NCBI GenBank assembly: GCA_020724555.1 | Contig: DYGT01000007.1 | Coordinates: 15,258-79,257 of the forward strand | Length of the DNA: 64,000 nucleotides | DNA from: Candidatus Microgenomatus sp. | GTDB lineage: Bacteria > Patescibacteriota > Microgenomatia > UBA8517 | Direction of reading: 5' to 3' | Shown: in pieces, positions 1 to 64,000 of the stretch | Numbering within the stretch: position 1 is the first letter of the stretch | How the letters are laid out: each line of letters opens with the position of its first letter | Notes under the pieces: generated by a model | The model's database searches: none | What the model was told of the DNA's origin: nothing | Seen by the model: only the letters and a program-made list of their open reading frames with translations | Made by a program: the position numbers and the translations under genes

Positions 1-434
1 CGGCAGTGAATAATCCATCAGTTCAGGATTTTGCTTTAAAAATGTCCACAGCTTTTAATCCCCAGTCAGCCATTTACAATATTTTGTATTTTGCTTTGGT
101 AGTTGGTTTTACTTATTTTTATACTTCTGTGGTTTTTAATCCGGAAAAAATTACAGAAAATTTACAAAAAAGTGGTGCTTTTATTCCGGGAATTCGGCCG
201 GGAAAACAAACCACAGATTATTTAAAACATGTGCTTAACCGCATAACACTGGTGGGAGCGGTTTTTTTGGGATTTATTGCAATACTCCCTTCGCTCCTAC
301 AGAGTTTTTTGGGGGTGGCCAATCTGGTGATTGGCGGCACGGGAATCCTGATTGTGGTTTCTGTAGTTTTGGAAGTAACGCGCGAAATTGAAGCCCAGCT
401 GGTAATGAAACGTTATGAAAGGTTTATATCTTAA
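1..434 (+). CDS. secY: Preprotein translocase SecY, C-terminal part (gene starts upstream of window)
   Basis: C-terminal SecY membrane segments; ORF open to window start; followed by adk as in the spc operon. Confidence 0.8.
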   Translation, partial: AVNNPSVQDFALKMSTAFNPQSAIYNILYFALVVGFTYFYTSVVFNPEKITENLQKSGAFIPGIRPGKQTTDYLKHVLNRITLVGAVFLGFIAILPSLLQSFLGVANLVIGGTGILIVVSVVLEVTREIEAQLVMKRYERFIS

Positions 435-1073
435 ATGAATATTTTAATTTTGGGACCTCAAGGATCAGGTAAAGGTACACAAGCAAAACTTATTGCGGAC
501 AGATTGGGTTTTATACATTTAAGCACAGGACAAATGCTTCGCGATATTGCCAAAAATGACGTTAATTTAGCAAATACACTGGATCAGGGTTTATTACTTC
601 CCGACAAAAAACTTTTGGAATATTTATTTTCTTATTTAGAAAAAAATAATTTATACGACAAATTAATAATCGACGGCTCTCCCAGAACACTTTATCAATA
701 TCAGGAAATTATTAAGTGGTTTAAAAGTAAGGGAAAGCCCATTTCTTTGGCAATTTATTTGGATATCAGTGACGCCGAGGCCACGAGGAGATTATCAGCA
801 AGAAGGCAGCATAAAATAACAGGAGAAATATATAATTTGGTAACTAACCCTCCTAGCTCTGATATTAAAGAAACAGATTTAATTCAAAGAGAAGATGATA
901 TGCCGGAAGCTATCCAAAAACGCCTAAATGCCTTTCACACTCAAACAGAACCGATAGTAAAATTGATGCAGGCAGATGGAATTTTATTTAAAGTAGATGG
1001 AGAACGACCGATAGAAGAAATTTATCTGGATATAGAAAAGGAGGTAGAAAAGCGTGTACAAAATGAATCTTAA
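435..1073 (+). CDS. adk: Adenylate kinase
   Basis: P-loop GPQGSGKGTQ, LSTGQMLRD motif, operon context. Confidence 0.9.
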   Translation: MNILILGPQGSGKGTQAKLIADRLGFIHLSTGQMLRDIAKNDVNLANTLDQGLLLPDKKLLEYLFSYLEKNNLYDKLIIDGSPRTLYQYQEIIKWFKSKGKPISLAIYLDISDAEATRRLSARRQHKITGEIYNLVTNPPSSDIKETDLIQREDDMPEAIQKRLNAFHTQTEPIVKLMQADGILFKVDGERPIEEIYLDIEKEVEKRVQNES

Positions 1074-1806
1074 ATCCCCTGAGGAAATTGAAATTATGCA
1101 TCAGGGCGGACAAAAACTCTCTGAAGTTAAGAAAAAGGTGCTTGGGGCAATAGCTCCTAATGTAAGTGCCTGGGATATTGAAGAATTGGTAACGCGGGAA
1201 ATTGAAGCGTGTGGCGGCAAATCATCTTTTAAAATGGTTCCGGGATATAAATGGAGTACGTGCATAAACGTAAACGACGGCGTAGTTCACGGTATTCCCA
1301 AAAAAGAATTAGTTTTTAAAAAAGGAGATTTGGTGAGTGTGGATATGGGTATATTCTACCGCGGATTTCACACAGACACCTCGGTAAGCGTATATCTGGG
1401 TGATGATCCCAAGGTGCAAAGATTTATGGAAGTAGGTAAAAAAGCGCTAAAACAAGGAATTAAATCTTTTAAAAAAGGAAACACTGTCGCGGATATCACG
1501 CGGGCAATACAATCTGAGCTGGTGAATGCAAACTACAGCCCTGTTTACAATTTGACAGGGCACGGTGTGGGTAGGGAGCTCCATGAAGACCCCAGAGTAC
1601 CTCTGGTGATTAGCGGCTCAAGAGATGAAAAAGTGAAACTTGAACCTGGAATAGTTTTGGCTATCGAAGTGATGTATGCCATGGGCAAGGGAGATATCGT
1701 CCTGGAAGACGATGGTTGGACTTTGAGTATGAAAGATGGTACAATATCAGCGCTTTTTGAGGAGACCGTCGCCCTAACCAGCCACGGTCGTATTATTTTG
1801 ACTTAA
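1054..1806 (+). CDS. map: Methionine aminopeptidase type I
   Basis: MetAP pita-bread motifs (GHGVGRELHE, metal-binding D/H/E residues). Confidence 0.9.
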   Translation: MYKMNLKSPEEIEIMHQGGQKLSEVKKKVLGAIAPNVSAWDIEELVTREIEACGGKSSFKMVPGYKWSTCINVNDGVVHGIPKKELVFKKGDLVSVDMGIFYRGFHTDTSVSVYLGDDPKVQRFMEVGKKALKQGIKSFKKGNTVADITRAIQSELVNANYSPVYNLTGHGVGRELHEDPRVPLVISGSRDEKVKLEPGIVLAIEVMYAMGKGDIVLEDDGWTLSMKDGTISALFEETVALTSHGRIILT

Positions 1807-1841
1807 AATCGCTTTAAACTAGGCTAAAAATTAAGTATAAT

Positions 1842-2069
1842 ATGCAAAAGAGAAATATAATTATTGAGGGAGAAATTTTGGAGCTTCTGCCCAATACCAT
1901 GTTTAAGGTTAAGCTTATTGATGGGCGGGAAGTTTTGACTGTCCCTTCTGGCAAAATGCGCCGTGGTTTTATGCGTTTAATGCCTGGAAATACCGTGAAA
2001 GTAGAAATGACTCCCTACGATGAAAAAAGGGGTAGGATTGTTGGAAAGGTTGGTAAAAAAACACAATGA
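1842..2069 (+). CDS. infA: Translation initiation factor IF-1
   Basis: S1-like IF-1 sequence [24 protein letters not shown]. Confidence 0.9.
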
Positions 2070-2179
2070 AAGTAAGATCATCTGTTAAACGAATTTGTAA
2101 AGATTGTAAAATTGTTAAGCGCAAAGGGGTTTTGTATGTTATTTGCAAAAACCCAAAACACAAACAGCGTCAAGGATAA
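2066..2179 (+). CDS. rpmJ: 50S ribosomal protein L36 (37 aa, not in ORF track)
   Basis: ATG at 2066 overlaps the infA TGA (ATGA); translation [37 protein letters not shown] matches the L36 zinc ribbon. Confidence 0.8.
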
Positions 2180-2187
2180 ATATAAAA

Positions 2188-2580
2188 ATGGCAAGAATAG
2201 CTGGAATAGATTTAAATGACAACTGGAGAATAGATTATGCCTTAACTCACATTAAAGGCATAGGCTGGTCGCGTTCAGAAAAAATTTTAAATGAGATTAA
2301 AATAAAACCAGAAACTCGGGTATCGAATTTGTCAGCTGAAGATTTATCGCTTATCAACAGCCAATTGGAGGGAATTTTGGTTGAGGGAGATTTAATCCGG
2401 AAAGTACGCGAAAATATCCAAAGGTTAAAAGCTATTCATGCCTACCGAGGCATAAGGCACAATCGTGGTTTACCGGTACGAGGCCAGAGAACTAAATCTA
2501 ATGCAAGGACTAAAAGAGGCAAACGCCGGACAGTGGGTGCATTCAGAAAAGAAGAGTTAGCAAAACAAACAACAAGTTGA
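2188..2580 (+). CDS. rpsM: 30S ribosomal protein S13 (start at MARIAGI)
   Basis: Conserved S13 N-terminus MARIAGIDL; track ORF extends 15 codons upstream. Confidence 0.9.
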   Translation: MARIAGIDLNDNWRIDYALTHIKGIGWSRSEKILNEIKIKPETRVSNLSAEDLSLINSQLEGILVEGDLIRKVRENIQRLKAIHAYRGIRHNRGLPVRGQRTKSNARTKRGKRRTVGAFRKEELAKQTTS

Positions 2581-2581
2581 T

Positions 2582-2956
2582 ATGGCAGCAAAAAAAACAA
2601 AAAAAGAAATACCATCGGTTAAGATTTATATCTCAGCAAGTTTTAATAATACATTGGTTACCGTTTCCGACAATGATGGTAATACTTTATCTTGGGGCTC
2701 ATCCGGGTTATCCGGTTTTAAAGGCACCAGAAAGGCAACGCCGTATGCGGCCACGGTTGCCGTGGATGCCGTGGTCCAAAAGGCTGTTAAAGAATACGGA
2801 GTGCATGAAGCAGACGTTTATATTAAAGGGCCGGGTCCCGGCCGTGAAGCAGCCTTAAGAGCTATCAAAGCCGCTGGAGTAAACATTAATATGATTGCGG
2901 ATGTCACGCCAATGCCCCATGACGGGCCAAGGCCAAAAAAGAAAAGAAGAGTATAA
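2582..2956 (+). CDS. rpsK: 30S ribosomal protein S11
   Basis: S11 sequence signature. Confidence 0.9.
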   Translation: MAAKKTKKEIPSVKIYISASFNNTLVTVSDNDGNTLSWGSSGLSGFKGTRKATPYAATVAVDAVVQKAVKEYGVHEADVYIKGPGPGREAALRAIKAAGVNINMIADVTPMPHDGPRPKKKRRV

Positions 2957-2958
2957 AG

Positions 2959-3561
2959 ATGGCAAGATACATAGGACCAAAAGACAGATTATCACGCCGG
3001 GAAAATTTTGACCTTTTTGGTAAAGGGGGGAAATTGACGAGACTTAATGTAACTCCCGGTGTGCATGGGCCAAAAGGTAGCCGACGCAAGCCTTCACAGT
3101 ATGGCAAACAATTAAGAGAAAAACAAAAGGTAAAAAGATTTTACGGAATTTTAGAACGTCAATTTAAAAATTATATGGCTCAGGCTTTAAGTGAAAAGGG
3201 TAATACATCAGACGCCCTGTTTTCTTTGCTAGAATCCAGGCTTGATAATACGGTTTATCGTTTGGGATTTGCGGCTACAAGGCCACAAGCTAGACAGTTA
3301 GTAAGCCATAGGCACGTTTTTGTTGATGGGAAAAGGGTTAATATCCCTTCTTTCCAGGTTAGACCGGGACAGACCATTACCCTTTCTGCCAAGGCCATGG
3401 AAATACCTTCGGTTGCTCTGTTATTGAAAGCAAAAGACGTAACAATTCCAGAGTGGTTGAGCCGCAAAGCAGCAGCAGGCAAAATTAAAAGAAAGCCTGG
3501 GCGCGATGATGTTCCTGAACCATTTGAGGAGGCAGATATTGTGGAGTTTTACTCCCGATAA
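2959..3561 (+). CDS. rpsD: 30S ribosomal protein S4
   Basis: S4 N-terminus MARYIGPK and S4 RNA-binding domain. Confidence 0.9.
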   Translation: MARYIGPKDRLSRRENFDLFGKGGKLTRLNVTPGVHGPKGSRRKPSQYGKQLREKQKVKRFYGILERQFKNYMAQALSEKGNTSDALFSLLESRLDNTVYRLGFAATRPQARQLVSHRHVFVDGKRVNIPSFQVRPGQTITLSAKAMEIPSVALLLKAKDVTIPEWLSRKAAAGKIKRKPGRDDVPEPFEEADIVEFYSR

Positions 3562-3565
3562 TTAT

Positions 3566-3606
3566 TTGCCACTTGTAATTTGAGAGAGTATAATAAACGC
3601 TCTCTC
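3566..3606 (+). promoter_or_regulatory. Putative sigma70-type promoter (TTGCCA-17-TATAAT), with the -10 inside the loop of a GAGAGAG/CTCTCTC hairpin, upstream of rpoA
   Basis: TTGCCA 3566-3571, TATAAT 3589-3594; 7-bp perfect stem 3582-3588/3600-3606. Confidence 0.4.
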
Positions 3607-3637
3607 ATCGTTATTGTATGGGAGAGGAGGTGACAGT

Positions 3638-4552
3638 ATGGAACCATTATTTGAAATAAATATTGAAAATAAAGACGAAAAATATGGGAAATTTGTCATA
3701 AGCCCGCTTGTTGCTGGGTATGGTAATACTTTGGGCATATCTCTAAGACGCGTGCTTTTATCAAGCCTTCCCGGAGCAGCAATTACCAAAGTGCAAATTT
3801 CCGGTGTTAGACATCAATTTTCAACCCTAAAAGGAATGAAAGAAGATGTTTTGGATTTTCTTTTAAATTTGAAAAAAGTTAATTTTTCTTATGAAGGCAA
3901 TGGCCTGGTTAAAGCAAACCTTAGAGTTAAGACTCCCGGTGAAGTTAAGGCAGGGGATATTAAGGTTCCCGCCGGAGTTGTGATCGGAAATCCGGATTTA
4001 GTTTTAGCCAACTTATCTAAAGGAGCAAAACTGGAAGCAGACATGGTTATAGAATCCGGTGTGGGTTATTTACCCGCAGAAGGACGAGAAGCTGATAAGC
4101 TGGGAGAGATTTTGTTGGATGCTACTTTTTCTCCGGTTGAACGCGTAAATTATAAAGTTGAAGAAACTCGCGTAGGACGTGTTACTAATTATGACAAACT
4201 TACTTTAGAAATTTGGACAGATGGTACCATCGATCCCGAAGATGCTCTTAAGAGAGCTGCAAAAAACCTTATATCTTACTTTAGTCAAATCGTTGATCCT
4301 AAAAAGATAGAGAAGGAAAGCCCTCAAAAAGAAACAGATCTACTGGGACCGGTTGGAAAGCTTTCTGTAGAAGAAATAGGATTACCGACTCGTGTAGCCA
4401 ATGCTTTAAGTAAATCCGGTTATGAAACTGTTGAAAAATTGGCAAAAGCCAAAGCTGAAGATTTGGTGAAGGTCCGAAACTTGGGAGAAAAGTCTTTGGA
4501 AATTATTGATGCAGCATTAGCCGAAAAAGGAGTGAAAAGGGAAAATGCGTAA
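3638..4552 (+). CDS. rpoA: DNA-directed RNA polymerase alpha subunit (start at MEPLFE after GGAGG RBS)
   Basis: RpoA N-terminal and C-terminal domain motifs; RBS gggagaggagg precedes ATG 3638. Confidence 0.9.
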   Translation: MEPLFEINIENKDEKYGKFVISPLVAGYGNTLGISLRRVLLSSLPGAAITKVQISGVRHQFSTLKGMKEDVLDFLLNLKKVNFSYEGNGLVKANLRVKTPGEVKAGDIKVPAGVVIGNPDLVLANLSKGAKLEADMVIESGVGYLPAEGREADKLGEILLDATFSPVERVNYKVEETRVGRVTNYDKLTLEIWTDGTIDPEDALKRAAKNLISYFSQIVDPKKIEKESPQKETDLLGPVGKLSVEEIGLPTRVANALSKSGYETVEKLAKAKAEDLVKVRNLGEKSLEIIDAALAEKGVKRENA

Positions 4553-4976
4553 AAAGGTTTATGGCCGCAAATTAGGCAGAAATCGAGCCGCAAGAACCGC
4601 TCTCTTTCGTTCCTTGATCCGAGCTATGGTTTTGGAGGGATCCATTAATACTACGCTGGCAAAGGCGAAAGCCGTGTCGCCAGATTTGGATAAGCTTATG
4701 GTTATTGTCGGCCAAAATACGGTATCTGCCAGAAGGCGGATATCTCAGATTGTTGCCAATGATAGAATGGTTATGAAAAAGCTTTTTACTGATTATCTTC
4801 CTTTGGCGCAATCGAGACGTTCTGGATTTACAAGAATAGTTCTTATGCCAAAAAGAAAAGGAGATAATGCAACCATGGCAAGAATTGAATGGGTTACCGT
4901 CCCCAAAGCAGAGCCGCGAAAAACTAAAAAAGCTAAAGTAAATACTAAAAAAACGAAAAAAGAGGATAAAAAATGA
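4545..4976 (+). CDS. rplQ: 50S ribosomal protein L17
   Basis: L17 signature; overlaps rpoA stop. Confidence 0.9.
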   Translation: MRKKVYGRKLGRNRAARTALFRSLIRAMVLEGSINTTLAKAKAVSPDLDKLMVIVGQNTVSARRRISQIVANDRMVMKKLFTDYLPLAQSRRSGFTRIVLMPKRKGDNATMARIEWVTVPKAEPRKTKKAKVNTKKTKKEDKK

Positions 4977-5401
4977 AACAAACCAGTCAGCCTAAAGGAA
5001 AAGACATAAACCATGCTTGGCACGAAGTTGATGCAAATGGCCAGGCTTTAGGGAGATTATCCAGCCATATAGCAGGACTTCTGATGGGTAAAAATAAAAC
5101 CAATTACGCACCCCACCTTGATATGGGAGATTGGGTGGTGGTTAAAAACGCCAAAGCGGTAAAATTAACCGGCCGGAAAGATAAACAAAAAGTATATTAC
5201 AGACACTCGGGTTACCCTAAAGGGTTTAAGGAAATAAAAGTCGAAAAATTGCGCGTCGAGCAGCCGGAAAAAATAATAATACACGCAGTAAAAGGCATGC
5301 TTCCGGTTAATCGTTTAAGAGACAAAAGGATGGCCAGATTAAAAGTATTTGCAGGTGACAAACACCCGTTTCAAAATAAATTAGAAAATAAACAAGTCTA
5401 A
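4973..5401 (+). CDS. rplM: 50S ribosomal protein L13
   Basis: L13 signature. Confidence 0.9.
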   Translation: MKQTSQPKGKDINHAWHEVDANGQALGRLSSHIAGLLMGKNKTNYAPHLDMGDWVVVKNAKAVKLTGRKDKQKVYYRHSGYPKGFKEIKVEKLRVEQPEKIIIHAVKGMLPVNRLRDKRMARLKVFAGDKHPFQNKLENKQV

Positions 5402-5814
5402 TGGCAAAAACAAAAAAAGAATTAAAAAATTATACATATGCAGTAGGCAGGCGAAAAGAAGCTTCGGCCAGGGTCAGGCTATACAAAGGTAATAAAGAGA
5501 GTCTAGTAAACGGAGAAGTGATAGGTAAATACTTTCCGGGAGATGCAATGCGTAGCAAATGGCAGCTGCCTTTTTCTTTAACACAAACAGAAGGCAAGTA
5601 CTATGTTACGGTTCGTGTTTTGGGTGGCGGTAAAAACGGTCAATTAGAAGCAACAGTGCACGGGATTGCCAGAGCATTTGCCAAGTTAAATGAAAAATTT
5701 AAATCTTCTTTAAAACCAGCAGGGCTTTTAACCCGCGATGCACGCAAAAAAGAGCGCAGAATGGTGGGAACGGGTGGTAAAGCAAGGCGTAAAAAACAAT
5801 CTCCAAAACGTTAA
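5401..5814 (+). CDS. rpsI: 30S ribosomal protein S9
   Basis: S9 signature, C-terminal basic tail. Confidence 0.9.
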   Translation: MAKTKKELKNYTYAVGRRKEASARVRLYKGNKESLVNGEVIGKYFPGDAMRSKWQLPFSLTQTEGKYYVTVRVLGGGKNGQLEATVHGIARAFAKLNEKFKSSLKPAGLLTRDARKKERRMVGTGGKARRKKQSPKR

Positions 5815-5868
5815 TAGTCCCCGGTTCGTTTAATTAAACTGACCTTCATCTTGAGAGTTAATTTTACT

Positions 5869-6369
5869 TTAATTAAATAAATTACCTACTATTGTACCTA
5901 TTAGAATTGCCGCTCCACCGATAAACATCATTTTTAGTCCATGTTTAAGGGGTTTTACTTCAAATTTTTTTCCACCGATAAAACCGAGAAAAAACAGAGA
6001 AATAATTGAAAAACTAATAGAAACATATATTGCTTGGCTAACCGGTAATAGTAAGTAAGGTGTAATCGGGATTAAACCGGCTACAAAATATGACATGACC
6101 ATTATCAAAGACGCAAAAAAAGTTGAGTTGCTTTTGTATTTATGGCTTTCCATATCTTCGGTAAATCCCTCTGATAGGTAGCTGCCCACTCCCATGGAAA
6201 AAGCTTCGACAAATACTAACACAACACCAGTAATAAAAATTTCTTTTTTGGGCAGCCCCGCTGCTGCAACCCCGCTTAAAAGACCAACAGTTGAAACCAG
6301 ACTGTCCTCAACACCAAATATAAAATTTTTTATATATAATCTGTAAACCGATATGGTTTGATTATGCAT
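5869..6369 (-). CDS. VIT1/CCC1-family membrane protein (putative Fe/Mn transporter)
   Basis: Polytopic membrane protein whose FGVEDSLVSTVGLLSGV motif resembles the VIT family. Confidence 0.5.
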   Translation of the reverse strand: MHNQTISVYRLYIKNFIFGVEDSLVSTVGLLSGVAAAGLPKKEIFITGVVLVFVEAFSMGVGSYLSEGFTEDMESHKYKSNSTFFASLIMVMSYFVAGLIPITPYLLLPVSQAIYVSISFSIISLFFLGFIGGKKFEVKPLKHGLKMMFIGGAAILIGTIVGNLFN

Positions 6370-6525
6370 TACTCTATTAATGTTAAGGGATAAATTTTTT
6401 TTAGTAAAGCGAGATCGGCTTATTTCGGTTTGTGCTTGACAAAAAGCCCAAGCTTGAATTATTTTTAGCTTAGCAGCCAGCTAGGCTAAAAATAAGCCCG
6501 GCTGGAAAAGGGGGTGATTTAATAA

Positions 6526-6738
6526 ATGGATCAAATAGAATTTTACGATGTGAAAAAAAGAGACCGTGTACAAGTACCGGTTTCACAATGTTGGAAAGTA
6601 AAGTATGAGCGTCCCACAAAAGATGGCGGAGTACAAGTTCGTTATGCTGTAAAAGCAGAAGTAGACGGCTCTAAGCTAACCAAGTTTGTAAGCCAGGATG
6701 TTTGGCAAGGTTTAAGTTGTGAGGAGCGAGACAAGTAA
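6526..6738 (+). CDS. Small hypothetical protein (70 aa), standalone transcription unit
   Basis: ORF flanked by a promoter-like region and a strong intrinsic terminator; no recognisable domain. Confidence 0.4.
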   Translation: MDQIEFYDVKKRDRVQVPVSQCWKVKYERPTKDGGVQVRYAVKAEVDGSKLTKFVSQDVWQGLSCEERDK

Positions 6739-6762
6739 GTTTGAAAATAATTTACTTAAAAC

Positions 6763-6788
6763 AAAAACCCCATGTAAATGGGGTTTTT
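6763..6788. terminator. Bidirectional rho-independent terminator
   Basis: aaaaCCCC-atgtaaat-GGGGttttt hairpin, A-run on one side and T-run on the other; sits between the small gene (+) and tRNA-Pro (-). Confidence 0.6.
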
Positions 6789-6802
6789 GATTGATTATTG
6801 TG

Positions 6803-6873
6803 TCGGGGTACCAGGAATCGAACCTGGACCGGACGCACCCCATGCGCCCATTCTACCTTTAAACTATACCCCG
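6803..6873 (-). tRNA. tRNA-Pro (anticodon GGG), CCA not encoded
   Basis: Reverse complement gives perfect 7-bp acceptor CGGGGTA/TACCCCG, T-arm CCAGG-TTCGATT-CCTGG and anticodon loop ATGGGGT; D-arm is weak (G·U pairs). Confidence 0.7.
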
Positions 6874-6908
6874 TCGTTTCATTCCTGTGTATAGTTTGCG
6901 AGCTTACA

Positions 6909-6928
6909 CTTTAAAACTATACCCCGTC
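6909..6928 (-). repeat. Partial duplicate of the 5' ~19 nt of tRNA-Pro
   Basis: ctttaaaactataccccgtc here versus ctttaaactataccccgtc at 6857-6875. Confidence 0.5.
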
Positions 6929-6946
6929 CTTTGCTTATTATACCAG

Positions 6947-7573
6947 TTAGGCTATTTTCTTAAGTTTTACTGCGCCTTCGCGTATAATTTTTACCTTGCC
7001 CGTTTTAAGCTCTACCAAAGTAGAAGGTTCACTTGCGAGTTTTCCTGCATCCACATAAAAATCTACTTTATCCCCAAAGTAATTTTCTGCTTCTTCTATT
7101 GTTGTTGCAGGCTTTTTGCCTTGGGGATTAACACTTGTAGACACTAAAGGACCGGTTTCGGAAAGTAGCTCTCGAAGCTCTGGATAATCGGGCATGCGGA
7201 TGGCCAGGCTATTTTTGCCGCGGTGAAGATAGGAAAGCCAATCATTTTTTACCGGCAGAATTACACTTATTTTCCCGGGCCAGATTTTATTTAAGAAATT
7301 TCTAGTTTTACTGTCTAGTTTAATTTTTAGCAAATTTAGATCATTTAAAGATGAAATAAGAACCACAAGTGGTTTATCGTAGTCTCGTTTTCGGATTTTA
7401 TAGATTTTTTCAATAGCTTCAGGGTGGAAGACGCTTGCATGAATGCCGTATATCGTATCAGTCGGCAGAATACCAATTTTGCCTTCACGGATAAAATTTA
7501 CTAATTTTTTGTGTTTCAAACCAGTTATTTCCATAAATAAGTATTTTACTACATCTAAAGTGGCACTTGTCAT
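6947..7573 (-). CDS. tsaC: L-threonylcarbamoyladenylate synthase (YrdC/Sua5 family)
   Basis: YrdC-domain motifs (ILPTDTIYGI, KPLVVLI, GPLVSTSVN). Confidence 0.8.
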   Translation of the reverse strand: MTSATLDVVKYLFMEITGLKHKKLVNFIREGKIGILPTDTIYGIHASVFHPEAIEKIYKIRKRDYDKPLVVLISSLNDLNLLKIKLDSKTRNFLNKIWPGKISVILPVKNDWLSYLHRGKNSLAIRMPDYPELRELLSETGPLVSTSVNPQGKKPATTIEEAENYFGDKVDFYVDAGKLASEPSTLVELKTGKVKIIREGAVKLKKIA

Positions 7574-7606
7574 CTATGGGATATTTGTGTTAAAACAATG
7601 CCATAA

Positions 7607-8695
7607 ATGGCAAGAACAAAAAAAGACCCTCCAAAGGTAGATAAACCCGAAGGTTTATCTGAAAAACTTCAGGCAATAAAGTTGGCCATGGACCAGATCG
7701 AAAAGCAATATGGTAAAGGTGCCATCATGCGCCTTGGTGAGCGTGCCCGACAGCAGCGGAACATAGATTCAATTTCCACTGGGGCTATCGCTCTGGATGT
7801 TGCTTTGGGAATTGGTGGTCTTCCACGCGGGCGGATAGTGGAAATATATGGTCCTGAAGCTTCAGGTAAAACTACACTCGCCTTGCACGTAATTGCCGAA
7901 GCACAAAAACGAGGAGGCCAGTGTGCTTTTGTAGATGCTGAACACGCCCTCGATCCAACGCGTGCAGGAATTATTGGTGTTAATTTAGATGATCTTTTAT
8001 TAAGTCAGCCGGATTCCGGTGAGCAAGCTCTGGAGATCACTGAAACTTTAGTTCGTTCAGGGGGCTTGGATGTAATTGTGGTGGATTCGGTAGCCGCATT
8101 GGTTCCCAGAGCCGAGCTGGAGGGTGAAATGGGGGATGCAATAATTGGCGTCCAGGCAAGGCTAATGAGCCAAGCGCTTCGCAAGCTTACCGGGGCCATC
8201 AATAAAAGCAAAACTATTTTAATTTTTACTAATCAGATTCGCCAGAAAATAGGTGTGATGTTTGGCAACCCCGAAACAACTCCCGGTGGATTGGCGTTAA
8301 AATTTTATTCTTCGGTAAGGCTTGATATCCGCCGAATTGAAACTTTGAAAGAGGCAGATGAAGTTGTGGGATCGCGTCATCGCGTGCGGGTGGTTAAAAA
8401 TAAAGTTGCTCCGCCGTTGCGAGTTGCAGAATTTGATATCACGAACGACGAGGGCATTTCCAAAACCGGAGGGCTTTTGGATGTGGGAGTGGAAATGGAG
8501 ATAATCGGCAAAAGCGGGTCTTTCTTCAGCTATCAAGGCGAAACCATAGCTCAAGGTCGTGAAGCAGCAAAGAGTTACTTAAAAGAAAATCCTAAATTAG
8601 CAGAAAAGATTGAGAAAGAAATCCGCGATACATTAGCGTCGGGTAAAAAATTGCCTCATGAGGTAGGAGATAGTTCGGACTCAGACGAAGAATAA
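7607..8695 (+). CDS. recA: Recombinase RecA
   Basis: Walker [14 protein letters not shown]1/L2 loops, high conservation throughout. Confidence 0.95.
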
Positions 8696-8701
8696 TTCTT
8701 C

Positions 8702-9322
8702 ATGCCCCGCATCACAAAAATTTCCCAGCAAAATAATAAGAATAGGGTTAATCTATTTTTAGATGGTAAATTTGCCTTTGCTTTGGATTTGGAAAATTTT
8801 GTTAAGCTTGGTTTAAAAGTCGGTTTGGAATTAAACGAGGTCGAGGTGCAAAAAATTACTTCTGAAGGCGAATTCAGCCAGGTTTTTCAAAAATTATTGA
8901 ACTTTGCCACGCTTCGCCCAAGAAGTTATAAAGAAGTTTCAGATTGGCTAAAGCGTAAAAAAGTGCGCGAGAGCTTTCAGAAAAAGCTCATAAATAAACT
9001 TAAAAAGCTCGATCTATTGGATGATGCGCGCTTTGCCAGGTGGTGGGTGGAAGAGCGGCGTGAATTTCGCCCCAGGTCTAAAAAAGCGCTTTATAGCGAA
9101 CTTTTTAAAAAAGGGATTGATAAAAATATAATTAAACAAACGCTTGAAGAAACGGGTATAGATGAGATTTCTTTGGCGAAAAGGGATTTAGAAAAAAGAA
9201 AGACAAAGTGGACAAAATATACGGACATTTATGAGCGCAAACAAAAGCAGATGGAATACTTGGCACGCAAAGGTTATGGCTGGGACGTGATAAAAAAAGT
9301 GGTAGAAAATAAAAAAAGCTAG
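8702..9322 (+). CDS. recX: RecX-like regulatory protein
   Basis: Immediately downstream of recA; helical-repeat protein of RecX size; uses a TAG stop. Confidence 0.55.
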   Translation: MPRITKISQQNNKNRVNLFLDGKFAFALDLENFVKLGLKVGLELNEVEVQKITSEGEFSQVFQKLLNFATLRPRSYKEVSDWLKRKKVRESFQKKLINKLKKLDLLDDARFARWWVEERREFRPRSKKALYSELFKKGIDKNIIKQTLEETGIDEISLAKRDLEKRKTKWTKYTDIYERKQKQMEYLARKGYGWDVIKKVVENKKS

Positions 9323-9453
9323 ATTGACTGATTTGGCGTTAGGCAGTAAAATAGACAACAAAGGAAATTATGAGAGAAGTAACAGGAAACAATATGCTTC
9401 TTTTGGCTTTATAAAATTTTAGCCGCTTCCTTTTATTTAATATTATTTTTATT

Positions 9454-10707
9454 ATGGCAGAAAAAACAGAATCTGATATCAAGGAGCTTTTAAGCGAACT
9501 TAGAGAGGAAAAAGCACAGCTTGAGAAACGCGAGCAAAACCTAAAAAAACGCGAGGAAGAACTTTTAGATAAATTGAGCAGAGCAGCTTCAATGACAACC
9601 GAAGAAGCCAAAAAGGAGCTTCTCGCCGAAGTGCAAAAAGAATTAACCGGTGAAATAGCCAGACGCATAAAAAACGCCGAGGAAAAAATAAAGCAAAGCG
9701 CCGCTGAAAGAGCGCGGGAAATTTTGGTGGACGCCATGAAGCACGGGGCAACAAATTATGTTGCCGAGTATACCATATCTACAATTACGGTCCCGAGTGA
9801 AGAAGTTAAAGGCAGAATTATTGGTAAAGAAGGAAGAAACATCCGGGCATTTGAGCGTGCTGCATCTGTAGAGATCGAAATAGATGAAACCAATGAGATT
9901 CGTCTGTCCAGTTTTGACCCAATAAGACGTGAGATTGCCAGACGTTCATTGGAAATATTAATTAAAGATACAAGAATTCAGCCATCGCGCATAGAAGAGG
10001 TTATTGAACAGGTTAGAAAACAGATGAATGATATTTTATTGGAAGAAGGCAAAAAAATTGTTGAAGCTGTTGGTGAATATGGATTGCCCACCGAATTGGT
10101 TCGAATGATAGGGAAATTTAAGTTTAGAACTTCATATGGCCAAAATTTAGCTTTGCACACCATAGAAGAAACTAAAATCGGTATTCAAATAGCCCAGGAA
10201 TTGGGTGCGGATGTTGAATCTGTCCGATTGGGTGGGCTTCTTCATGATATTGGTAAAGTCGCAACGGAAGACGAAGGCACGCACATCCAAAAAGGCGTTG
10301 AAGTTGCCAAACGCTTTGGTATGCCGAAAAAAGTTATCAATATCATAGCCGAGCACCACGAGGACAGGCCGTTTAGTTCTATAGAGTCGGTTATCGTATG
10401 GGTGGCGGATGCTATTTCCGGCTCGCGTCCGGGTGCACGTTATGAGCCCCACGAAAATTATCTAAAGCGTATGGTTAAAATAGAAGAGATTGCGGGTAGT
10501 TTTGAGGGTGTTACTGAGGCTATAGCCTTTCAAGCAGGTAGAGACGTGCGCGTGGTGGTTAATCCCGAACAAATCAGTGATGAAGCGATTACCGTTCTTG
10601 CTCACGACATAGCCAAGCGGTTGGAAAAAGAAGCTGAGTACGCAGGGCAGATAAAAGTTACGGTCATCCGAGAAACTCGGGCTACGGGAATAACCGGTGC
10701 AAAATAA
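9454..10707 (+). CDS. rny: Ribonuclease Y (KH + HD domains); no N-terminal transmembrane helix
   Basis: KH domain GKEGRNIRAFE, HD motif LLHDIGK, coiled-coil N-terminus. Confidence 0.85.
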   Translation: MAEKTESDIKELLSELREEKAQLEKREQNLKKREEELLDKLSRAASMTTEEAKKELLAEVQKELTGEIARRIKNAEEKIKQSAAERAREILVDAMKHGATNYVAEYTISTITVPSEEVKGRIIGKEGRNIRAFERAASVEIEIDETNEIRLSSFDPIRREIARRSLEILIKDTRIQPSRIEEVIEQVRKQMNDILLEEGKKIVEAVGEYGLPTELVRMIGKFKFRTSYGQNLALHTIEETKIGIQIAQELGADVESVRLGGLLHDIGKVATEDEGTHIQKGVEVAKRFGMPKKVINIIAEHHEDRPFSSIESVIVWVADAISGSRPGARYEPHENYLKRMVKIEEIAGSFEGVTEAIAFQAGRDVRVVVNPEQISDEAITVLAHDIAKRLEKEAEYAGQIKVTVIRETRATGITGAK

Positions 10708-10752
10708 ATCCGCTTGACAAATGCTTAAACGTTTATTATCCTTCTTCCTAAG

Positions 10753-11028
10753 ATGACAAAAAGACAATTAATCGACCAAGTTTCGCGTAAGGCACATCTT
10801 CCAAAACGGTCGGCGACAGAGGCAGTTGATGTCTTTTTGGAGGAAATTGGTCGTACCCTTTCTAAAGGAGAAAAAGTTGTACTATCTGGTTTTGGTACCT
10901 TCCGCGTTATCCGTATGAAAGGCAAAACCGTACGTATCCCAAATACTGAAAAATTTGTAACAATTAAACCCCATCGTTCACCTCGTTTTACTCCCGGCAA
11001 GGCTTTAAAACGTAAAGTTACCCGTTAA
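10753..11028 (+). CDS. hup: DNA-binding protein HU
   Basis: HU/IHF fold signature GFGTF..R....RNP-like arm. Confidence 0.9.
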   Translation: MTKRQLIDQVSRKAHLPKRSATEAVDVFLEEIGRTLSKGEKVVLSGFGTFRVIRMKGKTVRIPNTEKFVTIKPHRSPRFTPGKALKRKVTR

Positions 11029-11029
11029 T

Positions 11030-11058
11030 TTGCCCGTAAGTTATATTGCTCGTATAAT
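11030..11058 (+). promoter_or_regulatory. Putative promoter TTGCCC-17-TATAAT for the ABC-2 operon
   Basis: TTGCCC 11030-11035, TATAAT 11053-11058, ATG at 11067. Confidence 0.4.
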
Positions 11059-11066
11059 TTCAGTTA

Positions 11067-12053
11067 ATGGAAAGAGTTGTAATTGTTGAAAAACTTAAAA
11101 AAAATTTCAGAGTTCGGGAAAAAGACGCTGGTCTGTTGGCCAGCTTTAAAAGTTTAGTAAGTTCCAGTTATAAGAATATTAACGCTTTAAAAAGTATTTC
11201 TTTTTCCTTAAATAAAGGTGAAATGGTAGGTTTTATTGGCCCAAATGGTGCCGGTAAAACCACGACGTTAAAAATCCTTTCAGGCATTCTTTATCCTACA
11301 TCTGGTTTTGTTCAGGTTATGGGGTTTACTCCGTGGGAACGTAAATACGACTATTTAAACCAATTAGGTCTTATTATGGGCCAAAAAAACCAGCTGTGGT
11401 GGGATTTGCCCGCAATAGACAGTTTGGAGTTAAACCGAGCAATTTACAATTTAAGTGATAAAAAATATAAAAAAAATCTTCAGGAACTTACCGAGATTTT
11501 GGATGTAGCTGATATTTTGCGCCGCCCTGTGCGACATCTTTCCTTGGGGCAGCGGATGCGGTTGGAATTGGTAGCCGGGTTGCTGCACAGCCCTCAAGTG
11601 GTTTTTCTTGATGAGCCAACGGTCGGGCTGGATGTTGTTGCTCAGGCAAAGATCCGAGAATTTATAAAAGAATATAATAAAAATCACGAAGCCACGGTTA
11701 TCTTAACCAGTCATAATATGAATGACCTTTTGGGGATAGTCGATCGGGTCATAATTATAGACAAGGGTAGTATATTTTTTGATGGAAAATTAGAAAGTCT
11801 GGTAAAAAAGTATGCGCTTAATAAAATTATTACGGCAACTTTAATTAACCCGGTGAGGCGAGAAGATCTGGAAAAAATCGGTAGTGTTGTTGAGTATGAA
11901 TTTCCCAAAGTGGTTTTGGCCGTTAAGCGCACTGTGGCCACGTTGGCTGCTTCTGAATTGCTTCAAAATTATCCGGTAAGCGATTTGAATATAGAAGAAG
12001 TGCCTGTTGAGCAAATAATCGTTCAGATTTTTCAGGCTAATGCAGAAAAATAA
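11067..12053 (+). CDS. ABC transporter ATP-binding protein (ABC-2 type)
   Basis: Walker A GPNGAGKTT, signature LSLGQRMR, Walker B VVFLDEPT. Confidence 0.85.
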   Translation: MERVVIVEKLKKNFRVREKDAGLLASFKSLVSSSYKNINALKSISFSLNKGEMVGFIGPNGAGKTTTLKILSGILYPTSGFVQVMGFTPWERKYDYLNQLGLIMGQKNQLWWDLPAIDSLELNRAIYNLSDKKYKKNLQELTEILDVADILRRPVRHLSLGQRMRLELVAGLLHSPQVVFLDEPTVGLDVVAQAKIREFIKEYNKNHEATVILTSHNMNDLLGIVDRVIIIDKGSIFFDGKLESLVKKYALNKIITATLINPVRREDLEKIGSVVEYEFPKVVLAVKRTVATLAASELLQNYPVSDLNIEEVPVEQIIVQIFQANAEK

Positions 12054-12843
12054 ATATATCCAGGTTATAAAAGCATCTTTGGGCCAGGAGCTTGTGTATA
12101 AAACAAGCTTCATATTCACCAGGATCAGGAGTTTACTAACCTTTTTTCTTTTATTTTTTTTGTGGGATGCTGTTTACCGCTCAGGCGAAAATGTATTTGG
12201 AATCTCCCGCGAGCAGATGTTGACCTATGTTTTTGGAATTTTAATCGTTAAAGCAATTGTCGCAAATTCAAAAATTTCCTCTCTATCCGGAGAGATTGCG
12301 TCGGGTAGTTTAACAAATTATTTATTAAAACCAGTAAGCTATTTTAAATTAAGCTTTGCCAGGGATATTGGCACGAAAAGCATCAATCTTATTTTTGCTT
12401 TTTTTGAAATTATTTTTGTTTATTTAATTTTACGCCCCCAACTTTTTTGGCAAACAGAGGCAATATCTGTATTTTTGTTCATAGTTTTGTTGGGAATTGC
12501 GGTTGTAACCTATTTTTTCCTTTTGGCTTTGGTGAGTATGGTCCCGTTTTGGCTGGCAGAGCAGACCTGGCCTCCTGTTTTTTTATTTCTTACGATTTCT
12601 GATCTGATGTCCGGGGCCATCTTCCCGCTGGATATTTTACCTGAGTATCTTCGTTACATTTTTTTGTTAACGCCTTTCCCCTATCTTTTGTATGTACCGC
12701 TGCAAATTTATTTGGGAAGGTTTAGTGTGGTTATGGTTGTTAAATATGTTGCCGTTTCTGTTTTTTGGCTGCTAGTTTCATTTTTGTTTTTTAACTATAG
12801 CTGGAAAAAGGGGATTAAGTTGTACCGAGCTGAAGGAAGATAA
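12040..12843 (+). CDS. ABC-2 family transporter permease
   Basis: Polytopic membrane protein downstream of the ABC ATPase. Confidence 0.6.
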   Translation: MQKNKYIQVIKASLGQELVYKTSFIFTRIRSLLTFFLLFFLWDAVYRSGENVFGISREQMLTYVFGILIVKAIVANSKISSLSGEIASGSLTNYLLKPVSYFKLSFARDIGTKSINLIFAFFEIIFVYLILRPQLFWQTEAISVFLFIVLLGIAVVTYFFLLALVSMVPFWLAEQTWPPVFLFLTISDLMSGAIFPLDILPEYLRYIFLLTPFPYLLYVPLQIYLGRFSVVMVVKYVAVSVFWLLVSFLFFNYSWKKGIKLYRAEGR

Positions 12844-13623
12844 ATGAAAAGATATATAAAAGTTTGGTTAATAATGTCCAAGAATTCGTTTTTGCGCGAT
12901 TTTAATTCAAAGTTGGGTCTGTTTTTACTTTTATTGGGTAAATTTGTGCGATTTGTTATTTTTGCCGTTTTTTTATTTTATTTGTTAAGCGGTATCGGCA
13001 GTTTGGCCGGTTACAGCCGTGAACAGGTGATTTTTATATTTCTGACTTTTAATTTGTTAGACATTTTAAGCCAGTTTTTGTTGCGTGAGGTTTACCGTTT
13101 TCGCCCACAAATTATTAGCGGAGATTTTGATTTAGTGTTGGTAAAGCCGATTAAGCCGTTGTTTAGGGCTGCCTTCGGTGGAGCCGACTTTATAGATTTT
13201 TTGACCATTCCACCTTTGTTTGTTGCTATCGTTTTTTTTGGCAATGAATTAAATCCGAGCGTTTTTTTGGTTCTAGCGTATATAATTTTGGTTATTAATG
13301 GCCTTATTCTTGCTATTTCTTTTCATATTTTAATCTTGGCTTTTGCCGTTCTCACTCTGGAGCTGGATAGTGTCTTGTGGTTGTTTCGCGAACTTTTAAA
13401 TTTAGGAAAAATTCCTTTGGAAGTATACCGACAGCCGCTTCGAACAGCGTTGGTCTACTTGTTGCCGGTAGCTATCATGATAGCCGTACCCGCAAAGACG
13501 TTGATGGGTTTATCTACTTTCAAAGACATATTAGTTTCTGTTTTCGTAACTATAATTTTTTCGCTTGCATCTTTAAAGTTTTGGGATTATTCTTTGTCCC
13601 GTTATACAAGCGCCAGCAGTTAA
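12844..13623 (+). CDS. ABC-2 family transporter permease (second subunit)
   Basis: Polytopic membrane protein, paralogous arrangement. Confidence 0.6.
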   Translation: MKRYIKVWLIMSKNSFLRDFNSKLGLFLLLLGKFVRFVIFAVFLFYLLSGIGSLAGYSREQVIFIFLTFNLLDILSQFLLREVYRFRPQIISGDFDLVLVKPIKPLFRAAFGGADFIDFLTIPPLFVAIVFFGNELNPSVFLVLAYIILVINGLILAISFHILILAFAVLTLELDSVLWLFRELLNLGKIPLEVYRQPLRTALVYLLPVAIMIAVPAKTLMGLSTFKDILVSVFVTIIFSLASLKFWDYSLSRYTSASS

Positions 13624-13624
13624 T

Positions 13625-14563
13625 ATGAAAAAAAATATAATTGTGATAGTTGGCCCCACGGCAACAGGCAAATCAGACCTGGCTTTTAAGCTTGCTTACA
13701 AAAATAAATGCAATTTGGTTTCGGCTGATTCTCGTCAGGTTTATCGCCATATGAGTATTGGAACTGGCAAGGATATTCCTCATGGCTTTTATTATAAAAA
13801 AAATAAACCGGGATATTTTACCAATGATGAAATAAAAATATGGGGTTACGACTTGGTGGAGCCTTGGGAGGAATATAGCGTTTCTCACTACCTAAAAGAC
13901 GCCAAAAAGATATTTAACAATCTAAAAGCGGATAATAAAATTTTTGTTGTAGGAGGCACCGGTTTATATATTAAAGGCTTGGTTGACGGCATAGAAACGG
14001 CTTCAATTCCAAAAAATCCGATTTTAAGACAGAAATTAAAAGATATGGATATCCCGGATTTATATGAGATGCTTGGACACTTAGATGGGGTAAAAGCGGC
14101 TTCCCTAAATAGCTCAGACAGAAAAAATCGCCTGAGGCTTATGCGTGCAATTGAAATTGCCAGCAGCAAAAAGAAAATCAAAAAAAATAAACCAATTGCT
14201 TGGGGTTATAAGCCGATATTTATCGGCCTTGATTTGGATGATGACGTTTTAAATCTGAGAATTGAAAAAAGGATATTAAAACGCGTAAAAGCAGGGATTG
14301 AGGCAGAAATAGATTGGCTATTGGCGCATGGAGTCAGTTGGGATGATCAGGCAATGTCGGGATTGGGATACCGTCAGTGGAAAGGATATTATGAGGGCAA
14401 CAAAAGCATTGAAGAGGTTTTGGCAATGTGGTACAAAGCGGAAAAAAAATTTATTAAACGCCAAAGAAAGTGGTTCAAAAAAGATAAAAGGATAAGGTGG
14501 TTTTCGGCAGATAGGAAAAACCTGCAATCAATAGTAGATGAATATATTAAAAAAATGGTATAA
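13625..14563 (+). CDS. miaA: tRNA dimethylallyltransferase
   Basis: P-loop GPTATGKS, SADSRQVY motif. Confidence 0.9.
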   Translation: MKKNIIVIVGPTATGKSDLAFKLAYKNKCNLVSADSRQVYRHMSIGTGKDIPHGFYYKKNKPGYFTNDEIKIWGYDLVEPWEEYSVSHYLKDAKKIFNNLKADNKIFVVGGTGLYIKGLVDGIETASIPKNPILRQKLKDMDIPDLYEMLGHLDGVKAASLNSSDRKNRLRLMRAIEIASSKKKIKKNKPIAWGYKPIFIGLDLDDDVLNLRIEKRILKRVKAGIEAEIDWLLAHGVSWDDQAMSGLGYRQWKGYYEGNKSIEEVLAMWYKAEKKFIKRQRKWFKKDKRIRWFSADRKNLQSIVDEYIKKMV

Positions 14564-14571
14564 GTAAATAA

Positions 14572-15570
14572 ATGCGAGCTAAAAAAGTAGAAATTTCTCA
14601 CCGCACCATAATTTTTACCGTAGCCTTTTTGGCTTTTTTGTGGTTGGTATATTACATCCGGGACGTAATCTTGCAAATTTTTGTGGCCCTTTTAATTATG
14701 ACCATTTTAAACCCCACTGTTTCCAAGTTTAATAAAAAGCTCAAAATTCCCCGAGTTGCTTCTGTTTTGATAGTTTATCTATTTGTTTTTGGGTTTATAA
14801 GTTTTGGAATGGCAGTGGCCATTCCCCCGTTTGCGGAGCAAACTACAAGCTTTGCCAATAATATTCCGGCATATATAGAAGAGCTCAGTATTCCAGATTT
14901 TATCGCCAACGGCTTAACTCAAGAGCTCGCCTCTTTGTTGGGGAATCTACCCTCTCAAATTATAAGATTAAGTGTTTCTATTTTTTCCAACGTACTTTCG
15001 GTTTTTTCGGTTTTTATATTCGCACTTTATTTTTTGTTGGCCCGAGAAAATCTCAATACTCAGTTGGCAGAGGTATTTAACGACAAAACTATTGAACAAA
15101 AAATTGAGCGCACAATAAATAAACTTGAGCTGAAATTGGGAGGTTGGGCGCGAGGGCAGATAATTCTAATGACAATGGTTGGACTGCTTACTTATATTGG
15201 CCTTAGCTTGATTGGTATACCATATGCTTTGCCCCTGGCTTTGCTTGCCGGAATTTTGGAAATAATTCCTAATATAGGCCCATTTTTATCGGCAATACCG
15301 GCTGTTGTCGTGGGATTTGGGATATCGCCACTGACCGGTATCGCCGTGGCCGCTTTGGGTATTCTCATCCAACAAGTTGAGAATTATGTATTTGTGCCCA
15401 AGGTTATGCAAAAATCAGCAGGAATTAGCCCGATTATAACGCTGCTATCTTTACTTATTGGTTTTAAAGTTGCGGGTATAGTAGGCGCCATCTTATCTGT
15501 TCCTGTGGTTATAACTACCAAAGTTATAGTTGAAGAGTTTTTTTCTTTGGATTTTATGCATAAACAGTAA
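14572..15570 (+). CDS. AI-2E family transporter (PerM/UPF0118)
   Basis: Typical 7-8 TM AI-2E topology and conserved mid-region. Confidence 0.7.
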   Translation: MRAKKVEISHRTIIFTVAFLAFLWLVYYIRDVILQIFVALLIMTILNPTVSKFNKKLKIPRVASVLIVYLFVFGFISFGMAVAIPPFAEQTTSFANNIPAYIEELSIPDFIANGLTQELASLLGNLPSQIIRLSVSIFSNVLSVFSVFIFALYFLLARENLNTQLAEVFNDKTIEQKIERTINKLELKLGGWARGQIILMTMVGLLTYIGLSLIGIPYALPLALLAGILEIIPNIGPFLSAIPAVVVGFGISPLTGIAVAALGILIQQVENYVFVPKVMQKSAGISPIITLLSLLIGFKVAGIVGAILSVPVVITTKVIVEEFFSLDFMHKQ

Positions 15571-15572
15571 GG

Positions 15573-15601
15573 TTGCATTTTTAGCCTCGAAATGATATAA
15601 T
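15573..15601 (+). promoter_or_regulatory. Putative promoter TTGCAT-17-TATAAT for rnpB
   Basis: TTGCAT 15573-15578, TATAAT 15596-15601, about 8 nt before the P1 helix of the RNA. Confidence 0.45.
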
Positions 15602-15609
15602 TTTTCTGT

Positions 15610-16043
15610 TTCTGGAAAGGCAAGTGATCAGTCCGGCTTAACCGGACAGGAAAGTCCAGGCAGCAGAAGGAAACGGTGCCCCATATTATCTTATGGGGAC
15701 GCGTAAGCGCTAGTCAGAGCAACAGAGACGATGTCGGTTCGAAAAACCCTAAAGGTTTGTGAACACGAGTGAAAAGTCCCAGACTAAGTAGGCCTTTTGG
15801 TCAATTAGCGGGATCCCGTGAGGAACTAAATTTTCTTACGGGAGGCAATCCTCCCGGCTGCAACCTGCGATCTAGACGTTTGAGGTATCCTTCCCGAAAC
15901 CGATATTTCGGTACGTCTAAAAGACAGGGCACCCTGTATAAATTCAGGGGTCCCGTAAGATAGGCATAACTGCCATCTCATGGGACAGACAGATGATCAC
16001 ATGCGGTAAAACCGCAACAGAACCTGGCTTATGCTTTCCAGAA
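15610..16043 (+). ncRNA. rnpB: RNase P RNA (bacterial type A)
   Basis: P1 helix ctggaaag (15612-15619) pairs with ctttccag (16034-16041); conserved AGGAAAGTCCaGGC...GGTGCC P4 region, GCAACAGAGA, and ACAGAACCtGGCTTA near the 3' end; followed by an intrinsic terminator. Confidence 0.8.
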
Positions 16044-16054
16044 ACAAAAAAGTC

Positions 16055-16081
16055 CCCCACCGGTCGGTGGGGTATTTTTTT
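16055..16081 (+). terminator. Rho-independent terminator after rnpB
   Basis: CCCCACCG-gt-CGGTGGGG perfect hairpin followed by a T-run. Confidence 0.65.
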
Positions 16082-16104
16082 GCTACAATAGGTCAAAAGA
16101 GAGA

Positions 16105-16542
16105 GTGAAGGCTGTAATCCAAAGAGTAAATAAGGCCGAGGTCATTAAAATTGACTCCGGTGAAGTAGTGGGCAAGATCGGTATGGGTTTATTTATACTT
16201 TTGGGGGTAGAGATAAAAGATTCGGAAGAAGATGCCAAAAAATTGGCAGATAAGATAGTAAACCTTCGTATTATGGCGGATAAAAACGGCAGAATTAATT
16301 TATCTATAAAAAACACTACCAAAGAGATTTTAGTTGTTTCGCAGTTTACGCTTTTATCTGATATCAAAAAAGGCAATCGTCCTTCATTTTTGCGCGCCGC
16401 AGAACCAAAGCGCGCCCGTGAACTTTATGATTATTTTGTTTACAGTCTTAAAAACCATGCCATTAAGGTTGAAACAGGGAGCTTTGGTGATTATATGAAG
16501 ATTTCCGCAGATTTGGATGGTCCGGTTACTATAGTGATGTAG
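16105..16542 (+). CDS. dtd: D-aminoacyl-tRNA deacylase (GTG start)
   Basis: Dtd signature MKAVIQRV...SQFTL...NGPVT. Confidence 0.85.
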   Translation: MKAVIQRVNKAEVIKIDSGEVVGKIGMGLFILLGVEIKDSEEDAKKLADKIVNLRIMADKNGRINLSIKNTTKEILVVSQFTLLSDIKKGNRPSFLRAAEPKRARELYDYFVYSLKNHAIKVETGSFGDYMKISADLDGPVTIVM

Positions 16543-16546
16543 AAAC

Positions 16547-17152
16547 ATGACAAAAAGGTTTAAGACCACAATTTTAAAAATTTTAGGAATACTTACTGCT
16601 TTATCGGCAATATTTGTAATAGCTGGAGTGATCGCTGTGGCTGGCTATGTTGCCGGCTATGCTCGTGGTGTTTATCGCACAGCAGCACTATATGGTAAAG
16701 ACGTAACCGAGGTCAGCCAAAATTCCACTGCTACACCCCTGGTGACTCCAAATAAAACTCACAATATTGCGCCAGCCATCCCCACATGGGGTGGTCCTCA
16801 ATTATGGGAAGCAGTGAACAAAAAAAGGACAGAGTATGGTGTGAATCCGCTAAACAATAAAGACGAGCTTTGTACTATAGCCGCGATTCGTTTAAATGAA
16901 ATTTTGGCTATAGGCAAGTTGGACGGTCATGAAGGTTTCGGCAACATGCCGGAGCGTCGCCCGGATTTGCTTCCCATTTTTGAGGAATACACAATAAGCG
17001 AATTCCTCTTGTCAGGAGCTCAGACGCCGGATGAAGCGGTTGAGCTTTGGGAAAATACTTTGGGGCACAAAAAATTGTTAACGGGTGGTGAATATGTGTG
17101 GGGCTGTATTTATGCAAAAAGTGGTTTTGCCGTGGCCATTGCAGCCTACTGA
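16547..17152 (+). CDS. Membrane-anchored CAP/SCP (YkwD-like) domain protein
   Basis: N-terminal TM helix; C-terminal W..S.GHKKLL...GEYVWGCIY resembles the CAP-domain motifs. Confidence 0.45.
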   Translation: MTKRFKTTILKILGILTALSAIFVIAGVIAVAGYVAGYARGVYRTAALYGKDVTEVSQNSTATPLVTPNKTHNIAPAIPTWGGPQLWEAVNKKRTEYGVNPLNNKDELCTIAAIRLNEILAIGKLDGHEGFGNMPERRPDLLPIFEEYTISEFLLSGAQTPDEAVELWENTLGHKKLLTGGEYVWGCIYAKSGFAVAIAAY

Positions 17153-17760
17153 ATCAGGCCGTTTTCTTGTAAAAAAGAAACCAGCCTTTTTTGGGTTGTG
17201 TACTGGCGGCCAATACTTACAAATAAACGGTTAAGGTCTCTTCGGTATTCTTGGGGAATGATGAGCATGAGTTCTTTTTCAGTTTCCGTCGGGTTTTTTG
17301 TTTTTACCCACCCTAAAAGATTACTGATTCTGTGTACATGAGTGTCAACCGCGATGGTTGGCTTGTTAAAAGTACGCGAAAGCACCAAGTTTGCGGTTTT
17401 TAAACCTACACCGGGCAAAAGCATAAGCTCTTTTGGGTCTTCCGGTATCCGGCCGTTGTATTTTTGCAGGATTAGGGAAGATAAATAGCAGAGGTGTTTA
17501 GCTTTATTTTTATAAAAGCCCACAGGATATATGAGTTTTTCTATCTCTTCTTGGGATAATTTGGCAAGCGTTTCAAAATCGGGAGCTTTTGCAAAAAGCC
17601 GTCCGGCGGCTTTTAGGGTTGTATCATCGTTTGTGCGCGACGACATAATCGTTGAAACTAAAGACTTATATGGGTCTTTTTCAAAAACTTCCAAAGGAAT
17701 AAGCTTGTAGTGTTTTTGAAATACACTAAAGACTTTTTCGAGGTTATTTGGCTTGTTCAT
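17146..17760 (-). CDS. nth: Endonuclease III-like HhH-GPD DNA glycosylase; no C-terminal Fe-S cysteine cluster
   Basis: HhH motif LPGVGLKTANLV and catalytic Asp region; C-terminal 4-Cys cluster absent. Confidence 0.65.
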   Translation of the reverse strand: MNKPNNLEKVFSVFQKHYKLIPLEVFEKDPYKSLVSTIMSSRTNDDTTLKAAGRLFAKAPDFETLAKLSQEEIEKLIYPVGFYKNKAKHLCYLSSLILQKYNGRIPEDPKELMLLPGVGLKTANLVLSRTFNKPTIAVDTHVHRISNLLGWVKTKNPTETEKELMLIIPQEYRRDLNRLFVSIGRQYTTQKRLVSFLQENGLIQ

Positions 17761-18276
17761 GTTTTTGATATTTGTGTTAGTATAACTAATAGATTTAATA
17801 TTTATAAAGTGGCAGGAGAACTTTCCGATTTACTACCAGTTATAATAGCTGCTAACATTATATGGCTTATCGGCTTGAGCGTGATGGTTTATGTAGTTTA
17901 TAATCATTACAAGCGTTTAGGCCAAGGAGTTTCAAGCGGTAATCTTATCAAAGCATTTGAGAGGGTTTTGGCGGAGCAAAAAGAGATTGCCACAGCACAA
18001 AAAAATTTAGATAAAAATATAGCGGAGCTGAATAAAAGCTCGTTGACCCATTTTCAAAAAATGGGTCTTATTCGTTTTAATCCGTTTAATGAAACCGGTG
18101 GAGACCAAAGTTTCAGTCTTTGTCTTTTGGATAAAAAAAATGACGGATTTGTGGTGAGCTGTTTGCACACCCGTGACCGTACCAGGATTTATGCGAAAGC
18201 GATAGACAAAGGTAAAAGCAAACTTGAGCTTAGTGACGAAGAAAAGAAAGCACTAGAAAAAGCTAAAAAATCATGA
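17710..18276 (+). CDS. Hypothetical membrane-anchored protein (DUF4446-like); true start probably downstream of 17760
   Basis: TM helix followed by a FNPFNETGGDQSFSLCLLD...RIYAKAI segment; the 5' end overlaps nth on the opposite strand. Confidence 0.3.
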   Translation: MFLKYTKDFFEVIWLVHVFDICVSITNRFNIYKVAGELSDLLPVIIAANIIWLIGLSVMVYVVYNHYKRLGQGVSSGNLIKAFERVLAEQKEIATAQKNLDKNIAELNKSSLTHFQKMGLIRFNPFNETGGDQSFSLCLLDKKNDGFVVSCLHTRDRTRIYAKAIDKGKSKLELSDEEKKALEKAKKS

Positions 18277-19472
18277 ATAAAAAAATAGTTACAATATTGG
18301 GTTTTTTGGGGCTGTATATGCTTACAACCGGAATATCGTGGGCTGGTTTTAGCGTGTTTGGCGGCAATAATATAAGCCAAAATCCATCCGGTTTGGAGTC
18401 TGAACGTGACAGAATCGCAAGCCTCCCCAAAACAGAAGTTTGTCCTTTAAATGGACAGATGTTTTCGGAGATTGAACGCGATATCTGGCAGGAGCGTCGG
18501 CCAATGGCTGTGGTAATTGAAAACCATACAGATGCAAGACCACAGTCAGGTCTTTCCAAAGCAGATATTGTTTATGAAGTTGTGGCAGAAGGTGGTATAA
18601 CGCGTTTTTTGGCTTTATATTACTGCGCGGCGGCAGCTCATGACGTAACCATTGGCCCGATAAGAAGCGCGCGTATATATCTTATTGACTGGGCAGCGGA
18701 ATATGGACCGGAGCCTTTATTTGTTCATTATGGAGGAGCCAATAATATTTGTGGCAATTGTCCGGGAGGCGTTAAGCCTAGGGGTCAGGTGGATCCGCGC
18801 GTCATGGCTTTGGAAAAACTTATTAATATGGGTTGGAGGCATTCATCCGGAAACGCCTTGGATGGCGGAGCCAATGTAAGCTACCCAGCTATTAAGCGTG
18901 ATCAGTATCGTCTGGGTCATGAAAGTGCATGGGAACACTCGGCTATTGGCTCTTCCGACCTTTTGTTTAATTTAGGTATTGAGCGTGGTTTTGGATATAA
19001 AGACGATTCCGGAAATCCATGGGTGGATGATTTTGATATGTGGAATTTTGCCGAAGATAGTCCTCAAGCGCCTACCGCCTCAAACATCTCATTTGAATTT
19101 TGGCGCAATAAACCGGATTTTGATGTGCGATGGGAATACGACCAAGCTACAAATACTTATAAACGTTTTAACGGCGGACAACCACATACCGATTGGGAGT
19201 TTGATAAACCCCAGTTAACGGCCAAAAACGTAATTGTTATGTTTGTTGAAGAAGAAGGTCCGGTAGATACCGAGCTACATATGTATTATGAAGTGATAGG
19301 CGAAGGCCAGATGATGTTATTTCAAAATGGACAGGTGATTGAAGGTACATGGGAAAAGGACGCCATGTCCGCAAGGACTAAATTTATGGATGAAAATGGG
19401 GATGAAATTTCCTTTGTCCGGGGCCCAATCTGGATTGAGGCTGTGCCCCAAGGAAATGATATAGTATACTAA
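18273..19472 (+). CDS. DUF3048 domain lipoprotein/secreted protein (YerB-like)
   Basis: Signal/TM N-terminus; RPMAVVIENHTDARPQSGLSKADIVYE...GGITRFLALY pattern typical of DUF3048. Confidence 0.55.
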   Translation: MNKKIVTILGFLGLYMLTTGISWAGFSVFGGNNISQNPSGLESERDRIASLPKTEVCPLNGQMFSEIERDIWQERRPMAVVIENHTDARPQSGLSKADIVYEVVAEGGITRFLALYYCAAAAHDVTIGPIRSARIYLIDWAAEYGPEPLFVHYGGANNICGNCPGGVKPRGQVDPRVMALEKLINMGWRHSSGNALDGGANVSYPAIKRDQYRLGHESAWEHSAIGSSDLLFNLGIERGFGYKDDSGNPWVDDFDMWNFAEDSPQAPTASNISFEFWRNKPDFDVRWEYDQATNTYKRFNGGQPHTDWEFDKPQLTAKNVIVMFVEEEGPVDTELHMYYEVIGEGQMMLFQNGQVIEGTWEKDAMSARTKFMDENGDEISFVRGPIWIEAVPQGNDIVY

Positions 19473-19504
19473 AGAATACAAAAGTTCTGCCCTTTGTATA
19501 AAAT

Positions 19505-20089
19505 ATGGCTGATTTAGGTGATTTTATCACTTCAAAAGTAAGAATTAAGATTTTGGAACTTTTTTTCTCCAATGTCGGCGAAATGTACCATGTTCGCGGT
19601 ATTGTCCGTGAAGTAAAAGAAGAAATTAATGCCGTACGCCGTGAGTTAGCTCGACTTGAAGGTGCTGGCATTGTGAAAAAAGAATCTCGGGGGAACCGTG
19701 TCTATTATTGGCTGCGAACGGATTACATGCTTTATGGGGATTTACTTAGCATGGTCGCCAAAACAACCGGCTTGGGTCTTCAGATAATTAGCAATAAAAA
19801 GAAAATTGGAAGAGTGAGTTTTGTGATGTTTTCCGGTCAGTTTGTCAGGTACAAAGACCCCCAAAAAGAAGACGAAGTTGACATTTTGGTTGTTGGCGAT
19901 ATTGTTTTGCCTGAATTGGCAACCCTGATCCGCGTGGAAGAATCAAAACGCGGCAGGGAAATAAATTATACGGTTATGAGTAGGGAAGAGCTGGAATTTA
20001 GGAAAAAACGACGCGACCCCTTTTTGTTGGGAATATTATCCGGCAGCCGGGTAATGATTATTGGTGATGAGGAGGGTCTTGTAAGTTAA
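19505..20089 (+). CDS. Hypothetical winged-helix regulator
   Basis: N-terminal wHTH-like segment (ArsR-like); C-terminal domain unassigned. Confidence 0.35.
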   Translation: MADLGDFITSKVRIKILELFFSNVGEMYHVRGIVREVKEEINAVRRELARLEGAGIVKKESRGNRVYYWLRTDYMLYGDLLSMVAKTTGLGLQIISNKKKIGRVSFVMFSGQFVRYKDPQKEDEVDILVVGDIVLPELATLIRVEESKRGREINYTVMSREELEFRKKRRDPFLLGILSGSRVMIIGDEEGLVS

Positions 20090-20090
20090 T

Positions 20091-21437
20091 ATGTACAAAC
20101 CCTTGGGCAAGCGACTTTTTTTTATTTTTATTCTGTTTTTTTTGGCGCTTCTTGTTAGTTTACCTAAAAATATTCCAATTAAATTTTCTGCTTTTGGTTT
20201 GAATGTAGATAAAACATTAACAAGAAAAGATTTAGACCTTTCCTTTGGCAGATTTAGGATAAAACGAAATTTCGATCTTAAGCTGGGGCTGGATTTGGTT
20301 GGGGGAAGTTATTTGGTGTTTGAAACAGATTTAAGTAAGATCGAAGAAAGCCAAAAACAACAAGCACTAGAAAGCCTGCGCGATGTGATTGAGAGAAGAG
20401 TGAATTTGTTTGGTATATCCGAGCCCAATATCCAAATATCGTCTTTTGAAGGCCGTGAGCGCATAATCGTTGAATTGCCCGGAGTTGACAATACCCAGGA
20501 AGCAATATCGCTCGTTGGCCAGACTGCTCAATTAGTTTTTGCTGAAGTAATAGAAGCTGAAGACCCTGAAAACAGTCAGGTTGTGCCCACAGAGCTCACT
20601 GGAGGCGATCTAAAGGGTGCCGGGGTCTCTTTTGACCAAGTGACGGGTAAGCCGGTAGTAACGCTGCAATTTACGGATGAAGGTGCGGAGAAATTCGCCA
20701 ATTTAACCGAAAAAAATATTGGTAAACCCCTGCCAATAATCCTGGATAATCAAATGGTTTCGGCTCCGGTTGTTCAGGATAAAATTACCGGCGGAAACGC
20801 GCAAATAAATGGAAATTTTACTCTTGATCAAGCCAAGGCCCTCTCAATTCAGCTAAATGCCGGTGCCCTTCCTGTCCCCGTGGAGCTTGTTTCCGAGCGC
20901 AGTGTGGGTGCTTCACTGGGGGCCGAATCCGTACAAAAAAGCGTTAAAGCAGGATTAATTGGCATCGCCCTTGTATTTATTTTTATGATTGTTTTTTATG
21001 GTAAATTGGGCTTAGTTGCTAATATTGGTTTAATAATTTTTGGGACACTGACGCTTGCACTTTATAAATTGATTCCGGTAGTTTTAACGCTTCCCGGGAT
21101 AGCCGGATTTTTACTATCCGTAGGTATGGCAGTTGACAGTAATATTTTGATTTTTGAGCGATTTCGTGAAGAACGTGCGAAAGGAATTAATTTGGTTTAT
21201 GCTTTGGAAACGTCGTTTAATCGCGCTTGGGATTCAATAAAAGATGCAAATATTGCTACCTTGGTCACTGCCTTTATTTTGGCAAATCCCTTGAATTGGT
21301 CATTTTTGCACGCATCCGGTCCGGTGCGCGGATTTGCCATTACCTTGGCTCTCGGGATTGCTGTGAGCTTGTTTACCGGAGTATTTGTTTCCCGTAATTT
21401 ACTGCGACTTTTAATAAAAGAAAGGAAAAGTAAATGA
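20091..21437 (+). CDS. secD: Protein translocase subunit SecD
   Basis: SecD periplasmic and TM domain conservation. Confidence 0.9.
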   Translation: MYKPLGKRLFFIFILFFLALLVSLPKNIPIKFSAFGLNVDKTLTRKDLDLSFGRFRIKRNFDLKLGLDLVGGSYLVFETDLSKIEESQKQQALESLRDVIERRVNLFGISEPNIQISSFEGRERIIVELPGVDNTQEAISLVGQTAQLVFAEVIEAEDPENSQVVPTELTGGDLKGAGVSFDQVTGKPVVTLQFTDEGAEKFANLTEKNIGKPLPIILDNQMVSAPVVQDKITGGNAQINGNFTLDQAKALSIQLNAGALPVPVELVSERSVGASLGAESVQKSVKAGLIGIALVFIFMIVFYGKLGLVANIGLIIFGTLTLALYKLIPVVLTLPGIAGFLLSVGMAVDSNILIFERFREERAKGINLVYALETSFNRAWDSIKDANIATLVTAFILANPLNWSFLHASGPVRGFAITLALGIAVSLFTGVFVSRNLLRLLIKERKSK

Positions 21438-22312
21438 AAATAAATTGGATGAAATATCGCCTATTGTACGCCTTTGTCTCTTTTGCTCTGATCGCCTTAT
21501 CTGTATTTAGCCTCTTAAATTGGGGATTGACACTGGGGATCGATTTTCGTGGCGGTATCGTCATTGAATATCAGATTTCTGGGGAATTTTCATCTGAAAA
21601 TGCCACTAATCTTTTATCGGATAATGAGATCGAAGTAGGAAGCATACAGCAAATCGGAGAGAATAATTATTTATTTCGTTTGGGAGATATAAACCAGGAA
21701 CAAAGAGATAGAATTTTAGAATTGTTAAACCAGAGCGGCCAGACAGCGGAAGAAGTGCGTTTCGAGCGCGTTGGCCCCTCAATTGGTCCGGAATTAATCA
21801 AAAAGACTATTTACGCACTTTTAATCTCTGCGGGCGCCATTTTGGGGTGGGTAGCTTTGCAATTTAAAAGCATCAAATTTGGTGTTTCTGCTATTTTAGC
21901 AATGATTCATGACAATTTCATTTTAATTGGAATTTTTTCCCTGCTGGGACATTTTTATAGCGCAGAGATCGACTTTTTGTTTGTAACTGCTCTACTTACT
22001 ACTTTATCTTTTTCAGTGCATGACACAATCGTAGTCTACGACCGCATTAGAGAAATAAGAAAAAAACATGGAGGTACTATAGAGGAGGTTGCCAATAGGG
22101 CTCTTAGCGAAACCATGCGCCGTTCAATAAATAATTCAGCAACGATTGCGCTGATGCTTATTTCCCTTATGGTTTTTGGTGGAAGCACCATATTTTGGTT
22201 TGCCGCAGCGCTTTTGACCGGAACAATACTGGGCACTTACTCTTCACCTTTTGTGGCAGTACCGGTTTTGGTGTTGTGGGAAAAAATACAAAAAAAGCGG
22301 TTTAGGAAATAG
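21434..22312 (+). CDS. secF: Protein translocase subunit SecF
   Basis: SecF conservation; overlaps the secD stop. Confidence 0.9.
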   Translation: MKINWMKYRLLYAFVSFALIALSVFSLLNWGLTLGIDFRGGIVIEYQISGEFSSENATNLLSDNEIEVGSIQQIGENNYLFRLGDINQEQRDRILELLNQSGQTAEEVRFERVGPSIGPELIKKTIYALLISAGAILGWVALQFKSIKFGVSAILAMIHDNFILIGIFSLLGHFYSAEIDFLFVTALLTTLSFSVHDTIVVYDRIREIRKKHGGTIEEVANRALSETMRRSINNSATIALMLISLMVFGGSTIFWFAAALLTGTILGTYSSPFVAVPVLVLWEKIQKKRFRK

Positions 22313-23744
22313 GTTTAGTTTTATTTAGTGATTTTAGTTCCAAAAGTAATGCTTCTTTTTCATTGGGGATTTGCCGGTTTTCTACTTTAGAAAAAAGTTC
22401 GTTTAGTATTTCCCCAATTTTCGGTCCGGGCTTAAGACCAAGTTCCTGCATAACATCGTACCCTGTGATTTTTAAGTCGCGCACAGTAAACGGCTGTTTT
22501 TGTACTTCGATAAGCCTTTTTTTAAATTCCTCGGTCCTCCAGCTGGTTTCGCGTGCACCGCTTCCGATTCTGTCTGCACGCCGCAGCTCCAGCATGTCTT
22601 CTATATTTTCCGGGCCAATCTTTTTAATAAGACGCCTCAGGGCTGAATCTGTCTGCTTCTCATCTACACTAAACTGGTGCCACCGTACAAGTCTTGTGAG
22701 TTTATCCTTTTGGTTTTTGCTAAGCTTTAGTCTGTCTGCAATTTGATTGGCGATCTGTGCACCTATAACTTCATGATTATAAAAAGTGATGACATTATTT
22801 TTTTGTTTTTTAAAAGTTTGAGGTTTGCCGATATCATGGATCAGGGTAGCTAAGCGTACTATCGGATCGGTTGTTTTAACTTCTTTAAGGGAATTTATTA
22901 AATGTGTGCCTACGTCATAAATGTGATGTCTTTGCGGAGATTTTTGTTCCACCCCAAAAGTTTTTTTCAATTCAGGTAGAATTTTTTCCAAAAGACCTGT
23001 TTCATCCAAAAGGAGCATCCCTTCTTCCGGGTGTGGGGAGCAAAGGATCTTAAATAGTTCATCTCGGATGCGCTCTCCGCTGATTTTATTTATTAAACCA
23101 GCATTTGATTTAATAGCGTCAAGCGTAGACTCTTCAATTGTAAAATTAAGTTCAGTGGCGATGCGCACGGCTCGCATCATGCGTAGCGCATCTTCCCCAA
23201 AGCGCTCGGCAGCATCTCCTACCGCACGAATAAATTTTTTTTCCAAGTCTAGTTTGCCATTGTATGGGTCATGAAGATAAAGCATAAGTTTGGTTTTTTC
23301 CTCGATTATTGCCGGTATTTCACTAGCTTTAAGTTCCCTGTTTTTGTTTAAGCCCAAAGCCATCGCATTGATAGTAAAATCGCGTCTTTTAAGATCCTCA
23401 AAAAGACTTGTTCCCCAGCTGACTTTATCCGGGCGACGGTTATCACTATAGCCATGCTCGGTCCTGTAGGTGGTTATTTCATGAGGTTTTAAAAAAGTAT
23501 CTTGGCTGGGAATACCTACAGTGCCAAACTGGTTATTATAATAAGCGTCTTTAAATAACGACATGATCAACTCGGGGGTAGCGTTGGTTGTGTAGTCCCA
23601 GTCAACTATGGTTTTATGCATCAGAAAATCACGGACAGCTCCACCAACGATATAAATTTCGAACCCTTCTTTTGAAAAAGTGCTCAAGATTTTATAGACT
23701 TCATTTGGTAGATTAAATATCATGGTCTTTTTAAACTTATCCAA
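22302..23744 (-). CDS. cca: CCA-adding tRNA nucleotidyltransferase with HD domain
   Basis: Pol-beta NTase head GGAVRD..DWD and C-terminal HD motif LIHDIGK. Confidence 0.8.
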   Translation of the reverse strand: MDKFKKTMIFNLPNEVYKILSTFSKEGFEIYIVGGAVRDFLMHKTIVDWDYTTNATPELIMSLFKDAYYNNQFGTVGIPSQDTFLKPHEITTYRTEHGYSDNRRPDKVSWGTSLFEDLKRRDFTINAMALGLNKNRELKASEIPAIIEEKTKLMLYLHDPYNGKLDLEKKFIRAVGDAAERFGEDALRMMRAVRIATELNFTIEESTLDAIKSNAGLINKISGERIRDELFKILCSPHPEEGMLLLDETGLLEKILPELKKTFGVEQKSPQRHHIYDVGTHLINSLKEVKTTDPIVRLATLIHDIGKPQTFKKQKNNVITFYNHEVIGAQIANQIADRLKLSKNQKDKLTRLVRWHQFSVDEKQTDSALRRLIKKIGPENIEDMLELRRADRIGSGARETSWRTEEFKKRLIEVQKQPFTVRDLKITGYDVMQELGLKPGPKIGEILNELFSKVENRQIPNEKEALLLELKSLNKTKPIS

Positions 23745-25416
23745 TTATAGCAGCATAAACGGCCGTGTCTGGAATACCCAACGCATTCTTAAAGAAAAAA
23801 ACGCCAAAGTAGAGAATATCATTGAGTTATTGCTCATGGCCCGGGGAATTGAAAATAAAAATGATATTAAGCTTTTTTTTGATCCTCCCGACCCGCATTC
23901 AATACCTCTTAAAGATATTGGTATAAAAGAAACAGAAATTAAAAAACTAACAGACAGACTGAAAAAAGCTAAAAAGGAAAATGAGCAAATTGTAATTTTC
24001 GGTGATTATGATACAGATGGCGTTTGTGCGACGACGATTGTCTGGGAGGTTTTGTATAAAATGGGTTTCAAAGTAATGCCCTATCTACCTAACCGGTTTG
24101 AAGAAGGATATGGTATAAAAGCTGATTCAATTAAAAAACTAAAAAAAATTTATCCTGATTTAGGCTTAATTATAACCGTTGACAACGGGATTGTTGCTTT
24201 TGAAGCTGCCAGCGAAGCACAAAAGTTGGGGATTGATCTTGTAATATCAGATCACCACGAGCCCGGGAGTGTAAAACCGCAATCTTTAGCGGTAATTCAT
24301 ACAACAAAAACAAGTGGCGCCGGAGTATCTTGGTTTTTAGCGCGGGAAACGGTTAAATTTTTTAAAAGTGATTTAGATTTAAAAGACTTATTGGGGCTGT
24401 GTGCCTTGGGAACGGTTGCGGACCAATTGCCGCTTTTGGGTATTAACCGTGCGCTTGTAAAACATGGAATAACGGCCCTTAGAACCACTGACAGGCCGGG
24501 GATTATTGAGCTTTGCAATGTCGCACAAGTCGTTCAAGAAAATATCGGTACTTATGAGATAAATTATGCTTTGGCTCCACGAATCAATGCCATGGGCAGG
24601 CTTGATCACGCCATGGATTCCCTGCGTCTGTTGTGTACCAAAAACCATACTCAGGCCAAAAATTATGCTAATAAAGTAGGGAAAACCAACAGTGAACGCC
24701 AAAAGATAGTAGAAGAAGTTGTTTTTCACGCAGATCAATCGGCAAGCCAAAAAAATTGGGAAAATATTATTGTTTTATCTCACGAAAGCTACCATGAAGG
24801 CGTCATTGGGCTGGCTGCAGCAAAATTGGTTGAAAAGTACCATTTGCCCGCGATCGTTATGACTGAAAATGAAGGCATCTGTAAGGCTTCGGCCAGGTCT
24901 ATTCCCGGTTTTAATATTATTAAGGCTATCCGCCAGCTTGAAGGTTATTTAATTACCGGCGGAGGGCACGAAATGGCTGCCGGCTTTAGCATTAATAAGG
25001 AAAATTTAGATAGTTTTATTAATGAAATCGATAAAATTGCCGCTTCTTTGTTAACAGATGAAATACGTACCCGTAAATTACAAATAGATCTGGAATTAGA
25101 TTTTAATGCTCTTAGCTGGGATTTGGCAGAAAAACTTATTGCCTTTGAGCCATGCGGTGTTGGTAATTTTAATCCGGTTTTTCGAACCAATAACGTTGAA
25201 ATTAAAGAAAATAAATTACTCGGAAAAGACGGGAAACATTTGCGTTTAATTTTAAAGGAAAGCGAGCGTGAATATGAGGCCGTTGCTTTTGGATTAGGCA
25301 ACCAGGCAAAAGCCTTAAATGTCGGCAGAAAGATAGACATCGCTTACAATTTGGACATTAATCGTTGGAACGGCAGGGAAAGCCTCCAGTTAAAAATCAA
25401 AGATATAATGATATGA
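23722..25416 (+). CDS. recJ: Single-stranded-DNA-specific exonuclease RecJ
   Basis: DHH motifs (GDYDTDGV, DHH) and DHHA1 domain. Confidence 0.85.
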   Translation: MVFLNLSNYSSINGRVWNTQRILKEKNAKVENIIELLLMARGIENKNDIKLFFDPPDPHSIPLKDIGIKETEIKKLTDRLKKAKKENEQIVIFGDYDTDGVCATTIVWEVLYKMGFKVMPYLPNRFEEGYGIKADSIKKLKKIYPDLGLIITVDNGIVAFEAASEAQKLGIDLVISDHHEPGSVKPQSLAVIHTTKTSGAGVSWFLARETVKFFKSDLDLKDLLGLCALGTVADQLPLLGINRALVKHGITALRTTDRPGIIELCNVAQVVQENIGTYEINYALAPRINAMGRLDHAMDSLRLLCTKNHTQAKNYANKVGKTNSERQKIVEEVVFHADQSASQKNWENIIVLSHESYHEGVIGLAAAKLVEKYHLPAIVMTENEGICKASARSIPGFNIIKAIRQLEGYLITGGGHEMAAGFSINKENLDSFINEIDKIAASLLTDEIRTRKLQIDLELDFNALSWDLAEKLIAFEPCGVGNFNPVFRTNNVEIKENKLLGKDGKHLRLILKESEREYEAVAFGLGNQAKALNVGRKIDIAYNLDINRWNGRESLQLKIKDIMI

Positions 25417-25431
25417 GCTATAATTGTTGGC

Positions 25432-26919
25432 ATGCAAAAAGAGGATATAATTACAAAATTTATAGTTTTATCTGAAGAAAACAAAATTCCTTTGGATAAA
25501 AATTATTTAAAAAAGGTGTTTGATTTTGCCCAGGATGCTCACGTCGGGCAGAAGCGTTTAAGCGGTGAAGATTATGTGTGGCATGGGTATGAGGTTGGAA
25601 AGATATTAGTTTCTTGGCATTTAGATCCTGAATCTATTGTTGCAGGCATTTTACACGATAGTGTAGATGATGGAGCCGCTTCGTACGAAGATCTTAAACA
25701 GTCATTTGGTGAGGGTGTGGCAAATTTGGTGCGTGGAGTAACTGTCCTTGGCAATATCCGTTTAAGGGGTAGCCATGACGCCGAATTTGTGGAAAATTTA
25801 CGTAAAATGTTTTTGGCAATTTCGCAGGATTTGCGGATAGTACTTATCAAGCTGGCAGACAGACTGCATAACATGCGAACTCTTAATTCACTTCCGCCCG
25901 ATAAACAAAAAAAGATTGCCGAAGAAACACTGGAAATTTTCGCGCCGTTAGCTGAGCGGCTTGGTATGGGGGAGGTAAAAAGCGAGCTTGAAGATCTTTC
26001 TTTTCCGATTGTTTATCCGGAAAAATACAAAGAAGTGGTTAGTCTTTCCCGATCCCAATATAAAGAAGCTGCCGAGCATATTACAAAAATGCGCCACACC
26101 ATATTGCGCTCACTCGCTAAAGAAGGTATAAAAGGCGCTAAATTACATGCAAGAAAAAAACATTTATATTCTTTATGGCGCAAACTGGAAAGAAAAGACA
26201 TAAAAGGAGATTTTTCCCAGATACACGATATTGTAGCCATGAGGATATTGGTTAATAGTATAAAAGATTGCTATGTCGCCTTGGGAGTTGTACACACACA
26301 TTATAAACCAGTGCCGCATTTGGGTGTTTCAGATTTTATAGCCCAGCCCAAGCCAAATGGCTATCGGTCAATTCACACCAAAGTTTTTGGGCCAAAAAAC
26401 CGGATCGTTGAAGTACAAATAAGAACGTTTGCTATGCATGAAGAAGCCGAATACGGAGTAGCCGCCCATTGGGCATATAGCGAAGCTAAAACAACGGGAA
26501 AAATATCTGACACCAAAGGTGTGAGCGTAGATATTGACAGATTAAATTGGGTAAAGCAGTTAGCGTCTTGGCAAGAAGAAATTGTCGACTCAAAAGATTT
26601 TTTGGAAGCGGTTAAATTTGATGCATTAAGTGATCATAATTTTATTTTTTCTCCCAAAGGGGATGTCTACGATTTACCGGTTGGGGCTACACCTGTTGAT
26701 TTTGCCTTTGGGGTTCATACAAAGCTGGGTAATTACATTCAAGGAGCAAAAGTTGACGGTAAAGTTGTTCCCTTGTCAACAGAGCTCAAAAGCGGTCAGG
26801 TGGTCGAAATTATAAAAAGCAAAAATCCAAAAAAACCAAACCGGGATTGGTTAAGATTTGTAAAAACGCCAACCGCAAGACGCGCGATCCAAAAAGCCAT
26901 ACGGGAAGAAACCGGATAA
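25432..26919 (+). CDS. rel: (p)ppGpp synthetase/hydrolase Rel/SpoT, short form (HD + synthetase + TGS)
   Basis: HD motif HDSVDD, synthetase motif RSIHTKV..Q.RT, TGS segment; 495 aa, so apparently lacks the C-terminal ACT/RRM region. Confidence 0.8.
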   Translation: MQKEDIITKFIVLSEENKIPLDKNYLKKVFDFAQDAHVGQKRLSGEDYVWHGYEVGKILVSWHLDPESIVAGILHDSVDDGAASYEDLKQSFGEGVANLVRGVTVLGNIRLRGSHDAEFVENLRKMFLAISQDLRIVLIKLADRLHNMRTLNSLPPDKQKKIAEETLEIFAPLAERLGMGEVKSELEDLSFPIVYPEKYKEVVSLSRSQYKEAAEHITKMRHTILRSLAKEGIKGAKLHARKKHLYSLWRKLERKDIKGDFSQIHDIVAMRILVNSIKDCYVALGVVHTHYKPVPHLGVSDFIAQPKPNGYRSIHTKVFGPKNRIVEVQIRTFAMHEEAEYGVAAHWAYSEAKTTGKISDTKGVSVDIDRLNWVKQLASWQEEIVDSKDFLEAVKFDALSDHNFIFSPKGDVYDLPVGATPVDFAFGVHTKLGNYIQGAKVDGKVVPLSTELKSGQVVEIIKSKNPKKPNRDWLRFVKTPTARRAIQKAIREETG

Positions 26920-26963
26920 GCCAGATTAAGCGATGTCAAGGATTTGAAAAAATGCTATAGTAT

Positions 26964-28373
26964 GTGCTAATGGAAAGAATTTTAACGTCTGAAACTCCTA
27001 AAAAAATTGGCGAGAAAGTGAAGCTTATGGGTTGGGTGCATAACCTTCGAGACCATGGAAAAATCACTTTTTTGGATTTGCGTGACAAAACAGGCATAAT
27101 CCAGTGCGTTGGTCAAAACATCCCAAAATTAACGCTTGAATCAGTAGTGGAGGTGGTAGGACAAGTTGTAGAAAGGCCTGAAAAAATGATAAATCAAAAT
27201 TTGGAAACAGGCAGGATAGAGCTACAAATAGAAAAAATAAATGTAATATCTGTTGCCGGTGAAATGCCTTTGCCCTTAGAAGGTGACGGATATGACATTG
27301 ATGAAAAAACAAGGATGAAATACCGCTATTTGGACCTTCGTCGAGCCAGGATGACCCACAATATCCGTTTGCGTAGTGAAACCACGCTTTGGATTAGAAA
27401 TTATTTAAGTAAAAACGGATTTGTCGAAATCGAAACGCCAATTTTGACCAAAACCACGCCCGAAGGCGCACGAGATTTTTTGGTGCCATCCAGACTTAGA
27501 CCTGGGAATTTTTACGCACTACCCCAAAGTCCACAACAATACAAGCAACTTTTAATGGTTTCCGGCTTTGAGCGTTATTTTCAGATAGCCCGCTGCTTCC
27601 GTGATGAGGACCCGAGGGCCGATCGGGCATACGGAGAATTTACCCAGCTTGATATTGAAATGTCGTTTGTAACACAAAAAGACATTTTAACTCTATCGGA
27701 AGAATTATTTACTCAATTAGTGGGTAGTATTTTTCCTCATAAAAAAATTACTCAATCACCCTGGCCTAGGCTGAGCCATCAAGATGCTAGAAAAAATTAC
27801 GGGACCGATAAACCGGATTTAAGAAAAGACAAAAATAATCCCGATGAACTGGCGTTTTGCTGGATACTTGATTTTCCGTTGTTTACACAACAGTCAGACC
27901 AGGATTTTTTTCATGGATCGGGTAAGGCAAAATTTGCGCCGTCCCATCATATGTTTACAGCTCCTCACCCCGACGATATCGGCCTTTTGGATAGCGATCC
28001 GGCAAAAGTTCGCGGCCTTCAGCACGATTTGGTTTTAAACGGATTTGAAGTAGGCGGAGGCAGCATCCGCATTCATGATCCAAAAATTCAGGAAAAAATA
28101 TTTGATTTAATTGGATTTAGTACTAAGCAAAAAAAAGAATTTGAACATGTCTTGGCTGCTTTTGGCTATGGCGTTCCTCCACATGGTGGCATAGCTTCTG
28201 GTTTGGATCGTTTTTTAATGGTGGTACTCGGGGAACCAAGCGTGCGGGAAGTTATTGCATTTCCGGCTACAGCGGGAGGGCAAACTGCGGTAATGGATGC
28301 TCCGGGTAAGGCAACGCCCGCTCAGCTTCGTGAGCTGGGAATAAAAGTATCAACAGTCCCTAAAGAAAAATGA
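26964..28373 (+). CDS. aspS: Aspartyl-tRNA synthetase, compact form without GAD insertion
   Basis: OB anticodon-binding domain and class II motifs (FRDED, GGGSIR). Confidence 0.9.
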   Translation: MLMERILTSETPKKIGEKVKLMGWVHNLRDHGKITFLDLRDKTGIIQCVGQNIPKLTLESVVEVVGQVVERPEKMINQNLETGRIELQIEKINVISVAGEMPLPLEGDGYDIDEKTRMKYRYLDLRRARMTHNIRLRSETTLWIRNYLSKNGFVEIETPILTKTTPEGARDFLVPSRLRPGNFYALPQSPQQYKQLLMVSGFERYFQIARCFRDEDPRADRAYGEFTQLDIEMSFVTQKDILTLSEELFTQLVGSIFPHKKITQSPWPRLSHQDARKNYGTDKPDLRKDKNNPDELAFCWILDFPLFTQQSDQDFFHGSGKAKFAPSHHMFTAPHPDDIGLLDSDPAKVRGLQHDLVLNGFEVGGGSIRIHDPKIQEKIFDLIGFSTKQKKEFEHVLAAFGYGVPPHGGIASGLDRFLMVVLGEPSVREVIAFPATAGGQTAVMDAPGKATPAQLRELGIKVSTVPKEK

Positions 28374-29290
28374 GTATTTTGCAGTCTTTACAAAAGGATT
28401 TATTATTTTTATCGATGCTTTGTTTTTTTATTGTGGTTACGACCACATTTTCGCTTGTGGAAAGTTTAAAGCCTATTGATCCCTATGATTTTTATTTTTA
28501 CGCTGGAGATGTTAGCGCAATGCCGGTTTTACAAGAAGGGAAAAATGTGCCAATCTTAACGGCGCAAGGTGTGATTGCCGTTGATTTGGATTCCGCAGTG
28601 ATCCTTTATGAAAAAAATCCGGATCTAAAACTCCTTCCTGCATCTACCACAAAGATGATGACGGCGCTTGTGGCTATGGAGTTATATAACTTAAACGATG
28701 TAGTTACGGTTACTAATGGAAAAGTGGCAGGGCAGAATATGAAATTGTATCCGGGAGAAAAGATATCGGTCTATAATTTATTACAAGGCCTTTTAATTTT
28801 TTCAGCAAACGACGCCGCCGAGGCCTTAGCCAACCACCACCCCTTGGGAAGAGCAGGTTTCGTGGAGGCCATGAATCAAAAGGCCAGAAGTTTGTCACTG
28901 ACTAATACTCATTTTGTTAACCCTTCTGGTTTGGAAGACACTGGTCACGTTTCTACAGCCCGGGATTTGCTGCGGCTCTCTGAAGTCTGTATGCGCAACC
29001 CTGTTTTTGCCGAAATAGTTGGTACTAAACAAACCGTGGTTTTCAATCAAGAAAATACCTACAAGCACTATCTGACAAATGTTAATGAGCTTTTGGGGAC
29101 AGTAGAGGGAGTTCGTGGAATAAAGACAGGCTGGACCGAAAATGCCCGCGAAAATTTGGTTACTTATGTTAACCGAGACGGTAAAAATATTATTATTGCT
29201 CTTTTGGGTAGCCAGGATAGATTTGAGGAAACTGAGAAACTCATAGATTGGATATTTGACAGCTATACTTGGGAAAAAATTGATTATTGA
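28370..29290 (+). CDS. D-alanyl-D-alanine carboxypeptidase (S11, PBP5-like)
   Basis: SxxK motif STTK, SxN and KTG motifs (IKTGWT). Confidence 0.8.
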   Translation: MSILQSLQKDLLFLSMLCFFIVVTTTFSLVESLKPIDPYDFYFYAGDVSAMPVLQEGKNVPILTAQGVIAVDLDSAVILYEKNPDLKLLPASTTKMMTALVAMELYNLNDVVTVTNGKVAGQNMKLYPGEKISVYNLLQGLLIFSANDAAEALANHHPLGRAGFVEAMNQKARSLSLTNTHFVNPSGLEDTGHVSTARDLLRLSEVCMRNPVFAEIVGTKQTVVFNQENTYKHYLTNVNELLGTVEGVRGIKTGWTENARENLVTYVNRDGKNIIIALLGSQDRFEETEKLIDWIFDSYTWEKIDY

Positions 29291-30372
29291 GTCGGTTGTG
29301 GCTCTTTTGTCGGGGGAGCAGGAACTTCATAATACTGGTCGGTAACAGCAGGGACGTATGCCAGAAAATTATCATCGCCTTTAAAAACAATAACTGGTTG
29401 GAAAAATTCTGAATTTATATCCGGATCGTAATATGCAAGGTAGATGTCTCGCACAATTACTGCCCCATCTTGATTAAGGCCTAGGCTGGCGATATAAGCG
29501 CGACCGGCCTTAAGGTCTTCCAAAGCTTGGGCAGCGGTTTTAATAGGATATGTATGGACTTTTTCCTCGTCTATGGGATAGTAATGAAACTCACCTGCGA
29601 TTATTTGCCCTGTACCGCTTATAATGAACCAAACATTGGCTTCGTTCGGATCTTTTGTGACAACGGGTATGGGATTGTCTTCACTGCCAAAATTTTTTCG
29701 GTATAGATTGACTTTGATTAGATCTGCCTCTGATAATGAGATTGCCTGAACCAGTTTTTGACTTTCGACTTTTAGAAATTCGTGAGGTGTGGGTCCAGTC
29801 AGGTCAGCTGGTAGCGAGTTGGCGTTTCTCAGTAAAGTATTTACCTGGTTTACAGCTGCTTCAGGATGAGGTGGGTTTTTTTGGATGGGACTTGGATCTG
29901 AAGCCAAGTCGTAGGCGATGGAAAAAGTTTCCCAGACAATATTCATTGTCAAGGACGAAGGATCCGTTGGGTGGTCAAACCGATATACTGTTTGGGAAAT
30001 TTCAATGGGGTCGCTTTTAAAGCCAAGGTTTCTTGCCCGTGATTTTGCAACATCTACTGAATTTAAAGTAGGCAAGGCTTTAGGCATAAAGTAAACAGGC
30101 AGAGACTCCGGAAATTCGGGAAGCGTGCCTGTCGGAGTTTCTACGGAAACCGAAAGTTGTGGCAGCGCTTGTGAATACTGCGGAAACTGAATAGCCGGTA
30201 ACACGTCAAAACCAACGGTCGGTGGTGGAGGGGGTGCAGGAAAAAAAGTGTTTTTTATTGAGCGTCCGCTGCTTATGGCAAAGCGAGCTACTAAAATAAA
30301 TATGATAAAATAGATACCCCATCGGATAGACTTTCTCGTTTTTATTGCGACGTCTGTGAGGGTGACAGCCAT
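29284..30372 (-). CDS. Hypothetical membrane-anchored exported protein
   Basis: N-terminal TM followed by a Pro-rich linker; no assigned domain. Confidence 0.3.
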   Translation of the reverse strand: MAVTLTDVAIKTRKSIRWGIYFIIFILVARFAISSGRSIKNTFFPAPPPPPTVGFDVLPAIQFPQYSQALPQLSVSVETPTGTLPEFPESLPVYFMPKALPTLNSVDVAKSRARNLGFKSDPIEISQTVYRFDHPTDPSSLTMNIVWETFSIAYDLASDPSPIQKNPPHPEAAVNQVNTLLRNANSLPADLTGPTPHEFLKVESQKLVQAISLSEADLIKVNLYRKNFGSEDNPIPVVTKDPNEANVWFIISGTGQIIAGEFHYYPIDEEKVHTYPIKTAAQALEDLKAGRAYIASLGLNQDGAVIVRDIYLAYYDPDINSEFFQPVIVFKGDDNFLAYVPAVTDQYYEVPAPPTKEPQPTQ

Positions 30373-30415
30373 AGTATGCTTTGAGTATATATTTTTAGGG
30401 TGTTAAAATTCAAAT

Positions 30416-31753
30416 ATGGTAAAAACAAGATTTGCCCCCTCTCCTACGGGATCTTTGCATATCGGAGGACTTAGGACTGCCCTATATTCATATGCGCTCG
30501 CCAAGTCACAGAAGGGAAAATTTGTCTTGCGCATTGAAGACACGGACAAAAAGCGGGAAGTGCCGGGAGCTGTTGACACGATTAAAAAGAATTTAAAGAT
30601 ATTTGGTTTAGATTGGGATGAATTTTATATTCAATCCGAGCGGGTGAATAGCGGGATATATCAGCAAGCCGCCGAAAAATTGGTCGCAGACGGCCACGCC
30701 TTTTATTGCCAGTGCGAGGCAAAAAATGCAAAAAAAGAAGGATTCAGTAAAATTCTACGCGATCCTTGTAGAGACAAAAATTTAATAAGTGGTGCCGTCA
30801 AGCTTAAAGTCCCGGACAATGAGACTGTGAGTTTTATCGATTATGTTTTAAACAAAAAAATTGTTTGGAATTCGTCGGAAGTGGCGGATACCACGCTTTT
30901 GAAATCTGACGGGTTTCCGACATACCACTTAGCTGTGGTCGTTGACGACAGTGATATGGGCATCACCCACGTTTTCCGGGGCCATGATTGGCTGCCAAGT
31001 ACACCCATCCATATCTTAGTTTATAAATACTTGGGGCTAAAAATGCCCGAGATTGGCCATTTAACAGACATCTTAGACCCAACAGGCAAAGGAAAATTGA
31101 GTAAAAGAAAAGGAAGCGTATCGGTTGAGGGGTTTTTAAGTGAAGGGTTTCTAAAAGAAGCAATACTCAATTTTATTATGCTTCTGGGTTGGGCACCAAA
31201 AGATAATCAGGAAATATTTACGTTAACTGAATTTGTCGAGAAATTTGGGAGGGTAGGGTTGCAAAAAAGTAACCCCATTTTTAATCGCGATAAGCTTTTG
31301 TGGCTCAATAGCCACTATATACAGTCAATCTCAAAAGAGGATCTGGCAAAAAGAATTTATGATTTTTATGACCATAGATATGGCCTTGGCTTAATTAAAC
31401 AAATTGTTCCTTTAATCAGTACCCGTATCCGGCTTTTGAGCGAATTTGACAAAATGGCGAAATTTTTTATTGAAGCGCCAAAAGTAGCAAAAACCGATTT
31501 TCCAACAAACGATTATCTTAAACATTTGTCTTGCGCATATGACACGCTTTTAAAAGTAGAAAAGTGGGAATTGGACAATATTAACTCAAGCTTAATGGAT
31601 ATGGTAGCTAAACAAGGTTTTAAAGTCGGAAAGTTTTTTATGGATTTAAGAATAGCTATAACCGGGTCCAAGGTAACACCCCCCATAAATGAATCCATAG
31701 TAATACTGGGAAAGAGTGAGACCCTAAGCCGCATAAAAAAATTGTTAAATTAA
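30416..31753 (+). CDS. gltX: Glutamyl-tRNA synthetase
   Basis: HIGG (SLHIGG) and KMSKS-like (KLSKR) class I motifs. Confidence 0.9.
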   Translation: MVKTRFAPSPTGSLHIGGLRTALYSYALAKSQKGKFVLRIEDTDKKREVPGAVDTIKKNLKIFGLDWDEFYIQSERVNSGIYQQAAEKLVADGHAFYCQCEAKNAKKEGFSKILRDPCRDKNLISGAVKLKVPDNETVSFIDYVLNKKIVWNSSEVADTTLLKSDGFPTYHLAVVVDDSDMGITHVFRGHDWLPSTPIHILVYKYLGLKMPEIGHLTDILDPTGKGKLSKRKGSVSVEGFLSEGFLKEAILNFIMLLGWAPKDNQEIFTLTEFVEKFGRVGLQKSNPIFNRDKLLWLNSHYIQSISKEDLAKRIYDFYDHRYGLGLIKQIVPLISTRIRLLSEFDKMAKFFIEAPKVAKTDFPTNDYLKHLSCAYDTLLKVEKWELDNINSSLMDMVAKQGFKVGKFFMDLRIAITGSKVTPPINESIVILGKSETLSRIKKLLN

Positions 31754-32709
31754 TGACACCTGCCCGTAAAAAATTTAAATCTTATGAAGATTTAAGGACG
31801 CAGCTTAAACTTAAAACTTTGGATACTCAAAAAAGTTTTAAGGAAAAATATCATTTGGCTGACGAATTTTTGCGCAGTAAACAGTTAGATTTGGGCAAAA
31901 TCAGGGATCACTCAGCTAAGCTTTTGGGCACAGGTGCCTTAACCGGGACGCTTCTTCTTTCCGCGCCTTCGGATATAAAAAGTCCGGAGCTAAAGGCATT
32001 AATTCAAACAGCCGCTAAAGACAGCGAAACAGGCATTAAAATCCCGGGCCTTTATATAAAAGAGGTTTTGGAGTCTTTGCCCATTTCCACACGCCCCTTA
32101 AGCTACAACGAAGAAAAATATTTGGAACAAGTGTTTAGCGACGTCTATGGTATAAAAGCAAAAGCGACCTTGGAGGGGGAGCATTTAAATACGACCTATG
32201 GCATGATTGGCGTCGAGCAACACCTGAAGCGTTTTCCCGGAGATTCGCTTTCCCAGCATGCACCAAGGAGGGGTGAATATGGCGAAAAAAACCCTGCAGA
32301 AATTTTAAAAGAAGGCATAGCGCCGGGCTTGGGAGCATGGGGTTATTTTGCCCCGTCTCAATCTGAACTGACGGATGAATTGGTAGAAACCGAACGTTGG
32401 TATGCGGTTGTGCAGACTTTATATCTTCCGGACTGGGGTAGGCGGCAGCCGTACCTTCGCGATTGGTATAAATTTCGAAAAGTATTAATAATAAATAAAG
32501 ACAATGGTCGCGCTGTCGTGGCCTCTATCGCAGACGCCGGTCCTGCCGCTTGGACAGGAAAACATTATGGAGGAAGCCCTGAGGTGATGGATTACCTTGG
32601 TGGGCCACGATATAAAAAGGGGCCTGTAATTGTGATGTTTGTCGATGACCCGGATAATACTGTACCTTTGGGCCCGGTTGGGTATAATAAGGAAGAGTTA
32701 ATTATATGA
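31753..32709 (+). CDS. Hypothetical protein with a C-terminal RlpA-like double-psi beta-barrel domain
   Basis: GLGAWGYF ... LIINKDNGRAVVASIADAGP resembles the RlpA DPBB core. Confidence 0.35.
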   Translation: MTPARKKFKSYEDLRTQLKLKTLDTQKSFKEKYHLADEFLRSKQLDLGKIRDHSAKLLGTGALTGTLLLSAPSDIKSPELKALIQTAAKDSETGIKIPGLYIKEVLESLPISTRPLSYNEEKYLEQVFSDVYGIKAKATLEGEHLNTTYGMIGVEQHLKRFPGDSLSQHAPRRGEYGEKNPAEILKEGIAPGLGAWGYFAPSQSELTDELVETERWYAVVQTLYLPDWGRRQPYLRDWYKFRKVLIINKDNGRAVVASIADAGPAAWTGKHYGGSPEVMDYLGGPRYKKGPVIVMFVDDPDNTVPLGPVGYNKEELII

Positions 32710-33044
32710 GCAAAATTTTTTATGATCATTTAATCGATTTTAGTGAGGTAGAAAAAAAAGTTAAAAAAATTGCTAAAACCCCCGAGGAGCGCGAAGAAAT
32801 ATACCGCCTTATAGATGAAATTATCCATCACCGTGTGATTGGCTGTATTTTAAACGAATTGCCGGAGAAAAATCATAAAGAATTTTTACAGGAATTTTCC
32901 CTGCGTCCCTACGACGAAGGGCTTTTTTCTTACCTGGGCCAACATATAGGCCGCGATATAGGAGAATTTATAAAACAAGAGGTTCATATGCTCACGGTTG
33001 AGCTTCTAAGTTACATCGAAGAGCGCACGCGTCCAGCTTCTTAA
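32706..33044 (+). CDS. Hypothetical protein
   Basis: ORF only. Confidence 0.3.
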   Translation: MSKIFYDHLIDFSEVEKKVKKIAKTPEEREEIYRLIDEIIHHRVIGCILNELPEKNHKEFLQEFSLRPYDEGLFSYLGQHIGRDIGEFIKQEVHMLTVELLSYIEERTRPAS

Positions 33045-33354
33045 TTTCTTCCCTTTTTCTTACCTGTTTCTACATCGGATTTAACAAAAAATAAATAGTG
33101 TAAATAATGAGCAGATTTCTATTAGGGTACACGCGAAACAACTCTTAATTGGCAGGTCTGGCGTTTAGCCAAGAAGGCCGACGGCACAAACAACCGTTAA
33201 ACCTAAAGACTGTTTGGCACTACCCTAAAGAAATTTTAAAAGGGGGGTGAAAAATATATAAATTTGCGATATAAAATGGGATTTTTAATACGTAAAATTA
33301 ATATCTTATCTATGTTTTTTTTGGTGTTTAAAGCTCCTGTAGAATAGAATCCTT

Positions 33355-34041
33355 CTAATTTTTTTCTTCACTTTCTTTTAGGGTGTAGCCAAATCCACGG
33401 ATGGAATGAATTAACTTGTTTTTGTGCCCTTTGTCAATTTTTTTTCTGAGATAACCTATATATACGTCTACCACTCTGGATTGAATGTCTGGTGAATAGA
33501 GCCAGATGCGGTTTAAGATCATTTCGCGAGTTAAAACCTGATTTGAGTTGCGCATCAAATACTCTAAAAGTTTATATTCCTGAGGAGTTAGGGTAATATT
33601 TTTGTCTCCCCTTTTTACGCTAAAAGTTTTGCTATTTAACACGAGATCTCCTACAGTAATTACGTCGTCATCTTTCCCTTTATTTCTTAATCGTGCTTTA
33701 ACACGGGCTAAAAGTTCCTGCTCTTCAAAGGGCTTAGTAATGTAATCGTCTGCCCCCAAATTTAAGCCTTTAACTACATCGGTTGGAGTGTCTTTTGCGG
33801 TAAGCATAATAACAGCAGTTTGGGTGTATTCTTTGTTTATGGTGCGGCAAACAGACTCGCCGGAAATATCAGGAAGTTTAAGGTCTAATATAACCAGATC
33901 GGGTGGAGTTTTATCGAGTTTTTCAAGGGCCGTGGTACCATCTGGGGCGGTTGTTACACTGTAACCTTCTGAAGTGAGTAGTTCACGTAAATATTCACGG
34001 ATTCCACGGTCATCTTCGACTATTAGTATGGCTTGATTCAT
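33355..34041 (-). CDS. OmpR-family response regulator
   Basis: Receiver domain (DD...D...K) and winged-helix output. Confidence 0.85.
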   Translation of the reverse strand: MNQAILIVEDDRGIREYLRELLTSEGYSVTTAPDGTTALEKLDKTPPDLVILDLKLPDISGESVCRTINKEYTQTAVIMLTAKDTPTDVVKGLNLGADDYITKPFEEQELLARVKARLRNKGKDDDVITVGDLVLNSKTFSVKRGDKNITLTPQEYKLLEYLMRNSNQVLTREMILNRIWLYSPDIQSRVVDVYIGYLRKKIDKGHKNKLIHSIRGFGYTLKESEEKN

Positions 34042-34121
34042 AAGGCATTATAGTTTGTAAAAATTAAATAGACAAGGCAAGTTTGCCTGGATACTTAGGC
34101 TAAAAGTGAGTAAAATAAATT

Positions 34122-35600
34122 ATGCGAGTGGATGCCCAACTTGTTAAAAGCCAAAAAAAAGCTTCGGAGATGGCGTTATCAGCGGGAAACATTGGAATAT
34201 GGGAATGGAATATTGAAACGGATAAAATCACATGGTCCCCCGAGCTTGAACGTATTCATGGGTTAAAAAAGGGTGAGTTTGGAGGTAGTTTCAAAGATTA
34301 TTTTAAAAATGTACATCCTGGCGATAGCAATAAACTTAAAAAATTTATTAATGATGCGCTCAAAAAGAAAAATAAATATCATGTTCAATACCGCGTTATT
34401 ATCCCGAACGGGCAAATCCGTTGGCTTGAAGCTCACGGTCAGATAATAACAAAAAAAGGCAAAGCACTTGGGATGGTTGGTGTGTGCTTCGACATTTCCG
34501 CACAAAAAAAGATAGAAGAAGATATTATGCAAACCACACGTCAGCTGAAAGCTGTTTTTCAAAGCGTTCCTGAAGGTATAACAGTTGAAAACCAGAAAGG
34601 AGAGATAATTTATGCAAACGAAGCGGTTGCTCAGCTTTTTGGCGCTCCCAGCCTATCGGCCGTGGTTTCACAAAATATTAAAAGTCTTTTTAAAAATTAC
34701 AACATTTTTAACGAGAAAAATGAAAAAGTGCCATTGGATATGATGCCTGCGGCGATAGTTTTCAAAACTAAGCGCGACCACAAAGCCAGATACTTATTTA
34801 TTCATAAAAAAACAAAAGAGCAAATGTGGATCGACATTACTGCTACTCCGGTGATAAAAGGAGAAGACAGCGTTGGCTTGGTTGTCAAAGTATTTCAGGA
34901 TATCACTCAGGTGGTGGAAGACCAGAGGCAAAGGGAAATTTATTTAGGTTTAGTTGGCCACGAGCTTAAAAACCCTCTGGCAAGCATTAAAGCATACGTT
35001 GGTTTGCTGAAGCTTAGGCTCGAAAAAAAGGAATACGACAAATTGTCCGAAAATATGGATAGTATTAACGAACAAGCTGAAAGGTTGATTCATCTGATTG
35101 GCGACATGATGGACGTGACCCGTATACAAGCGGGGAAGCTGGAGCTTCATAAAACAAAGACAGATTTAAACTCCTATGTACGAAAAGTTGTTTCGGATAT
35201 AAAAGTAGCAAACAATAGCCATAAAATATCTACCCGTATTCCTAAAAAGATTATTTATGCCAAAGTAGATAAGCAAAGATTGACACAGGTTATTACAAAT
35301 TTAATAAATAACGCCCAAAAATATTCACCGCCAAACAGTAATATTTACGTATCCTTGACAAAAAATAAGGATGGTGTTTGTCTAAATGTGCGTGATTGTG
35401 GATATGGGGTCCCTAAAAATCAGTGGCGGCAAATTTTCCAGCTATATAGCCAAATAGGCAGCAAAAAAGATTTAAGAACAAAAGGCTTGGGTATGGGGTT
35501 ATTTATTTCCCGTGCCATAATAAAAGCACACGGCGGTAAAATAATCCTTAAAAGCAAAGTAAACAAGGGTTCTACTTTTACAATTTGTTTACCGGTTTAA
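34122..35600 (+). CDS. Cytoplasmic PAS-domain sensor histidine kinase
   Basis: Two PAS-like regions, H-box HELKNPLASI, and N/G1/G2 ATPase boxes. Confidence 0.85.
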   Translation: MRVDAQLVKSQKKASEMALSAGNIGIWEWNIETDKITWSPELERIHGLKKGEFGGSFKDYFKNVHPGDSNKLKKFINDALKKKNKYHVQYRVIIPNGQIRWLEAHGQIITKKGKALGMVGVCFDISAQKKIEEDIMQTTRQLKAVFQSVPEGITVENQKGEIIYANEAVAQLFGAPSLSAVVSQNIKSLFKNYNIFNEKNEKVPLDMMPAAIVFKTKRDHKARYLFIHKKTKEQMWIDITATPVIKGEDSVGLVVKVFQDITQVVEDQRQREIYLGLVGHELKNPLASIKAYVGLLKLRLEKKEYDKLSENMDSINEQAERLIHLIGDMMDVTRIQAGKLELHKTKTDLNSYVRKVVSDIKVANNSHKISTRIPKKIIYAKVDKQRLTQVITNLINNAQKYSPPNSNIYVSLTKNKDGVCLNVRDCGYGVPKNQWRQIFQLYSQIGSKKDLRTKGLGMGLFISRAIIKAHGGKIILKSKVNKGSTFTICLPV

Positions 35601-35661
35601 TTCTTACTACATTCTTACTCTAATTCAGATATCTTGTTATTATAAATAAATAAGAATAATA

Positions 35662-35712
35662 GGAAAGCGTTTTTAAGCACTTTCCTTTGTGTCAAAGGAG
35701 AACCCTTTTTAT
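35662..35712 (+). terminator. Tandem hairpins plus T-run after the histidine kinase gene
   Basis: GGAAAG...CTTTCC and CCTTTG-tgt-CAAAGG hairpins followed by ttttt. Confidence 0.45.
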
Positions 35713-35753
35713 TTATATGAATAACACACTTAAAAAAGTAGTAAAAAACAATT

Positions 35754-36119
35754 TTGAATATGAAAAAACATGTATTAGTTGTAGATGACGATACGGCAAT
35801 TTTGGATGCTATAAGTCAAACTTTAGAAGAAAAAGGTTATAAAGTAACCGGATTTTCTCGGGGGCATTTATTTTTACAATTTTTAGAAAGCAATGGGGCC
35901 GATTTAATTATTTTAGATATGTTTCTTCGTGGTATGGACGGACGGGAAATAACTAAGTTAATAAAGAAAGACAAAAACAAAAAAAATATTCCTGTCCTTA
36001 TGATATCGGCACAATCAGGCGAAGTTGGCTCCATAGCTGAAAGTGGGGTAGATGCATTTTTACCCAAACCTTTTGACACACTTGAACTTTTACAGGAAGT
36101 AGAAAGACTTGCTGTATAA
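35754..36119 (+). CDS. Stand-alone CheY-like receiver domain protein
   Basis: Receiver fold (VDDD...D...K). Confidence 0.75.
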   Translation: MNMKKHVLVVDDDTAILDAISQTLEEKGYKVTGFSRGHLFLQFLESNGADLIILDMFLRGMDGREITKLIKKDKNKKNIPVLMISAQSGEVGSIAESGVDAFLPKPFDTLELLQEVERLAV

Positions 36120-36127
36120 TTTATTTT

Positions 36128-36460
36128 ATGGATCAGAATTTTGGTGGGGTAATTTGGACTAACCATGCCCTCCAAAGACTTAAGGAGCGGGGTATAAAGC
36201 AAGGGGATGCATGGGCAACTTTTAACCGTCCGGACCAATCACGCTATGCTAAATCCAAAGGCGCATGGGTTTACTACAAAACTTATGGCACAGAAAAAAT
36301 AGAGGTGGTTGCCAAAAAAAACGAGCAAAATAAATGGGTAATTTTAACTGTCTGGTCCCGGCCTGTTTATGACCAACACACTTACCAAAAGGATTATAAA
36401 AATTCAGCCAGAGGCGGGTTTGCGATAAATCTGCTTAAAAAAATATTTAAAGTGCAATGA
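36128..36460 (+). CDS. Hypothetical protein, DUF4258-like
   Basis: WTNHALQRLKERGI resembles the DUF4258 N-terminal motif; weak call. Confidence 0.3.
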   Translation: MDQNFGGVIWTNHALQRLKERGIKQGDAWATFNRPDQSRYAKSKGAWVYYKTYGTEKIEVVAKKNEQNKWVILTVWSRPVYDQHTYQKDYKNSARGGFAINLLKKIFKVQ

Positions 36461-36789
36461 AGTGGTTTTTACTTACAGCGTTAGCTTTTGCTTTTTATCT
36501 GGTGCTTGTGCCTCACATAAATAGCCTAACCGACCCGTGTTTGCTTGATTATCAGCCATTGGCGTGCGACGCAGGAGGGATAATGGACCGTTTTTTGTTT
36601 TTAGAAGTGATTGGATTTTTTGTTTTTGGTATTTTTTCCTATATCCTTTTCAGGACTAACAAAATTGAACTTAAGGTTTTTTTTACCCTTCTTTTAGTTT
36701 TTGCGGCACTTATGATTGGCAATTATTACCGCTATATCCCCATGTTTTTTTCTCAGACTCAAAAAATTAATATTACCTTTTTAGAGTAA
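36457..36789 (+). CDS. Hypothetical small membrane protein
   Basis: 3 predicted TM helices. Confidence 0.3.
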   Translation: MKWFLLTALAFAFYLVLVPHINSLTDPCLLDYQPLACDAGGIMDRFLFLEVIGFFVFGIFSYILFRTNKIELKVFFTLLLVFAALMIGNYYRYIPMFFSQTQKINITFLE

Positions 36790-36920
36790 TTATCCCTTTT
36801 GTGTTAAAATTGAGCCTGCAAGAGGAATATTGCCCGGTTGGTGTTCCGAGCTTCCGACCTAAAGTCGAGAACTCGTGAATGCTCGATTGCGAAGCAGATC
36901 GGCATAATGGTAGTAAAAAA

Positions 36921-37196
36921 ATGGCATTTTGTTATGTAATCAAATGTTCAGATAAAAGTTACTATGTAGGATCAACTAAAGATATTGTCGGTCGTTTTAA
37001 AAATCACAAGCTTGGTAAAGTAAGATATACAAAGTCCAGAAGTCCTTTGAAATTAATTTTTGTAAAAGAGTTTGAGACATATAGTGAGGCTTATAATTTC
37101 GAACAAAGAGTAAAATCATGGAAAAAGAGGAAATCTATAGAGAATATGCTTAATAAGTCTGATAATGTAGTATCCAAATATTGCCCGGTGGTGTAA
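36921..37196 (+). CDS. GIY-YIG nuclease-superfamily protein (UPF0213-like); its last 5 codons are encoded by a tRNA-Gln 5' fragment
   Basis: CYVIKCSDKSYYVGSTKDIVGRFKNH...YTKSR motif set; track ORF starts at 36879 but the conserved family start is MAFCYV at 36921. Confidence 0.7.
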   Translation: MAFCYVIKCSDKSYYVGSTKDIVGRFKNHKLGKVRYTKSRSPLKLIFVKEFETYSEAYNFEQRVKSWKKRKSIENMLNKSDNVVSKYCPVV

Positions 37197-37201
37197 TGGT
37201 A
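37177..37201 (+). repeat. 24-nt direct repeat: 4 nt upstream plus the first 20 nt of tRNA-Gln (second copy 37254-37278); a diverged third copy lies at 36826-36844
   Basis: atattgcccggtggtgtaatggta appears twice exactly; aatattgcccggttggtgt at 36826. Confidence 0.7.
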
Positions 37202-37204
37202 AGC

Positions 37205-37237
37205 AAAGCTTGGCCTTCGGCTAAAGCAAAGCTTGGC
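37205..37237 (+). repeat. 33-nt element aaagcttggccttcggctaaagcaaagcttggc, copy A (identical copy B at 52431-52463)
   Basis: Exact 33/33 match between the two loci; internal 13-nt direct repeat gcaaagcttggcc and a hairpin with a TTCG loop. Confidence 0.9.
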
Positions 37238-37258
37238 CATTACACCCTATTACTATAT

Positions 37259-37332
37259 TGCCCGGTGGTGTAATGGTAGCACGTCGCGCTCTGGACGCGG
37301 AAATTGGGGTTCAAATCCCTGCCGGGCAGCCA
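37259..37332 (+). tRNA. tRNA-Gln (anticodon CTG)
   Basis: Acceptor TGCCCGG/CCGGGCA with U1:A72 and G73, D-arm GTGT-AATGGTA-GCAC, anticodon loop CTCTGGA, T-loop TTCAAAT, CCA encoded. Confidence 0.8.
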
Positions 37333-37584
37333 AGACGGGCACCCCCTCAAGATCGAGGTCTCTATTCGGCTTGAGGAGGCTTGCCGAAACGCTCATTTTT
37401 CTTCAAATCATTCGAACCGTAAAAATAGCTTCAACGCTTCTATATTAAAGCTCTGGTTCGAGTAAAACCAAATCAGCTAGGGTAATTTGGAATAAACACA
37501 TTTATTTTAAAGAACTATTTGATTTCTCGGAAGTCAAGAAGATATAGATATTCATTATTTCCTCTTTAGTTGAATATCGCGTAA

Positions 37585-37610
37585 TACTGTTATACAATTG
37601 TATAACAGTA
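37585..37610. promoter_or_regulatory. 26-bp perfect palindrome TACTGTTATACAA|TTGTATAACAGTA overlapping the TTG start of the first island gene
   Basis: Exact dyad read from the sequence; spans the start codon at 37598. Confidence 0.4.
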
Positions 37611-39025
37611 TGTGCAGAAATATTCCGAATGTTGACTTTAAATCCACTTCCGATGGTTGGAGGGGAAAATTGGCTGACAATTTTACCTTTGCCAATGTTG
37701 AAGAAATCTCCAAAGCAATAGCTCAATTCCTCATCAAAGATAAAAAACAGAACAAAATAGTTGTCGGTTATGACACTCGATTTATGAGTAAAGAATTTGC
37801 TTATTTCATTGCAGCTGTGATGCAAGAGTGTGGAATTGATGTAAGTATTATTTCATCGCCATCTCCCACCCCTTACCTGACATTTGCCGTAAATGAATAC
37901 AGTTTTCCATTGGGAATAAATGTTACCGCTTCTCACAATCCACCGTATGATGACGGGATAAAAATTCGCATGGGCTACGGAGGCACACCTCCAAAGGATG
38001 TAATCGAGAAAATTGAGTCATATTTAAAAAATGGATATGAAGTAAAAGCAAAAATAAAAGGTAAAGTTAAGATAATCAATCCAAGAAAAAAATATGTAGC
38101 TCGAATTAGGAAATTTATAAATTTGGACTCTTTTGATAAAAGCGCTCCAAGAGTGTTAATAGATACAATGCACGGCACAACAAAAGGTTTCTTAGAAGAT
38201 ATTTTTGGCAATACAAAAGTAAAGATAGACCATCTTCATGAAGATTTTGATCCATATTTTGGAGGCATTAATCCCGAACCCAAATTTGAGTCAACAAGCG
38301 AATTACAACAAATTGTTAAGACTGGAGCTTACGATTTGGGGATAGCTCATGATGGAGACGGAGACCGTATAGTGGCTGTATTGCCCTCAGTCGGTTATTT
38401 GTCACCGCATGATGTAGCTAGCTTAATGGTTTTATATTTAGTAAAGCACAAACAGCTTCAAGGTACTGTTTTTGGGAGTTCTACTCTTGGTCGTCGCGTA
38501 GAAAGAATCTGTGAGAAACTTGGAATACAGTATGAAACAATGCCGGTTGGTTTCAAAAACGCAACGGACAAAATGCTAAAAGGAGAAATTTTGTTGGCGG
38601 CAGAAGAAAACGGAGGGCTTGGTTTCGGATTCTACTTACCGGAAAGGGATACCACTCTTGCAGCAGCGTTGCTACTAGAAGCTCAAGTATCCGTTGGAGT
38701 TAAAAAATTACTGGATGAGGTTGAAGAAATTGCTGGTAAATCTGGATTTTGTAGGTACAACTATTCACCCAAAGTAGATAGAAGGCGTTTGTTCAATAGT
38801 ATTTTAGAACATAGAAACGATTTTGATTTTAGAGAAATAGAGTCAATGAACGACTCTGACGGGATAAAGATTACTTATGATAACGGAGATTGGTTAAGTA
38901 TACGCTATTCTGGGACAGAAGAGATATTAAGAATTTATTGCGAATCAAATAGCCGACTAAAGGCAACAAAAATCAAAGACTTTGCAATTAAGCAGATCAA
39001 GTTACTAGAAAAGAAACAGAAATGA
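37598..39025 (+). CDS. Phosphohexomutase (phosphomannomutase/phosphoglucomutase family)
   Basis: GWRG N-terminus, active-site TASHNP, Mg-loop DGDGDR. Confidence 0.85.
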   Translation: MYNSMCRNIPNVDFKSTSDGWRGKLADNFTFANVEEISKAIAQFLIKDKKQNKIVVGYDTRFMSKEFAYFIAAVMQECGIDVSIISSPSPTPYLTFAVNEYSFPLGINVTASHNPPYDDGIKIRMGYGGTPPKDVIEKIESYLKNGYEVKAKIKGKVKIINPRKKYVARIRKFINLDSFDKSAPRVLIDTMHGTTKGFLEDIFGNTKVKIDHLHEDFDPYFGGINPEPKFESTSELQQIVKTGAYDLGIAHDGDGDRIVAVLPSVGYLSPHDVASLMVLYLVKHKQLQGTVFGSSTLGRRVERICEKLGIQYETMPVGFKNATDKMLKGEILLAAEENGGLGFGFYLPERDTTLAAALLLEAQVSVGVKKLLDEVEEIAGKSGFCRYNYSPKVDRRRLFNSILEHRNDFDFREIESMNDSDGIKITYDNGDWLSIRYSGTEEILRIYCESNSRLKATKIKDFAIKQIKLLEKKQK

Positions 39026-40173
39026 ATAATTACTGGAAATTTGCAACACCGAAATATTTAACTGCAGGAATGAGCTTAGTCTCAAATCTTACTGACTATA
39101 TTAACGATTTTGGGATAAAGAAGCCCTTTATTGTTATTGATCCCAAACTAAAAAAAGAAAGCAAAGCCATAAAAGCTTTAATAAAACAACTTGAATCTCT
39201 TGATATATTTATCTTTGAAGACTTCTCAACAAACCCAACAACTGATCAGGTGAGTAAATCAGTTAGTTTTTATCTTAAATTCAAACCTGATAGTGTAATT
39301 GCTATTGGTGGCGGTAGTGCAATCGATTTAGCAAAAGCTACTACTCTGGTCGCCCTGAATGGAGGAAACATTGAGGAATATTTGGCGGGGAGAAAAGGGA
39401 ACCGCGAATTTCCGCCCTTTATAGCAATTCCCTCCACATGCGGAACCGGCTCGGAAGCCAGTCCTTACGCAGTGATACTAGATCCCAAAACGAAAAAGAA
39501 AAGAGGGATTGAAGATTCCAATTTTTTACCAAAATTGGTTGTTCTTGATCCAAGACTATTGGATTCACTAGATACCACCATTCTTGCCGCGACAGCAATT
39601 GATGCTCTTGCACATATTCTTGAATCATTCATTTCTAAAAAGGCAAATGAAATTACACGAAGTTCAGCAAGAGGATTAATGATCGGATTAAAAAAATATA
39701 TTGAAGATGCTTCTGTGAAACGTGATTTAAATGCCGGCGCAGCAATGCTAAATGCCTCTTTTTCCTCTCGCCTCCTTTACCCTCGCACGGGCTTAACTAT
39801 TGCCCACGCTCTTTCTCATCCGTTGGGAGCATACACAAATATCCATCACGGCATGGCGGTTAGTTTCTTTTTACCAGTCTCGTTTAAAGTTAACCAGGAA
39901 TACTGTAAGGATTCGCTGAAAGAGGCAGTAAATCTGTTGGGATTTACTAACTTAGAACAATTTGATCAGTGGTTCAAAGACTTTTGTGATAAGGCCGGAA
40001 TCACAAGTTATCTGTGTGACTACTTGAAAGATGAAGATCTCCCTATTGAAATCTTAGCGAAAGACGCGCTTGAAAGTAGCAATATCCCTTCTAATCCTAA
40101 ACCAGTTAACAAGGAAGACTTAATTGGTGTTATTAATGATTCGCTAGCCTATTGGAGGATATATGGGAACTAA
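39022..40173 (+). CDS. Iron-containing alcohol dehydrogenase family oxidoreductase
   Basis: GGGSAIDLAKA NAD-binding motif and His-rich metal site (HALSHPLG, HHGMA). Confidence 0.8.
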   Translation: MNNYWKFATPKYLTAGMSLVSNLTDYINDFGIKKPFIVIDPKLKKESKAIKALIKQLESLDIFIFEDFSTNPTTDQVSKSVSFYLKFKPDSVIAIGGGSAIDLAKATTLVALNGGNIEEYLAGRKGNREFPPFIAIPSTCGTGSEASPYAVILDPKTKKKRGIEDSNFLPKLVVLDPRLLDSLDTTILAATAIDALAHILESFISKKANEITRSSARGLMIGLKKYIEDASVKRDLNAGAAMLNASFSSRLLYPRTGLTIAHALSHPLGAYTNIHHGMAVSFFLPVSFKVNQEYCKDSLKEAVNLLGFTNLEQFDQWFKDFCDKAGITSYLCDYLKDEDLPIEILAKDALESSNIPSNPKPVNKEDLIGVINDSLAYWRIYGN

Positions 40174-40999
40174 AGAAACTGGAGAAACTACTCCGATTGA
40201 AGACTTAATATTGTCTAGGTTTAATGAGGTTAATGTAGAAGCTATTAATATCATTCGACAATGGAGAGCTGGACAGAAGAGAGTTTTGGATAAAGTTAAT
40301 GCAAACGGGGCACATGATGTCGTTACAGATGTAGATATAACCATCGAATCCCTTACCAGACAAACATTTGCTGATACAATTCCTGTATTCGGTGAAGAGG
40401 GCTTTAATAATGACGCTTACGTTGTTGAAAAACCGCTATATATCGTTGTCGACCCTATAGATGGGACAAAAGAATTCGCAAAAGGCAGTAATGAATGGAG
40501 TATATCCCTTTGCGCTGTCCAGAATGGGGTACCAATTGTCGCATCTATTTTTATGCCAGATAAAGGAGAATGTTTTACTGCAATTAAAAACAAAGGGGTA
40601 AGGTTAAATGGTTTACCTTTAAAATCGCAGCAAGCCAATAATGGCAAAATTGCTGTAAGCCCGCGACAAATTAAAGACCCAGTGTTTGGTGAATCTATAA
40701 GAAGGACTGGATTGGTCGCTGCCGAAGTTTCTGCCTTAACACCGAAAATATGCGCAATACTTCGTGGAGAGGTGCAATCTGCGGTCTACTTTCCTCAGGA
40801 CGGGCAATCCGCTGCTTTATGGGACTATGCCGCAGGTGTATTGCTCGTCCAGGAGTTTGGTGGAAGGATAAGCTCGCTATGTGGTGCTGATCTTCCTTTC
40901 AGGGGAGCAGATATTATTCACAAAAAAGGATGGCTAGCTACTCGAGAAATTGATCATACGCAATTGTTAGCTTGTCTTAACAGCCTAGGTGAACTATAA
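40163..40999 (+). CDS. Inositol monophosphatase / FIG-family phosphatase
   Basis: DPIDGT and WDxAAG motifs. Confidence 0.8.
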   Translation: MGTKETGETTPIEDLILSRFNEVNVEAINIIRQWRAGQKRVLDKVNANGAHDVVTDVDITIESLTRQTFADTIPVFGEEGFNNDAYVVEKPLYIVVDPIDGTKEFAKGSNEWSISLCAVQNGVPIVASIFMPDKGECFTAIKNKGVRLNGLPLKSQQANNGKIAVSPRQIKDPVFGESIRRTGLVAAEVSALTPKICAILRGEVQSAVYFPQDGQSAALWDYAAGVLLVQEFGGRISSLCGADLPFRGADIIHKKGWLATREIDHTQLLACLNSLGEL

Positions 41000-41007
41000 T
41001 AACTCAA

Positions 41008-41541
41008 ATGACAAAAGTACAAAAATGGCAAGAGCTTTCGAGAGAAATAGCCTTTCAAAAATATAGTCGCAAAATTGAAAAAGTAATGTTTAAACTTCCC
41101 GATGGAAAAGAAACTGACTTTTATATCAAAAGAGAAGGTCCAGCAGCTGGAGTTCTGGCAATAACAAAAAATAAACAAGTAATTCTTGTAAAGCAATATC
41201 GACCTGGACCGGAAGAAGTTCTCCTTGAGCTGCCCGGCGGCTATGTTGATCCCAATGAAAAACCAGAAAAGACAATGGAGCGTGAATTACTTGAAGAAAC
41301 AGGATATAAAGGCAAGGTAAAACTTGTCACCACCTGTTTTGACGATGCCTACTCTACAATGAACAGATACTGCTTTGTCGCAACTGATTGTGAGAAAGTC
41401 AGTGAACCCCAGACAGGTGAGCATGAATTTGTAGAACTTGAACTCCTAACTCTAGAAGATTTCAGAAAGCTTTTGCGTAGCGGCAAGATGACCGATGTTG
41501 AGGTGGGATACCTCGGTCTTGATTTTCTAAACCTTCTGTAA
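41008..41541 (+). CDS. Nudix hydrolase (ADP-ribose pyrophosphatase-like)
   Basis: Nudix box GGYVDPNEKPEKTMERELLEETG. Confidence 0.8.
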   Translation: MTKVQKWQELSREIAFQKYSRKIEKVMFKLPDGKETDFYIKREGPAAGVLAITKNKQVILVKQYRPGPEEVLLELPGGYVDPNEKPEKTMERELLEETGYKGKVKLVTTCFDDAYSTMNRYCFVATDCEKVSEPQTGEHEFVELELLTLEDFRKLLRSGKMTDVEVGYLGLDFLNLL

Positions 41542-41566
41542 TAACAGAATAAATCGCTCCAATAAT

Positions 41567-42127
41567 ATGAAAATATTTTTTCATTCCTCAATCTTTGCCA
41601 AAGAGCATTATGAAGAAGCCTACCTTTTAATTGTTAAAATTTGCAAAGACCATGGTCATACAGTATTTGCTGATCATATGCTCAAACGCGATTACCATGA
41701 TACGGACAAGTATACTAGAGAACAGCACCAGCAGGATTTTCAAAGATTGACGAAACAAATCAAGGAATGTGATGTTGTTATTGTTGAAGGAACTGCCCCC
41801 AGCATTGGAACTGGCCATTACATGACTATTGCATTAGGTTATCTGAAGCCAGTTTTAGTGCTTCACCAAAATGAACCGCATGGAGTGTTGGTTGGTGACC
41901 CAAACAGGCTATTGTCCTTAAGGAGGTATTCAATGAATGACAAAAAAGGGTTGGAGAAGACAATCAAAGATTTTCTGAGAAACGCCGAAAAGAAAACTTT
42001 GAAAAATAGATTCAACTTAATGCTAGACGATGAGATGATAGACTTTCTTGAAAGATACTCCAAACAAGATAAGGCCAGTAAGGCTGATGTAATCAGGCGA
42101 TTAATACTGGAGAGAATGAACAAGTAA
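41567..42127 (+). CDS. Nucleoside 2-deoxyribosyltransferase-like domain fused to a C-terminal ribbon-helix-helix (CopG/Arc-like) domain
   Basis: KIFFHSSIF...CDVVIVEGTAPSIGTGHYMTIALGYLKPVLVL resembles the NDT-like Rossmannoid fold; C-terminal RFNLMLDDEMIDFLERY...ADVIRRLILERM has the RHH beta-alpha-alpha pattern. Confidence 0.45.
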   Translation: MKIFFHSSIFAKEHYEEAYLLIVKICKDHGHTVFADHMLKRDYHDTDKYTREQHQQDFQRLTKQIKECDVVIVEGTAPSIGTGHYMTIALGYLKPVLVLHQNEPHGVLVGDPNRLLSLRRYSMNDKKGLEKTIKDFLRNAEKKTLKNRFNLMLDDEMIDFLERYSKQDKASKADVIRRLILERMNK

Positions 42128-42129
42128 AA

Positions 42130-43023
42130 TTAATCTTTCCTCCCGAATTGCCTTAGTCTTTCTGGAGTACCAAGATCTGGAGCAGGCTGACCGATATCAA
42201 ATGTCCCCACTTGGACACCTTTATCTATAAGCCAAGGGATAAACTGTCTATACATGTCAACGACTCTAAGATCGCCACTTTCTTGTAAAAATTTTTGATA
42301 TGTAAGCAAATAAAATTCCCGATTGGCGATAGCCACACCCACGCTTGTACTTGGAATTAGTCCGTCAGAAAACAAGCTGATGTCTATATTGGGATTGTTT
42401 TCAAAGGTATGAACAACATTTCGGCTAAGGGGATCAACTAATATTCTCCCAGAGTTTTGGGCATTTTCTCCAGGAGATGTTGTTACAACCCAAGTAATAG
42501 ATGTATCTTGAGCCTTGTGGTTTTCAAGTATCTGAGGTAACAAACTGAAGGGGAATAATGTATCTGCTGGTACAATCGCTACAGTTGAGTATTCGGATAG
42601 ATTAAGAGCGTTAAATACAGCTCCCGCTGTCCCTAACGGTTGCTCTTCTCTGATAAATCTGACTGTGTTTTGATGATTGGCAGTGGTATGATCTTCTATA
42701 AGTGAACCTTGGGCTTCTGGGTCAGAACTAGTTAACAAAACAACATCTTTTATTCCTGTTGCAAAAATACCATATAGAGCATTGTCCAACATCGGTAATC
42801 TGCCATCACCTGAGTCTATTGGCACTAATGGCTTGGGCAAAGTTTGCAAGTCTGGGTCGTCAGACTTTTTTAGTCTAGAGCCCTTTCCTCCTGCCAAGAT
42901 AAGCACTCCTACTCCAATCTTTTGAGCCTCTAATTCAGGCGCAATTCGTTTTTCGCCAAATTCCAGAGATAGAGGTGTCTCAATTTCTTTATTTAACATG
43001 CTGACTTTGATTCCGTTATACAA
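42130..43023 (-). CDS. Sugar-phosphate nucleotidyltransferase (GlmU/RmlA-like NTP_transferase)
   Basis: LILAGGKGSRL nucleotide-binding motif. Confidence 0.8.
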   Translation of the reverse strand: MYNGIKVSMLNKEIETPLSLEFGEKRIAPELEAQKIGVGVLILAGGKGSRLKKSDDPDLQTLPKPLVPIDSGDGRLPMLDNALYGIFATGIKDVVLLTSSDPEAQGSLIEDHTTANHQNTVRFIREEQPLGTAGAVFNALNLSEYSTVAIVPADTLFPFSLLPQILENHKAQDTSITWVVTTSPGENAQNSGRILVDPLSRNVVHTFENNPNIDISLFSDGLIPSTSVGVAIANREFYLLTYQKFLQESGDLRVVDMYRQFIPWLIDKGVQVGTFDIGQPAPDLGTPERLRQFGRKD

Positions 43024-43159
43024 CTACATAACATTCTGATATTCTATAACAACTGCTTGAATTCAGCAATATTATGTGATTTTTAAGAGGTAAACGATAA
43101 AAAAATCTCAGGTAAAACATTCAGATAATTATCCGAAGCCGAAGTGGTACAATAGCTTC

Positions 43160-43537
43160 ATGTCAGATATCAAAGAACTCACTAAGAAAATTAACCAATG
43201 GGTAGCAGAGCGTGGATGGGAGAAGGCACAAAAACCCAAAGATTTAGCAATCTCGCTATCGCTTGAGGCAGCAGAAGTGCTTGAACACTTCCAGTGGAAG
43301 AATGAAAGAAAAGTTGCTAAGCATATTAAAGAAAACAAAGAGGAACTGGCAGATGAGCTTGCGGATGTGGCAATTTATCTCTTGAAACTTGCGGACAAAA
43401 CTAAAATTGATTTGAGAACTGCAGTTGAAAACAAATTGATTAAAGCTTCAAAGAAATATCCTGTAGAAGTGGTTAAGGGAAACTCGAAAGAGTATTACAA
43501 TTTGAAGAAGCAAGCTCGGGCCCAGCGACCATTATAA
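43160..43537 (+). CDS. MazG-like nucleotide pyrophosphohydrolase (small all-alpha type)
   Basis: EExxE...ELADV acidic motifs typical of MazG/HisE. Confidence 0.65.
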   Translation: MSDIKELTKKINQWVAERGWEKAQKPKDLAISLSLEAAEVLEHFQWKNERKVAKHIKENKEELADELADVAIYLLKLADKTKIDLRTAVENKLIKASKKYPVEVVKGNSKEYYNLKKQARAQRPL

Positions 43538-43550
43538 TTTCAACTATCCC

Positions 43551-43958
43551 TTATACCAGCTCAAAGACTTTCTTTTCATCTTCATGCTTCATAATTTCTT
43601 TTACTTTTTCAAGTCTCATCCAATCGTAACCAATACTTTCTTCATTCAAAGTAATAGGCGTATCTAAATCCCTGATTTTTAATGCTACGAAATGAATCTC
43701 TGTTAGTCTATGTTTGCCTTCAAATTCAATTTTGTAATTTAGGTTTTTAGTTTCTTCTAGATATCCAATTCCAAACTCTTCTGATACTTCTCTTTTTGCT
43801 GCATCTTCTAAATTTTCATTGGGTTCAATATCTCCAAAGATAATGGTCCACTCATCCTCATATCCGTTAAAAGGCTTGTTATGCCGAAGTAAGAATCTTC
43901 TGTTCCCTTCCGTGTCAATTGTCCAAACTATAACTGCAACTTTTTGGTGTTTACTCAT
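43551..43958 (-). CDS. Nudix hydrolase
   Basis: Nudix box GDIEPNENLEDAAKREVSEEFG. Confidence 0.75.
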   Translation of the reverse strand: MSKHQKVAVIVWTIDTEGNRRFLLRHNKPFNGYEDEWTIIFGDIEPNENLEDAAKREVSEEFGIGYLEETKNLNYKIEFEGKHRLTEIHFVALKIRDLDTPITLNEESIGYDWMRLEKVKEIMKHEDEKKVFELV

Positions 43959-44452
43959 GTTTCTAGGATTTTATTGTAAAACATATATTTTGCTCTCTGG
44001 TAGTCTATAAAACTCTTGCCATTAAATTTAAGTTTTAGCTCCTCATATTCTTTTAACAACTCTTTGTTTGATTTGAGTATGTCATAGACTTTAATTTGTC
44101 TGTCTGGTGGCTCAGTCAAATAGAGTTCTACTGGATATCCTTTCTCAGTAAATGACCATTCGATAAAAGTTTCATGAATATTTTTAGGTTTGCCAAAGAG
44201 TTTTTCTAAAATCGGTAAGTGTTCACCAAATTTACTAGATTCTGATAACACATAAATATCAATATCATTTTGTCCTGCAATTCCAAGCGCTGTTGCCCCC
44301 ATAAATAACACACGAGCATCAGGCAATTTGTCTTTGATTCTTTTGACTATTAAATCTCCAGTTTCTTTTGCTCTTGGATCAAATGCCGAAATGCTGACCT
44401 TCCTTGTCGGATCAATTTTGGCTAAATAATTTTCCTCATCTTGCGTTAACAT
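43955..44452 (-). CDS. GrpB-family nucleotidyltransferase-fold protein
   Basis: MGATALGIAGQNDIDIYV motif typical of GrpB (UPF0157). Confidence 0.6.
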   Translation of the reverse strand: MLTQDEENYLAKIDPTRKVSISAFDPRAKETGDLIVKRIKDKLPDARVLFMGATALGIAGQNDIDIYVLSESSKFGEHLPILEKLFGKPKNIHETFIEWSFTEKGYPVELYLTEPPDRQIKVYDILKSNKELLKEYEELKLKFNGKSFIDYQRAKYMFYNKILET

Positions 44453-44490
44453 GTCTTGATTATAGCCTGCCTTAGGTCAATAATACAGAA

Positions 44491-45246
44491 ATGTCTAAGT
44501 CAAAACTGCGTGAACCATTTTTAAGTGCTTACAAGAAAATAGAAGAACTTCAAAAATACGATCGCTATCTTGCGGCTTATATCTTCGGTTCAGTAGTACG
44601 AGGAGAGCAAGACAAAAATAGCGATCTTGATGTTATGGTTATCGTTGATGAGGATAATAATTGTAAAGAAATCAACCACCCAATTATTAATGGAATTAAG
44701 CTTGACATTACTTTTAGATCTCTGTCTCAAATAAAAGAAATTAACGACGATGTAGTCAAAAAGGGTGAAAGACTGCCCATGCTTGCTGAATCAATTATTG
44801 TCTTTGACAAAAATGGAGAGCTTAAGAAACTAAAACAAACATATTCCAATATGCGCCCAAAGGCAACAGAGCAAGATTTTCAACAAATCCACTTTATGCT
44901 TTACCACTCTGATAACAAGGCAAAGAGAAACCTGAAAAGTGACAAAGCGACAGCACTTCTTGCTCTATCTATAAACATAAATGACATCCTCAAATATCAT
45001 TACCATATTAATGGCAAGTGGTGGCTAAGCAATAAAAGATTACTTCCGGATTTAAGGCAATGGGATCCCAAAATGGCAAGATTAGTTGAGAGATTTGTAG
45101 GGACTTCCAATGTTGAGAAGAAATATCAAATTTGGAGCAAAATTCTGGATTATGTTGCCAACCCAATTGGTGGAAGAAAAGAAATCTCAGAGATTAATTG
45201 CAATTGTAAAACCTGTAAAAAAGACCTTACTCTTCTTACTTCTTAG
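44491..45246 (+). CDS. Pol-beta-superfamily nucleotidyltransferase (kanamycin/lincosamide NTase-like)
   Basis: GSVVRGEQDKNSDLDVMV motif (G[SG]x9-13DxD). Confidence 0.7.
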   Translation: MSKSKLREPFLSAYKKIEELQKYDRYLAAYIFGSVVRGEQDKNSDLDVMVIVDEDNNCKEINHPIINGIKLDITFRSLSQIKEINDDVVKKGERLPMLAESIIVFDKNGELKKLKQTYSNMRPKATEQDFQQIHFMLYHSDNKAKRNLKSDKATALLALSININDILKYHYHINGKWWLSNKRLLPDLRQWDPKMARLVERFVGTSNVEKKYQIWSKILDYVANPIGGRKEISEINCNCKTCKKDLTLLTS

Positions 45247-45272
45247 CTATCTATGCTAAACTAGCCTCATCT

Positions 45273-45734
45273 ATGGAAAATAAAATTAAAATCAGACTCA
45301 GATTAGTAATTATTAAGGAGGATAAGCTTCTGGCTTACTATGATTCAATGGATGATTATTATTTTTATATTGGGGGCAAGCTAGAGTTTAGGGAAACTAT
45401 TGAAGATGGTTGGAAGCGGGAGATTAAGGAGGAGTTGGGCAATGATGTTGAATTTACTTTTAAGAAAATACTCTATGTCAGAGATTTTATTCTTAAAGAG
45501 AAAAATGAACACAGTCTTGAGCTATTTATCTTGGGAGATATTAATAAGTTTATGGAAATAGACGAGCGCCCTGACTCAGAGTTTGACGGCAAGAAATGGC
45601 CAAAATGGCTAGATCTAAATAATTTACCAGATAATCTTTATCCTAAACCTTTGAGTAAAAAGCTTCTTACGGATTACAAAGCAGGATTCCCAAGAGAGGG
45701 AGAATATATAGGAAGGATGGATTCAAATGACTGA
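45273..45734 (+). CDS. Nudix-like hydrolase
   Basis: Nudix box GKLEFRETIEDGWKREIKEELG fits Gx5Ex7REUxEExGU. Confidence 0.6.
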   Translation: MENKIKIRLRLVIIKEDKLLAYYDSMDDYYFYIGGKLEFRETIEDGWKREIKEELGNDVEFTFKKILYVRDFILKEKNEHSLELFILGDINKFMEIDERPDSEFDGKKWPKWLDLNNLPDNLYPKPLSKKLLTDYKAGFPREGEYIGRMDSND

Positions 45735-46317
45735 AGAGAAAGAACTACTCACAATTTTATCGAAAGTAGAGTATGAGAAGGTACTTGCTCGTCTAGTTAA
45801 AAAGTTTGGAGATCCTGAAATTGTCAAAAGGCTTTCGCTTCAATCAACAGATTACAGATGGGCGGATGTAGATACAAGAATCAGGATTACCAATGGAAAA
45901 GCTGAGATTATTCAAAAAGTTGGTGATTGGAAGAAACAAAACCGCCAGGAAATCACAATTCCTCTGCCTTCTGACCCCAAAATAATTTTTGACATGTACA
46001 AGATTTTTATGAATGCGATGCGAGATGAAAAGGTACTAACTCCAATAATGCAATACGAGAATAAGTTATTTAAAACCAAAAATTTTGAAATCAAATTAAC
46101 TTACCAGTTTGGCAAAAAAGATGCATACAATTGTGAAATTGAAGTTTTTGACCATGCCCTTGAGCCAGATGATTTGGCTAAAAAGTATAATATTCCAATT
46201 CACTTACCAGAACAAACCCAAGATTTTTGGAAAAATTGGAATGAAATTGTTAATTTATCAGCTACAGAATTATCGGATGATGAGTTGTTAAAAATAATTT
46301 CTAAATATATTAACTAA
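45727..46317 (+). CDS. Hypothetical protein (possible CYTH-like fold)
   Basis: Weak resemblance (IRITNG...EIEVF) to the triphosphate-tunnel family; low confidence. Confidence 0.25.
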   Translation: MTEEKELLTILSKVEYEKVLARLVKKFGDPEIVKRLSLQSTDYRWADVDTRIRITNGKAEIIQKVGDWKKQNRQEITIPLPSDPKIIFDMYKIFMNAMRDEKVLTPIMQYENKLFKTKNFEIKLTYQFGKKDAYNCEIEVFDHALEPDDLAKKYNIPIHLPEQTQDFWKNWNEIVNLSATELSDDELLKIISKYIN

Positions 46318-46318
46318 T

Positions 46319-46753
46319 ATGACTGAAAAACAGCACGATTTTGTTTTTGAGACTAAGTATTGGGAAGTATATCTCAACCCTGATCAGTATTACTTGGGTC
46401 GTTGTGTTGTTTTTGCAAAAAGAGATGTAGGAGCAATGAGTGAGTTAACTCGCGAAGAATGGCTTGATTTTGCAGAACTATCTCGAAAGATTGAAAAAGG
46501 GTTTAAACAAAAGTTTGGCGCAACAATGTTTAATTGGACTTGTCTTATGAATAATGCTTATCAAGAAGAAAATCCCCACCCTTGGGTGCATTGGCATATG
46601 AGACCAAGATATAAAAATCCAGTTGAATTTGCGGGCCAGAAATTTGAAGACAAAGAATTTGGGCATCATTATGCTAGGCAAACCGAACAAACAGTCTCGC
46701 CTGAAGTTTTTACTAAAATTGTTGAAGAAATAGAGAGCTTTTTAGAAAAATAA
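46319..46753 (+). CDS. HIT-like (histidine triad) nucleotide hydrolase/transferase
   Basis: His triad HPWVHWHMRP (HxHxHxx). Confidence 0.6.
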   Translation: MTEKQHDFVFETKYWEVYLNPDQYYLGRCVVFAKRDVGAMSELTREEWLDFAELSRKIEKGFKQKFGATMFNWTCLMNNAYQEENPHPWVHWHMRPRYKNPVEFAGQKFEDKEFGHHYARQTEQTVSPEVFTKIVEEIESFLEK

Positions 46754-46755
46754 CT

Positions 46756-47334
46756 ATGTACACAGAATTTGAAGCAACATTCACAGATATCAGTAAAGAT
46801 GAAGCAAGAGAAAAACTTAAAAAAGCTGGGGCAAAGTTAGTTCGTGAGGAGTATCTTCAAAAGCGTTGTGTTTTTAATCTTCCAAAAAGTCATGAAATAA
46901 AAGGAGGATGGCTAAGAGTGAGAGATGAAGGAGACAAAATCACAATGAGCCTCAAAATTGTTGATGGAGATAAAATTGAAAATCAAAAAGAAACACAACT
47001 TGTAATTGATAATTTTGAAAATGCAGTAAATCTTTTTGAAAGCATTGGATGTATCAAAAAAGCATATCAAGAAAGCAAACGAGAACTTTGGAAGTTAAAG
47101 GATGTCGAAATAACAATTGATGAATTGCCTTTCCTTGAGCCGTTTGTTGAAATTGAAGGCAAATCTGAAGAGGAAGTAAAAGAAGTAGCTCAGAAACTTG
47201 GACTTGATTATTCAAAAGCAAAATTCTGTGCTGTTGACACACTTTACTCTGAAAAATATGGCATTTCTGAAGACAGAATAAACAACCACACCCCAGAAAT
47301 ATTATTTGAATCAGAAAATCCATTTATTAAATGA
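46756..47334 (+). CDS. CYTH-domain protein (triphosphate tunnel metalloenzyme)
   Basis: N-terminal EFEATF (ExExK-like), WLRVRDEG, C-terminal ExE (FVEIEGK). Confidence 0.55.
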   Translation: MYTEFEATFTDISKDEAREKLKKAGAKLVREEYLQKRCVFNLPKSHEIKGGWLRVRDEGDKITMSLKIVDGDKIENQKETQLVIDNFENAVNLFESIGCIKKAYQESKRELWKLKDVEITIDELPFLEPFVEIEGKSEEEVKEVAQKLGLDYSKAKFCAVDTLYSEKYGISEDRINNHTPEILFESENPFIK

Positions 47335-48338
47335 AAACTCTAAAAATTGCAGTTGGAACTACATCCGAACAGAAGATTGGATATCTAAAAGAAGTTTTGG
47401 ATGAAATTGGGATAGGTGCTGAAATTGTCCCAACGGATGTCAAAAGTGGAGTTTCCGATCAGCCAATCACTGAAGAAGAAACTCAAACGGGCTCACTTAA
47501 CCGTGCTAAGGCTGCATTTGAAAGTGTTGAAGATGTCGATTTTGGGATTGGGATAGAAGTCGGATATCACAAAAATAAGAATGAGGATTTCGAGATGTTT
47601 TGCTGCACTTCAATCTTTGGCAAAGGTGAGGCTATAGCGAGTTGTTTTTCGACTAGGTTCTTGCTTCCTGATTTTCACCAACAGATATTAAAGGAAAATA
47701 AATATCTTGGAGAATATGTGCGTAAATACAAAGAAGAGGTTGACGAGCCAGTTATAAACTATACAAGAGAATTGGTCCGTGGCAGAAAACCGTTAATTGT
47801 TGAAGCAACAAGAAATGTCTTACTTCAATTTCTAGAACTACATGCAACAGTTAGCCATTTACTAAAGTCTGATAGCTTAGGTTATAGAGATAAATCACTT
47901 GGAGTAATAATAGACAAAGACAAAAATTTTCTCCTAGTCCAACTACATAGCTATGGAGAAAATGACTGGAATTTTCCTGGTGGCGGAATCGAAGACGGAG
48001 AAACTCCTGAAGAAGCCTTATTAAGAGAATTATCTGAAGAGCTTGGAAGTAAAAAATTCAAAATCCTTGCAAAAAGTGAAAAACAAATAGAGTATGATTG
48101 GCCTGATTTCATTATCGTCAAAGATATCAAAAAAAGAAACGGCAAAACTTTTAGAGGTCAAAGACAGCATATATTCTTGGTTGAATTTAGCGGAGGCAAA
48201 GATGAGATTAATCCTGACCCAGGTGAGATACGACATACTAAATGGGTGAAAAAAGATGAGTTAAAAGACCACCTCAATTTCCCCAGCCAGAAGGAAATAT
48301 TTGATGAGGTGATTAAGGAGTTGCTTACTGAATTATGA
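47331..48338 (+). CDS. Fusion protein: N-terminal YjjX/Ham1-like non-canonical NTP pyrophosphatase, C-terminal Nudix domain
   Basis: N-terminal KIAVGTTSEQKIGYLKEV...SGVSDQP (NTPase_I-T/Maf-Ham1 type); C-terminal Nudix box PGGGIEDGETPEEALLRELSEELG. Confidence 0.6.
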   Translation: MKTLKIAVGTTSEQKIGYLKEVLDEIGIGAEIVPTDVKSGVSDQPITEEETQTGSLNRAKAAFESVEDVDFGIGIEVGYHKNKNEDFEMFCCTSIFGKGEAIASCFSTRFLLPDFHQQILKENKYLGEYVRKYKEEVDEPVINYTRELVRGRKPLIVEATRNVLLQFLELHATVSHLLKSDSLGYRDKSLGVIIDKDKNFLLVQLHSYGENDWNFPGGGIEDGETPEEALLRELSEELGSKKFKILAKSEKQIEYDWPDFIIVKDIKKRNGKTFRGQRQHIFLVEFSGGKDEINPDPGEIRHTKWVKKDELKDHLNFPSQKEIFDEVIKELLTEL

Positions 48339-48377
48339 ATATTTATTTAAAAGGCAATTATAAATCATTCATCAGAC

Positions 48378-49082
48378 TTGATGTTTTCAAAACTAAAAAG
48401 AAAACAAATAAAGTGTATCTTAATGTGCATGGGTTATATGCCATGTCTGGAGACAGAGGTTCTAAGTCAAAGTTTTTTGGGAAACAGGACACTGGAGAAA
48501 AATATAGCCAATGTAGTCCAGTTTTCCTCCTCTCGTGACTGGAATATCTTCCCTCCAGATGGGACTTATTCAAAGCAACAAGAGTCATTCAAGGGTAAAA
48601 CTTTTGTGCAAGAAGCTCAAGATTTGAGAGATGCAATTGATTTGATTCTTGACCAAAGTAAATATCTTTTTGGTATCGAGAAAGGAAAGCTGAGATTTTA
48701 TATAGTAGCTAATTCAATCGGTGGAACCGTTACTACAACTTTAAAAGATAAGTTTAAATATATTGATAAAATCGTGTTGGCTGGATTTGGAACCAGACCG
48801 TCAGATTCCACAAAACCAATTCTTTCAACCTGTCCAACTGAAAAAGAAATTCTTGATTCGGCTGCAAAATTTAACGGAGAACTACTTTTTCTCCAAGGAA
48901 GCAAGGATGACGTGGTGCCCATTGAAGCGCAGGATAAATTGTTTGCAAGTTATAAGCATGCCAAAAAAGAAAAAGTGATTGTTGAAGGAGCAAATCACAA
49001 CTTCTCAAAGTTAAACGGAAAAGACAAAAGATTGGTTCAGAAATTGTATGTTGATTTCATTCTTAAATTTTTGGTCAAATGA
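48378..49082 (+). CDS. Alpha/beta-fold hydrolase
   Basis: Nucleophile elbow ANSIGG (GxSxG); catalytic Asp/His region (DDVVP, ANHNF). Confidence 0.55.
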   Translation: MMFSKLKRKQIKCILMCMGYMPCLETEVLSQSFLGNRTLEKNIANVVQFSSSRDWNIFPPDGTYSKQQESFKGKTFVQEAQDLRDAIDLILDQSKYLFGIEKGKLRFYIVANSIGGTVTTTLKDKFKYIDKIVLAGFGTRPSDSTKPILSTCPTEKEILDSAAKFNGELLFLQGSKDDVVPIEAQDKLFASYKHAKKEKVIVEGANHNFSKLNGKDKRLVQKLYVDFILKFLVK

Positions 49083-49597
49083 AATATCATCAAGACACAT
49101 ATTTATACAAAGGCACTAAGGTTACAAATACCTGGATTAAAACTGACAATCTTGAGAATTACTCTCCAATAACTCAGGTCTACGGAATCGTTTTTAACGA
49201 TAAAAATGAAGTCATAATTTGTCGTGAATCTAATAGCGGTAGCTGGATAATTCCAGGAGGACACCCAGAGGAAGGTGAATCTATTGAGCAAACACTAAAG
49301 CGAGAGCTTCAAGAAGAAGTGGATGTAGAGATCGAAGATATCAAACCATTAGGTGTCCAAAAGGTTACGTTTCCGGATGATGTTAATTCTGATAAAGCCA
49401 TATATCAAGTCAGATGTATTGCAAAACTCAAAAAACTGAATTCTCAAACTCCTGATCCTGCAAATGGGAATACTTGGGAGAGAAAATTTATTCCTGCTTC
49501 TGAAATTACAAACTATGTTAAGTGGGGAAAAACCGGAGAGGTAATGTTTAAGGATGCTGTTGAAGTTTATTCTTCTGGCTTGAAACCAATGATTTGA
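49079..49597 (+). CDS. Nudix hydrolase
   Basis: Nudix box GGHPEEGESIEQTLKRELQEEVDVE. Confidence 0.75.
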   Translation: MKYHQDTYLYKGTKVTNTWIKTDNLENYSPITQVYGIVFNDKNEVIICRESNSGSWIIPGGHPEEGESIEQTLKRELQEEVDVEIEDIKPLGVQKVTFPDDVNSDKAIYQVRCIAKLKKLNSQTPDPANGNTWERKFIPASEITNYVKWGKTGEVMFKDAVEVYSSGLKPMI

Positions 49598-49826
49598 TAC
49601 CCTTTTTCTTCTATCTCCTCTTTGCTCCAAAATGGTAAATCACGAGTTTTGACAATATATGTTACTTTCTTCTCAAGAGTTCTGCCTGTGTAATCTTTTT
49701 TCTCTGGATCCCACTCAAAACATCTCCTTCGTTACATTCAAAATCATTAAGCCTAACTTCGAAATTTTTGTCACCTTTTAATATTGCCTCAAAGTATGGT
49801 GGTTGAACTTTCTTTTCTATTTTCAT
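49568..49826 (-). pseudogene. DUF3850 (ASCH-like) gene interrupted by a frameshift near 49715
   Basis: MKIEKKVQPPYFEAILKGDKNFEVRLND...GDVL in one frame; the conserved continuation EWDPEKKDYTGRTLEKKVTYIVKTRDLPF...GYQIIGFKPEE* is in another frame. Confidence 0.5.
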
Positions 49827-49850
49827 AGCTTTACCGCTATTATACCGAAT

Positions 49851-50351
49851 ATGAGGCAAAAGCGGTATCAAGAGGTAAGGTTTTATCTATTTGCAAATTC
49901 ATACTCAGGCAAAGCTATAGTCACTTTTATTAGAGAAAAATATAAGAGGAAGAGATTAAATTATGTAGTGAAACGCTTATCATCAGTCTTGGGTTTTAAC
50001 TACAAACAAACGAAAAGACTCATTATTTTTGAGCTGATTCCAGACTGTCCTTATAAAAGATTGCCAAATAAATTGAAAATCTATCTTGAAATAGAAAAAG
50101 AATTAACAACTCTTGTACAGGAAAAATTAGATGAATACTCAACTGCACTGGAAGATTACCAGAGGCAATTATTAGCGCCCGCTATTGAGAGGGCAGCTGG
50201 TAATCTCATGATAGAAATTGAAGATAGAGAATTTGATAAAACGCTAGAAATACAAATAAGAAAATATAGCCATATTTATTATAGGACTGCATACAAGTAC
50301 AAATTAACAACTTTGAGGGTTGTACCATTCATACTTAGGTTAATATCCTAA
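49851..50351 (+). CDS. Hypothetical protein (start at MRQKRY)
   Basis: ORF only; the 5' end of the track ORF overlaps the DUF3850 gene. Confidence 0.3.
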   Translation: MRQKRYQEVRFYLFANSYSGKAIVTFIREKYKRKRLNYVVKRLSSVLGFNYKQTKRLIIFELIPDCPYKRLPNKLKIYLEIEKELTTLVQEKLDEYSTALEDYQRQLLAPAIERAAGNLMIEIEDREFDKTLEIQIRKYSHIYYRTAYKYKLTTLRVVPFILRLIS

Positions 50352-50680
50352 GTATATCAAAATATATCAACAACTTTTGAGACATTCCCTTTTTATACTG
50401 TCTCATTTGTCTCGTTTAGCCTCACTCGTGATACACTACTTATGGGTCTGAAAGGTTCAAGACCGACATGCTCAGCAAAACAGGGCGCAAGGTGACCGAG
50501 ATACTTCAAAAAGCCCAATCTTTCGTTCAAAACAGCTATTTTTATTTGAAACATTCGGACGGTACGCTCGACATTCGGATATTTACCTTGAAATTGGCCT
50601 TTCTGACTACCTTGTGGTGTTTAATTTTTCTCCAAATTTATTCTAGATGTCAAGTACCCCTTTTACTACACACTCTGTCT

Positions 50681-51559
50681 CTAAACGGATAACTGTCTAA
50701 ATTGGGTTGGTGGCATTTTTAGTTTGGTGTGTATTCTTTGGTGGTTGTAGTAGTGGATTACTTGATGGATAGCCTCCACTAGTTCTCCAATTTTGTATTA
50801 AATCTCTCAAACTCCAGTCCCAGATCTGTCTTGAAATTGTTGTAAAAAGATTCTTGATATCCATTCTCCCAAGGACTACCTTTTTTACTCATACTGATTT
50901 TGATACCCAGCTTGTTTGTTAGTTGAGTGTATTCTTTTGATTTGTATTCACTTCCTTGGTCTGTATGAACAATTTGCGGTTTGCCTTGAGTGATAACAGC
51001 CTCAAGTAAGGCTTCAATTACCAGTTCTTTGGTGTGTCTGATTGAAATATTCCAGCCTACAATTTCTCTGGTATAAATATCCATAAATCTGGCTAAATAT
51101 ATAGTTTTACTGTTCCCACCTTAAATATGTAAAGTCACCAACATAAACAATGTTTGGTCCAATAGGGCAAGTGCCCTTAATCATGTTTGAATATCCAGCA
51201 TCAGGTTTTCTCAAATCTCTCCTTTTGCTCCACCTGGCTTTCCTTTTGTATGGCTTAATAGAGTAAAGCTTCATCACCCTTCTCACTCTTTTCTTGCCAA
51301 CAGGATGTTGAGGAGTGGATAAAGCAATAGCAATCCTTCTGTGGCCATAGCTTGGGTTTAATTCCAAGACCTGTAGTATCTGTTCTTTCAGGGATTCATC
51401 CTTGGTTTTAAGTTTGTTTGAGTGTAGATATAGTGATTCTCTGGATACCCCAAATAAATTTGAAATTAGACTTTTGGAGACATTTTTAACTTTCCCTTGG
51501 ATTAGCTCAACCAGATATCTTTTTTTTTGTTTTCTCCAGCTCAAAAGTGAGCACTCCAA
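50681..51559 (-). pseudogene. IS3 transposase OrfB (rve integrase core), disrupted by two frameshifts beyond the programmed one
   Basis: NIVYVGDFTYLRWEQ* then KTIYLARFMDIYTREIVGW in the +1 frame (break near 51084-51107); HTDQGSEY core; C-terminal IHYYNHQRIHTKL again in another frame (break near 50781). Confidence 0.7.
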
Positions 51560-51764
51560 TGATTTCTTTGAGCTGTTGATTTTCTTTTTTGAGCCTCACG
51601 TGTTCCATCCAGCTAACTTGCTTGGCTACTCCACCCCTTAACCAATTGTAAATTGTTTTTCTACTGACCCCATACTTTTCAGATAAACTGGAGTCTGGCT
51701 CACCTGTTTTAACTTTACCCAAAATCTCCTTTTTAACTTCTTTTGCGACTGTCTTTCTTTGCAC
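51507..51764 (-). CDS. IS3 transposase OrfA (HTH)
   Basis: HTH_Tnp_1 pattern, leucine zipper, followed by an AAAAAAAAA -1 frameshift window. Confidence 0.8.
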   Translation of the reverse strand: MQRKTVAKEVKKEILGKVKTGEPDSSLSEKYGVSRKTIYNWLRGGVAKQVSWMEHVRLKKENQQLKEIIGVLTFELEKTKKKISG

Positions 51765-51934
51765 AGTTTCACCTCCTTTTGTGTTTCAAGTATATAAGCA
51801 AGCTTGTTACTTGCGTAATAGAAACTGTGTGTATTTTAAGGGGTACCTGTCAATGCATATTTTACACCCTTTTATCATATTAAATCTCTTGACGGAATAG
51901 TCGCCTTTATCATGTGAGCGTAAAACTCCATGCG

Positions 51935-51954
51935 CCTGCCTGCCGGCAGGCAGG
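51935..51954. repeat. 20-bp perfect GC-rich palindrome CCTGCCTGCC|GGCAGGCAGG
   Basis: Exact dyad; 83 bp beyond the IS right end and ~140 bp upstream of blaI. Confidence 0.6.
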
Positions 51955-52082
51955 TAAGCACGGGGATGTAAGCTCAAAACAATCTCGCTTAAACGAGTGT
52001 TTCAAAATACCATCTGGCGTAAGCCGGTGGTAGTTTGTCTTAAAGGAAGGTTGATTGTTGGCTGCAAAACTCCTAGAATCTC

Positions 52083-52101
52083 TGTAGAGTATATGACTAC
52101 A
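52083..52101. promoter_or_regulatory. Imperfect dyad TGTAGagtATATgaCTACA overlapping the blaI-like start codon (possible autoregulatory operator)
   Basis: TGTAG/CTACA arms around an ATAT centre; ATG at 52093. Confidence 0.3.
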
Positions 52102-52419
52102 TACAATTTGGGTCCACTTGAACAGGAAATAATGAACTGCGTTTGGCGTAGTAAGGAGGTTTCGGTGAAAGATGTACATTCTTGTCTCAAAAAGTCTCGC
52201 AAGATCGCCTATACCACTGTAATGACAATAATGACAAGGCTGACAAAAAAGGGGTTTTTAACAAGAAAAAAGGTGGGTAAAGCCTATTTATATACCCCAA
52301 AGAATACGAAAGAAAAAGTGGCCAAAGGAATGGTCAAAAGAATCATTGATTCATTGGTTAATCAATATGGCACTGATGCAGTTACGGCATTTACTGATGA
52401 GCTTGAAAAAAGAAGATAA
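52093..52419 (+). CDS. BlaI/MecI/CopY-family transcriptional repressor (start at MTTYNL)
   Basis: Winged-helix N-terminus typical of penicillinase-repressor family proteins, ~110 aa; no C-terminal Cys cluster. Confidence 0.7.
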   Translation: MTTYNLGPLEQEIMNCVWRSKEVSVKDVHSCLKKSRKIAYTTVMTIMTRLTKKGFLTRKKVGKAYLYTPKNTKEKVAKGMVKRIIDSLVNQYGTDAVTAFTDELEKRR

Positions 52420-52430
52420 TTTATATAACC

Positions 52431-52463
52431 AAAGCTTGGCCTTCGGCTAAAGCAAAGCTTGGC
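52431..52463 (+). repeat. 33-nt element, copy B (identical to 37205-37237), in the blaI/M56 intergenic spacer
   Basis: Exact 33/33 match. Confidence 0.9.
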
Positions 52464-52466
52464 AAA

Positions 52467-53345
52467 ATGTTATTTATGATAATTAAAAGGAATTTTGTGA
52501 AAAAAGAGTTGAGATGTTTTTTAATAATAGTTACTGTTTTTATTTCATCAGTGTTTTTTCTTTTTGGCCTTCTTAAAAAATATTCTTTTTTTACATTAGA
52601 ACACTTCCTTGAAGTATGCAGGCAAGTTTCGTCTGGTTTTTTAGCTTCCGGTTTACAACACATTGGGTTTGGATTATTGGTTCTCACTTTCTTTTCTATA
52701 GCTATATTTTTCGTCAAAGCAATCTTTTCTTATATCAAGACCCAAAAGAAATTAGCCTCACTTTTGAATAGTAAAAGCAATGTTATCCCCGGAAAGCTAT
52801 TAAACGTTATTGAAAAGAATAAAGTTGAAAAAAACCTTATTTTCGTTGTTAATTTAAAAAAAGACATTGCCTTAACAATTGATTGGTCAGGGCCTAAAAT
52901 TATTCTTTCGACGGGATTAATAGACAAACTTGAACCTGAGGAGCTGGAGTCGGTGGTTTTGCATGAGTATTACCATGCCAAATACAGACACCCGCTAATG
53001 CTCATTATCAGCGAGATTGTTTCGGACACTTTATTTTTCATTCCAGTCTATAAGGATCTACACAAATATTTCAGATCTCTGCTGGAAAAAGAAGCTGACG
53101 ATTTCGTTAGTAGCTTACAAAACGGAGCAACTTCTTTAGATTTGGCGCTTTCTAAAGTAGAAACAGAGACTCGTTTTCCTATTTTTCCCTCTTTTTCAAA
53201 AAGAATTGATCATAAAATAAGCAGGAGAAATGCGGTCCTTTCTGTTTTGACAGTAACCGTTGGTTTGGCCCTTTATCTTCTACCTACCCAAACATACGCT
53301 TCATGGGGTAATTCACATAATTTTTCTGAAGTATGCATAAGATAA
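52467..53345 (+). CDS. BlaR1/MecR1-like M56 metallopeptidase membrane protein without a penicillin-binding sensor domain
   Basis: 4 TM helices; HExxH zinc motif LHEYYHAKYRHP; length 292 aa. Confidence 0.7.
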   Translation: MLFMIIKRNFVKKELRCFLIIVTVFISSVFFLFGLLKKYSFFTLEHFLEVCRQVSSGFLASGLQHIGFGLLVLTFFSIAIFFVKAIFSYIKTQKKLASLLNSKSNVIPGKLLNVIEKNKVEKNLIFVVNLKKDIALTIDWSGPKIILSTGLIDKLEPEELESVVLHEYYHAKYRHPLMLIISEIVSDTLFFIPVYKDLHKYFRSLLEKEADDFVSSLQNGATSLDLALSKVETETRFPIFPSFSKRIDHKISRRNAVLSVLTVTVGLALYLLPTQTYASWGNSHNFSEVCIR

Positions 53346-53408
53346 TCAATGAAATTTCTTCTAATTAGTTATTGACAGATAAACAGATTTTTTACTACAC
53401 TTTGTAGT

Positions 53409-54173
53409 ATGTCTAAAAAAAGTTATACATTTACCCTTCCAAGTAATTTGACACCAGTGCTTCTTGTTGTGGTAATTGGTCTTACTTTTGGAGTCGGTAT
53501 TCTTTGGCAAAAAGTTCAAAACCTCGAAAGTAGCACAAGTACTAGAGTAGCGGCCGGTACAGCCAAAGTTGGTAATCCTCAAGAGGCAGCTCCCCAAGCT
53601 CCTCCACAAGCAGGAGAAGTAGAACCGGTTGATGAAGAAGACCATGTGCGAGGCAACAGGAATGCAAAAATTGCTTTGATTGAATACTCTGATTTGGAAT
53701 GCCCTTTTTGTAAAGCTTTTCACCCCACAGCAAGCCAGGCCATTAAGGAGTATCCCAATGACGTGATGTGGGTATATAGGCATTTTCCCTTGGACCAGCT
53801 TCACTCAAAAGCCGATAAACAAGCTGAAGCTGTTGAGTGTGCAGGAAAACTTGCAGGTGACGATGGTTTTTGGAAGTTAACAGATAAGATATTTGAGGTT
53901 ACACCATCAAACAACGGGCTGGACAATAGCACACTTCCCGATTTGGCAGCCAGTGTGGGTATTAACAAATCACAGTTTCAGGCGTGCCTTGATTCCGGAG
54001 AGTTTGCGAGTCATGTGGAAGAAGATTACCAATCTGGTATCAAAGCAGGTGTGACGGGAACTCCGGGAAATATATTGCTTAATACCGTGACAGGCGAAAC
54101 ACAACTTATTCCGGGAGCCGTACCATATCCTCAACTAAAACAAGCAATCGACGCTATGCTTTCTGAAAGCTGA
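53409..54173 (+). CDS. DsbA-like thioredoxin-fold protein, membrane-anchored/exported
   Basis: N-terminal TM/signal; CxxC active site ECPFCKAF; thioredoxin-fold length. Confidence 0.7.
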   Translation: MSKKSYTFTLPSNLTPVLLVVVIGLTFGVGILWQKVQNLESSTSTRVAAGTAKVGNPQEAAPQAPPQAGEVEPVDEEDHVRGNRNAKIALIEYSDLECPFCKAFHPTASQAIKEYPNDVMWVYRHFPLDQLHSKADKQAEAVECAGKLAGDDGFWKLTDKIFEVTPSNNGLDNSTLPDLAASVGINKSQFQACLDSGEFASHVEEDYQSGIKAGVTGTPGNILLNTVTGETQLIPGAVPYPQLKQAIDAMLSES

Positions 54174-54181
54174 CATGGACA

Positions 54182-54913
54182 ATGGTTCCTTTTACTTTAC
54201 TTAATCTGGCAATCGCCTTTTTGGCAGGCTTTCTTACTTTTTTTGCGGGTTGCCTGGCACCGGTTGCTCCTGTTTATATAAGTTTTCTGGCGGGCGTTAC
54301 CCCCGATGAGATAAAAGGGAAACATAAAAGAGTATTCCTGGGAAACTCACTACTTTTTACTTCTGGTTTTTTGTTTGTATTTTTACTTTTGGGGCTAACT
54401 GTTAACTCTTTGGCAAGGATACTGGGAAGCTACAGACCGCTTCTAAATAAAATCGCAGGAGTGTTTTTATTTTTTTTTGGCTTGTTTTTAGGAAAATTTG
54501 TAAACATTCCCCTCCTAAACAGAACCTTCGTCCTGAAAAAGAGCACGAAGGATATTGGCGCCTTTACTCTTGGAGCTACATTCGGCTTTGCCTGGACTCC
54601 TTGCGTGGGACCGGTCTTGGCTGCAATTTTATTTTGGGTTAGCTCCAAGTCAAGCTTAATTGCCGGATTGCCGCTTTTGGTTCTTTTTGCGCTCGGCCTT
54701 GGCACACCCTTTGTCTTGATAGGGTTAGGTTTTGATAAATTCTGGCCACTGTTTAAGAGCCTTAATAAATACTCATTTTGGTTAAATAGGGTTGGGGGAA
54801 TAATTTTAATTGTCTTTGGGGTTCTTATTTTTACAAATAATTTTTCAGTTATCTCGGCCTTTCTTTTGGCGAAACTGGGAAGCCCGGCGTTTAACTTAGA
54901 GCTTAAACAATAA
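54182..54913 (+). CDS. ccdA: CcdA/DsbD-beta family thiol-disulfide electron transporter
   Basis: 6 TM helices with the two conserved Cys (GCLAPVAP and WTPCVGP). Confidence 0.75.
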   Translation: MVPFTLLNLAIAFLAGFLTFFAGCLAPVAPVYISFLAGVTPDEIKGKHKRVFLGNSLLFTSGFLFVFLLLGLTVNSLARILGSYRPLLNKIAGVFLFFFGLFLGKFVNIPLLNRTFVLKKSTKDIGAFTLGATFGFAWTPCVGPVLAAILFWVSSKSSLIAGLPLLVLFALGLGTPFVLIGLGFDKFWPLFKSLNKYSFWLNRVGGIILIVFGVLIFTNNFSVISAFLLAKLGSPAFNLELKQ

Positions 54914-54960
54914 TTACATATTTCGTTTTTTTACTACATATTGTAGTATATATTTAAATT

Positions 54961-55602
54961 ATGTCTGACATAGACTACCCAAGCGAGTGGAACGATCTGC
55001 CAAAAAGGGAAAGAAAACAAAAAATCAAGGAGCTTAAGAGACAAAAACAGAAAAAGGCTGATTTTGTTAAAAAAGCAAGAAATATCGGCATTGTGGTTGT
55101 TTTATTTGTAGCTCTAATTGGCGGATACAAATTCATGACTCAAAAGTCTCCCCAAGAGCTAGCCTTTGAGCAGGAGGTAAATGAAGTGTCTTTAGAGGGA
55201 AAGGTAGAAGAATTTCCGATCGAGGGCGTCGAGCATGTTTCAGCTGAAACAACTGTGGAATACAAGACAAATCCGCCAACGTCAGGGCCTCATTTTGCAC
55301 AAGCACAAAACTGGGGTGTGTATGACAAAGAGATTGACGATAAAGCCGCAGTCCATGCTTTGGAACACGGAGGTATCTGGATTTCTTATAAAGATATAAG
55401 CGATGATGAAAAAAATATTTTAGAGGAAATTGGTAGGGAAAACTCAGGGAGTGCGATAGTTTCACCAAGGGGTGCAAATGATGTAAAAATCGCGGTGGTT
55501 TCCTGGGGAAGGATGATGAAACTAGATACTGCCGATAAAGCTCCTATCCAAAAATATATTGACACTTATAAAAACCAATCTCCTGAGAGATTGGCCCGAT
55601 AA
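54961..55602 (+). CDS. DUF3105 domain membrane-anchored protein
   Basis: TM anchor; TNPPTSGPHF...HALEHGGIWISY motifs characteristic of DUF3105. Confidence 0.55.
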   Translation: MSDIDYPSEWNDLPKRERKQKIKELKRQKQKKADFVKKARNIGIVVVLFVALIGGYKFMTQKSPQELAFEQEVNEVSLEGKVEEFPIEGVEHVSAETTVEYKTNPPTSGPHFAQAQNWGVYDKEIDDKAAVHALEHGGIWISYKDISDDEKNILEEIGRENSGSAIVSPRGANDVKIAVVSWGRMMKLDTADKAPIQKYIDTYKNQSPERLAR

Positions 55603-55610
55603 ATCATCTC

Positions 55611-55639
55611 TTGACATATACCCTAGGGGGGTATATAGT
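55611..55639 (+). promoter_or_regulatory. Promoter (TTGACA-17-TATAGT) overlapped by a CsoR-type operator dyad ATATACCC-tag-GGGGGTATAT
   Basis: TTGACA 55611-55616; GC-core pseudo-palindrome 55616-55636 resembles the B. subtilis copZA CsoR operator TACCCTACGGGGGTA (recalled, not checked). Confidence 0.5.
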
Positions 55640-55648
55640 ATATTTATT

Positions 55649-55921
55649 ATGGACAACGGAGGCTTTAAAGGTCAGGCCGAAAGGCGGATAAATATTATTA
55701 AAGGCCAACTGGACGGTCTTTTTAAAATGATAGATAAGGATGAGTATTGCACTGATATTCTCGACCAGTCACTCGCGATTCAGAATTCCCTCAAGAGCCT
55801 TGACGGGCTTATCTTGGAACGCCATTTAAGAATCCATGCCGCGGATCAATTCAAAAACAATAAAGAAAAAGCTGTAAATGAGTTACTTAAAATTTTCAAG
55901 AAAAAACAAAGAAATGACTAA
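55649..55921 (+). CDS. csoR: CsoR/RcnR-family metal-sensing repressor (DUF156), start at MDNGGF
   Basis: Four-helix-bundle-size protein with Cys (EYCTDIL) and HxxxH (RHLRIH) metal-site positions; precedes the P1B-ATPase. Confidence 0.65.
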   Translation: MDNGGFKGQAERRINIIKGQLDGLFKMIDKDEYCTDILDQSLAIQNSLKSLDGLILERHLRIHAADQFKNNKEKAVNELLKIFKKKQRND

Positions 55922-58016
55922 GAAATACACCTGTCCGATGCACCCCGAAGTTATATCGGATAAACCCGGAAAATGCCCCAAATGTAAAATGGATCTAGTG
56001 CCAATGGATGAAATGAAAGATGGTGGTGGGCACGAGCACCATGACCACGCCAGCATGATGGCAAGCCCGGAAGCTGCAGCAGATTTTCTGAAACGTTTTT
56101 TTATTGTTACTGCCCTTTTGGTTCCCCTGGCTATTTTTTCCGAACCGGCAGTAAAATTTTTAGGGACTCCGGATTTTGTGCTTAGGCCATATTTGGAGTT
56201 TGGTATTGCCACAATCATTTTTTACTTCAGCTTAGTCTTTTTTCAACATGCAAGGCACGAAATTATATCCCGACAATACGGAATGATGACCTTAGTTTCG
56301 CTTGGAGTTGGTGCGGGTTATCTTTTTTCTGCTGCCTCAACCTTTATCCCGGCAATTGAAGTTGAATTTTATCTGGAGATTTCAACACTTATCTGGGTTC
56401 TTCTTTTTGGCCACTTTCTGGAAGCTAAGTCCAGCTCTGCCGCCGGTGATGCCCTTGCTGAGGTGGCAAAATTACTCCCAAAAGAAGCGCACCTGAAAAC
56501 CGATAACGGCGTAAAGGAAGTAGAAATTGCATCTTTAAAAGAAGGAGATATTGTAATTGTTAAAGCAGGGGAAAAAGTGCCGGCAGACGGAATCATTGTA
56601 AAGGGTGGAGGAAATTTTAACGAATCCCATATTACCGGTGAAAGCAGACCGGTTGAAAAATCTGTCAAAAGTGGAGTTGTTGCCGGGGCAATTAATATTG
56701 ACGGGTCGGTAGAGGTCAAGCTCACCCGTGTGGGCGAAAGCTCGACGCTTGGGCAAATACAAAATCTGATAGCTTCGGCCAAACAAACCAAGCCTTCCGT
56801 ACAAAAGTTGGCTGATAGGGCGGCCAAATGGCTTACATTTTCTGCTTTGGGCGTGGCCTTTCTGACCTTAATAGTATGGTCGGTTATAGTCGGGCAACCC
56901 CTTGTTTTTGCGGCAACGCTGGCAATTACAGTCTTGGTCATTGCTTGCCCCCATGCTCTGGGACTGGCTATCCCGACGGTTTCTACCATTGCCACCAGGC
57001 TTGCCGTAAACAACGGAGTTTTTATTAAAGACATGGGAAAGATTGAAGTTGTCAAGGATGCTACCTATGTGGTTTTTGATAAAACAGGAACGCTTACTAA
57101 AGGCGAATTTGGTGTAACAAAGATTGAATCCTTCGTTGGGTCCAAAAACGAGCTTTTGGAAATAGCCGGGGCCATTGAGGCAAACTCATCGCATGTTATT
57201 GGTATGGCAATTTACCAACATTTGGCTATGGAAAAGATAAAACCTAAGGAAGTTACAAAGGTAAAAAACTTGGCTGGACGAGGGATGGAAGCGGAGCTAT
57301 CGGGCAAGAAATATTTTGTGGGGAATAAAAGACTCATGGAGGAAACAGGAGTGTGGAGCGACAAAGCGCAAAAAGTATTGGACGAGATGTCTGAGGAAGG
57401 TAGGACACCGGTTTTTGTGGCAAGCCAGGAGCAGCTTTTGGGTGTTATAGCACTTAGCGATGAGATTAAAGAGGAATCAAAACAAGCGATTAATGAACTG
57501 CATAAATTGGGAGTGAAAGTTGCCATGCTCACGGGGGACACGAAAGCTGCTGCCCGACCCATTGCTAAAAAGCTTGGGATAGACACTATTTTTGCCGAAG
57601 TACTGCCAGAGGATAAATATAAATATGTTCGTAAGCTTCAAGAAAAGAGTAATGTGGTGATAATGGCTGGTGATGGCGTAAATGATGCACCTGCTTTGAC
57701 CCAAGCCAATGCAGGAGTGGCAATTGGAGCGGGGACCGATGTCGCGGTGGAAGCCGGAGACATTGTCTTAACGCAAAGTAATCCCCAGCATTTAGTGCGG
57801 CTTATTGTCTTGGCAAGAAAAGTTTACAAAAAAATGGTTGAAAATCTCATCTACGCGGTTGGTTATAACGTCTTGGCAATTCCTGCCGCGGCAGGACTTT
57901 TTATTCCCTTTGGGTTCAGGCTTACTCCTGCAGTCGGGGCGCTTCTCATGAGCGCCAGTTCCGTGATTGTTGTCATCAATGCCATGACTTTAAGAAAAGC
58001 AAAACTTGAAGTTTAA
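55914..58016 (+). CDS. copB: Copper-translocating P1B-type ATPase, CopB-like (CPH motif); alternative start 55878
   Basis: N-terminal CPMHPE...CPKC metal-binding motif and His-rich stretch GGGHEHHDH; TM CPH; DKTGTLT; GDGVNDAPAL; ATGA overlap with the csoR stop. Confidence 0.85.
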   Translation: MTKKYTCPMHPEVISDKPGKCPKCKMDLVPMDEMKDGGGHEHHDHASMMASPEAAADFLKRFFIVTALLVPLAIFSEPAVKFLGTPDFVLRPYLEFGIATIIFYFSLVFFQHARHEIISRQYGMMTLVSLGVGAGYLFSAASTFIPAIEVEFYLEISTLIWVLLFGHFLEAKSSSAAGDALAEVAKLLPKEAHLKTDNGVKEVEIASLKEGDIVIVKAGEKVPADGIIVKGGGNFNESHITGESRPVEKSVKSGVVAGAINIDGSVEVKLTRVGESSTLGQIQNLIASAKQTKPSVQKLADRAAKWLTFSALGVAFLTLIVWSVIVGQPLVFAATLAITVLVIACPHALGLAIPTVSTIATRLAVNNGVFIKDMGKIEVVKDATYVVFDKTGTLTKGEFGVTKIESFVGSKNELLEIAGAIEANSSHVIGMAIYQHLAMEKIKPKEVTKVKNLAGRGMEAELSGKKYFVGNKRLMEETGVWSDKAQKVLDEMSEEGRTPVFVASQEQLLGVIALSDEIKEESKQAINELHKLGVKVAMLTGDTKAAARPIAKKLGIDTIFAEVLPEDKYKYVRKLQEKSNVVIMAGDGVNDAPALTQANAGVAIGAGTDVAVEAGDIVLTQSNPQHLVRLIVLARKVYKKMVENLIYAVGYNVLAIPAAAGLFIPFGFRLTPAVGALLMSASSVIVVINAMTLRKAKLEV

Positions 58017-58019
58017 CTT

Positions 58020-59243
58020 TTACTCATATCTTAGTGCCTCAATGGGTTGTAAACCGGCGGCTTTGTAAGCCGGATACCAGCCAAAAAGAACTCCTATTGC
58101 TCCCGATACCCCCATGGCCAAAAAGACCGAAGTGAGCGACAGGGTAAAAGGCAAATTAATTATCTGGGATAAAACATATGAAGTACCGGTCCCCAGCGCC
58201 ATGCCGATAACACCACCCGCAAAAGTGAGAATTATTGATTCAATAAGAAATTGGGTAATGATAATTTTTTTCTTAGCCCCCAAGGCTTTCCTCAGGCCAA
58301 TCTCTCTTGTCCTCTCGGTAACGGTAACCAGCATAATATTCATTATTCCTATTCCCCCAACCAAAAGGGAAATGGCGGCAATGCCGGAAAGAAGAGCAGA
58401 AAAAGTGCCGGTAATGCTGGACGCCGCCCCCAGGATGTCGTTTTGGGAAAAAATAGTAAAGTCGGCCGCTGCCGGGTCTTTTAGTTTGTGTCGGGCAAGA
58501 AGCAAATAACCGATTTCATCTTGGGCTTGAGCCATGACATTCTCGTCATGGACCTCAACGGAAATCGAGGACACATAATCCGCTCCAAAAAGCTGTTTTT
58601 GGGCGGTTGTCAAAGGCACAAGCACCATATCATCCTGATTTTGAAAGCCCGTTCCTCCGCGGCTTTCAGTAACTCCGACAACCCTAAATGAAACATTATT
58701 AATACGGATTGATTGCCCAACCGGGTTCGCCCCTTCGCCAAAAAGATCAGTAACCACCTGAGGGCCAAGTACGGCGACTTTTGTCATTGCTTCAACGTCC
58801 CGCTCGCTTATAAAAGAGCCGGAAGCGAGATTAACCTTTCTCACCTGACTGTAAGAGGGAGTAACGCCTAAAATCTGGGTGTTGGTATTGTTTTTCGCGG
58901 TGGTCACTTGAGTTCTTCGCGAAAATTCAGGAGAGACATCTTTTACGGTTGTAATTTCAGAAGATGTTAGTAGGGCCCTTGCGTCTTCATAGGTAAGACT
59001 TGTCGCTTCCCCGGTTGCACCCCGGACAGAACCGCTGCTCGTGGCACCCGGGATTACCGTAAGAAGATTTGAGCCAAGAGATTGAATTTGCTCAGTAACG
59101 GCTTTTTGGGAAGATTGGCCTAAAGATACCAAAGCAATGACACTGCCAATCCCAATAACAATCCCCAAAGTTGCCAGGCCAGTCCTTAGCTTGTTTAAGG
59201 TCAGGGTGCCAATGGCTTCAAAAAACAATTCTGAAAAGTCCAT
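58020..59243 (-). CDS. MacB/FtsX-family ABC transporter permease
   Basis: N-terminal TM, large periplasmic domain, C-terminal FtsX-type 3-TM bundle. Confidence 0.8.
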   Translation of the reverse strand: MDFSELFFEAIGTLTLNKLRTGLATLGIVIGIGSVIALVSLGQSSQKAVTEQIQSLGSNLLTVIPGATSSGSVRGATGEATSLTYEDARALLTSSEITTVKDVSPEFSRRTQVTTAKNNTNTQILGVTPSYSQVRKVNLASGSFISERDVEAMTKVAVLGPQVVTDLFGEGANPVGQSIRINNVSFRVVGVTESRGGTGFQNQDDMVLVPLTTAQKQLFGADYVSSISVEVHDENVMAQAQDEIGYLLLARHKLKDPAAADFTIFSQNDILGAASSITGTFSALLSGIAAISLLVGGIGIMNIMLVTVTERTREIGLRKALGAKKKIIITQFLIESIILTFAGGVIGMALGTGTSYVLSQIINLPFTLSLTSVFLAMGVSGAIGVLFGWYPAYKAAGLQPIEALRYE

Positions 59244-59246
59244 AAG

Positions 59247-59945
59247 CTAATTCTTTGTCCTTTTTTGCCGGTGATGATTGCTGTCATTGACGACCTTTCC
59301 ATCTCTTAGATGAATAATCCTTTTGGCATGTTCGGCGATGTCGGGTTCGTGGGTAATCATAACTATGGTATGCCCCTTATCGTTAAGGTCCTGAAAGATT
59401 GCCATAATTTCTTCTGCCTGGGCTGTAGCAATATTACCCGTTGGTTCATCTGCCAAAATAAGCCTTGGGTTCATTACTAAAGCTCTGGCAATCGCGGCTC
59501 GCTGTTGCTGGCCTCCTGAAAGCTGACTTGGCGTGTGGTCAATTCTGTCTGCCAAGCCAACCATTTCTAAAAATTTCTTTGCTCTTTTTGTTCTTTCTTT
59601 TTTTGCTATTCCGCCGTAAACCATAGGCAGGGCAACATTTTTAAGGGCTGTCGTGCGCGCCAAAAGATTAAACGCCTGAAAGACAAAGCCAATTTTTCTA
59701 TTCCTGATGTCCGCAAGCTCATCGTCTGTTAGTTTACCGACATTTTCTTTATCCAAAAGATAAGTCCCTTTTGTCGGAAGGTCTAACGCCCCCATAATGT
59801 GCATAAGAGTACTTTTTCCGCTCCCCGAAGCTCCCATGATCGCCACAAACTCACCTTCTTTTATCTCAAATGAGACGTCATCAAGGGCAATTGTTTCTAC
59901 GGAATCGTTTTTGTAGATTTTTGAAACATGAGTAAGTTGAATCAT
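59247..59945 (-). CDS. ABC transporter ATP-binding protein (MacB-type ATPase)
   Basis: Walker [10 protein letters not shown], signature LSGGQQQR, Walker B ILADEPTG. Confidence 0.9.
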
Positions 59946-59947
59946 AT

Positions 59948-61231
59948 TTATCTTTGTTGTTCACCGGCAAAACCTCCCGGCCTAAAGGCTCCTCCGCCAA
60001 ATCCGCCTCCGCCAAAGGCAGAGCTTCCCCCTTGTTGATTTATTGTTCCTATAATGACTTCGTCGCCTTCTGAAAGCCCCGACACGATTTCTGTTTGCGT
60101 ATCACCAGTAAGCCCTATTTCAACCGGGATTGCTTGTTCCCGGCCATCTCGCAAAACTCTGACAAACGCTTGTCCGGCCCGAAACTGAATAGCCACCGAG
60201 GGAATTACAAGGACATCTGCCTTGGTCTCAATGATAATATTGGCGCTCGCCGCCATATTAGGAAAGATTTCAGAGAGGGGAGTATCAAGCTGGATTAGGC
60301 TTTGGTAGCTTGTGACATTGTTGCTGGTTGTCCCGATCCTATCGACTGTTACCACCCTCCCACTAAAGATTTTGTCCGCTAAACTATCGAGCATCACTGT
60401 GGCTTTTTGGTCAATTTTTACCTTTGGGACATCTATTTCAGTTATGTTGACGCTGATAATGGGATTTACCTCGTTTTGGATAACGGCTACTCGCTGTGAT
60501 GAGCTGGTGGTTTGATTTGTTGAAGTAGCTTCATGGGTAAGCACCATCCCAGGGACAATCCCGACATTACTGACAACTCCGGAAATAGGAGCCGTAATAA
60601 CAGGCGAGGTGGATTGATAGGATAGCCAGGCGCTATTTAAAGCCGCCTTTGCCTGGTCAATGACTGCCTGTTGATTTTTATATTTTGCCTCCGCGGCTAA
60701 CCAGTCGGCATTTTGCTCAATATAAGTGGGATCGTCGGCCGACAAATCTCTGGCAACCGCATCGTTTATAAACTTTTGGTTGGCAGCAAACATTGCGGAT
60801 TGAAGGGTATAAAGGTTGGTATAAGCCGAGTCAACGCTGTTTTTAGCCGAGAGATAACTTGACCAGTTAGATGCATTTTTTTGTTGACCCTCTTTGTCCA
60901 AGGCAATTTCGGCAATTTTCGCTCCGGCCGCCACTTTATCGCCGTCTTTGACATAGACTGCTTTCACTACTCCGGAGGCCTAGGTTGTAACATTGACAAT
61001 GTTGGCAGCCAGAACGTTACCGGAAGCGGAAACGGTGGAAACGATTGTCCCCTTTTGGGCTATGGCGGTTTGAGACACGGGCTGTTGAGCTTCATTGGTT
61101 AAGCTTGAGAAGATAAACCAACCAATTCCTAAAACGGCGACGATTAAAACAATTTTTATAGGAAGCGAGCGCCTGGAGAACCAGCCTACAATTTTCGCAG
61201 GGCTTTTTAAAACATTACTAACAACACTCAT
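59948..61231 (-). pseudogene. HlyD/MacA-family periplasmic adaptor interrupted by an in-frame TAG at 60980-60982
   Basis: N-terminal TM piece (60983-61231) and C-terminal lipoyl/beta-barrel piece (59948-60967) are in the same frame, separated only by TAG (...NIVNVTT*ASGVVKAVYVKDGDKV...). Confidence 0.7.
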
Positions 61232-61286
61232 AGAGCGAAGTTTACAAAGCGAATCTGAAAATTAGCTGAAGAATAAGAAGTTGATT

Positions 61287-62330
61287 TTATAGGGTCTTGT
61301 GCTTTACAGGAAGCCGGACGGTAAAAACACTTCCCTTGCCGGGCGTACTTTCAACGCTTATTTTGCCGTGATGGGATTCAACAATTTTTTTGGCAATAGA
61401 AAGCCCCAGTCCATACCCCACTGCCCTGTCTTTACTTCTGGCGAAATCGGCACGCCAAAAGCGGTCAAAAATATGGGGTAAATCTTTCTCATTGATTCCG
61501 ATTCCATAATCAGATACGCTTATCAGGATTGAGCCATCGGTTTTTTCTGAAGCAATTGTGACTGATTTTTCTTTTGGGCTGTACTTAATGGCATTATCAA
61601 GAAGGATGACCAGTAAGTCGGTCAGCGCATATTGATCGGCTTCAAGTTCAAAGTTTTGGGATTTATCTTTAAGCGTGATTTTCTTTTTTGTGGCTTGCGG
61701 TTTAACTTTTTGGATTGATTTTTTTATTATCGAAGCAAGAGACACTTTCTCAAATTTGCTGCTATTGTTTGGTTTTTGGTAAGAAGCCAGCCGAAGCAGC
61801 CCCTCAGATAGAGATTGGAGTTTATCTACCTCTTCAATATTTTCCTTAATTAATTTTTTAGCGTCGGCAAGAGTCAGGCGTTTATCCCTGAGGTGAACCT
61901 CTAAGGCGGCCTTAAGAGAAGTAAGAGGGGTTTTAAGTTCATGAGAAGCATCGGAAATAAATTGATTTTGTTCGTCGACCATGTTTTTAATCGGCTTTAA
62001 GGTCTTTCCTGCAAGAAAATAGCCAAGTCCACTGGAGACCACCAAAATTCCGCCATTAATAATTACCAAAAAGAAAATTAAACGCTGTTTTGTTTCTTCA
62101 ACCAACTCCGGATCAGTAAGGATTCTTGGAGGAGTATTGCGGAAACGGGATTCGGGTGACATAAATTCCTGCCCGCTGAGACGCCTTTCAATTTGTAGCC
62201 CCTGAAGATGAGAAAAGCGATTTAATTCTGCCGTCAGCACTTTATAGATAACCGTGCTAAAACCAATGCTAATCAGCATGATTATCAGTAAATACCAGGC
62301 GGTTAGTTTAAGTCGTGCTTTACCAAACAT
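61287..62330 (-). CDS. Sensor histidine kinase (membrane-anchored)
   Basis: 2 TM, H-box HELKTPLTSL, N/G boxes. Confidence 0.85.
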   Translation of the reverse strand: MFGKARLKLTAWYLLIIMLISIGFSTVIYKVLTAELNRFSHLQGLQIERRLSGQEFMSPESRFRNTPPRILTDPELVEETKQRLIFFLVIINGGILVVSSGLGYFLAGKTLKPIKNMVDEQNQFISDASHELKTPLTSLKAALEVHLRDKRLTLADAKKLIKENIEEVDKLQSLSEGLLRLASYQKPNNSSKFEKVSLASIIKKSIQKVKPQATKKKITLKDKSQNFELEADQYALTDLLVILLDNAIKYSPKEKSVTIASEKTDGSILISVSDYGIGINEKDLPHIFDRFWRADFARSKDRAVGYGLGLSIAKKIVESHHGKISVESTPGKGSVFTVRLPVKHKTL

Positions 62331-62333
62331 AAA

Positions 62334-63032
62334 TTAATCTCCAATTTTGTAGCCAAAGCCCCTGACTGTATGGAGCAATGCTTTTTTGCCTGCCCGTCCG
62401 GCCTTCGGGTCATTAAAGGGAAGGTCAATTTTACGGCGAAGAATGCGGATATATACTTCAACCGTGTTGGGCAAAATGTCGGCATTATAATCCCAAACAT
62501 GGCTGATAATTTGCTCTTTAGTCAGAGTCTGGTGGGGGTGGCGCATTAAATATTCAAGCAGGGAAAACTCTTTACTTGAAAGCTGGATTTTTTGCTTGCC
62601 CCGTTTCACCTCAAAGTTTTGAGTGTTAAGCTTTAGATCCCCGACAGTTAACACAATTGGCAGGGAATTTTTTGGTCTGCGGATTAAAGCCCTTATCCTG
62701 GCAAGCAGTTCCTCAAAAGAGAAAGGCTTGGTAAGATAATCATCTGCGCCGCTGTCCAGTCCTGCCACTTTGTCTTGGGTTTGTCCTTTGGCAGTCAGAA
62801 TAAGGATTGGAGTATGTTTTCCCTCCTCACGAAGTCTCCTGCAAACTTCCAAGCCGTCCATTCCGGGAAGCAATAAATCCAAAACGATAGCATCGTAATC
62901 TTCGGCTGAGGCTAAATCAAAACCGTCTGTGCCGTTATAAGCAACATCAACAGCATACCGTTCTTGTTCCAAGCCTTTTTTGATGGAGTTGGCAATCCGA
63001 TGCTCATCCTCGACAATAAGAATTCTCACCAT
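62334..63032 (-). CDS. OmpR-family response regulator
   Basis: Receiver domain plus winged-helix output. Confidence 0.9.
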   Translation of the reverse strand: MVRILIVEDEHRIANSIKKGLEQERYAVDVAYNGTDGFDLASAEDYDAIVLDLLLPGMDGLEVCRRLREEGKHTPILILTAKGQTQDKVAGLDSGADDYLTKPFSFEELLARIRALIRRPKNSLPIVLTVGDLKLNTQNFEVKRGKQKIQLSSKEFSLLEYLMRHPHQTLTKEQIISHVWDYNADILPNTVEVYIRILRRKIDLPFNDPKAGRAGKKALLHTVRGFGYKIGD

Positions 63033-63047
63033 TTAAATTATACAGTA

Positions 63048-63069
63048 ATAGCTGAAAAATAGCTGAAAA
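63048..63069. promoter_or_regulatory. Tandem 11-bp direct repeat ATAGCTGAAAA x2 upstream of the response regulator/efflux operon
   Basis: Two exact copies with 11-bp periodicity, 16-37 bp upstream of the RR start (minus strand). Confidence 0.35.
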
Positions 63070-63223
63070 ATAAATAATGTGAAACTTCGCGTAAGCTCGA
63101 GGGAGATTCATTGATTTCTTCTTTTCTTCAAAATGGCAAGTCCTTGGTCTTAAGAACATAAGTAACTTTCTTCTTATACCTTTGACCGGGAAGAATCATC
63201 GGTAAAAATGCTATAATCAACCT

Positions 63224-63514
63224 ATGAACTTAAATGTGGATACAAAGCAATTGCAAAATATCTGCAAAGCTAATGATATTTCCTATCTTGGACTTTTTGG
63301 CTCTTTTGCAACTGGGCAAGAACGGGAAGATAGTGATGTAGATTTGTTGGTTGATTTTAAAAGCACCAAGTCTTTGCTTGAAAAGGGAAAAGTGCTTATT
63401 GAGCTAGAGAGTTTATTTAATCGAGAAGTGGATTTGGTTTCCAGAAAAAATGTCAAACCATCTCTTAAACCCTACATTAATAAACAACTAATTACGCTGT
63501 ATGGAGAAAAGTAA
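63224..63514 (+). CDS. mntA: MNT-type nucleotidyltransferase antitoxin
   Basis: GLFGSFATGQEREDSDVDLLV minimal NTase motif. Confidence 0.75.
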   Translation: MNLNVDTKQLQNICKANDISYLGLFGSFATGQEREDSDVDLLVDFKSTKSLLEKGKVLIELESLFNREVDLVSRKNVKPSLKPYINKQLITLYGEK

Positions 63515-63845
63515 TAAGGTTTATCTCGAAGATATTATCCAGGCAATAAAACTGATATTAGACGACTATGTTTCTGGAGTTAGCTTCGAGGAATTCGACA
63601 AGGATAAGAAAACTCAGGATGCCGTCATAAGACAGATCGCAATAATCGGTGAGGCGATGGGTAAGTTGAACAAAGATTTTATAGAGAATCATCCTGAACT
63701 TCCCAGCAAAGAAGCAGTGTCGATGAGAAATGTTCTAGTTCACGATTATGACTGGGTGGATACTGAAGAGGTGTGGAGGACGATTGAGCAAGATCTTCCT
63801 AATCTTAAACAGTCTGTGGAAAAAATTTTGAAATTGGAGCATTAA
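63501..63845 (+). CDS. hepT: HepT-like (DUF86) toxin
   Basis: Rx4HxY motif RNVLVHDY; overlaps the upstream mntA stop. Confidence 0.75.
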   Translation: MEKSNKVYLEDIIQAIKLILDDYVSGVSFEEFDKDKKTQDAVIRQIAIIGEAMGKLNKDFIENHPELPSKEAVSMRNVLVHDYDWVDTEEVWRTIEQDLPNLKQSVEKILKLEH

Positions 63846-64000
63846 CATTATGGGACTAGTGTTTACTAGATTCGTATTCTCAGCAGAGTTCGAGTAGGAA
63901 GGCATGGATTTTCGGAGTTAAGGGTTTAATCTTTGGTTTCTCCCCACTGCCGCATTTTTATGATGATATCCCGTAAGGACTCGCCTTTGGGTGTGAGCGA

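What the first reader, a model, noticed from the sequence alone, without database searches (positions are those of the whole stretch)
41008..49826. Very dense cluster of nucleotide pyrophosphohydrolases and nucleotidyltransferases
Within about 9 kb there are five proteins with recognisable Nudix boxes (41008, 43551 minus strand, 45273, 47331 C-terminal half, 49079). There is also a MazG-like protein, a HIT-like protein with HxHxH, one clear CYTH protein and a second possible one, a YjjX/Ham1-like ITPase domain fused to a Nudix domain, and a DUF3850/ASCH-like gene. Three nucleotidyltransferases are present: a GlmU/RmlA-type, a GrpB-type and a KNTase-like Pol-beta type. A nucleoside-deoxyribosyltransferase-like/RHH fusion completes the set. 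Each family alone is ordinary house-cleaning, but co-location of nearly every NTP-pyrophosphatase superfamily together with NTases inside a repeat-bounded, IS-bearing segment is not typical of a core-genome layout. Candidate explanations are an acquired nucleotide-pool sanitation or salvage island for an organism that scavenges nucleotides, or a nucleotide-centric conflict/signalling system that makes and degrades a nucleotide derivative. It could also be a pathway that processes NDP-sugar or modified-nucleotide intermediates. This is the segment I consider most likely to hide an undescribed system, though I cannot assign a coherent mechanism from sequence alone.
Basis: partly seen in the sequence, partly recalled or inferred. 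Interest (0 to 1): 0.75.

Follow-up and report, generated by a model that had tools for sequence, protein, structure and literature searches.

The report
Variable nucleotide house-cleaning gene cluster
A tiny-genome symbiotic-type bacterium (Woesebacteria, CPR) keeps about a dozen different enzymes that destroy unwanted or abnormal nucleotides side by side in one strain-variable stretch of its chromosome; the families are ordinary, but their recurrent, gene-by-gene shuffled clustering in this bacterial group has apparently not been described.

Summary
Between 41008 and 49826 lie five distinct Nudix genes, all with a complete Nudix box. There are also two unrelated CYTH/TTM proteins (the second shown by structure), a DCTPP1-like MazG and a HIT protein. 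A YjjX-ITPase::Nudix fusion, a DNPH1-like protein with a probable RHH tail and three nucleotidyltransferases complete the set. The window is core chromosome of a Woesebacteria (CPR) bacterium.

It is not a fixed multi-component system. Close relatives differ by single genes removed or added exactly at gene junctions, and two genes here are pseudogenes. One 88% relative shares only the fusion gene. Family-level linkage is nevertheless conserved. In 38 and 36 loci found with two independent anchors, these families reach 2.6-3.2 genes per 10 kb next to the anchor and about 0 beyond 5 kb. Pfam confirms this (NUDIX 15/148 versus at most 1/148). Fusions elsewhere (CYTH::PPase, GrpB::PPase, GrpB::Nudix) show functional coupling. 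Several cassettes are more similar between distant lineages than tRNA synthetases are, which suggests lateral exchange.

Best reading: a flexible toolkit that sanitises and salvages nucleotides in a scavenging organism. No known defence system and no viral relatives were found.

The parts
37598..40999 (+). Left flanking module: PGM/PMM-family mutase (37598-39025), Fe-alcohol dehydrogenase (39022-40173) and IMPase-family phosphatase (40163-40999). They are tightly packed with Nudix1 and the DNPH1-like gene, probably forming one transcription unit.
   Evidence: Pfam. In NCBIfam the best hit for the mutase is archaeal-type GlmM, below the cut-off. Overlapping or adjacent stop and start codons are seen.
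41008..41541 (+). Nudix1, of the ADP-sugar / NudE / YffH-like type.
   Evidence: Pfam NUDIX, 69.1 bits. The closest NCBIfam families are NudE and YffH/AdpP, below their cut-offs. The box GYVDPNEKPEKTMERELLEETG is complete. 72% homologues lie 1-2 kb from the anchor Nudix in L033 and L035.
41567..42127 (+). DNPH1/Rcl-like (nucleoside 2-deoxyribosyltransferase fold) domain with a C-terminal probable ribbon-helix-helix tail.
   Evidence: Pfam Nuc_deoxyrib_tr, 30.2 bits against a cut-off of 28.8. The best PDB relatives are Rcl/DNPH1 (E = 7e-4), with the catalytic Glu and the PSxGxG motif aligned. RHH_1 scores 18.1 bits, below the cut-off of 20.5.
42130..43023 (-). Sugar-1-phosphate nucleotidylyltransferase (GlmU/RmlA/GlgC superfamily).
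   Evidence: Pfam NTP_transferase, 57.7 bits. No NCBIfam equivalog is reached.
43160..43537 (+). MazG-like all-alpha NTP pyrophosphatase, DCTPP1/RS21-C6-like.
   Evidence: Pfam MazG-like, 66.5 bits. PDB hits are 4qgp (7e-17) and DCTPP1 (1e-15), with the acidic motifs aligned.
43551..44452 (-). GrpB nucleotidyltransferase (43955-44452) and Nudix2 (43551-43958), forming a two-gene unit with a 4-bp overlap.
   Evidence: Pfam. The same pair in the same order occurs in L014 (76% and 70% identity). GrpB::Nudix and GrpB::PPase fusion proteins occur in L114, L100, L110, L126 and L144.
44491..45246 (+). KNTase-like two-domain Pol-beta nucleotidyltransferase with four invariant Cys residues. It is the first gene of the plus-strand run.
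   Evidence: Pfam Polbeta/NTP_transf_2. AlphaFold pLDDT 93.2. The best Foldseek match is ANT(4')-Ia, TM 0.64 over 252 residues; HalB reaches only 0.35-0.40. Invariant GS...DxD and C58, C237, C239, C242.
45273..45734 (+). Nudix3, an atypical Nudix.
   Evidence: Pfam NUDIX, 26.4 bits. The box is complete. It is 86% identical to a gene in L009, whose core genes are only 45-63% identical.
45727..46317 (+). CYTH-b: a CYTH/TTM-fold protein from a family with no Pfam model, found in Woesebacteria and other Patescibacteria.
   Evidence: No Pfam, NCBIfam or PDB sequence hit. 112 homologue clusters; all those that carry a source name come from Woesebacteria or Patescibacteria. AlphaFold pLDDT 93.7. Foldseek top hits are all CYTH/TTM. 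Invariant E4, E6, R51, R53, K64, E75, E121, K123, E137 and E139. Fused to inorganic pyrophosphatase in P0143.
46319..46753 (+). HIT-family protein. It is a variable cassette: present in L091, absent in L094.
   Evidence: Pfam HIT, 25.4 bits against a cut-off of 21.5. Aligned to 2oik, the motif is WVHWHM, with the first His replaced by Trp. Presence and absence.
46756..47334 (+). CYTH-a, a CyaB-like CYTH/TTM protein. It is a variable cassette, absent in L091 and L094.
   Evidence: Pfam CYTH, 44.4 bits. TIGR00318 scores 47.1 bits, below the cut-off of 58. It is 75-78% identical to genes in L009 and L019. The junctions are precise.
47331..48338 (+). YjjX-type ITPase/XTPase domain fused to an RppH-like Nudix domain. 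This gene was used as the anchor for the comparisons.
   Evidence: Pfam NTPase_I-T (76.5 bits) plus NUDIX (71.3 bits). Only 44 homologues in 5.8 billion proteins. Invariant residues and the Nudix box are seen in alignment A1.
48335..49082 (+). Alpha/beta hydrolase carrying a +1 frameshift in a T-run near 48473-48478. It is a probable pseudogene.
   Evidence: Pfam Hydrolase_4. DNA alignment with the intact 248-aa genes of L091 and L094 shows one extra base. The gene calls are shortened in the same way (219 aa in L001/L002, 233 aa in L003) in the three independent assemblies that reach the gene.
49079..49597 (+). Nudix5, the most constant partner immediately downstream of the fusion.
   Evidence: Pfam NUDIX, 61.3 bits. 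Homologues directly follow the fusion in L005, L009, L091 and L094.
49567..49826 (-). DUF3850/ASCH-like gene inactivated by a 10-bp deletion.
   Evidence: Pfam DUF3850 on the N-terminal part only. Alignment with the intact 89-aa genes of L091 and L094 shows the deletion.
49851..50351 (+). Conserved hypothetical protein (166 aa) that accompanies DUF3850 in relatives.
   Evidence: No Pfam hit. It is 72% identical in L019, and sits in the same position in L091 and L094.
50779..51764 (-). Degraded IS3-family transposase, split into three ORFs.
   Evidence: rve and HTH_28 calls. Intact 262-aa plus 82-aa copies in L040 are 58-65% identical.
37200..37237 (+). Left copy of a 38-nt direct repeat. It sits between a 24-nt duplicate of the 5' end of tRNA-Gln and the intact tRNA-Gln (37259-37332).
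   Evidence: It forms a hairpin of -31.5 kcal/mol, z = -3.7.
52426..52463 (+). Right copy of the 38-nt direct repeat (97% identical). It lies between the BlaI-like gene and the M56 peptidase gene.
   Evidence: These two genes overlap, with no repeat between them, in L008.

Best explanation
This is a strain-variable 'house-cleaning' neighbourhood in the chromosome of a Woesebacteria (CPR/Patescibacteria) bacterium. It is a set of mostly independent single-protein enzymes that act in parallel on the nucleotide pool, not one multi-component machine.

Proposed roles of the parts (all substrate assignments are inferred):
- Five different Nudix hydrolases cleave NDP-X or NTP species.
- The DCTPP1-like MazG and the YjjX ITPase::Nudix fusion remove non-canonical (d)NTPs.
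- Two unrelated CYTH/TTM enzymes hydrolyse triphosphates.
- The HIT protein cleaves nucleotidyl-X adducts.
- The DNPH1-like protein removes abnormal bases from dNMPs, or senses a nucleotide through its RHH tail.
- In relatives, an intact ASCH/DUF3850 would process modified cytidine, and inorganic pyrophosphatase would pull the reactions by removing PPi.
- The nucleotidyltransferases (GrpB and the KNTase-like enzyme) are coupled to these hydrolases. Their substrates are unknown.

The genes are co-located because they sit in tightly packed transcription units within a recombination-permissive variable region. There, single genes are gained, lost and exchanged among Microgenomates-group lineages. 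The likely benefit is quality control and recycling of an imported, host- or environment-derived nucleotide pool in an organism from a group that generally cannot make nucleotides.

Shown: family assignments, motif integrity, recurrent linkage, gene-level turnover, pseudogenes and fusions.
Inferred: substrates, co-transcription, the sanitation or salvage role and lateral transfer.
For: Families and motifs:
- Pfam assignments.
- All five Nudix boxes are intact, and they are the only ones in 64 kb.
- The MazG-like protein resembles DCTPP1.
- The NDT-like protein resembles the pool sanitiser DNPH1, with the catalytic Glu retained (PMC10603095).
- CYTH-b has the TTM fold.
- ASCH proteins deacetylate N4-acetylcytidine (PMC6972931).

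Organism:
- The closest species representative is a Woesebacteria genome, with 88% identity in the fusion gene.
- The rest of the window is core chromosome.
- CPR bacteria often lack nucleotide synthesis (PMC7304191).

Linkage across genomes:
- With the fusion/Nudix anchor (38 loci), family density per 10 kb is 2.56 at 0-2.5 kb, 0.92 at 2.5-5 kb, 0.15 at 5-7.5 kb and 0.00 at 7.5-10 kb.
- With the independent CYTH-b anchor (36 metagenome loci), the values are 3.22, 0.95, 0.00 and 0.25.
- Curated Pfam models give NUDIX in 15 of 148 ORFs within 3 kb, against at most 1 of 148 at 6.5-9.5 kb. GrpB, NTPase_I-T, Ham1 and HD also appear near the anchors. Fisher p <= 3.7e-4.

Functional coupling, shown by fusion proteins:
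- ITPase::Nudix.
- CYTH-b::PPase.
- GrpB::PPase and GrpB::Nudix.
- Pyrophosphatase genes sit in the neighbourhoods of L005, L007, L094 and L095, and in L096 the PPase domain is fused to CYTH-b.

Fluidity:
- HIT and CYTH-a are present or absent between 89-94% relatives, with exact junctions.
- Two genes are pseudogenes here.
- Nudix3 (86%), CYTH-a (75-78%), Nudix2 (76%) and GrpB (70%) are more similar to genes in L009, L014 and L019 than AspRS, GluRS and RelA are (42-63%).
- GC falls to 0.345 against about 0.40 around the cluster.
Against: - No substrate has been measured, and every enzyme falls below the NCBIfam equivalog cut-offs. Specific activities are therefore guesses.
- About half of the fusion-anchored genomes have the fusion as a singleton, with no further member of these families within 10 kb (L011, L015, L018, L021, L022). 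The clustering is therefore dispensable.
- Sanitation does not explain a KNTase-like NTase, a GrpB NTase or an alpha/beta hydrolase.
- SAM methyltransferases and GNATs are also common near the anchors. This could indicate a broader small-molecule-modifying or detoxifying accessory region.
- Both CYTH proteins lack the canonical Lys of ExExK, and the HIT protein lacks the first His, so their chemistry may differ.
- The family HMMs used for the distance profiles were home-made from cluster members. Only the Nudix result was re-checked with curated models.
- Genome-wide counts could not be made.
Confidence: 0.58

Rival explanations
1. It is a nucleotide-centric conflict or signalling system. One of the nucleotidyltransferases would make a nucleotide-derived signal or toxin, and the Nudix, CYTH and HIT enzymes would degrade or regulate it, as in CBASS-, Thoeris- or Hailong-like defence or the systems catalogued by Burroughs and Aravind.
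For: - The family mix of NTase, Nudix, CYTH, HIT, a SLOG/NDT-like sensor fold and an RHH tail is typical of such systems (own knowledge).
- Fast gene turnover, low GC and an IS remnant resemble a defence island.
- L091 carries an N6/N4 MTase, an EVE protein and a DEAD helicase next to the cluster, and L098 carries MNT/HepT pairs.
- There are weak NCBIfam and PADLOC hits of the NTase to HalB, MntA and PDC-S09.
Against: - PADLOC returns only generic single-domain candidates (PDC-S07 Nudix, PDC-S09 MNT) and no system.
- The NTase fold matches antibiotic-type ANT(4') over both domains (TM 0.64) but HalB only at 0.35-0.40.
- No effector gene (TIR, nuclease, pore or protease) is present in the segment.
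- Membership is not fixed, so there is no obligatory partner set.
- No defence families stand out near the anchors.
Confidence: 0.1
2. It is a small-molecule (antibiotic or xenobiotic) modification and detoxification accessory region. The KNTase-like and GrpB nucleotidyltransferases, the alpha/beta hydrolase and, in relatives, GNATs and methyltransferases would inactivate foreign compounds. The Nudix, HIT and PPase enzymes would recycle the nucleotidylated products and PPi.
For: - The KNTase-like fold match to ANT(4'), LinB and ANT(6).
- GrpB::PPase fusions.
- GNAT (4) and SAM-MTase (6) families lie among the 148 ORFs nearest the anchors.
- Downstream genes are stress or resistance types: BlaI/M56, DsbA/DsbD, CsoR, Cu-ATPase and MacB.
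Against: - The NCBIfam ANT(4')-I and Lnu models score far below their cut-offs (15.6 bits against 350).
- The dominant and most consistently linked families are NTP and NDP hydrolases (Nudix, ITPase, CYTH, Ham1, PPase) that have no role in drug modification.
- The alpha/beta hydrolase is frameshifted in this genome.
Confidence: 0.12
3. It is an NDP-sugar or cell-envelope precursor pathway. PGM/PMM, the sugar-1-P nucleotidylyltransferase, IMPase and Nudix1 would make and trim activated sugars, and the other hydrolases would edit intermediates.
For: - PGM/PMM, Fe-ADH, IMPase, Nudix1 (NudE/YffH/NudK-like) and the DNPH1-like gene form one tightly packed run, next to a convergent NTP_transferase gene.
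- In L094 an NTP_transferase sits among glycosyltransferases next to the cluster.
Against: - This can account only for 37.6-43.0 kb.
- None of these left-hand genes travels with the core cluster in L009, L014, L019 or L091.
- There are no glycosyltransferase, epimerase or dehydratase genes in the segment.
Confidence: 0.12
4. It is a coincidental pile-up of unrelated house-cleaning genes with no selective or mechanistic reason for co-location.
For: - Several relatives have the fusion gene as a singleton.
- The nearest species representative (88%) shares none of the other genes within 10 kb.
- Two members are decaying.
Against: - Steep distance decay with two independent anchors in 38 and 36 loci.
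- Confirmation with curated Pfam models, p <= 3.7e-4.
- Repeated gene fusions between members.
- Conserved sub-blocks across lineages whose core genes are about 50% identical.
Confidence: 0.05

Closest known systems
Classical house-cleaning NTP pyrophosphatases (MutT/Nudix, MazG/DCTPP1, YjjX and RdgB/Ham1 ITPases, DNPH1)
   Same: The enzyme superfamilies and catalytic motifs are the same: Nudix box, acidic MazG helices, NTPase_I-T and the DNPH1 catalytic Glu. The same single-protein, parallel-acting logic is expected.
   Different: - In model bacteria these genes are scattered (own knowledge). Here about a dozen sit together and the association recurs across a CPR clade.
- No member reaches an NCBIfam equivalog cut-off.
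- Members are fused in unusual combinations (ITPase::Nudix, CYTH::PPase, GrpB::PPase).
Defence islands and other variable genomic hotspots
   Same: The cluster lies between conserved core blocks, with low GC, an IS remnant, gene-by-gene turnover between close strains and signs of lateral exchange.
   Different: It has no recognised defence system or effector, no integrase, and no relatives on viral contigs. The cargo is metabolic hydrolases.
Nucleotide-centric conflict systems (Burroughs/Aravind-type NTase + Nudix/CYTH/HIT neighbourhoods; CBASS; Hailong HalB)
   Same: An NTase co-occurs with Nudix, CYTH and HIT proteins and an NDT/SLOG-like fold.
   Different: The NTase has the ANT(4')/KNTase architecture (TM 0.64), not that of a CD-NTase or HalB. 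There is no effector and no fixed gene set.
Kanamycin nucleotidyltransferase ANT(4')-Ia / LinB family (for gene 44491-45246)
   Same: The two-domain fold matches over the full length, and the GS...DxD active-site motif is present.
   Different: Identity is only 19%. NCBIfam ANT(4')-I scores 15.6 bits against a cut-off of 350. There is an extra invariant four-Cys site. The genomic context is nucleotide hydrolases rather than resistance cassettes.
CYTH/TTM triphosphatases (CyaB, Saci_0718, ygiF, thiamine triphosphatase)
   Same: The beta-barrel tunnel fold is present, as are conserved acidic and basic residues on the strands (ExE, RxR, ExK, ExE).
   Different: Both copies lack the Lys of the N-terminal ExExK signature. 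CYTH-b has no Pfam model, was found in Woesebacteria and other Patescibacteria (all source-named homologues), and is sometimes fused to PPase.

Membership tests
Nudix hydrolase superfamily (PF00293) | Nudix box GX5EX7REUXEEXGU | tested here: met
   All five proteins match G.{5}E.{7}RE[U].EE. Nudix5 has Asp in place of the final Gly.
Nudix hydrolase superfamily (PF00293) | Pfam score above the gathering cut-off (21.1 bits) | tested here: met
   Scores are 69.1, 60.3, 26.4, 71.3 and 61.3 bits.
Specific Nudix equivalogs (MutT, RppH, NudE, NudI and others) | NCBIfam equivalog score above the curated cut-off | tested here: not met
   The best case is the fusion's Nudix half against RppH, 87 bits against a cut-off of 116. 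All the others fall far below their cut-offs.
CYTH / triphosphate tunnel metalloenzymes | Eight-stranded beta-barrel tunnel fold | tested here: met
   CYTH-b: AlphaFold pLDDT 93.7, and the Foldseek top hits are 2gfg, 7ns8, 3sy3 and 5a60 at probability 1.0. CYTH-a: Pfam CYTH, 44.4 bits.
CYTH / triphosphate tunnel metalloenzymes | N-terminal ExExK motif | tested here: not met
   CYTH-a reads EFEAT and CYTH-b reads EKELL. ExE is present but the Lys is absent. E4 and E6 are invariant in the CYTH-b family.
HIT superfamily | Histidine triad H-phi-H-phi-H-phi-phi | tested here: inconclusive
   Pfam scores 25.4 bits against a cut-off of 21.5. The motif aligned to 2oik is W-V-H-W-H-M. The central and third His are kept, and the first is replaced by Trp.
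MazG-like all-alpha NTP pyrophosphatase (DCTPP1 type) | Pfam MazG-like above the cut-off, with conserved acidic residues on the helices | tested here: met
   66.5 bits against a cut-off of 27. The E/D positions align with 4qgp.
YjjX-type ITPase/XTPase (NTPase_I-T) | Pfam PF01931 above the cut-off; equivalog TIGR00258 | tested here: inconclusive
   The Pfam test is met (76.5 bits against 25). The equivalog test is not met (66.4 bits against 117.1).
DNPH1 / nucleoside 2-deoxyribosyltransferase family | Pfam PF05014 above the cut-off, with the catalytic Glu in the (V/A)E(x)T...PSxGxG motif | tested here: met
   30.2 bits against a cut-off of 28.8. The alignment to Rcl keeps the Glu and PSxGxG, but the following YE is YM.
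ANT(4') / KNTase aminoglycoside nucleotidyltransferases | Two-domain KNTase fold with the GS...DxD active site | tested here: met
   Foldseek TM 0.64 over 252 residues to 6nmk and 1kny. G33, S34, D45, D47 and D72 are invariant.
ANT(4') / KNTase aminoglycoside nucleotidyltransferases | Sequence membership (NCBIfam ANT_4p_I cut-off) and an aminoglycoside-binding pocket | tested here: not met
   15.6 bits against a cut-off of 350. The binding pocket was not examined.
Known anti-phage defence systems (PADLOC-DB 2.0) | A hit to a system-specific model together with its partner genes | tested here: not met
   The only hits are PDC-S07 (generic Nudix), PDC-S09 and PDC-M05A (generic MNT). No system is complete.
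Integrative genomic island at a tRNA gene | Integrase gene plus direct repeats derived from the tRNA at both ends | tested here: not met
   No integrase lies between 33 and 52 kb. The 24-nt tRNA-Gln duplicate is only 77 nt from the gene. The 38-nt repeat at 37200 and 52426 is not tRNA-derived.
Integron cassette array | attC sites between promoterless cassettes, plus IntI | tested here: not met
   Genes abut or overlap by 4-8 bp, leaving no room for attC. No repeat family occurs between genes. No integrase is present.
Prophage or viral element | Relatives on viral contigs, or phage structural genes | tested here: not met
   IMG/VR scans with the fusion and with CYTH-b found no relatives apart from one generic Nudix-box match.

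The most novel reading that the evidence does not exclude
The neighbourhood would be a laterally exchanged, fast-turning-over arsenal aimed at modified nucleotides. CPR bacteria would use interchangeable Nudix, MazG, ITPase, CYTH, HIT, DNPH1-like and ASCH cassettes to destroy phage-specific modified dNTPs (hydroxymethyl-, deaza- or amino-purine types) or host-derived modified nucleotides. That would be an immunity-like pool-editing strategy, which would explain defence-island-style turnover without any classical effector. Hints only: preQ0/7-deazaguanine genes, a Q_salvage gene and an MTase+EVE+helicase trio lie beside the cluster in L007, L008 and L091.
Probability: 0.12. Interest if true: 0.75.

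Novelty: new variant of a known kind. Interest (0 to 1): 0.42.

Why it matters
CPR/Patescibacteria have tiny genomes and generally cannot synthesise nucleotides, so they must live on imported ones. How they keep that second-hand pool clean is not known.

A recurrent, cassette-like cluster of nucleotide-sanitising enzymes gives concrete candidates to test: a Pfam-less CYTH family, an ITPase::Nudix fusion, a Cys-rich KNTase-like NTase and a DNPH1-like protein with a DNA-binding tail. It also suggests that this function is part of the flexible, exchanged gene pool rather than the core genome.

If the enzymes turn out to target modified nucleotides, the locus would link salvage, genome protection and possibly phage resistance in an uncultivated radiation. 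If not, it remains an ordinary, if unusually dense, collection of house-cleaning genes.

Tried and rejected
- PADLOC on all 16 cluster proteins gave only generic Nudix and MNT candidate hits. The defence-system reading was therefore not adopted.
- IMG/VR scans with the fusion and CYTH-b profiles found nothing. A prophage or viral origin was rejected.
- PDB sequence searches for CYTH-b (profile), the KNTase-like NTase and GrpB gave no significant hits or only generic ones. Structure prediction was needed instead.
- NCBIfam gave no equivalog-level assignment for any gene, so no specific substrate could be assigned.
- The promoter and terminator scan was uninformative: 28 promoter-like sites against 46.8 expected, and 11 terminators against 9.6.
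- The tandem-duplication origin of the five Nudix genes was rejected. They share only the Nudix box.
- The integron-cassette idea was rejected. Genes overlap and there are no intergenic repeats.
- The classical tRNA-integrated island was rejected because there is no integrase. The 38-nt repeat pair at 37200 and 52426 is unique in the window, and among the other fetched loci it was found only in L001, a copy of the same contig. Its meaning is unresolved.
- Rfam found nothing but tRNA around the repeat.
- Literature searches for Nudix or house-cleaning clusters in CPR/Patescibacteria found no relevant paper.
- Genome-wide counts of these families in complete Woesebacteria genomes could not be made, because only 20-kb loci were accessible.

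Full report
**1. What is there**

The five Nudix genes are:
- 41008-41541;
- 43551-43958 on the minus strand;
- 45273-45734;
- the C-terminal half of 47331-48338;
- 49079-49597.

All five have a complete Nudix box. No other ORF in the 64-kb window has one. The five proteins resemble each other only around the box, so they are different subfamilies and not recent duplicates.

The other genes in the segment are:
- a DNPH1/Rcl-like protein with a sub-threshold ribbon-helix-helix tail (41567-42127);
- a sugar-1-phosphate nucleotidylyltransferase (42130-43023, minus strand);
- a DCTPP1-like MazG (43160-43537);
- GrpB (43955-44452, minus strand);
- a Pol-beta nucleotidyltransferase (44491-45246);
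- a 196-aa protein with no Pfam hit (45727-46317);
- a HIT protein (46319-46753);
- a CYTH protein (46756-47334);
- a YjjX-type ITPase fused to an RppH-like Nudix (47331-48338);
- an alpha/beta hydrolase (48335-49082);
- DUF3850 (about 49567-49826, minus strand);
- a conserved hypothetical protein (49851-50351);
- a broken IS3 transposase (50779-51764).

**2. New facts about individual genes**

*The 196-aa protein.* It is a second CYTH/TTM enzyme. An AlphaFold model built on 22 homologues has pLDDT 93.7. Its Foldseek matches are all CYTH/TTM structures at probability 1.0. The family keeps the acidic and basic strand residues. It has 112 homologue clusters, and all those that carry a source name come from Woesebacteria or Patescibacteria. 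One member is fused to inorganic pyrophosphatase. Neither CYTH copy has the Lys of the ExExK signature.

*The Pol-beta NTase.* Its model (pLDDT 93.2) matches kanamycin nucleotidyltransferase ANT(4')-Ia over both domains (TM 0.64). It matches LinB and ANT(6) less well, and the Hailong HalB enzyme only at TM 0.35-0.40. It has four invariant cysteines. It scores far below the NCBIfam ANT cut-offs.

*The HIT protein.* The motif is WVHWHM; the first His is replaced by Trp.

*Decayed genes.* Two genes are inactivated in this genome. The alpha/beta hydrolase has one extra base in a T-run, and its gene calls are shortened in the same way in the three independent assemblies that reach the gene (L001, L002 and L003). 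DUF3850 has a 10-bp deletion relative to the intact 89-aa genes of relatives.

**3. Organism and setting**

Exactly this cluster occurs on a 124-kb JGI metagenome contig and in three other assemblies. The nearest species representative is Candidatus Woesebacteria bacterium GW2011_GWB1_38_8b, with 88% identity in the fusion gene.

The rest of the window is ordinary chromosome: Adk, Map, S4, RpoA, RecA, RecX, RNase Y, MiaA, SecDF, the CCA enzyme, RecJ, RelA, AspRS and GluRS.

The cluster lies in a stretch of lower GC, 0.345 against about 0.40. This stretch sits between two blocks that are syntenic in other genomes:
- The RelA-AspRS-GluRS block abuts the equivalent cluster in L009 and L014.
- The BlaI/M56/DsbA/DsbD/DUF3105 block follows the fusion gene in L008.

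No integrase is present. IMG/VR holds no relatives.

**4. Is the linkage conserved?**

The answer is yes and no.

*Close relatives.* Differences are by single genes.
- L091 (fusion 94% identical) has NTase, Nudix3, CYTH-b, HIT, fusion, hydrolase, Nudix5, DUF3850 and the hypothetical protein, but no CYTH-a.
- L094 (89%) lacks both HIT and CYTH-a and has a pyrophosphatase instead of GrpB.
- The junctions are exact, and the 4-bp stop/start overlap is preserved.
- L005 (82%) keeps only the fusion and Nudix5, surrounded by other phosphohydrolases.
- The 88% species representative L011 shares only the fusion.

*Distant lineages.* Genomes whose core genes are only 42-63% identical carry sub-blocks of the same cluster.
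- L014 has CYTH-b, Nudix2-GrpB, the fusion and DUF3850.
- L019 has CYTH-b, CYTH-a, GrpB, the fusion, DUF3850 and the hypothetical protein.
- L009 has Nudix3, an ITPase, CYTH-a, Ham1, ASCH, an NTase, the fusion and Nudix5.
- These cassettes are 60-86% identical to the window's genes. That is more than the tRNA synthetases, and it points to lateral exchange. The fusion itself is only 35% identical.

**5. Quantification**

Family HMMs were built from cluster members, and gene density was counted as a function of distance from an anchor gene.

| Anchor | Loci | 0-2.5 kb | 2.5-5 kb | 5-7.5 kb | 7.5-10 kb |
|---|---|---|---|---|---|
| Fusion/Nudix (genome contigs) | 38 | 2.56 | 0.92 | 0.15 | 0.00 |
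| CYTH-b (metagenome contigs) | 36 | 3.22 | 0.95 | 0.00 | 0.25 |

Values are genes of these families per 10 kb.

A check with curated Pfam models was run on 24 loci. It gave NUDIX as the top family, in 15 of 148 ORFs within 3 kb of the anchors. GrpB, NTPase_I-T, Ham1 and HD also appeared there. At 6.5-9.5 kb, NUDIX was absent from the top 25 families of 148 ORFs, so it had at most one member. Fisher p <= 3.7e-4.

About half of the fusion-anchored genomes nevertheless have no further member of these families within 10 kb. SAM methyltransferases and GNATs were also frequent near the anchors.

**6. Functional coupling**

Members are repeatedly fused to each other:
- ITPase::Nudix;
- CYTH-b::PPase;
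- GrpB::PPase in four loci and GrpB::Nudix in one.

In this window GrpB and Nudix2 are overlapping neighbours. Pyrophosphatase genes sit inside the neighbourhoods of L005, L007, L094 and L095, and in L096 the PPase domain is fused to CYTH-b. This fits enzymes that release or consume PPi or PPPi being pulled by pyrophosphate removal.

**7. Interpretation**

The best-supported reading is a flexible house-cleaning and salvage toolkit. Parallel, substrate-specialised hydrolases clean and recycle an imported nucleotide pool. The organism belongs to a radiation reported to lack nucleotide synthesis in many members (PMC7304191).

Characterised homologues support this:
- DNPH1 is a pool sanitiser (PMC10603095).
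- DCTPP1 removes modified dCTP (own knowledge).
- YjjX hydrolyses ITP and XTP (own knowledge).
- ASCH proteins deacetylate N4-acetylcytidine in salvage (PMC6972931; bioRxiv 10.64898/2026.08.01.741249, title and abstract only).

Substrates, co-transcription and transfer are inferences.

Assessment of the rival readings:
- A signalling or defence system is not supported. PADLOC gives only generic hits, the NTase is KNTase-like, there is no effector, and membership is not fixed.
- An antibiotic or xenobiotic modification reading remains possible for the NTases, the hydrolase and the neighbouring GNATs and MTases.
- The NDP-sugar idea fits only 37.6-43.0 kb.
- Pure coincidence is contradicted.

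**8. Novelty**

All families are known. The following appear new:
- the recurrent but fluid clustering in Microgenomates-group CPR bacteria;
- the cassette-like single-gene turnover;
- the Pfam-less CYTH-b family;
- the fusion architectures.

Searches of the held literature found no description of such clusters in CPR. I rate it a new variant of a known kind, of moderate interest.

Noticed in passing
window 37178-37332 and 52426-52463: A 24-nt exact duplicate of the 5' end of tRNA-Gln (37178-37201) overlaps the stop of a GIY-YIG endonuclease gene (36879-37196). It is followed by a 38-nt element made of two GCAAAGCTTGGC half-palindromes, then the intact tRNA-Gln. The stretch folds into a long hairpin (-31.5 kcal/mol, z = -3.7). 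The same 38-nt element recurs once, 15.2 kb away, inserted between the BlaI-like and M56 genes, which overlap in L008. It could be a small mobile element, an operator or a recombination scar.
   Followed up: partly
window 46715-47370; L091 1917-1995; L094 9960-10040: Single genes (HIT, CYTH-a) are present or absent between close strains, with junctions falling exactly at stop/start codons. The ATGA overlap with the next gene is retained, and only AAAT(A/G)A-type microhomology is visible. This gives cassette-like turnover without any recognisable recombination site.
   Followed up: partly
window 48335-49082 and 49567-49826: The alpha/beta hydrolase is frameshifted by one extra base in a T-run, and DUF3850 has a 10-bp deletion. 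Both genes are intact in relatives. For the hydrolase, the gene calls are shortened in the same way in the three independent assemblies that reach the gene.
   Followed up: yes
window 44491-45246: The KNTase-like NTase family has four invariant cysteines (C58, C237, C239, C242), which suggests a metal site. At about 50% identity it is also found in Ktedonobacter and Nitrososphaerota entries, so it is widely exchanged.
   Followed up: partly
window 47331-48338 versus P0033, L009, L014 and L019: The fusion is a domain mosaic. Its ITPase half is 59% identical to the ITPase half of cytidylyltransferase::ITPase proteins (Microgenomates OLB22). The fusion as a whole is only 35% identical to the ITPase::Nudix proteins that occupy the same position in other Woesebacteria.
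   Followed up: no
L100, L110, L126, L144, L114; P0143 (L096): Several fusion proteins occur in these loci: GrpB::inorganic pyrophosphatase in four loci, GrpB::Nudix in one, and CYTH-b::pyrophosphatase.
   Followed up: partly
L007 2487-6066; L008 280-1275; L091 5229-8543: Genes for modified bases lie beside the cluster in relatives. L007 has preQ0/7-deazaguanine synthesis genes (FolE, QueD, QueC). L008 has a Q_salvage gene. L091 has an N6/N4 DNA methyltransferase, an EVE protein and a DEAD helicase trio.
   Followed up: no
24 loci, ORFs within 3 kb of the anchors (alignment A4): SAM-dependent methyltransferases (6) and GNAT acetyltransferases (4) are among the commonest families next to the anchors. 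They are absent from the top families 6.5-9.5 kb away.
   Followed up: no
window 33355-37196: Between the conserved GluRS block and tRNA-Gln lie a response regulator, a PAS histidine kinase, a stand-alone receiver domain, a DUF4258 protein, an unknown ORF and a GIY-YIG endonuclease. These also appear to be accessory genes.
   Followed up: no
Genome contigs record titles, L012, L015, L017, L018, L021 and others: Several contigs that clearly belong to CPR/Woesebacteria-like genomes are titled 'uncultured Gammaproteobacteria bacterium' in the public records. These taxonomic labels look wrong. L012 is the same record as L008, which shares the BlaI/M56/DsbA/DsbD/DUF3105 synteny and the fusion gene with the window.
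   Followed up: no
window 51997-58016: A block of BlaI-like repressor, M56 peptidase, DsbA, DsbD, DUF3105, CsoR and a copper P-type ATPase lies downstream. It is syntenic with L008, where MerT and a pyridine-nucleotide-disulfide (FAD) oxidoreductase, possibly MerA, are added.
   Followed up: no

Follow-up and report, generated by a model that had tools for sequence, protein, structure and literature searches.

A BlaI-family repressor and its membrane protease, a switch usually known from beta-lactam resistance, appear here to be wired to exported thiol-redox genes, which the pair would control from inside a copper-resistance cluster. The DNA analysed, called the window below, is a stretch of 64,000 nt from one metagenome contig; judged by gene order and operator sequences, the same BlaI-M56/thiol-redox wiring appears to recur across many uncultured CPR bacteria. 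We put the probability at about 0.6 that the locus is a copper-stress island of a CPR (Microgenomates-type) bacterium with two circuits, a BlaI/M56 thiol regulon for the envelope and CsoR/CopB efflux for the cytoplasm.

Gene families of the locus

Seven open reading frames, all on the + strand, make up the region 51997-58016, and Pfam and NCBIfam profiles upheld the family call for each. The gene run proposed by the sequence-only reading (BlaI, M56, CxxC protein, CcdA, DUF3105, CsoR and CopB-like ATPase) is real. The genes and mobile elements are as follows.

50779..51764, - strand: IS3-type transposase remnant (HTH orfA and rve orfB pieces), from ORFs and, in L001, from Pfam rve and HTH_28 matches to the same genes
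52093..52419, + strand: BlaI/MecI/CopY-family winged-helix repressor, 108 aa (Pfam, NCBIfam, alignments, PDB matches)
52426..52463, + strand: insertion of a 23-nt tandem-repeat element (AGCAAAGCTTGGCCTTCGGCTAA), about 1.65 units in length, that parts the repressor gene from the protease gene
52467..53345, + strand: membrane zinc metalloprotease of family M56, its TM/protease core of BlaR1 type (profile, alignment, Foldseek)
53409..54173, + strand: membrane-anchored exported DsbA-like thioredoxin-fold protein (DsbA/Thioredoxin_4 families)
54182..54913, + strand: CcdA/DsbD_TM membrane thiol-disulfide electron conduit (DsbD_TM/CcdA family)
54961..55602, + strand: DUF3105 protein (Pfam DUF3105, 105 bits)
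55649..55921, + strand: CsoR-family repressor, 90 aa (Trns_repr_metal PF02583, 67.9 bits)
55878..58016, + strand: heavy-metal ATPase of type P1B-3 (CopB-type, CPH), N-terminal HMBD plus His-rich stretch (motifs, NCBIfam)

Some 330 bp separate the IS3-type remnant from the repressor gene downstream of it; the remnant is context, outside the regulon.

The repressor most likely starts at ATG 52093 (108 aa), as against GTG 51997 in the earlier reading. It scores 97.2 bits against Penicillinase_R (PF03965; cut-off 22.6 bits), and its PDB matches are Mycobacterium tuberculosis BlaI 2g9w, the closest solved structure, MecI and BlaI. The C-terminal region is conserved as Q-[YF]-G...A-F-[TV]-D, with both motifs invariant. 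The first appears to align with N-F of MecI, at the conserved aromatic of the BlaI N101/F102 position. BlaI is cleaved at N101/F102, in its C-terminal dimerisation region.

The window M56 protein carries the zinc motif HEYYH and scores 29.5 bits against Peptidase_M56, just below the 31-bit Pfam cut-off, which its relatives exceed. The family profile matches BlaR1 over residues 108-319 only (E=4e-10), and the top six Foldseek matches are all BlaR1 (best E=4.6e-8). The catalytic residues H166, E167, H170, E207, D211 and R246 are intact and invariant and align with BlaR1 H201, E202, H205, E242, D246 and R293. Pfam, NCBIfam and the extent of the BlaR1 match gave no penicillin-binding domain in the window protein, which ends 20 residues past the last TM helix; its score against NF033108 was 28.6 bits for a cut-off of 1200 bits. 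A start consistent with the family consensus would be GTG 52497.

The DsbA-like protein has a CPFC active site at 98-101 after an N-terminal TM anchor and a second Cys pair, C144 and C193. CcdA has Cys24 and Cys141, one per TM repeat, so that the residues of both proteins are those of a DsbA-like/CcdA pair. In the DUF3105 protein, an N-terminal peptide, cytoplasmic and conserved, precedes a single TM helix; the exported domain is free of Cys and has E88, H92, H111, E135 and H136 as invariant residues.

For CsoR, ATG 55649 is the most likely start (90 aa). Its ligand pattern is an unusual C-H-H (YC...ERHLRIH, C...H-x3-H) rather than the x-C-H-C set of Cu(I)-sensing CsoR; the canonical H-x3-C is seen in the L012 and L014a paralogues. 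The ATPase scores 547 bits against TIGR01511 in NCBIfam. Its motifs are CPH357, NLIYAVGYNVLAIP (N-x5-GYN-x4-P), MSASSVIVVIN (MSASS-x5-N) and DKTGT401, and its N-terminus holds a CPMHP..CPKC domain and HEHHDH. All features of what we take to be the P1B-3 motif set in the Arguello classification are present: CPH in TM4, N-x5-GYN-x4-P, M-S-x-S-[ST]-x5-N and a His-rich N-terminus.

Operators and linkage in relatives

The control elements of the two proposed circuits are listed below.

52051..52079, + strand: promoter-like site of the repressor-protease operon, TTGATT-17-TAGAAT, with the TTGAT-type -35 and the -10 position conserved in relatives
52072..52092, + strand: degraded autoregulatory operator CCTAgAATCT[ct]GTAG[ag]TAT, recognised by comparison with relatives
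53372..53401, + strand: dsbA promoter TTGACA-18-TACACT, TTGACA being invariant in relatives
53393..53409, + strand: operator 1, the perfect dyad TACTACA-CTT-TGTAGTA, whose last base is the A of the dsbA ATG
54932..54948, + strand: operator 2, the perfect dyad TACTACA-TAT-TGTAGTA, followed after 12 nt by the DUF3105 ATG
55611..55639, + strand: csoR-copB promoter TTGACA-17-TATAGT, enclosing the CsoR-type operator
55616-55636, + strand: predicted CsoR-type operator ATATACCC-N5-GGGTATAT, inside the csoR-copB promoter

The perfect 17-nt dyad TACTACA-N3-TGTAGTA occurs only twice in the 64 kb, and both copies overlap the -10 or start of a unit, dsbA-ccdA in one case and DUF3105 in the other. The next best sites have 3 mismatches, and the seven matches at ≤3 mismatches are a count that no shuffle reached. 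At dsbA the -10 lies inside the left half-site of operator 1, and this promoter geometry suggests a leaderless transcript. The dsbA dyad, fused to the invariant TTGACA, is conserved in 13/13 close lineages, with variants in three distant ones. Equivalents of operator 2 were found in L005 and, upstream of x197-DUF3105, in L012. Across 227 kb from 14 close loci there are 31 sites at ≤1 mismatch; 27 stand at the start of blaI, of dsbA, of DUF3105/x197 or of an inserted gene rich in Cys, and the four elsewhere are consistent with a uniform-base estimate of ~7 chance sites. Distant lineages carry CCTACA-N2-TGTAGG or TACA-N3-TGTA at the same two promoters. From this placement and conservation, we infer that the repressor binds TACTACA-N3-TGTAGTA dyads. 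The search for BlaI-type operators upstream of dsbA/ccdA that the sequence-only reading called for thus succeeded, and the outcome it had named as contrary, sites only at the repressor's own promoter and unrelated loci, is the opposite of what the window holds.

No BlaI-type site was found at csoR-copB in the 64-kb dyad scan. Because this unit has its own promoter and CsoR-type operator, it is treated as a separate circuit; in L012 and L014 too, csoR is preceded by similar GC-core dyads. The two regulatory layers proposed earlier, the BlaI/M56 switch and CsoR, need the correction that csoR-copB is a circuit of its own.

The linkage proposed earlier also holds in relatives. BlaI-M56 is followed by a DsbA-like gene in 16/16 related loci that extend far enough, and the slot after it is usually taken by CcdA or by a CASC membrane protein. 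Of the close loci, 11/13 also have DUF3105, as do 3/3 distant ones. Within 10 kb, ~8/13 lineages have copper genes (CsoR, Cu-ATPases, multicopper oxidase, CopC, cupredoxin, YHS, YtkA, HMA), while no CsoR or ATPase was found within that distance in the close lineage L005-7 or in L013, L017, L019 and L021. Copper linkage is therefore frequent but not obligatory.

The proposed switch and its rivals

In the first circuit, the 108-aa repressor would bind TACA-N3-TGTA dyads over the -10 or start of the dsbA-ccdA and DUF3105 units and, in relatives, its own promoter as well. The BlaR1-type zinc protease would be co-transcribed and normally translationally coupled with it. In relatives, a short, disordered three-Cys tail would stand in for the penicillin-binding domain and, together with a loop Cys, may sense extracytoplasmic copper and/or thiol oxidation. 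The activated M56 protease would then cut at one of two conserved sites of the repressor, Q-[YF] or A-F. This would derepress the exported thioredoxin-fold oxidoreductase, its membrane conduit for electrons and DUF3105, an exported His-rich protein; together these could repair or prevent copper-induced thiol damage. BlaR1, however, cleaves itself spontaneously and autocleavage does not serve as its signal, which weighs against the proposal at the activation step. In the second circuit, CsoR at its own promoter would control the CopB-type efflux ATPase, with cytoplasmic metal as the cue.

The candidate sensor is a family trait. The M56 proteins of relatives have a tail with C-x5-C-x3/4-C, often also with His, and an invariant loop Cys beside a near-invariant His; homology to BlaR1 predicts that tail and loop face outward. 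In a 38-sequence alignment, conservation of the tail Cys positions reaches 90% or more, and ~108 of the 150 best cluster representatives have the three-Cys tail. The earlier description of the protease as sensor-less is right about the penicillin-binding domain and, through a deletion, about the window copy, but wrong for the family.

In a 14-sequence alignment and among the loci copies, the window protein alone lacks the full tail: it is truncated after Cys290, the CSxHC part is missing, and the DNA alignment identifies a deletion. The operator at blaI has suffered too. In relatives it reads CCTACAAT-N-TGTAGTAT, directly abuts the ATG and is kept in 10/14 loci; in the window, C has become G in the left half-site and a net 4 nt have been inserted, both changes being unique to it among the loci compared. 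The dyad at 52083-52101, earlier taken as a candidate operator, exists but is everted (TGTAG..CTACA) and overlaps the right half of this relic. Lastly, the repeat separates the two genes by 47 nt, where 11/15 lineages have a gap of ≤5 nt or an overlap. This 38-nt element (52426-52463) is 97% identical to 37200-37237; what had been read as a 33-nt element that could modulate repressor-protease coupling is really a mobile repeat of 23-nt units and not a dedicated regulator, and its sole evident effect in the window is the wider gap.

By these sequence features, the sensing half of the window's switch looks degenerate (tail deleted, auto-operator mutated, repeat between the genes), yet both target operators are perfect, and the regulon is therefore probably locked or differently controlled in this genome. 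A stronger form of this reading makes the window's BlaI/M56 switch a decaying remnant with no inducible function, its module shut off for good or, should the repressor be unstable, expressed constitutively. We give this somewhat less than an even chance: the deletion, the altered auto-operator, the upstream IS and the repeat speak for it, but both ORFs are intact with all catalytic residues conserved, the target operators are undamaged, single-Cys tails occur elsewhere as full-length variants, and the evidence comes from a single metagenome contig.

A different doubt concerns the signal. The wiring may be as proposed while the cue is a general one of the envelope or of protein folding, such as misfolded exported proteins or membrane stress, and the tail Cys form structural disulfides. 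CenIR, a sensor-less BlaIR with a disordered C-terminus, controls envelope genes and has had no inducing signal found; the tail and loop here are low-confidence, disordered regions in the AF2 model, ~25/150 representatives have a single tail Cys, and several lineages have no copper genes nearby. We nevertheless regard a general cue as unlikely, given that the C-x5-C-x3/4-C spacing and loop Cys are kept across very divergent sequences while the remainder of the tail varies, that all regulon members are exported Cys- or His-based proteins, and that copper islands surround the module in the lineages counted above. That the repressor itself senses metal as CopY does, with M56 a housekeeping or turnover protease, is highly improbable: although the operators share the cop-box core TACA..TGTA (exactly TACAnnTGTA in distant relatives) and the best NCBIfam match is the CopY/TcrY model TIGR02698, that match reaches 58 bits, far under the 122-bit cut-off, inspection of the repressor sequence found no C-terminal CxCx4CxC and no C-terminal Cys at all, its sole cysteines (Cys16 and Cys31) are missing from several orthologues, and the M56 gene is always adjacent to the repressor gene, usually overlapping it or ≤5 nt away.

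Comparison with known systems

The two circuits can be set beside several known systems. With BlaI/BlaR1 and MecI/MecR1 of Staphylococcus and Bacillus, the first circuit shares the winged-helix repressor, promoter-overlapping TACA/TGTA dyads, autoregulation (in relatives) and the catalytic residues of the protease; in contrast, the system here has neither a penicillin-binding sensor nor beta-lactamase or PBP2a among its targets, the dyad spacing is N3 in this lineage, and the loop outside the membrane is far shorter. CenIR of Clostridioides difficile and BlaI/BlaR (Rv1846c/Rv1845c) of M. tuberculosis also pair the repressor with a protease devoid of a beta-lactam domain and have envelope-related regulons, and the C-terminus of CenR is predicted to be disordered. 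Their targets differ from those here (Cwp6 and CDR_0474 for CenIR; blaC and others for M. tuberculosis BlaI/BlaR), and neither a three-Cys tail nor a copper/thiol context is reported for them.

ScsB/ScsC (suppressor of copper sensitivity) and DsbD/DsbC combine an exported DsbA-like CxxC protein with a DsbD-family conduit and are linked to copper tolerance. The likeness is one of function by analogy only: CcdA here is a minimal TM-only form, and Scs has neither BlaI/M56 regulation nor a DUF3105 partner. The second circuit resembles CsoR-CopA/CopB operons in its CsoR-family repressor, the GC-core dyad in its own promoter and the P1B ATPase directly after, but its third metal ligand is His, not Cys (C-H-H), and its CPH/P1B-3 ATPase carries an HMBD and is His-rich at the N-terminus.

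Cyanobacteria have the nearest precedent, the PetR/PetP system, which copper triggers. In Synechocystis, PetR/PetP demonstrates that copper can trigger a pair made up of a BlaI-family repressor and a sensor-less M48/M56 protease (bioRxiv 10.1101/2020.07.31.226407). Our comparison covers shared architecture and copper gene context only: a small BlaI-family regulator lies directly upstream of, and is coupled to, a ~300-aa membrane HExxH protease that has no beta-lactam-binding domain, the repressor has no CopY Cys site, the regulon is small and local, and the context and likely signal are copper. PetR binds GAC-N5-GTC and also activates, whereas the window has TACA-N3-TGTA dyads at repressor positions only. 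The proposed ligands of PetP are two Met in the TM2-TM3 loop, as opposed to the invariant loop Cys and C-terminal three-Cys tail of this M56 family, and the targets are plastocyanin and cytochrome c6 in Cyanobacteria versus DsbA-like, CcdA and DUF3105 proteins in CPR. The proposal that the locus serves envelope thiol/copper signalling, not beta-lactam sensing, fits this precedent together with the missing penicillin-binding domain and the gene content.

Gene run and putative operators

The window was drawn from a 124-kb JGI metagenome contig, and its nearest relatives are CPR genomes of the Roizmanbacteria and Woesebacteria types. ORF calling recovered the seven consecutive plus-strand genes that the sequence-only reading had placed at 51997-58016, and all seven of its family identities were upheld by Pfam and NCBIfam.

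Genes of the run and putative operators, in window coordinates
51997 onward, revised start 52093, +: repressor; Penicillinase_R (BlaI/MecI/CopY), 97 bits
second ORF of the run, +: protease; HExxH membrane protein, best matches Peptidase_M56 (29.5 bits, just missing the cut-off of 31 bits) and M48
53393-53409, +: putative operator site 1; perfect dyad ending at the A of the dsbA ATG
53409 onward, third ORF, +: DsbA/Thioredoxin_4 protein; membrane-anchored, CPFC
fourth ORF, to 54913, +: DsbD_TM/CcdA protein; two TM cysteines
54932-54948, +: putative operator site 2; perfect dyad 12 nt before the DUF3105 ATG
54961-55602, +: DUF3105, 105 bits
55616-55636, +: putative CsoR-type operator ATATACCC-N5-GGGTATAT; just upstream of csoR, within its promoter
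55649-55921, sixth ORF, +: CsoR-family repressor
last ORF of the run, to 58016, +: P1B ATPase; CPH, N-x5-GYN-x4-P, MSASS-x5-N, DKTGT

The start of the repressor gene was revised to the ATG at 52093, which gives 108 aa, the length found in all orthologues, and that of csoR to the ATG at 55649 (90 aa). The N-terminal part of the P1B ATPase carries a CPMHP..CPKC domain and HEHHDH. The best NCBIfam matches of the DsbA-like protein (Rcas_1661 thioredoxin-like (seleno)lipoprotein, 82 bits) and of CcdA (TsoB rhodanese/DsbD fusion, 40 bits) were both far under cut-off; both of these best-match families (53409-54913) are selenoprotein-associated, and a 400-aa rhodanese gene lies nearby in L012, one of the retrieved neighbourhood loci. 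Directly downstream of the run and convergent with the ATPase gene, a MacB-type ABC exporter occupies 58020-62330 of the minus strand and beyond (FtsX/MacB_PCD permease, ATPase, and periplasmic adaptor with a Gly-rich tail), with a HisKA/response-regulator pair beside it.

A repeat search of the window found the dyad TACTACA-N3-TGTAGTA carried on two 32-nt copies. Its 14 specified bases have exactly two perfect matches in the 64 kb, the runner-up having three mismatches, and the seven matches observed at ≤3 mismatches were reached by no shuffle. The sequence-only reading had proposed looking for BlaI-type operators upstream of dsbA/ccdA, and site 1 is a perfect dyad at the dsbA promoter (TTGACA-18-TACACT), its left half including the -10 (TACACT), that is conserved with the genes in relatives. 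Judged by their placement, sites 1 and 2 both occupy what would be classic repressor positions. The dsbA -10 is 7 nt from the ATG, a geometry that suggests leaderless transcripts. The promoter enclosing the putative CsoR-type operator is near-consensus (TTGACA-17-TATAGT); since csoR has a promoter and a putative operator of its own, the run would comprise two circuits, not one. The dyad at 52083-52101, earlier offered as a candidate BlaI operator, was ruled out: it is everted (TGTAG..CTACA) and overlaps the start codon and the right half of a mutated relic of the autoregulatory site.

Conservation of the module in relatives

Neighbourhoods were compared for M56 homologues at 42-68% identity. 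In all 13 loci extending far enough, the BlaI-M56 pair is followed directly by a DsbA-like gene; DUF3105 is present in 11 of the 13 and CcdA in 7, its slot being otherwise taken by a 172-184-aa GCASCG/CASC membrane protein. Searches begun with DUF3105, or alternatively with a distant M56 representative, led to the same block in three CPR genomes of much greater divergence (L022/L023, a Nomurabacteria assembly; L024; L026), where it sits amid multicopper oxidase, YHS, YtkA and HMA proteins, CsoR and copper ATPases. The linkage claimed for the window thus extends to relatives both close and distant. About 8 of 13 lineages have copper genes no more than 10 kb from the module; none of the types sought was found within that distance in L005-7, L013, L017, L019 or L021. 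Type-IV-secretion genes (TraG/VirB4-like, pilin, PrgI) and relaxase genes adjoin the module in L022 (1-4007) and L024 (96-3584), and in those two distant genomes the BlaI-M56-DsbA-DUF3105-copper island may reside on an integrative conjugative element.

The dyads follow the genes. In the 227 kb covered by 14 close loci, CTACA-N3-TGTAG occurs 31 times at ≤1 mismatch. Four of these sites are scattered, in line with a chance expectation of about seven by a uniform-base estimate; the other 27 coincide with gene starts, namely those of blaI, dsbA, DUF3105/x197 and, in L017, an inserted gene for a Cys-rich exported protein. The dsbA dyad is present in 13 of 13 lineages, fused to an invariant TTGACA, and the blaI dyad, CCTACAAT-N-TGTAGTAT-ATG, in 10 of 14. 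At precisely these two promoters, blaI and dsbA, distant lineages carry either CCTACA-N2-TGTAGG, which is the canonical cop/bla box, or TACA-N3-TGTA. Because the dyads are conserved together with the genes, coincidental adjacency is excluded.

Between CPR groups as different as Pace-, Nomura-, Parcu- and Roizmanbacteria, DUF3105 keeps 58-75% identity (window protein and 448 homologues), which is unusually strong conservation for a protein of unknown function. The protein is Cys-free; its exported domain has invariant E88, H92, H111, E135 and H136, and its cytoplasmic N-terminal peptide is conserved as DYPEEWNELPKxERK. The AlphaFold2 model is of moderate confidence (pLDDT 78.8), low in the most conserved segment (88-116), and Foldseek against the PDB returned weak thioredoxin-like matches (best E ~9e-3) and none at ≤1e-3.

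Copies of two further families of the module, by locus
CASC membrane protein (172-184 aa): L022 6410-6943; L024 6394-6933; L026 9855-10409; L017 12402-12941; L002 8384-8917; L013 10321-10839
Cys-rich exported family x190/x197: L017 10978-11550; L012 12592-13185; L013 10918-11511

The CASC protein, which fills the CcdA position in about half of the lineages, has the GCASCG/CASC motif and a C-terminal Cys in the four copies read (L017, L022, L024, L026) and no significant Pfam match (copies L002, L013, L022). The x190/x197 genes are inserted in the module, preceded in L017 and L012 by a BlaI-type dyad of their own; their products share EVW-L-DGCGG in L012, L013 and L017, the L017 copy adding CC and CCCKC runs, and likewise gave no significant Pfam match (copies L012, L013). 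The CsoR encoded directly upstream of the CPH-type ATPase (window 55649-55921; L014 6942-7208) has C-H-H (YC...ERHLRIH) where the canonical set is C-H-C, as found in paralogues in L012 and L014 (4379-4651), and may differ in metal specificity from the classical Cu(I)-CsoR.

The repressor-protease pair and its state in the window

The solved structures closest to the repressor are M. tuberculosis BlaI (2g9w), MecI and BlaI. It lacks a CxCx4CxC motif of the CopY type, and neither of its two Cys is conserved among orthologues, so that direct metal sensing by the repressor is unlikely. An invariant Q-[YF]-G...A-F-[TV]-D marks its C-terminal region; the Q-[YF] appears to align with the scissile N101/F102 of MecI/BlaI, which is no more than suggestive.

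A profile of 38 M56 homologues matched BlaR1 residues 108-319, the TM/protease core, at E=4e-10 and no part of the BlaR1 sensor domain, and when a 67%-identical homologue was modelled with AlphaFold (pLDDT 78), the six best Foldseek matches were BlaR1 cryo-EM structures (best E=4.6e-8). By profile and model, the M56 assignment is secure at the family level. H166/E167/H170, E207, D211 and R246 are invariant and align with BlaR1 H201/E202/H205, E242, D246 and R293; the BlaR1 cryo-EM paper places autocleavage at S283/F284 and names R293/R294 as active-site residues.

In the loop between the first two helices, one Cys is invariant (Cys51 in the window protein) and one His nearly so, and the sole conserved feature of the tail past the last TM helix is C-x5-C-x3/4-C, often CSTHC. 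Both segments are predicted by AlphaFold2 to be disordered, and both would face outward because the second helix aligns with BlaR1 TM3 and the last with TM4, the protease domain being cytoplasmic by homology to BlaR1. Searched exhaustively with the profile, 1.84 billion representatives yielded 123 clusters at E≤1e-30, all of ~290-340 aa; the three-Cys tail is present in ~108 of the best 150 representatives and a single tail Cys in ~25. The description of the protease as sensor-less therefore fails for the family, most of whose members carry the Cys3 tail along with the loop Cys, and fits only the window copy, from which the tail is deleted: the protein ends ...SEVCIR*, immediately past the first tail Cys, and DNA alignment with relatives leaves a gap of ~50 nt ahead of the conserved dsbA promoter.

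Further damage is seen upstream. Uniquely to the window, a C-to-G change turns TACA into TAGA in the left half of the autoregulatory dyad, and an internal insertion has lengthened the dyad by a net 4 nt; the blaI promoter still has its TTGAT-type -35 and its -10. An IS3-type transposase remnant lies ~330 bp upstream of the repressor gene. The blaI-M56 gap, ≤5 nt or an overlap in 11 of 15 lineages, is 47 nt in the window because of a 38-nt insertion. Both target dyads and both ORFs are intact. From these features, the switch is probably uninducible or rewired in the window's population. A perfect GC-rich palindrome of 20 nt, CCTGCCTGCCGGCAGGCAGG (51935-51954), stands between the remnant and the promoter of the repressor gene and may represent an IS end or a terminator; upstream of the remnant, ~42000-49600 (L001 1-7131) is unusually dense in NUDIX, MazG-like, HIT, CYTH, NTPase and nucleotidyltransferase genes.

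The 38-nt insertion (copy B, 52426-52463) had been described as a 33-nt element that might modulate the coupling of repressor and protease. It proved to consist of a 23-nt tandem unit, AGCAAAGCTTGGCCTTCGGCTAA, repeated ~1.65 times. The repeat recurs in unrelated metagenome contigs, as arrays of up to ~5.5 units, and in L009/L020 lies in inverse orientation between the blaI dyad and the ATG; a pattern search of the loci with an assumed gap gave no match. A structured RNA or attenuator role was ruled out (fold z-score -0.08), and Rfam had no match in 51500-58200 at E up to 1. Uncoupling of blaI and M56 would be at most an incidental effect. Copy A (37200-37237, within 37180-37332) is flanked on one side by a second copy of the 5' 21 nt of tRNA-Gln(CTG) and on the other by the complete tRNA-Gln (37259-37332). 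In L028 (967-1225) a 5.5-unit array is placed alike, with a second copy of the 5' 20 nt of tRNA-Thr(GGT) on one side and that tRNA, complete, on the other. The likeness of the two arrangements suggests that the repeat inserts or expands at the D-loop 'GGTA' of tRNA genes, duplicating the 5' part.

Proposed mechanism and comparison with known systems

In the best-supported reading, repressor and protease would form a BlaI/BlaR1-type switch, derepressed by proteolysis, over a set of exported thiol-redox and His-rich proteins; a CsoR-controlled efflux pump would run in parallel to it. Conservation lends strong support to the regulatory link from repressor through dyads to dsbA-ccdA and DUF3105, and we put the probability of this link at roughly 0.85. 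Proteolytic control by M56 is likely, and sensing of copper or thiols through the Cys tail is plausible at slightly short of even odds. More tentatively, and as the less probable outcome, the Cys3 tail and loop Cys might stand in for the penicillin-binding domain of BlaR1 as a sensor that detects extracytoplasmic Cu(I) or thiol-redox state directly and, with cytoplasmic CsoR, gives CPR bacteria two-compartment copper sensing; DUF3105 would then be a new exported copper-handling protein or enzyme working with the DsbA-like protein and CcdA, in a module borne in some lineages on conjugative-element-like islands. The earlier interpretation, an envelope oxidative or copper-stress signalling unit, is supported, with corrections to the dyad, the 'sensor-less' label, the short element and the number of circuits.

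The M56 subfamily offers a testable sensor candidate in its four conserved cysteines, which would face outward, and the regulon is clearly delimited and has near-identical putative operators; both are amenable to heterologous testing that does not require CPR culture. DUF3105, the 'GCASCG' membrane protein and the Cys-rich exported protein gain a first regulatory and functional context, and the module indicates how ultra-small CPR cells may arrange defence against copper and thiol stress at the envelope.

Literature searches on DUF3105, on CPR/Patescibacteria with copper and DsbA, and on BlaR1/CopY/M56 with copper turned up no description of the module. The DsbA-like/CcdA pair in a copper context presumably resembles ScsC/ScsB in function. 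Sensor-less BlaIR systems such as CenIR of Clostridioides difficile are the majority. The closest known system to the BlaI/M56 pair is PetR/PetP of Synechocystis, whose sensor-less protease (M48/M56) breaks down its BlaI-family regulator only in the presence of copper (bioRxiv 10.1101/2020.07.31.226407). The two systems differ in operator, targets and phylum, and whereas the candidate ligands in PetP are two Met, those of the M56 family described here are the Cys3 tail and the loop Cys.
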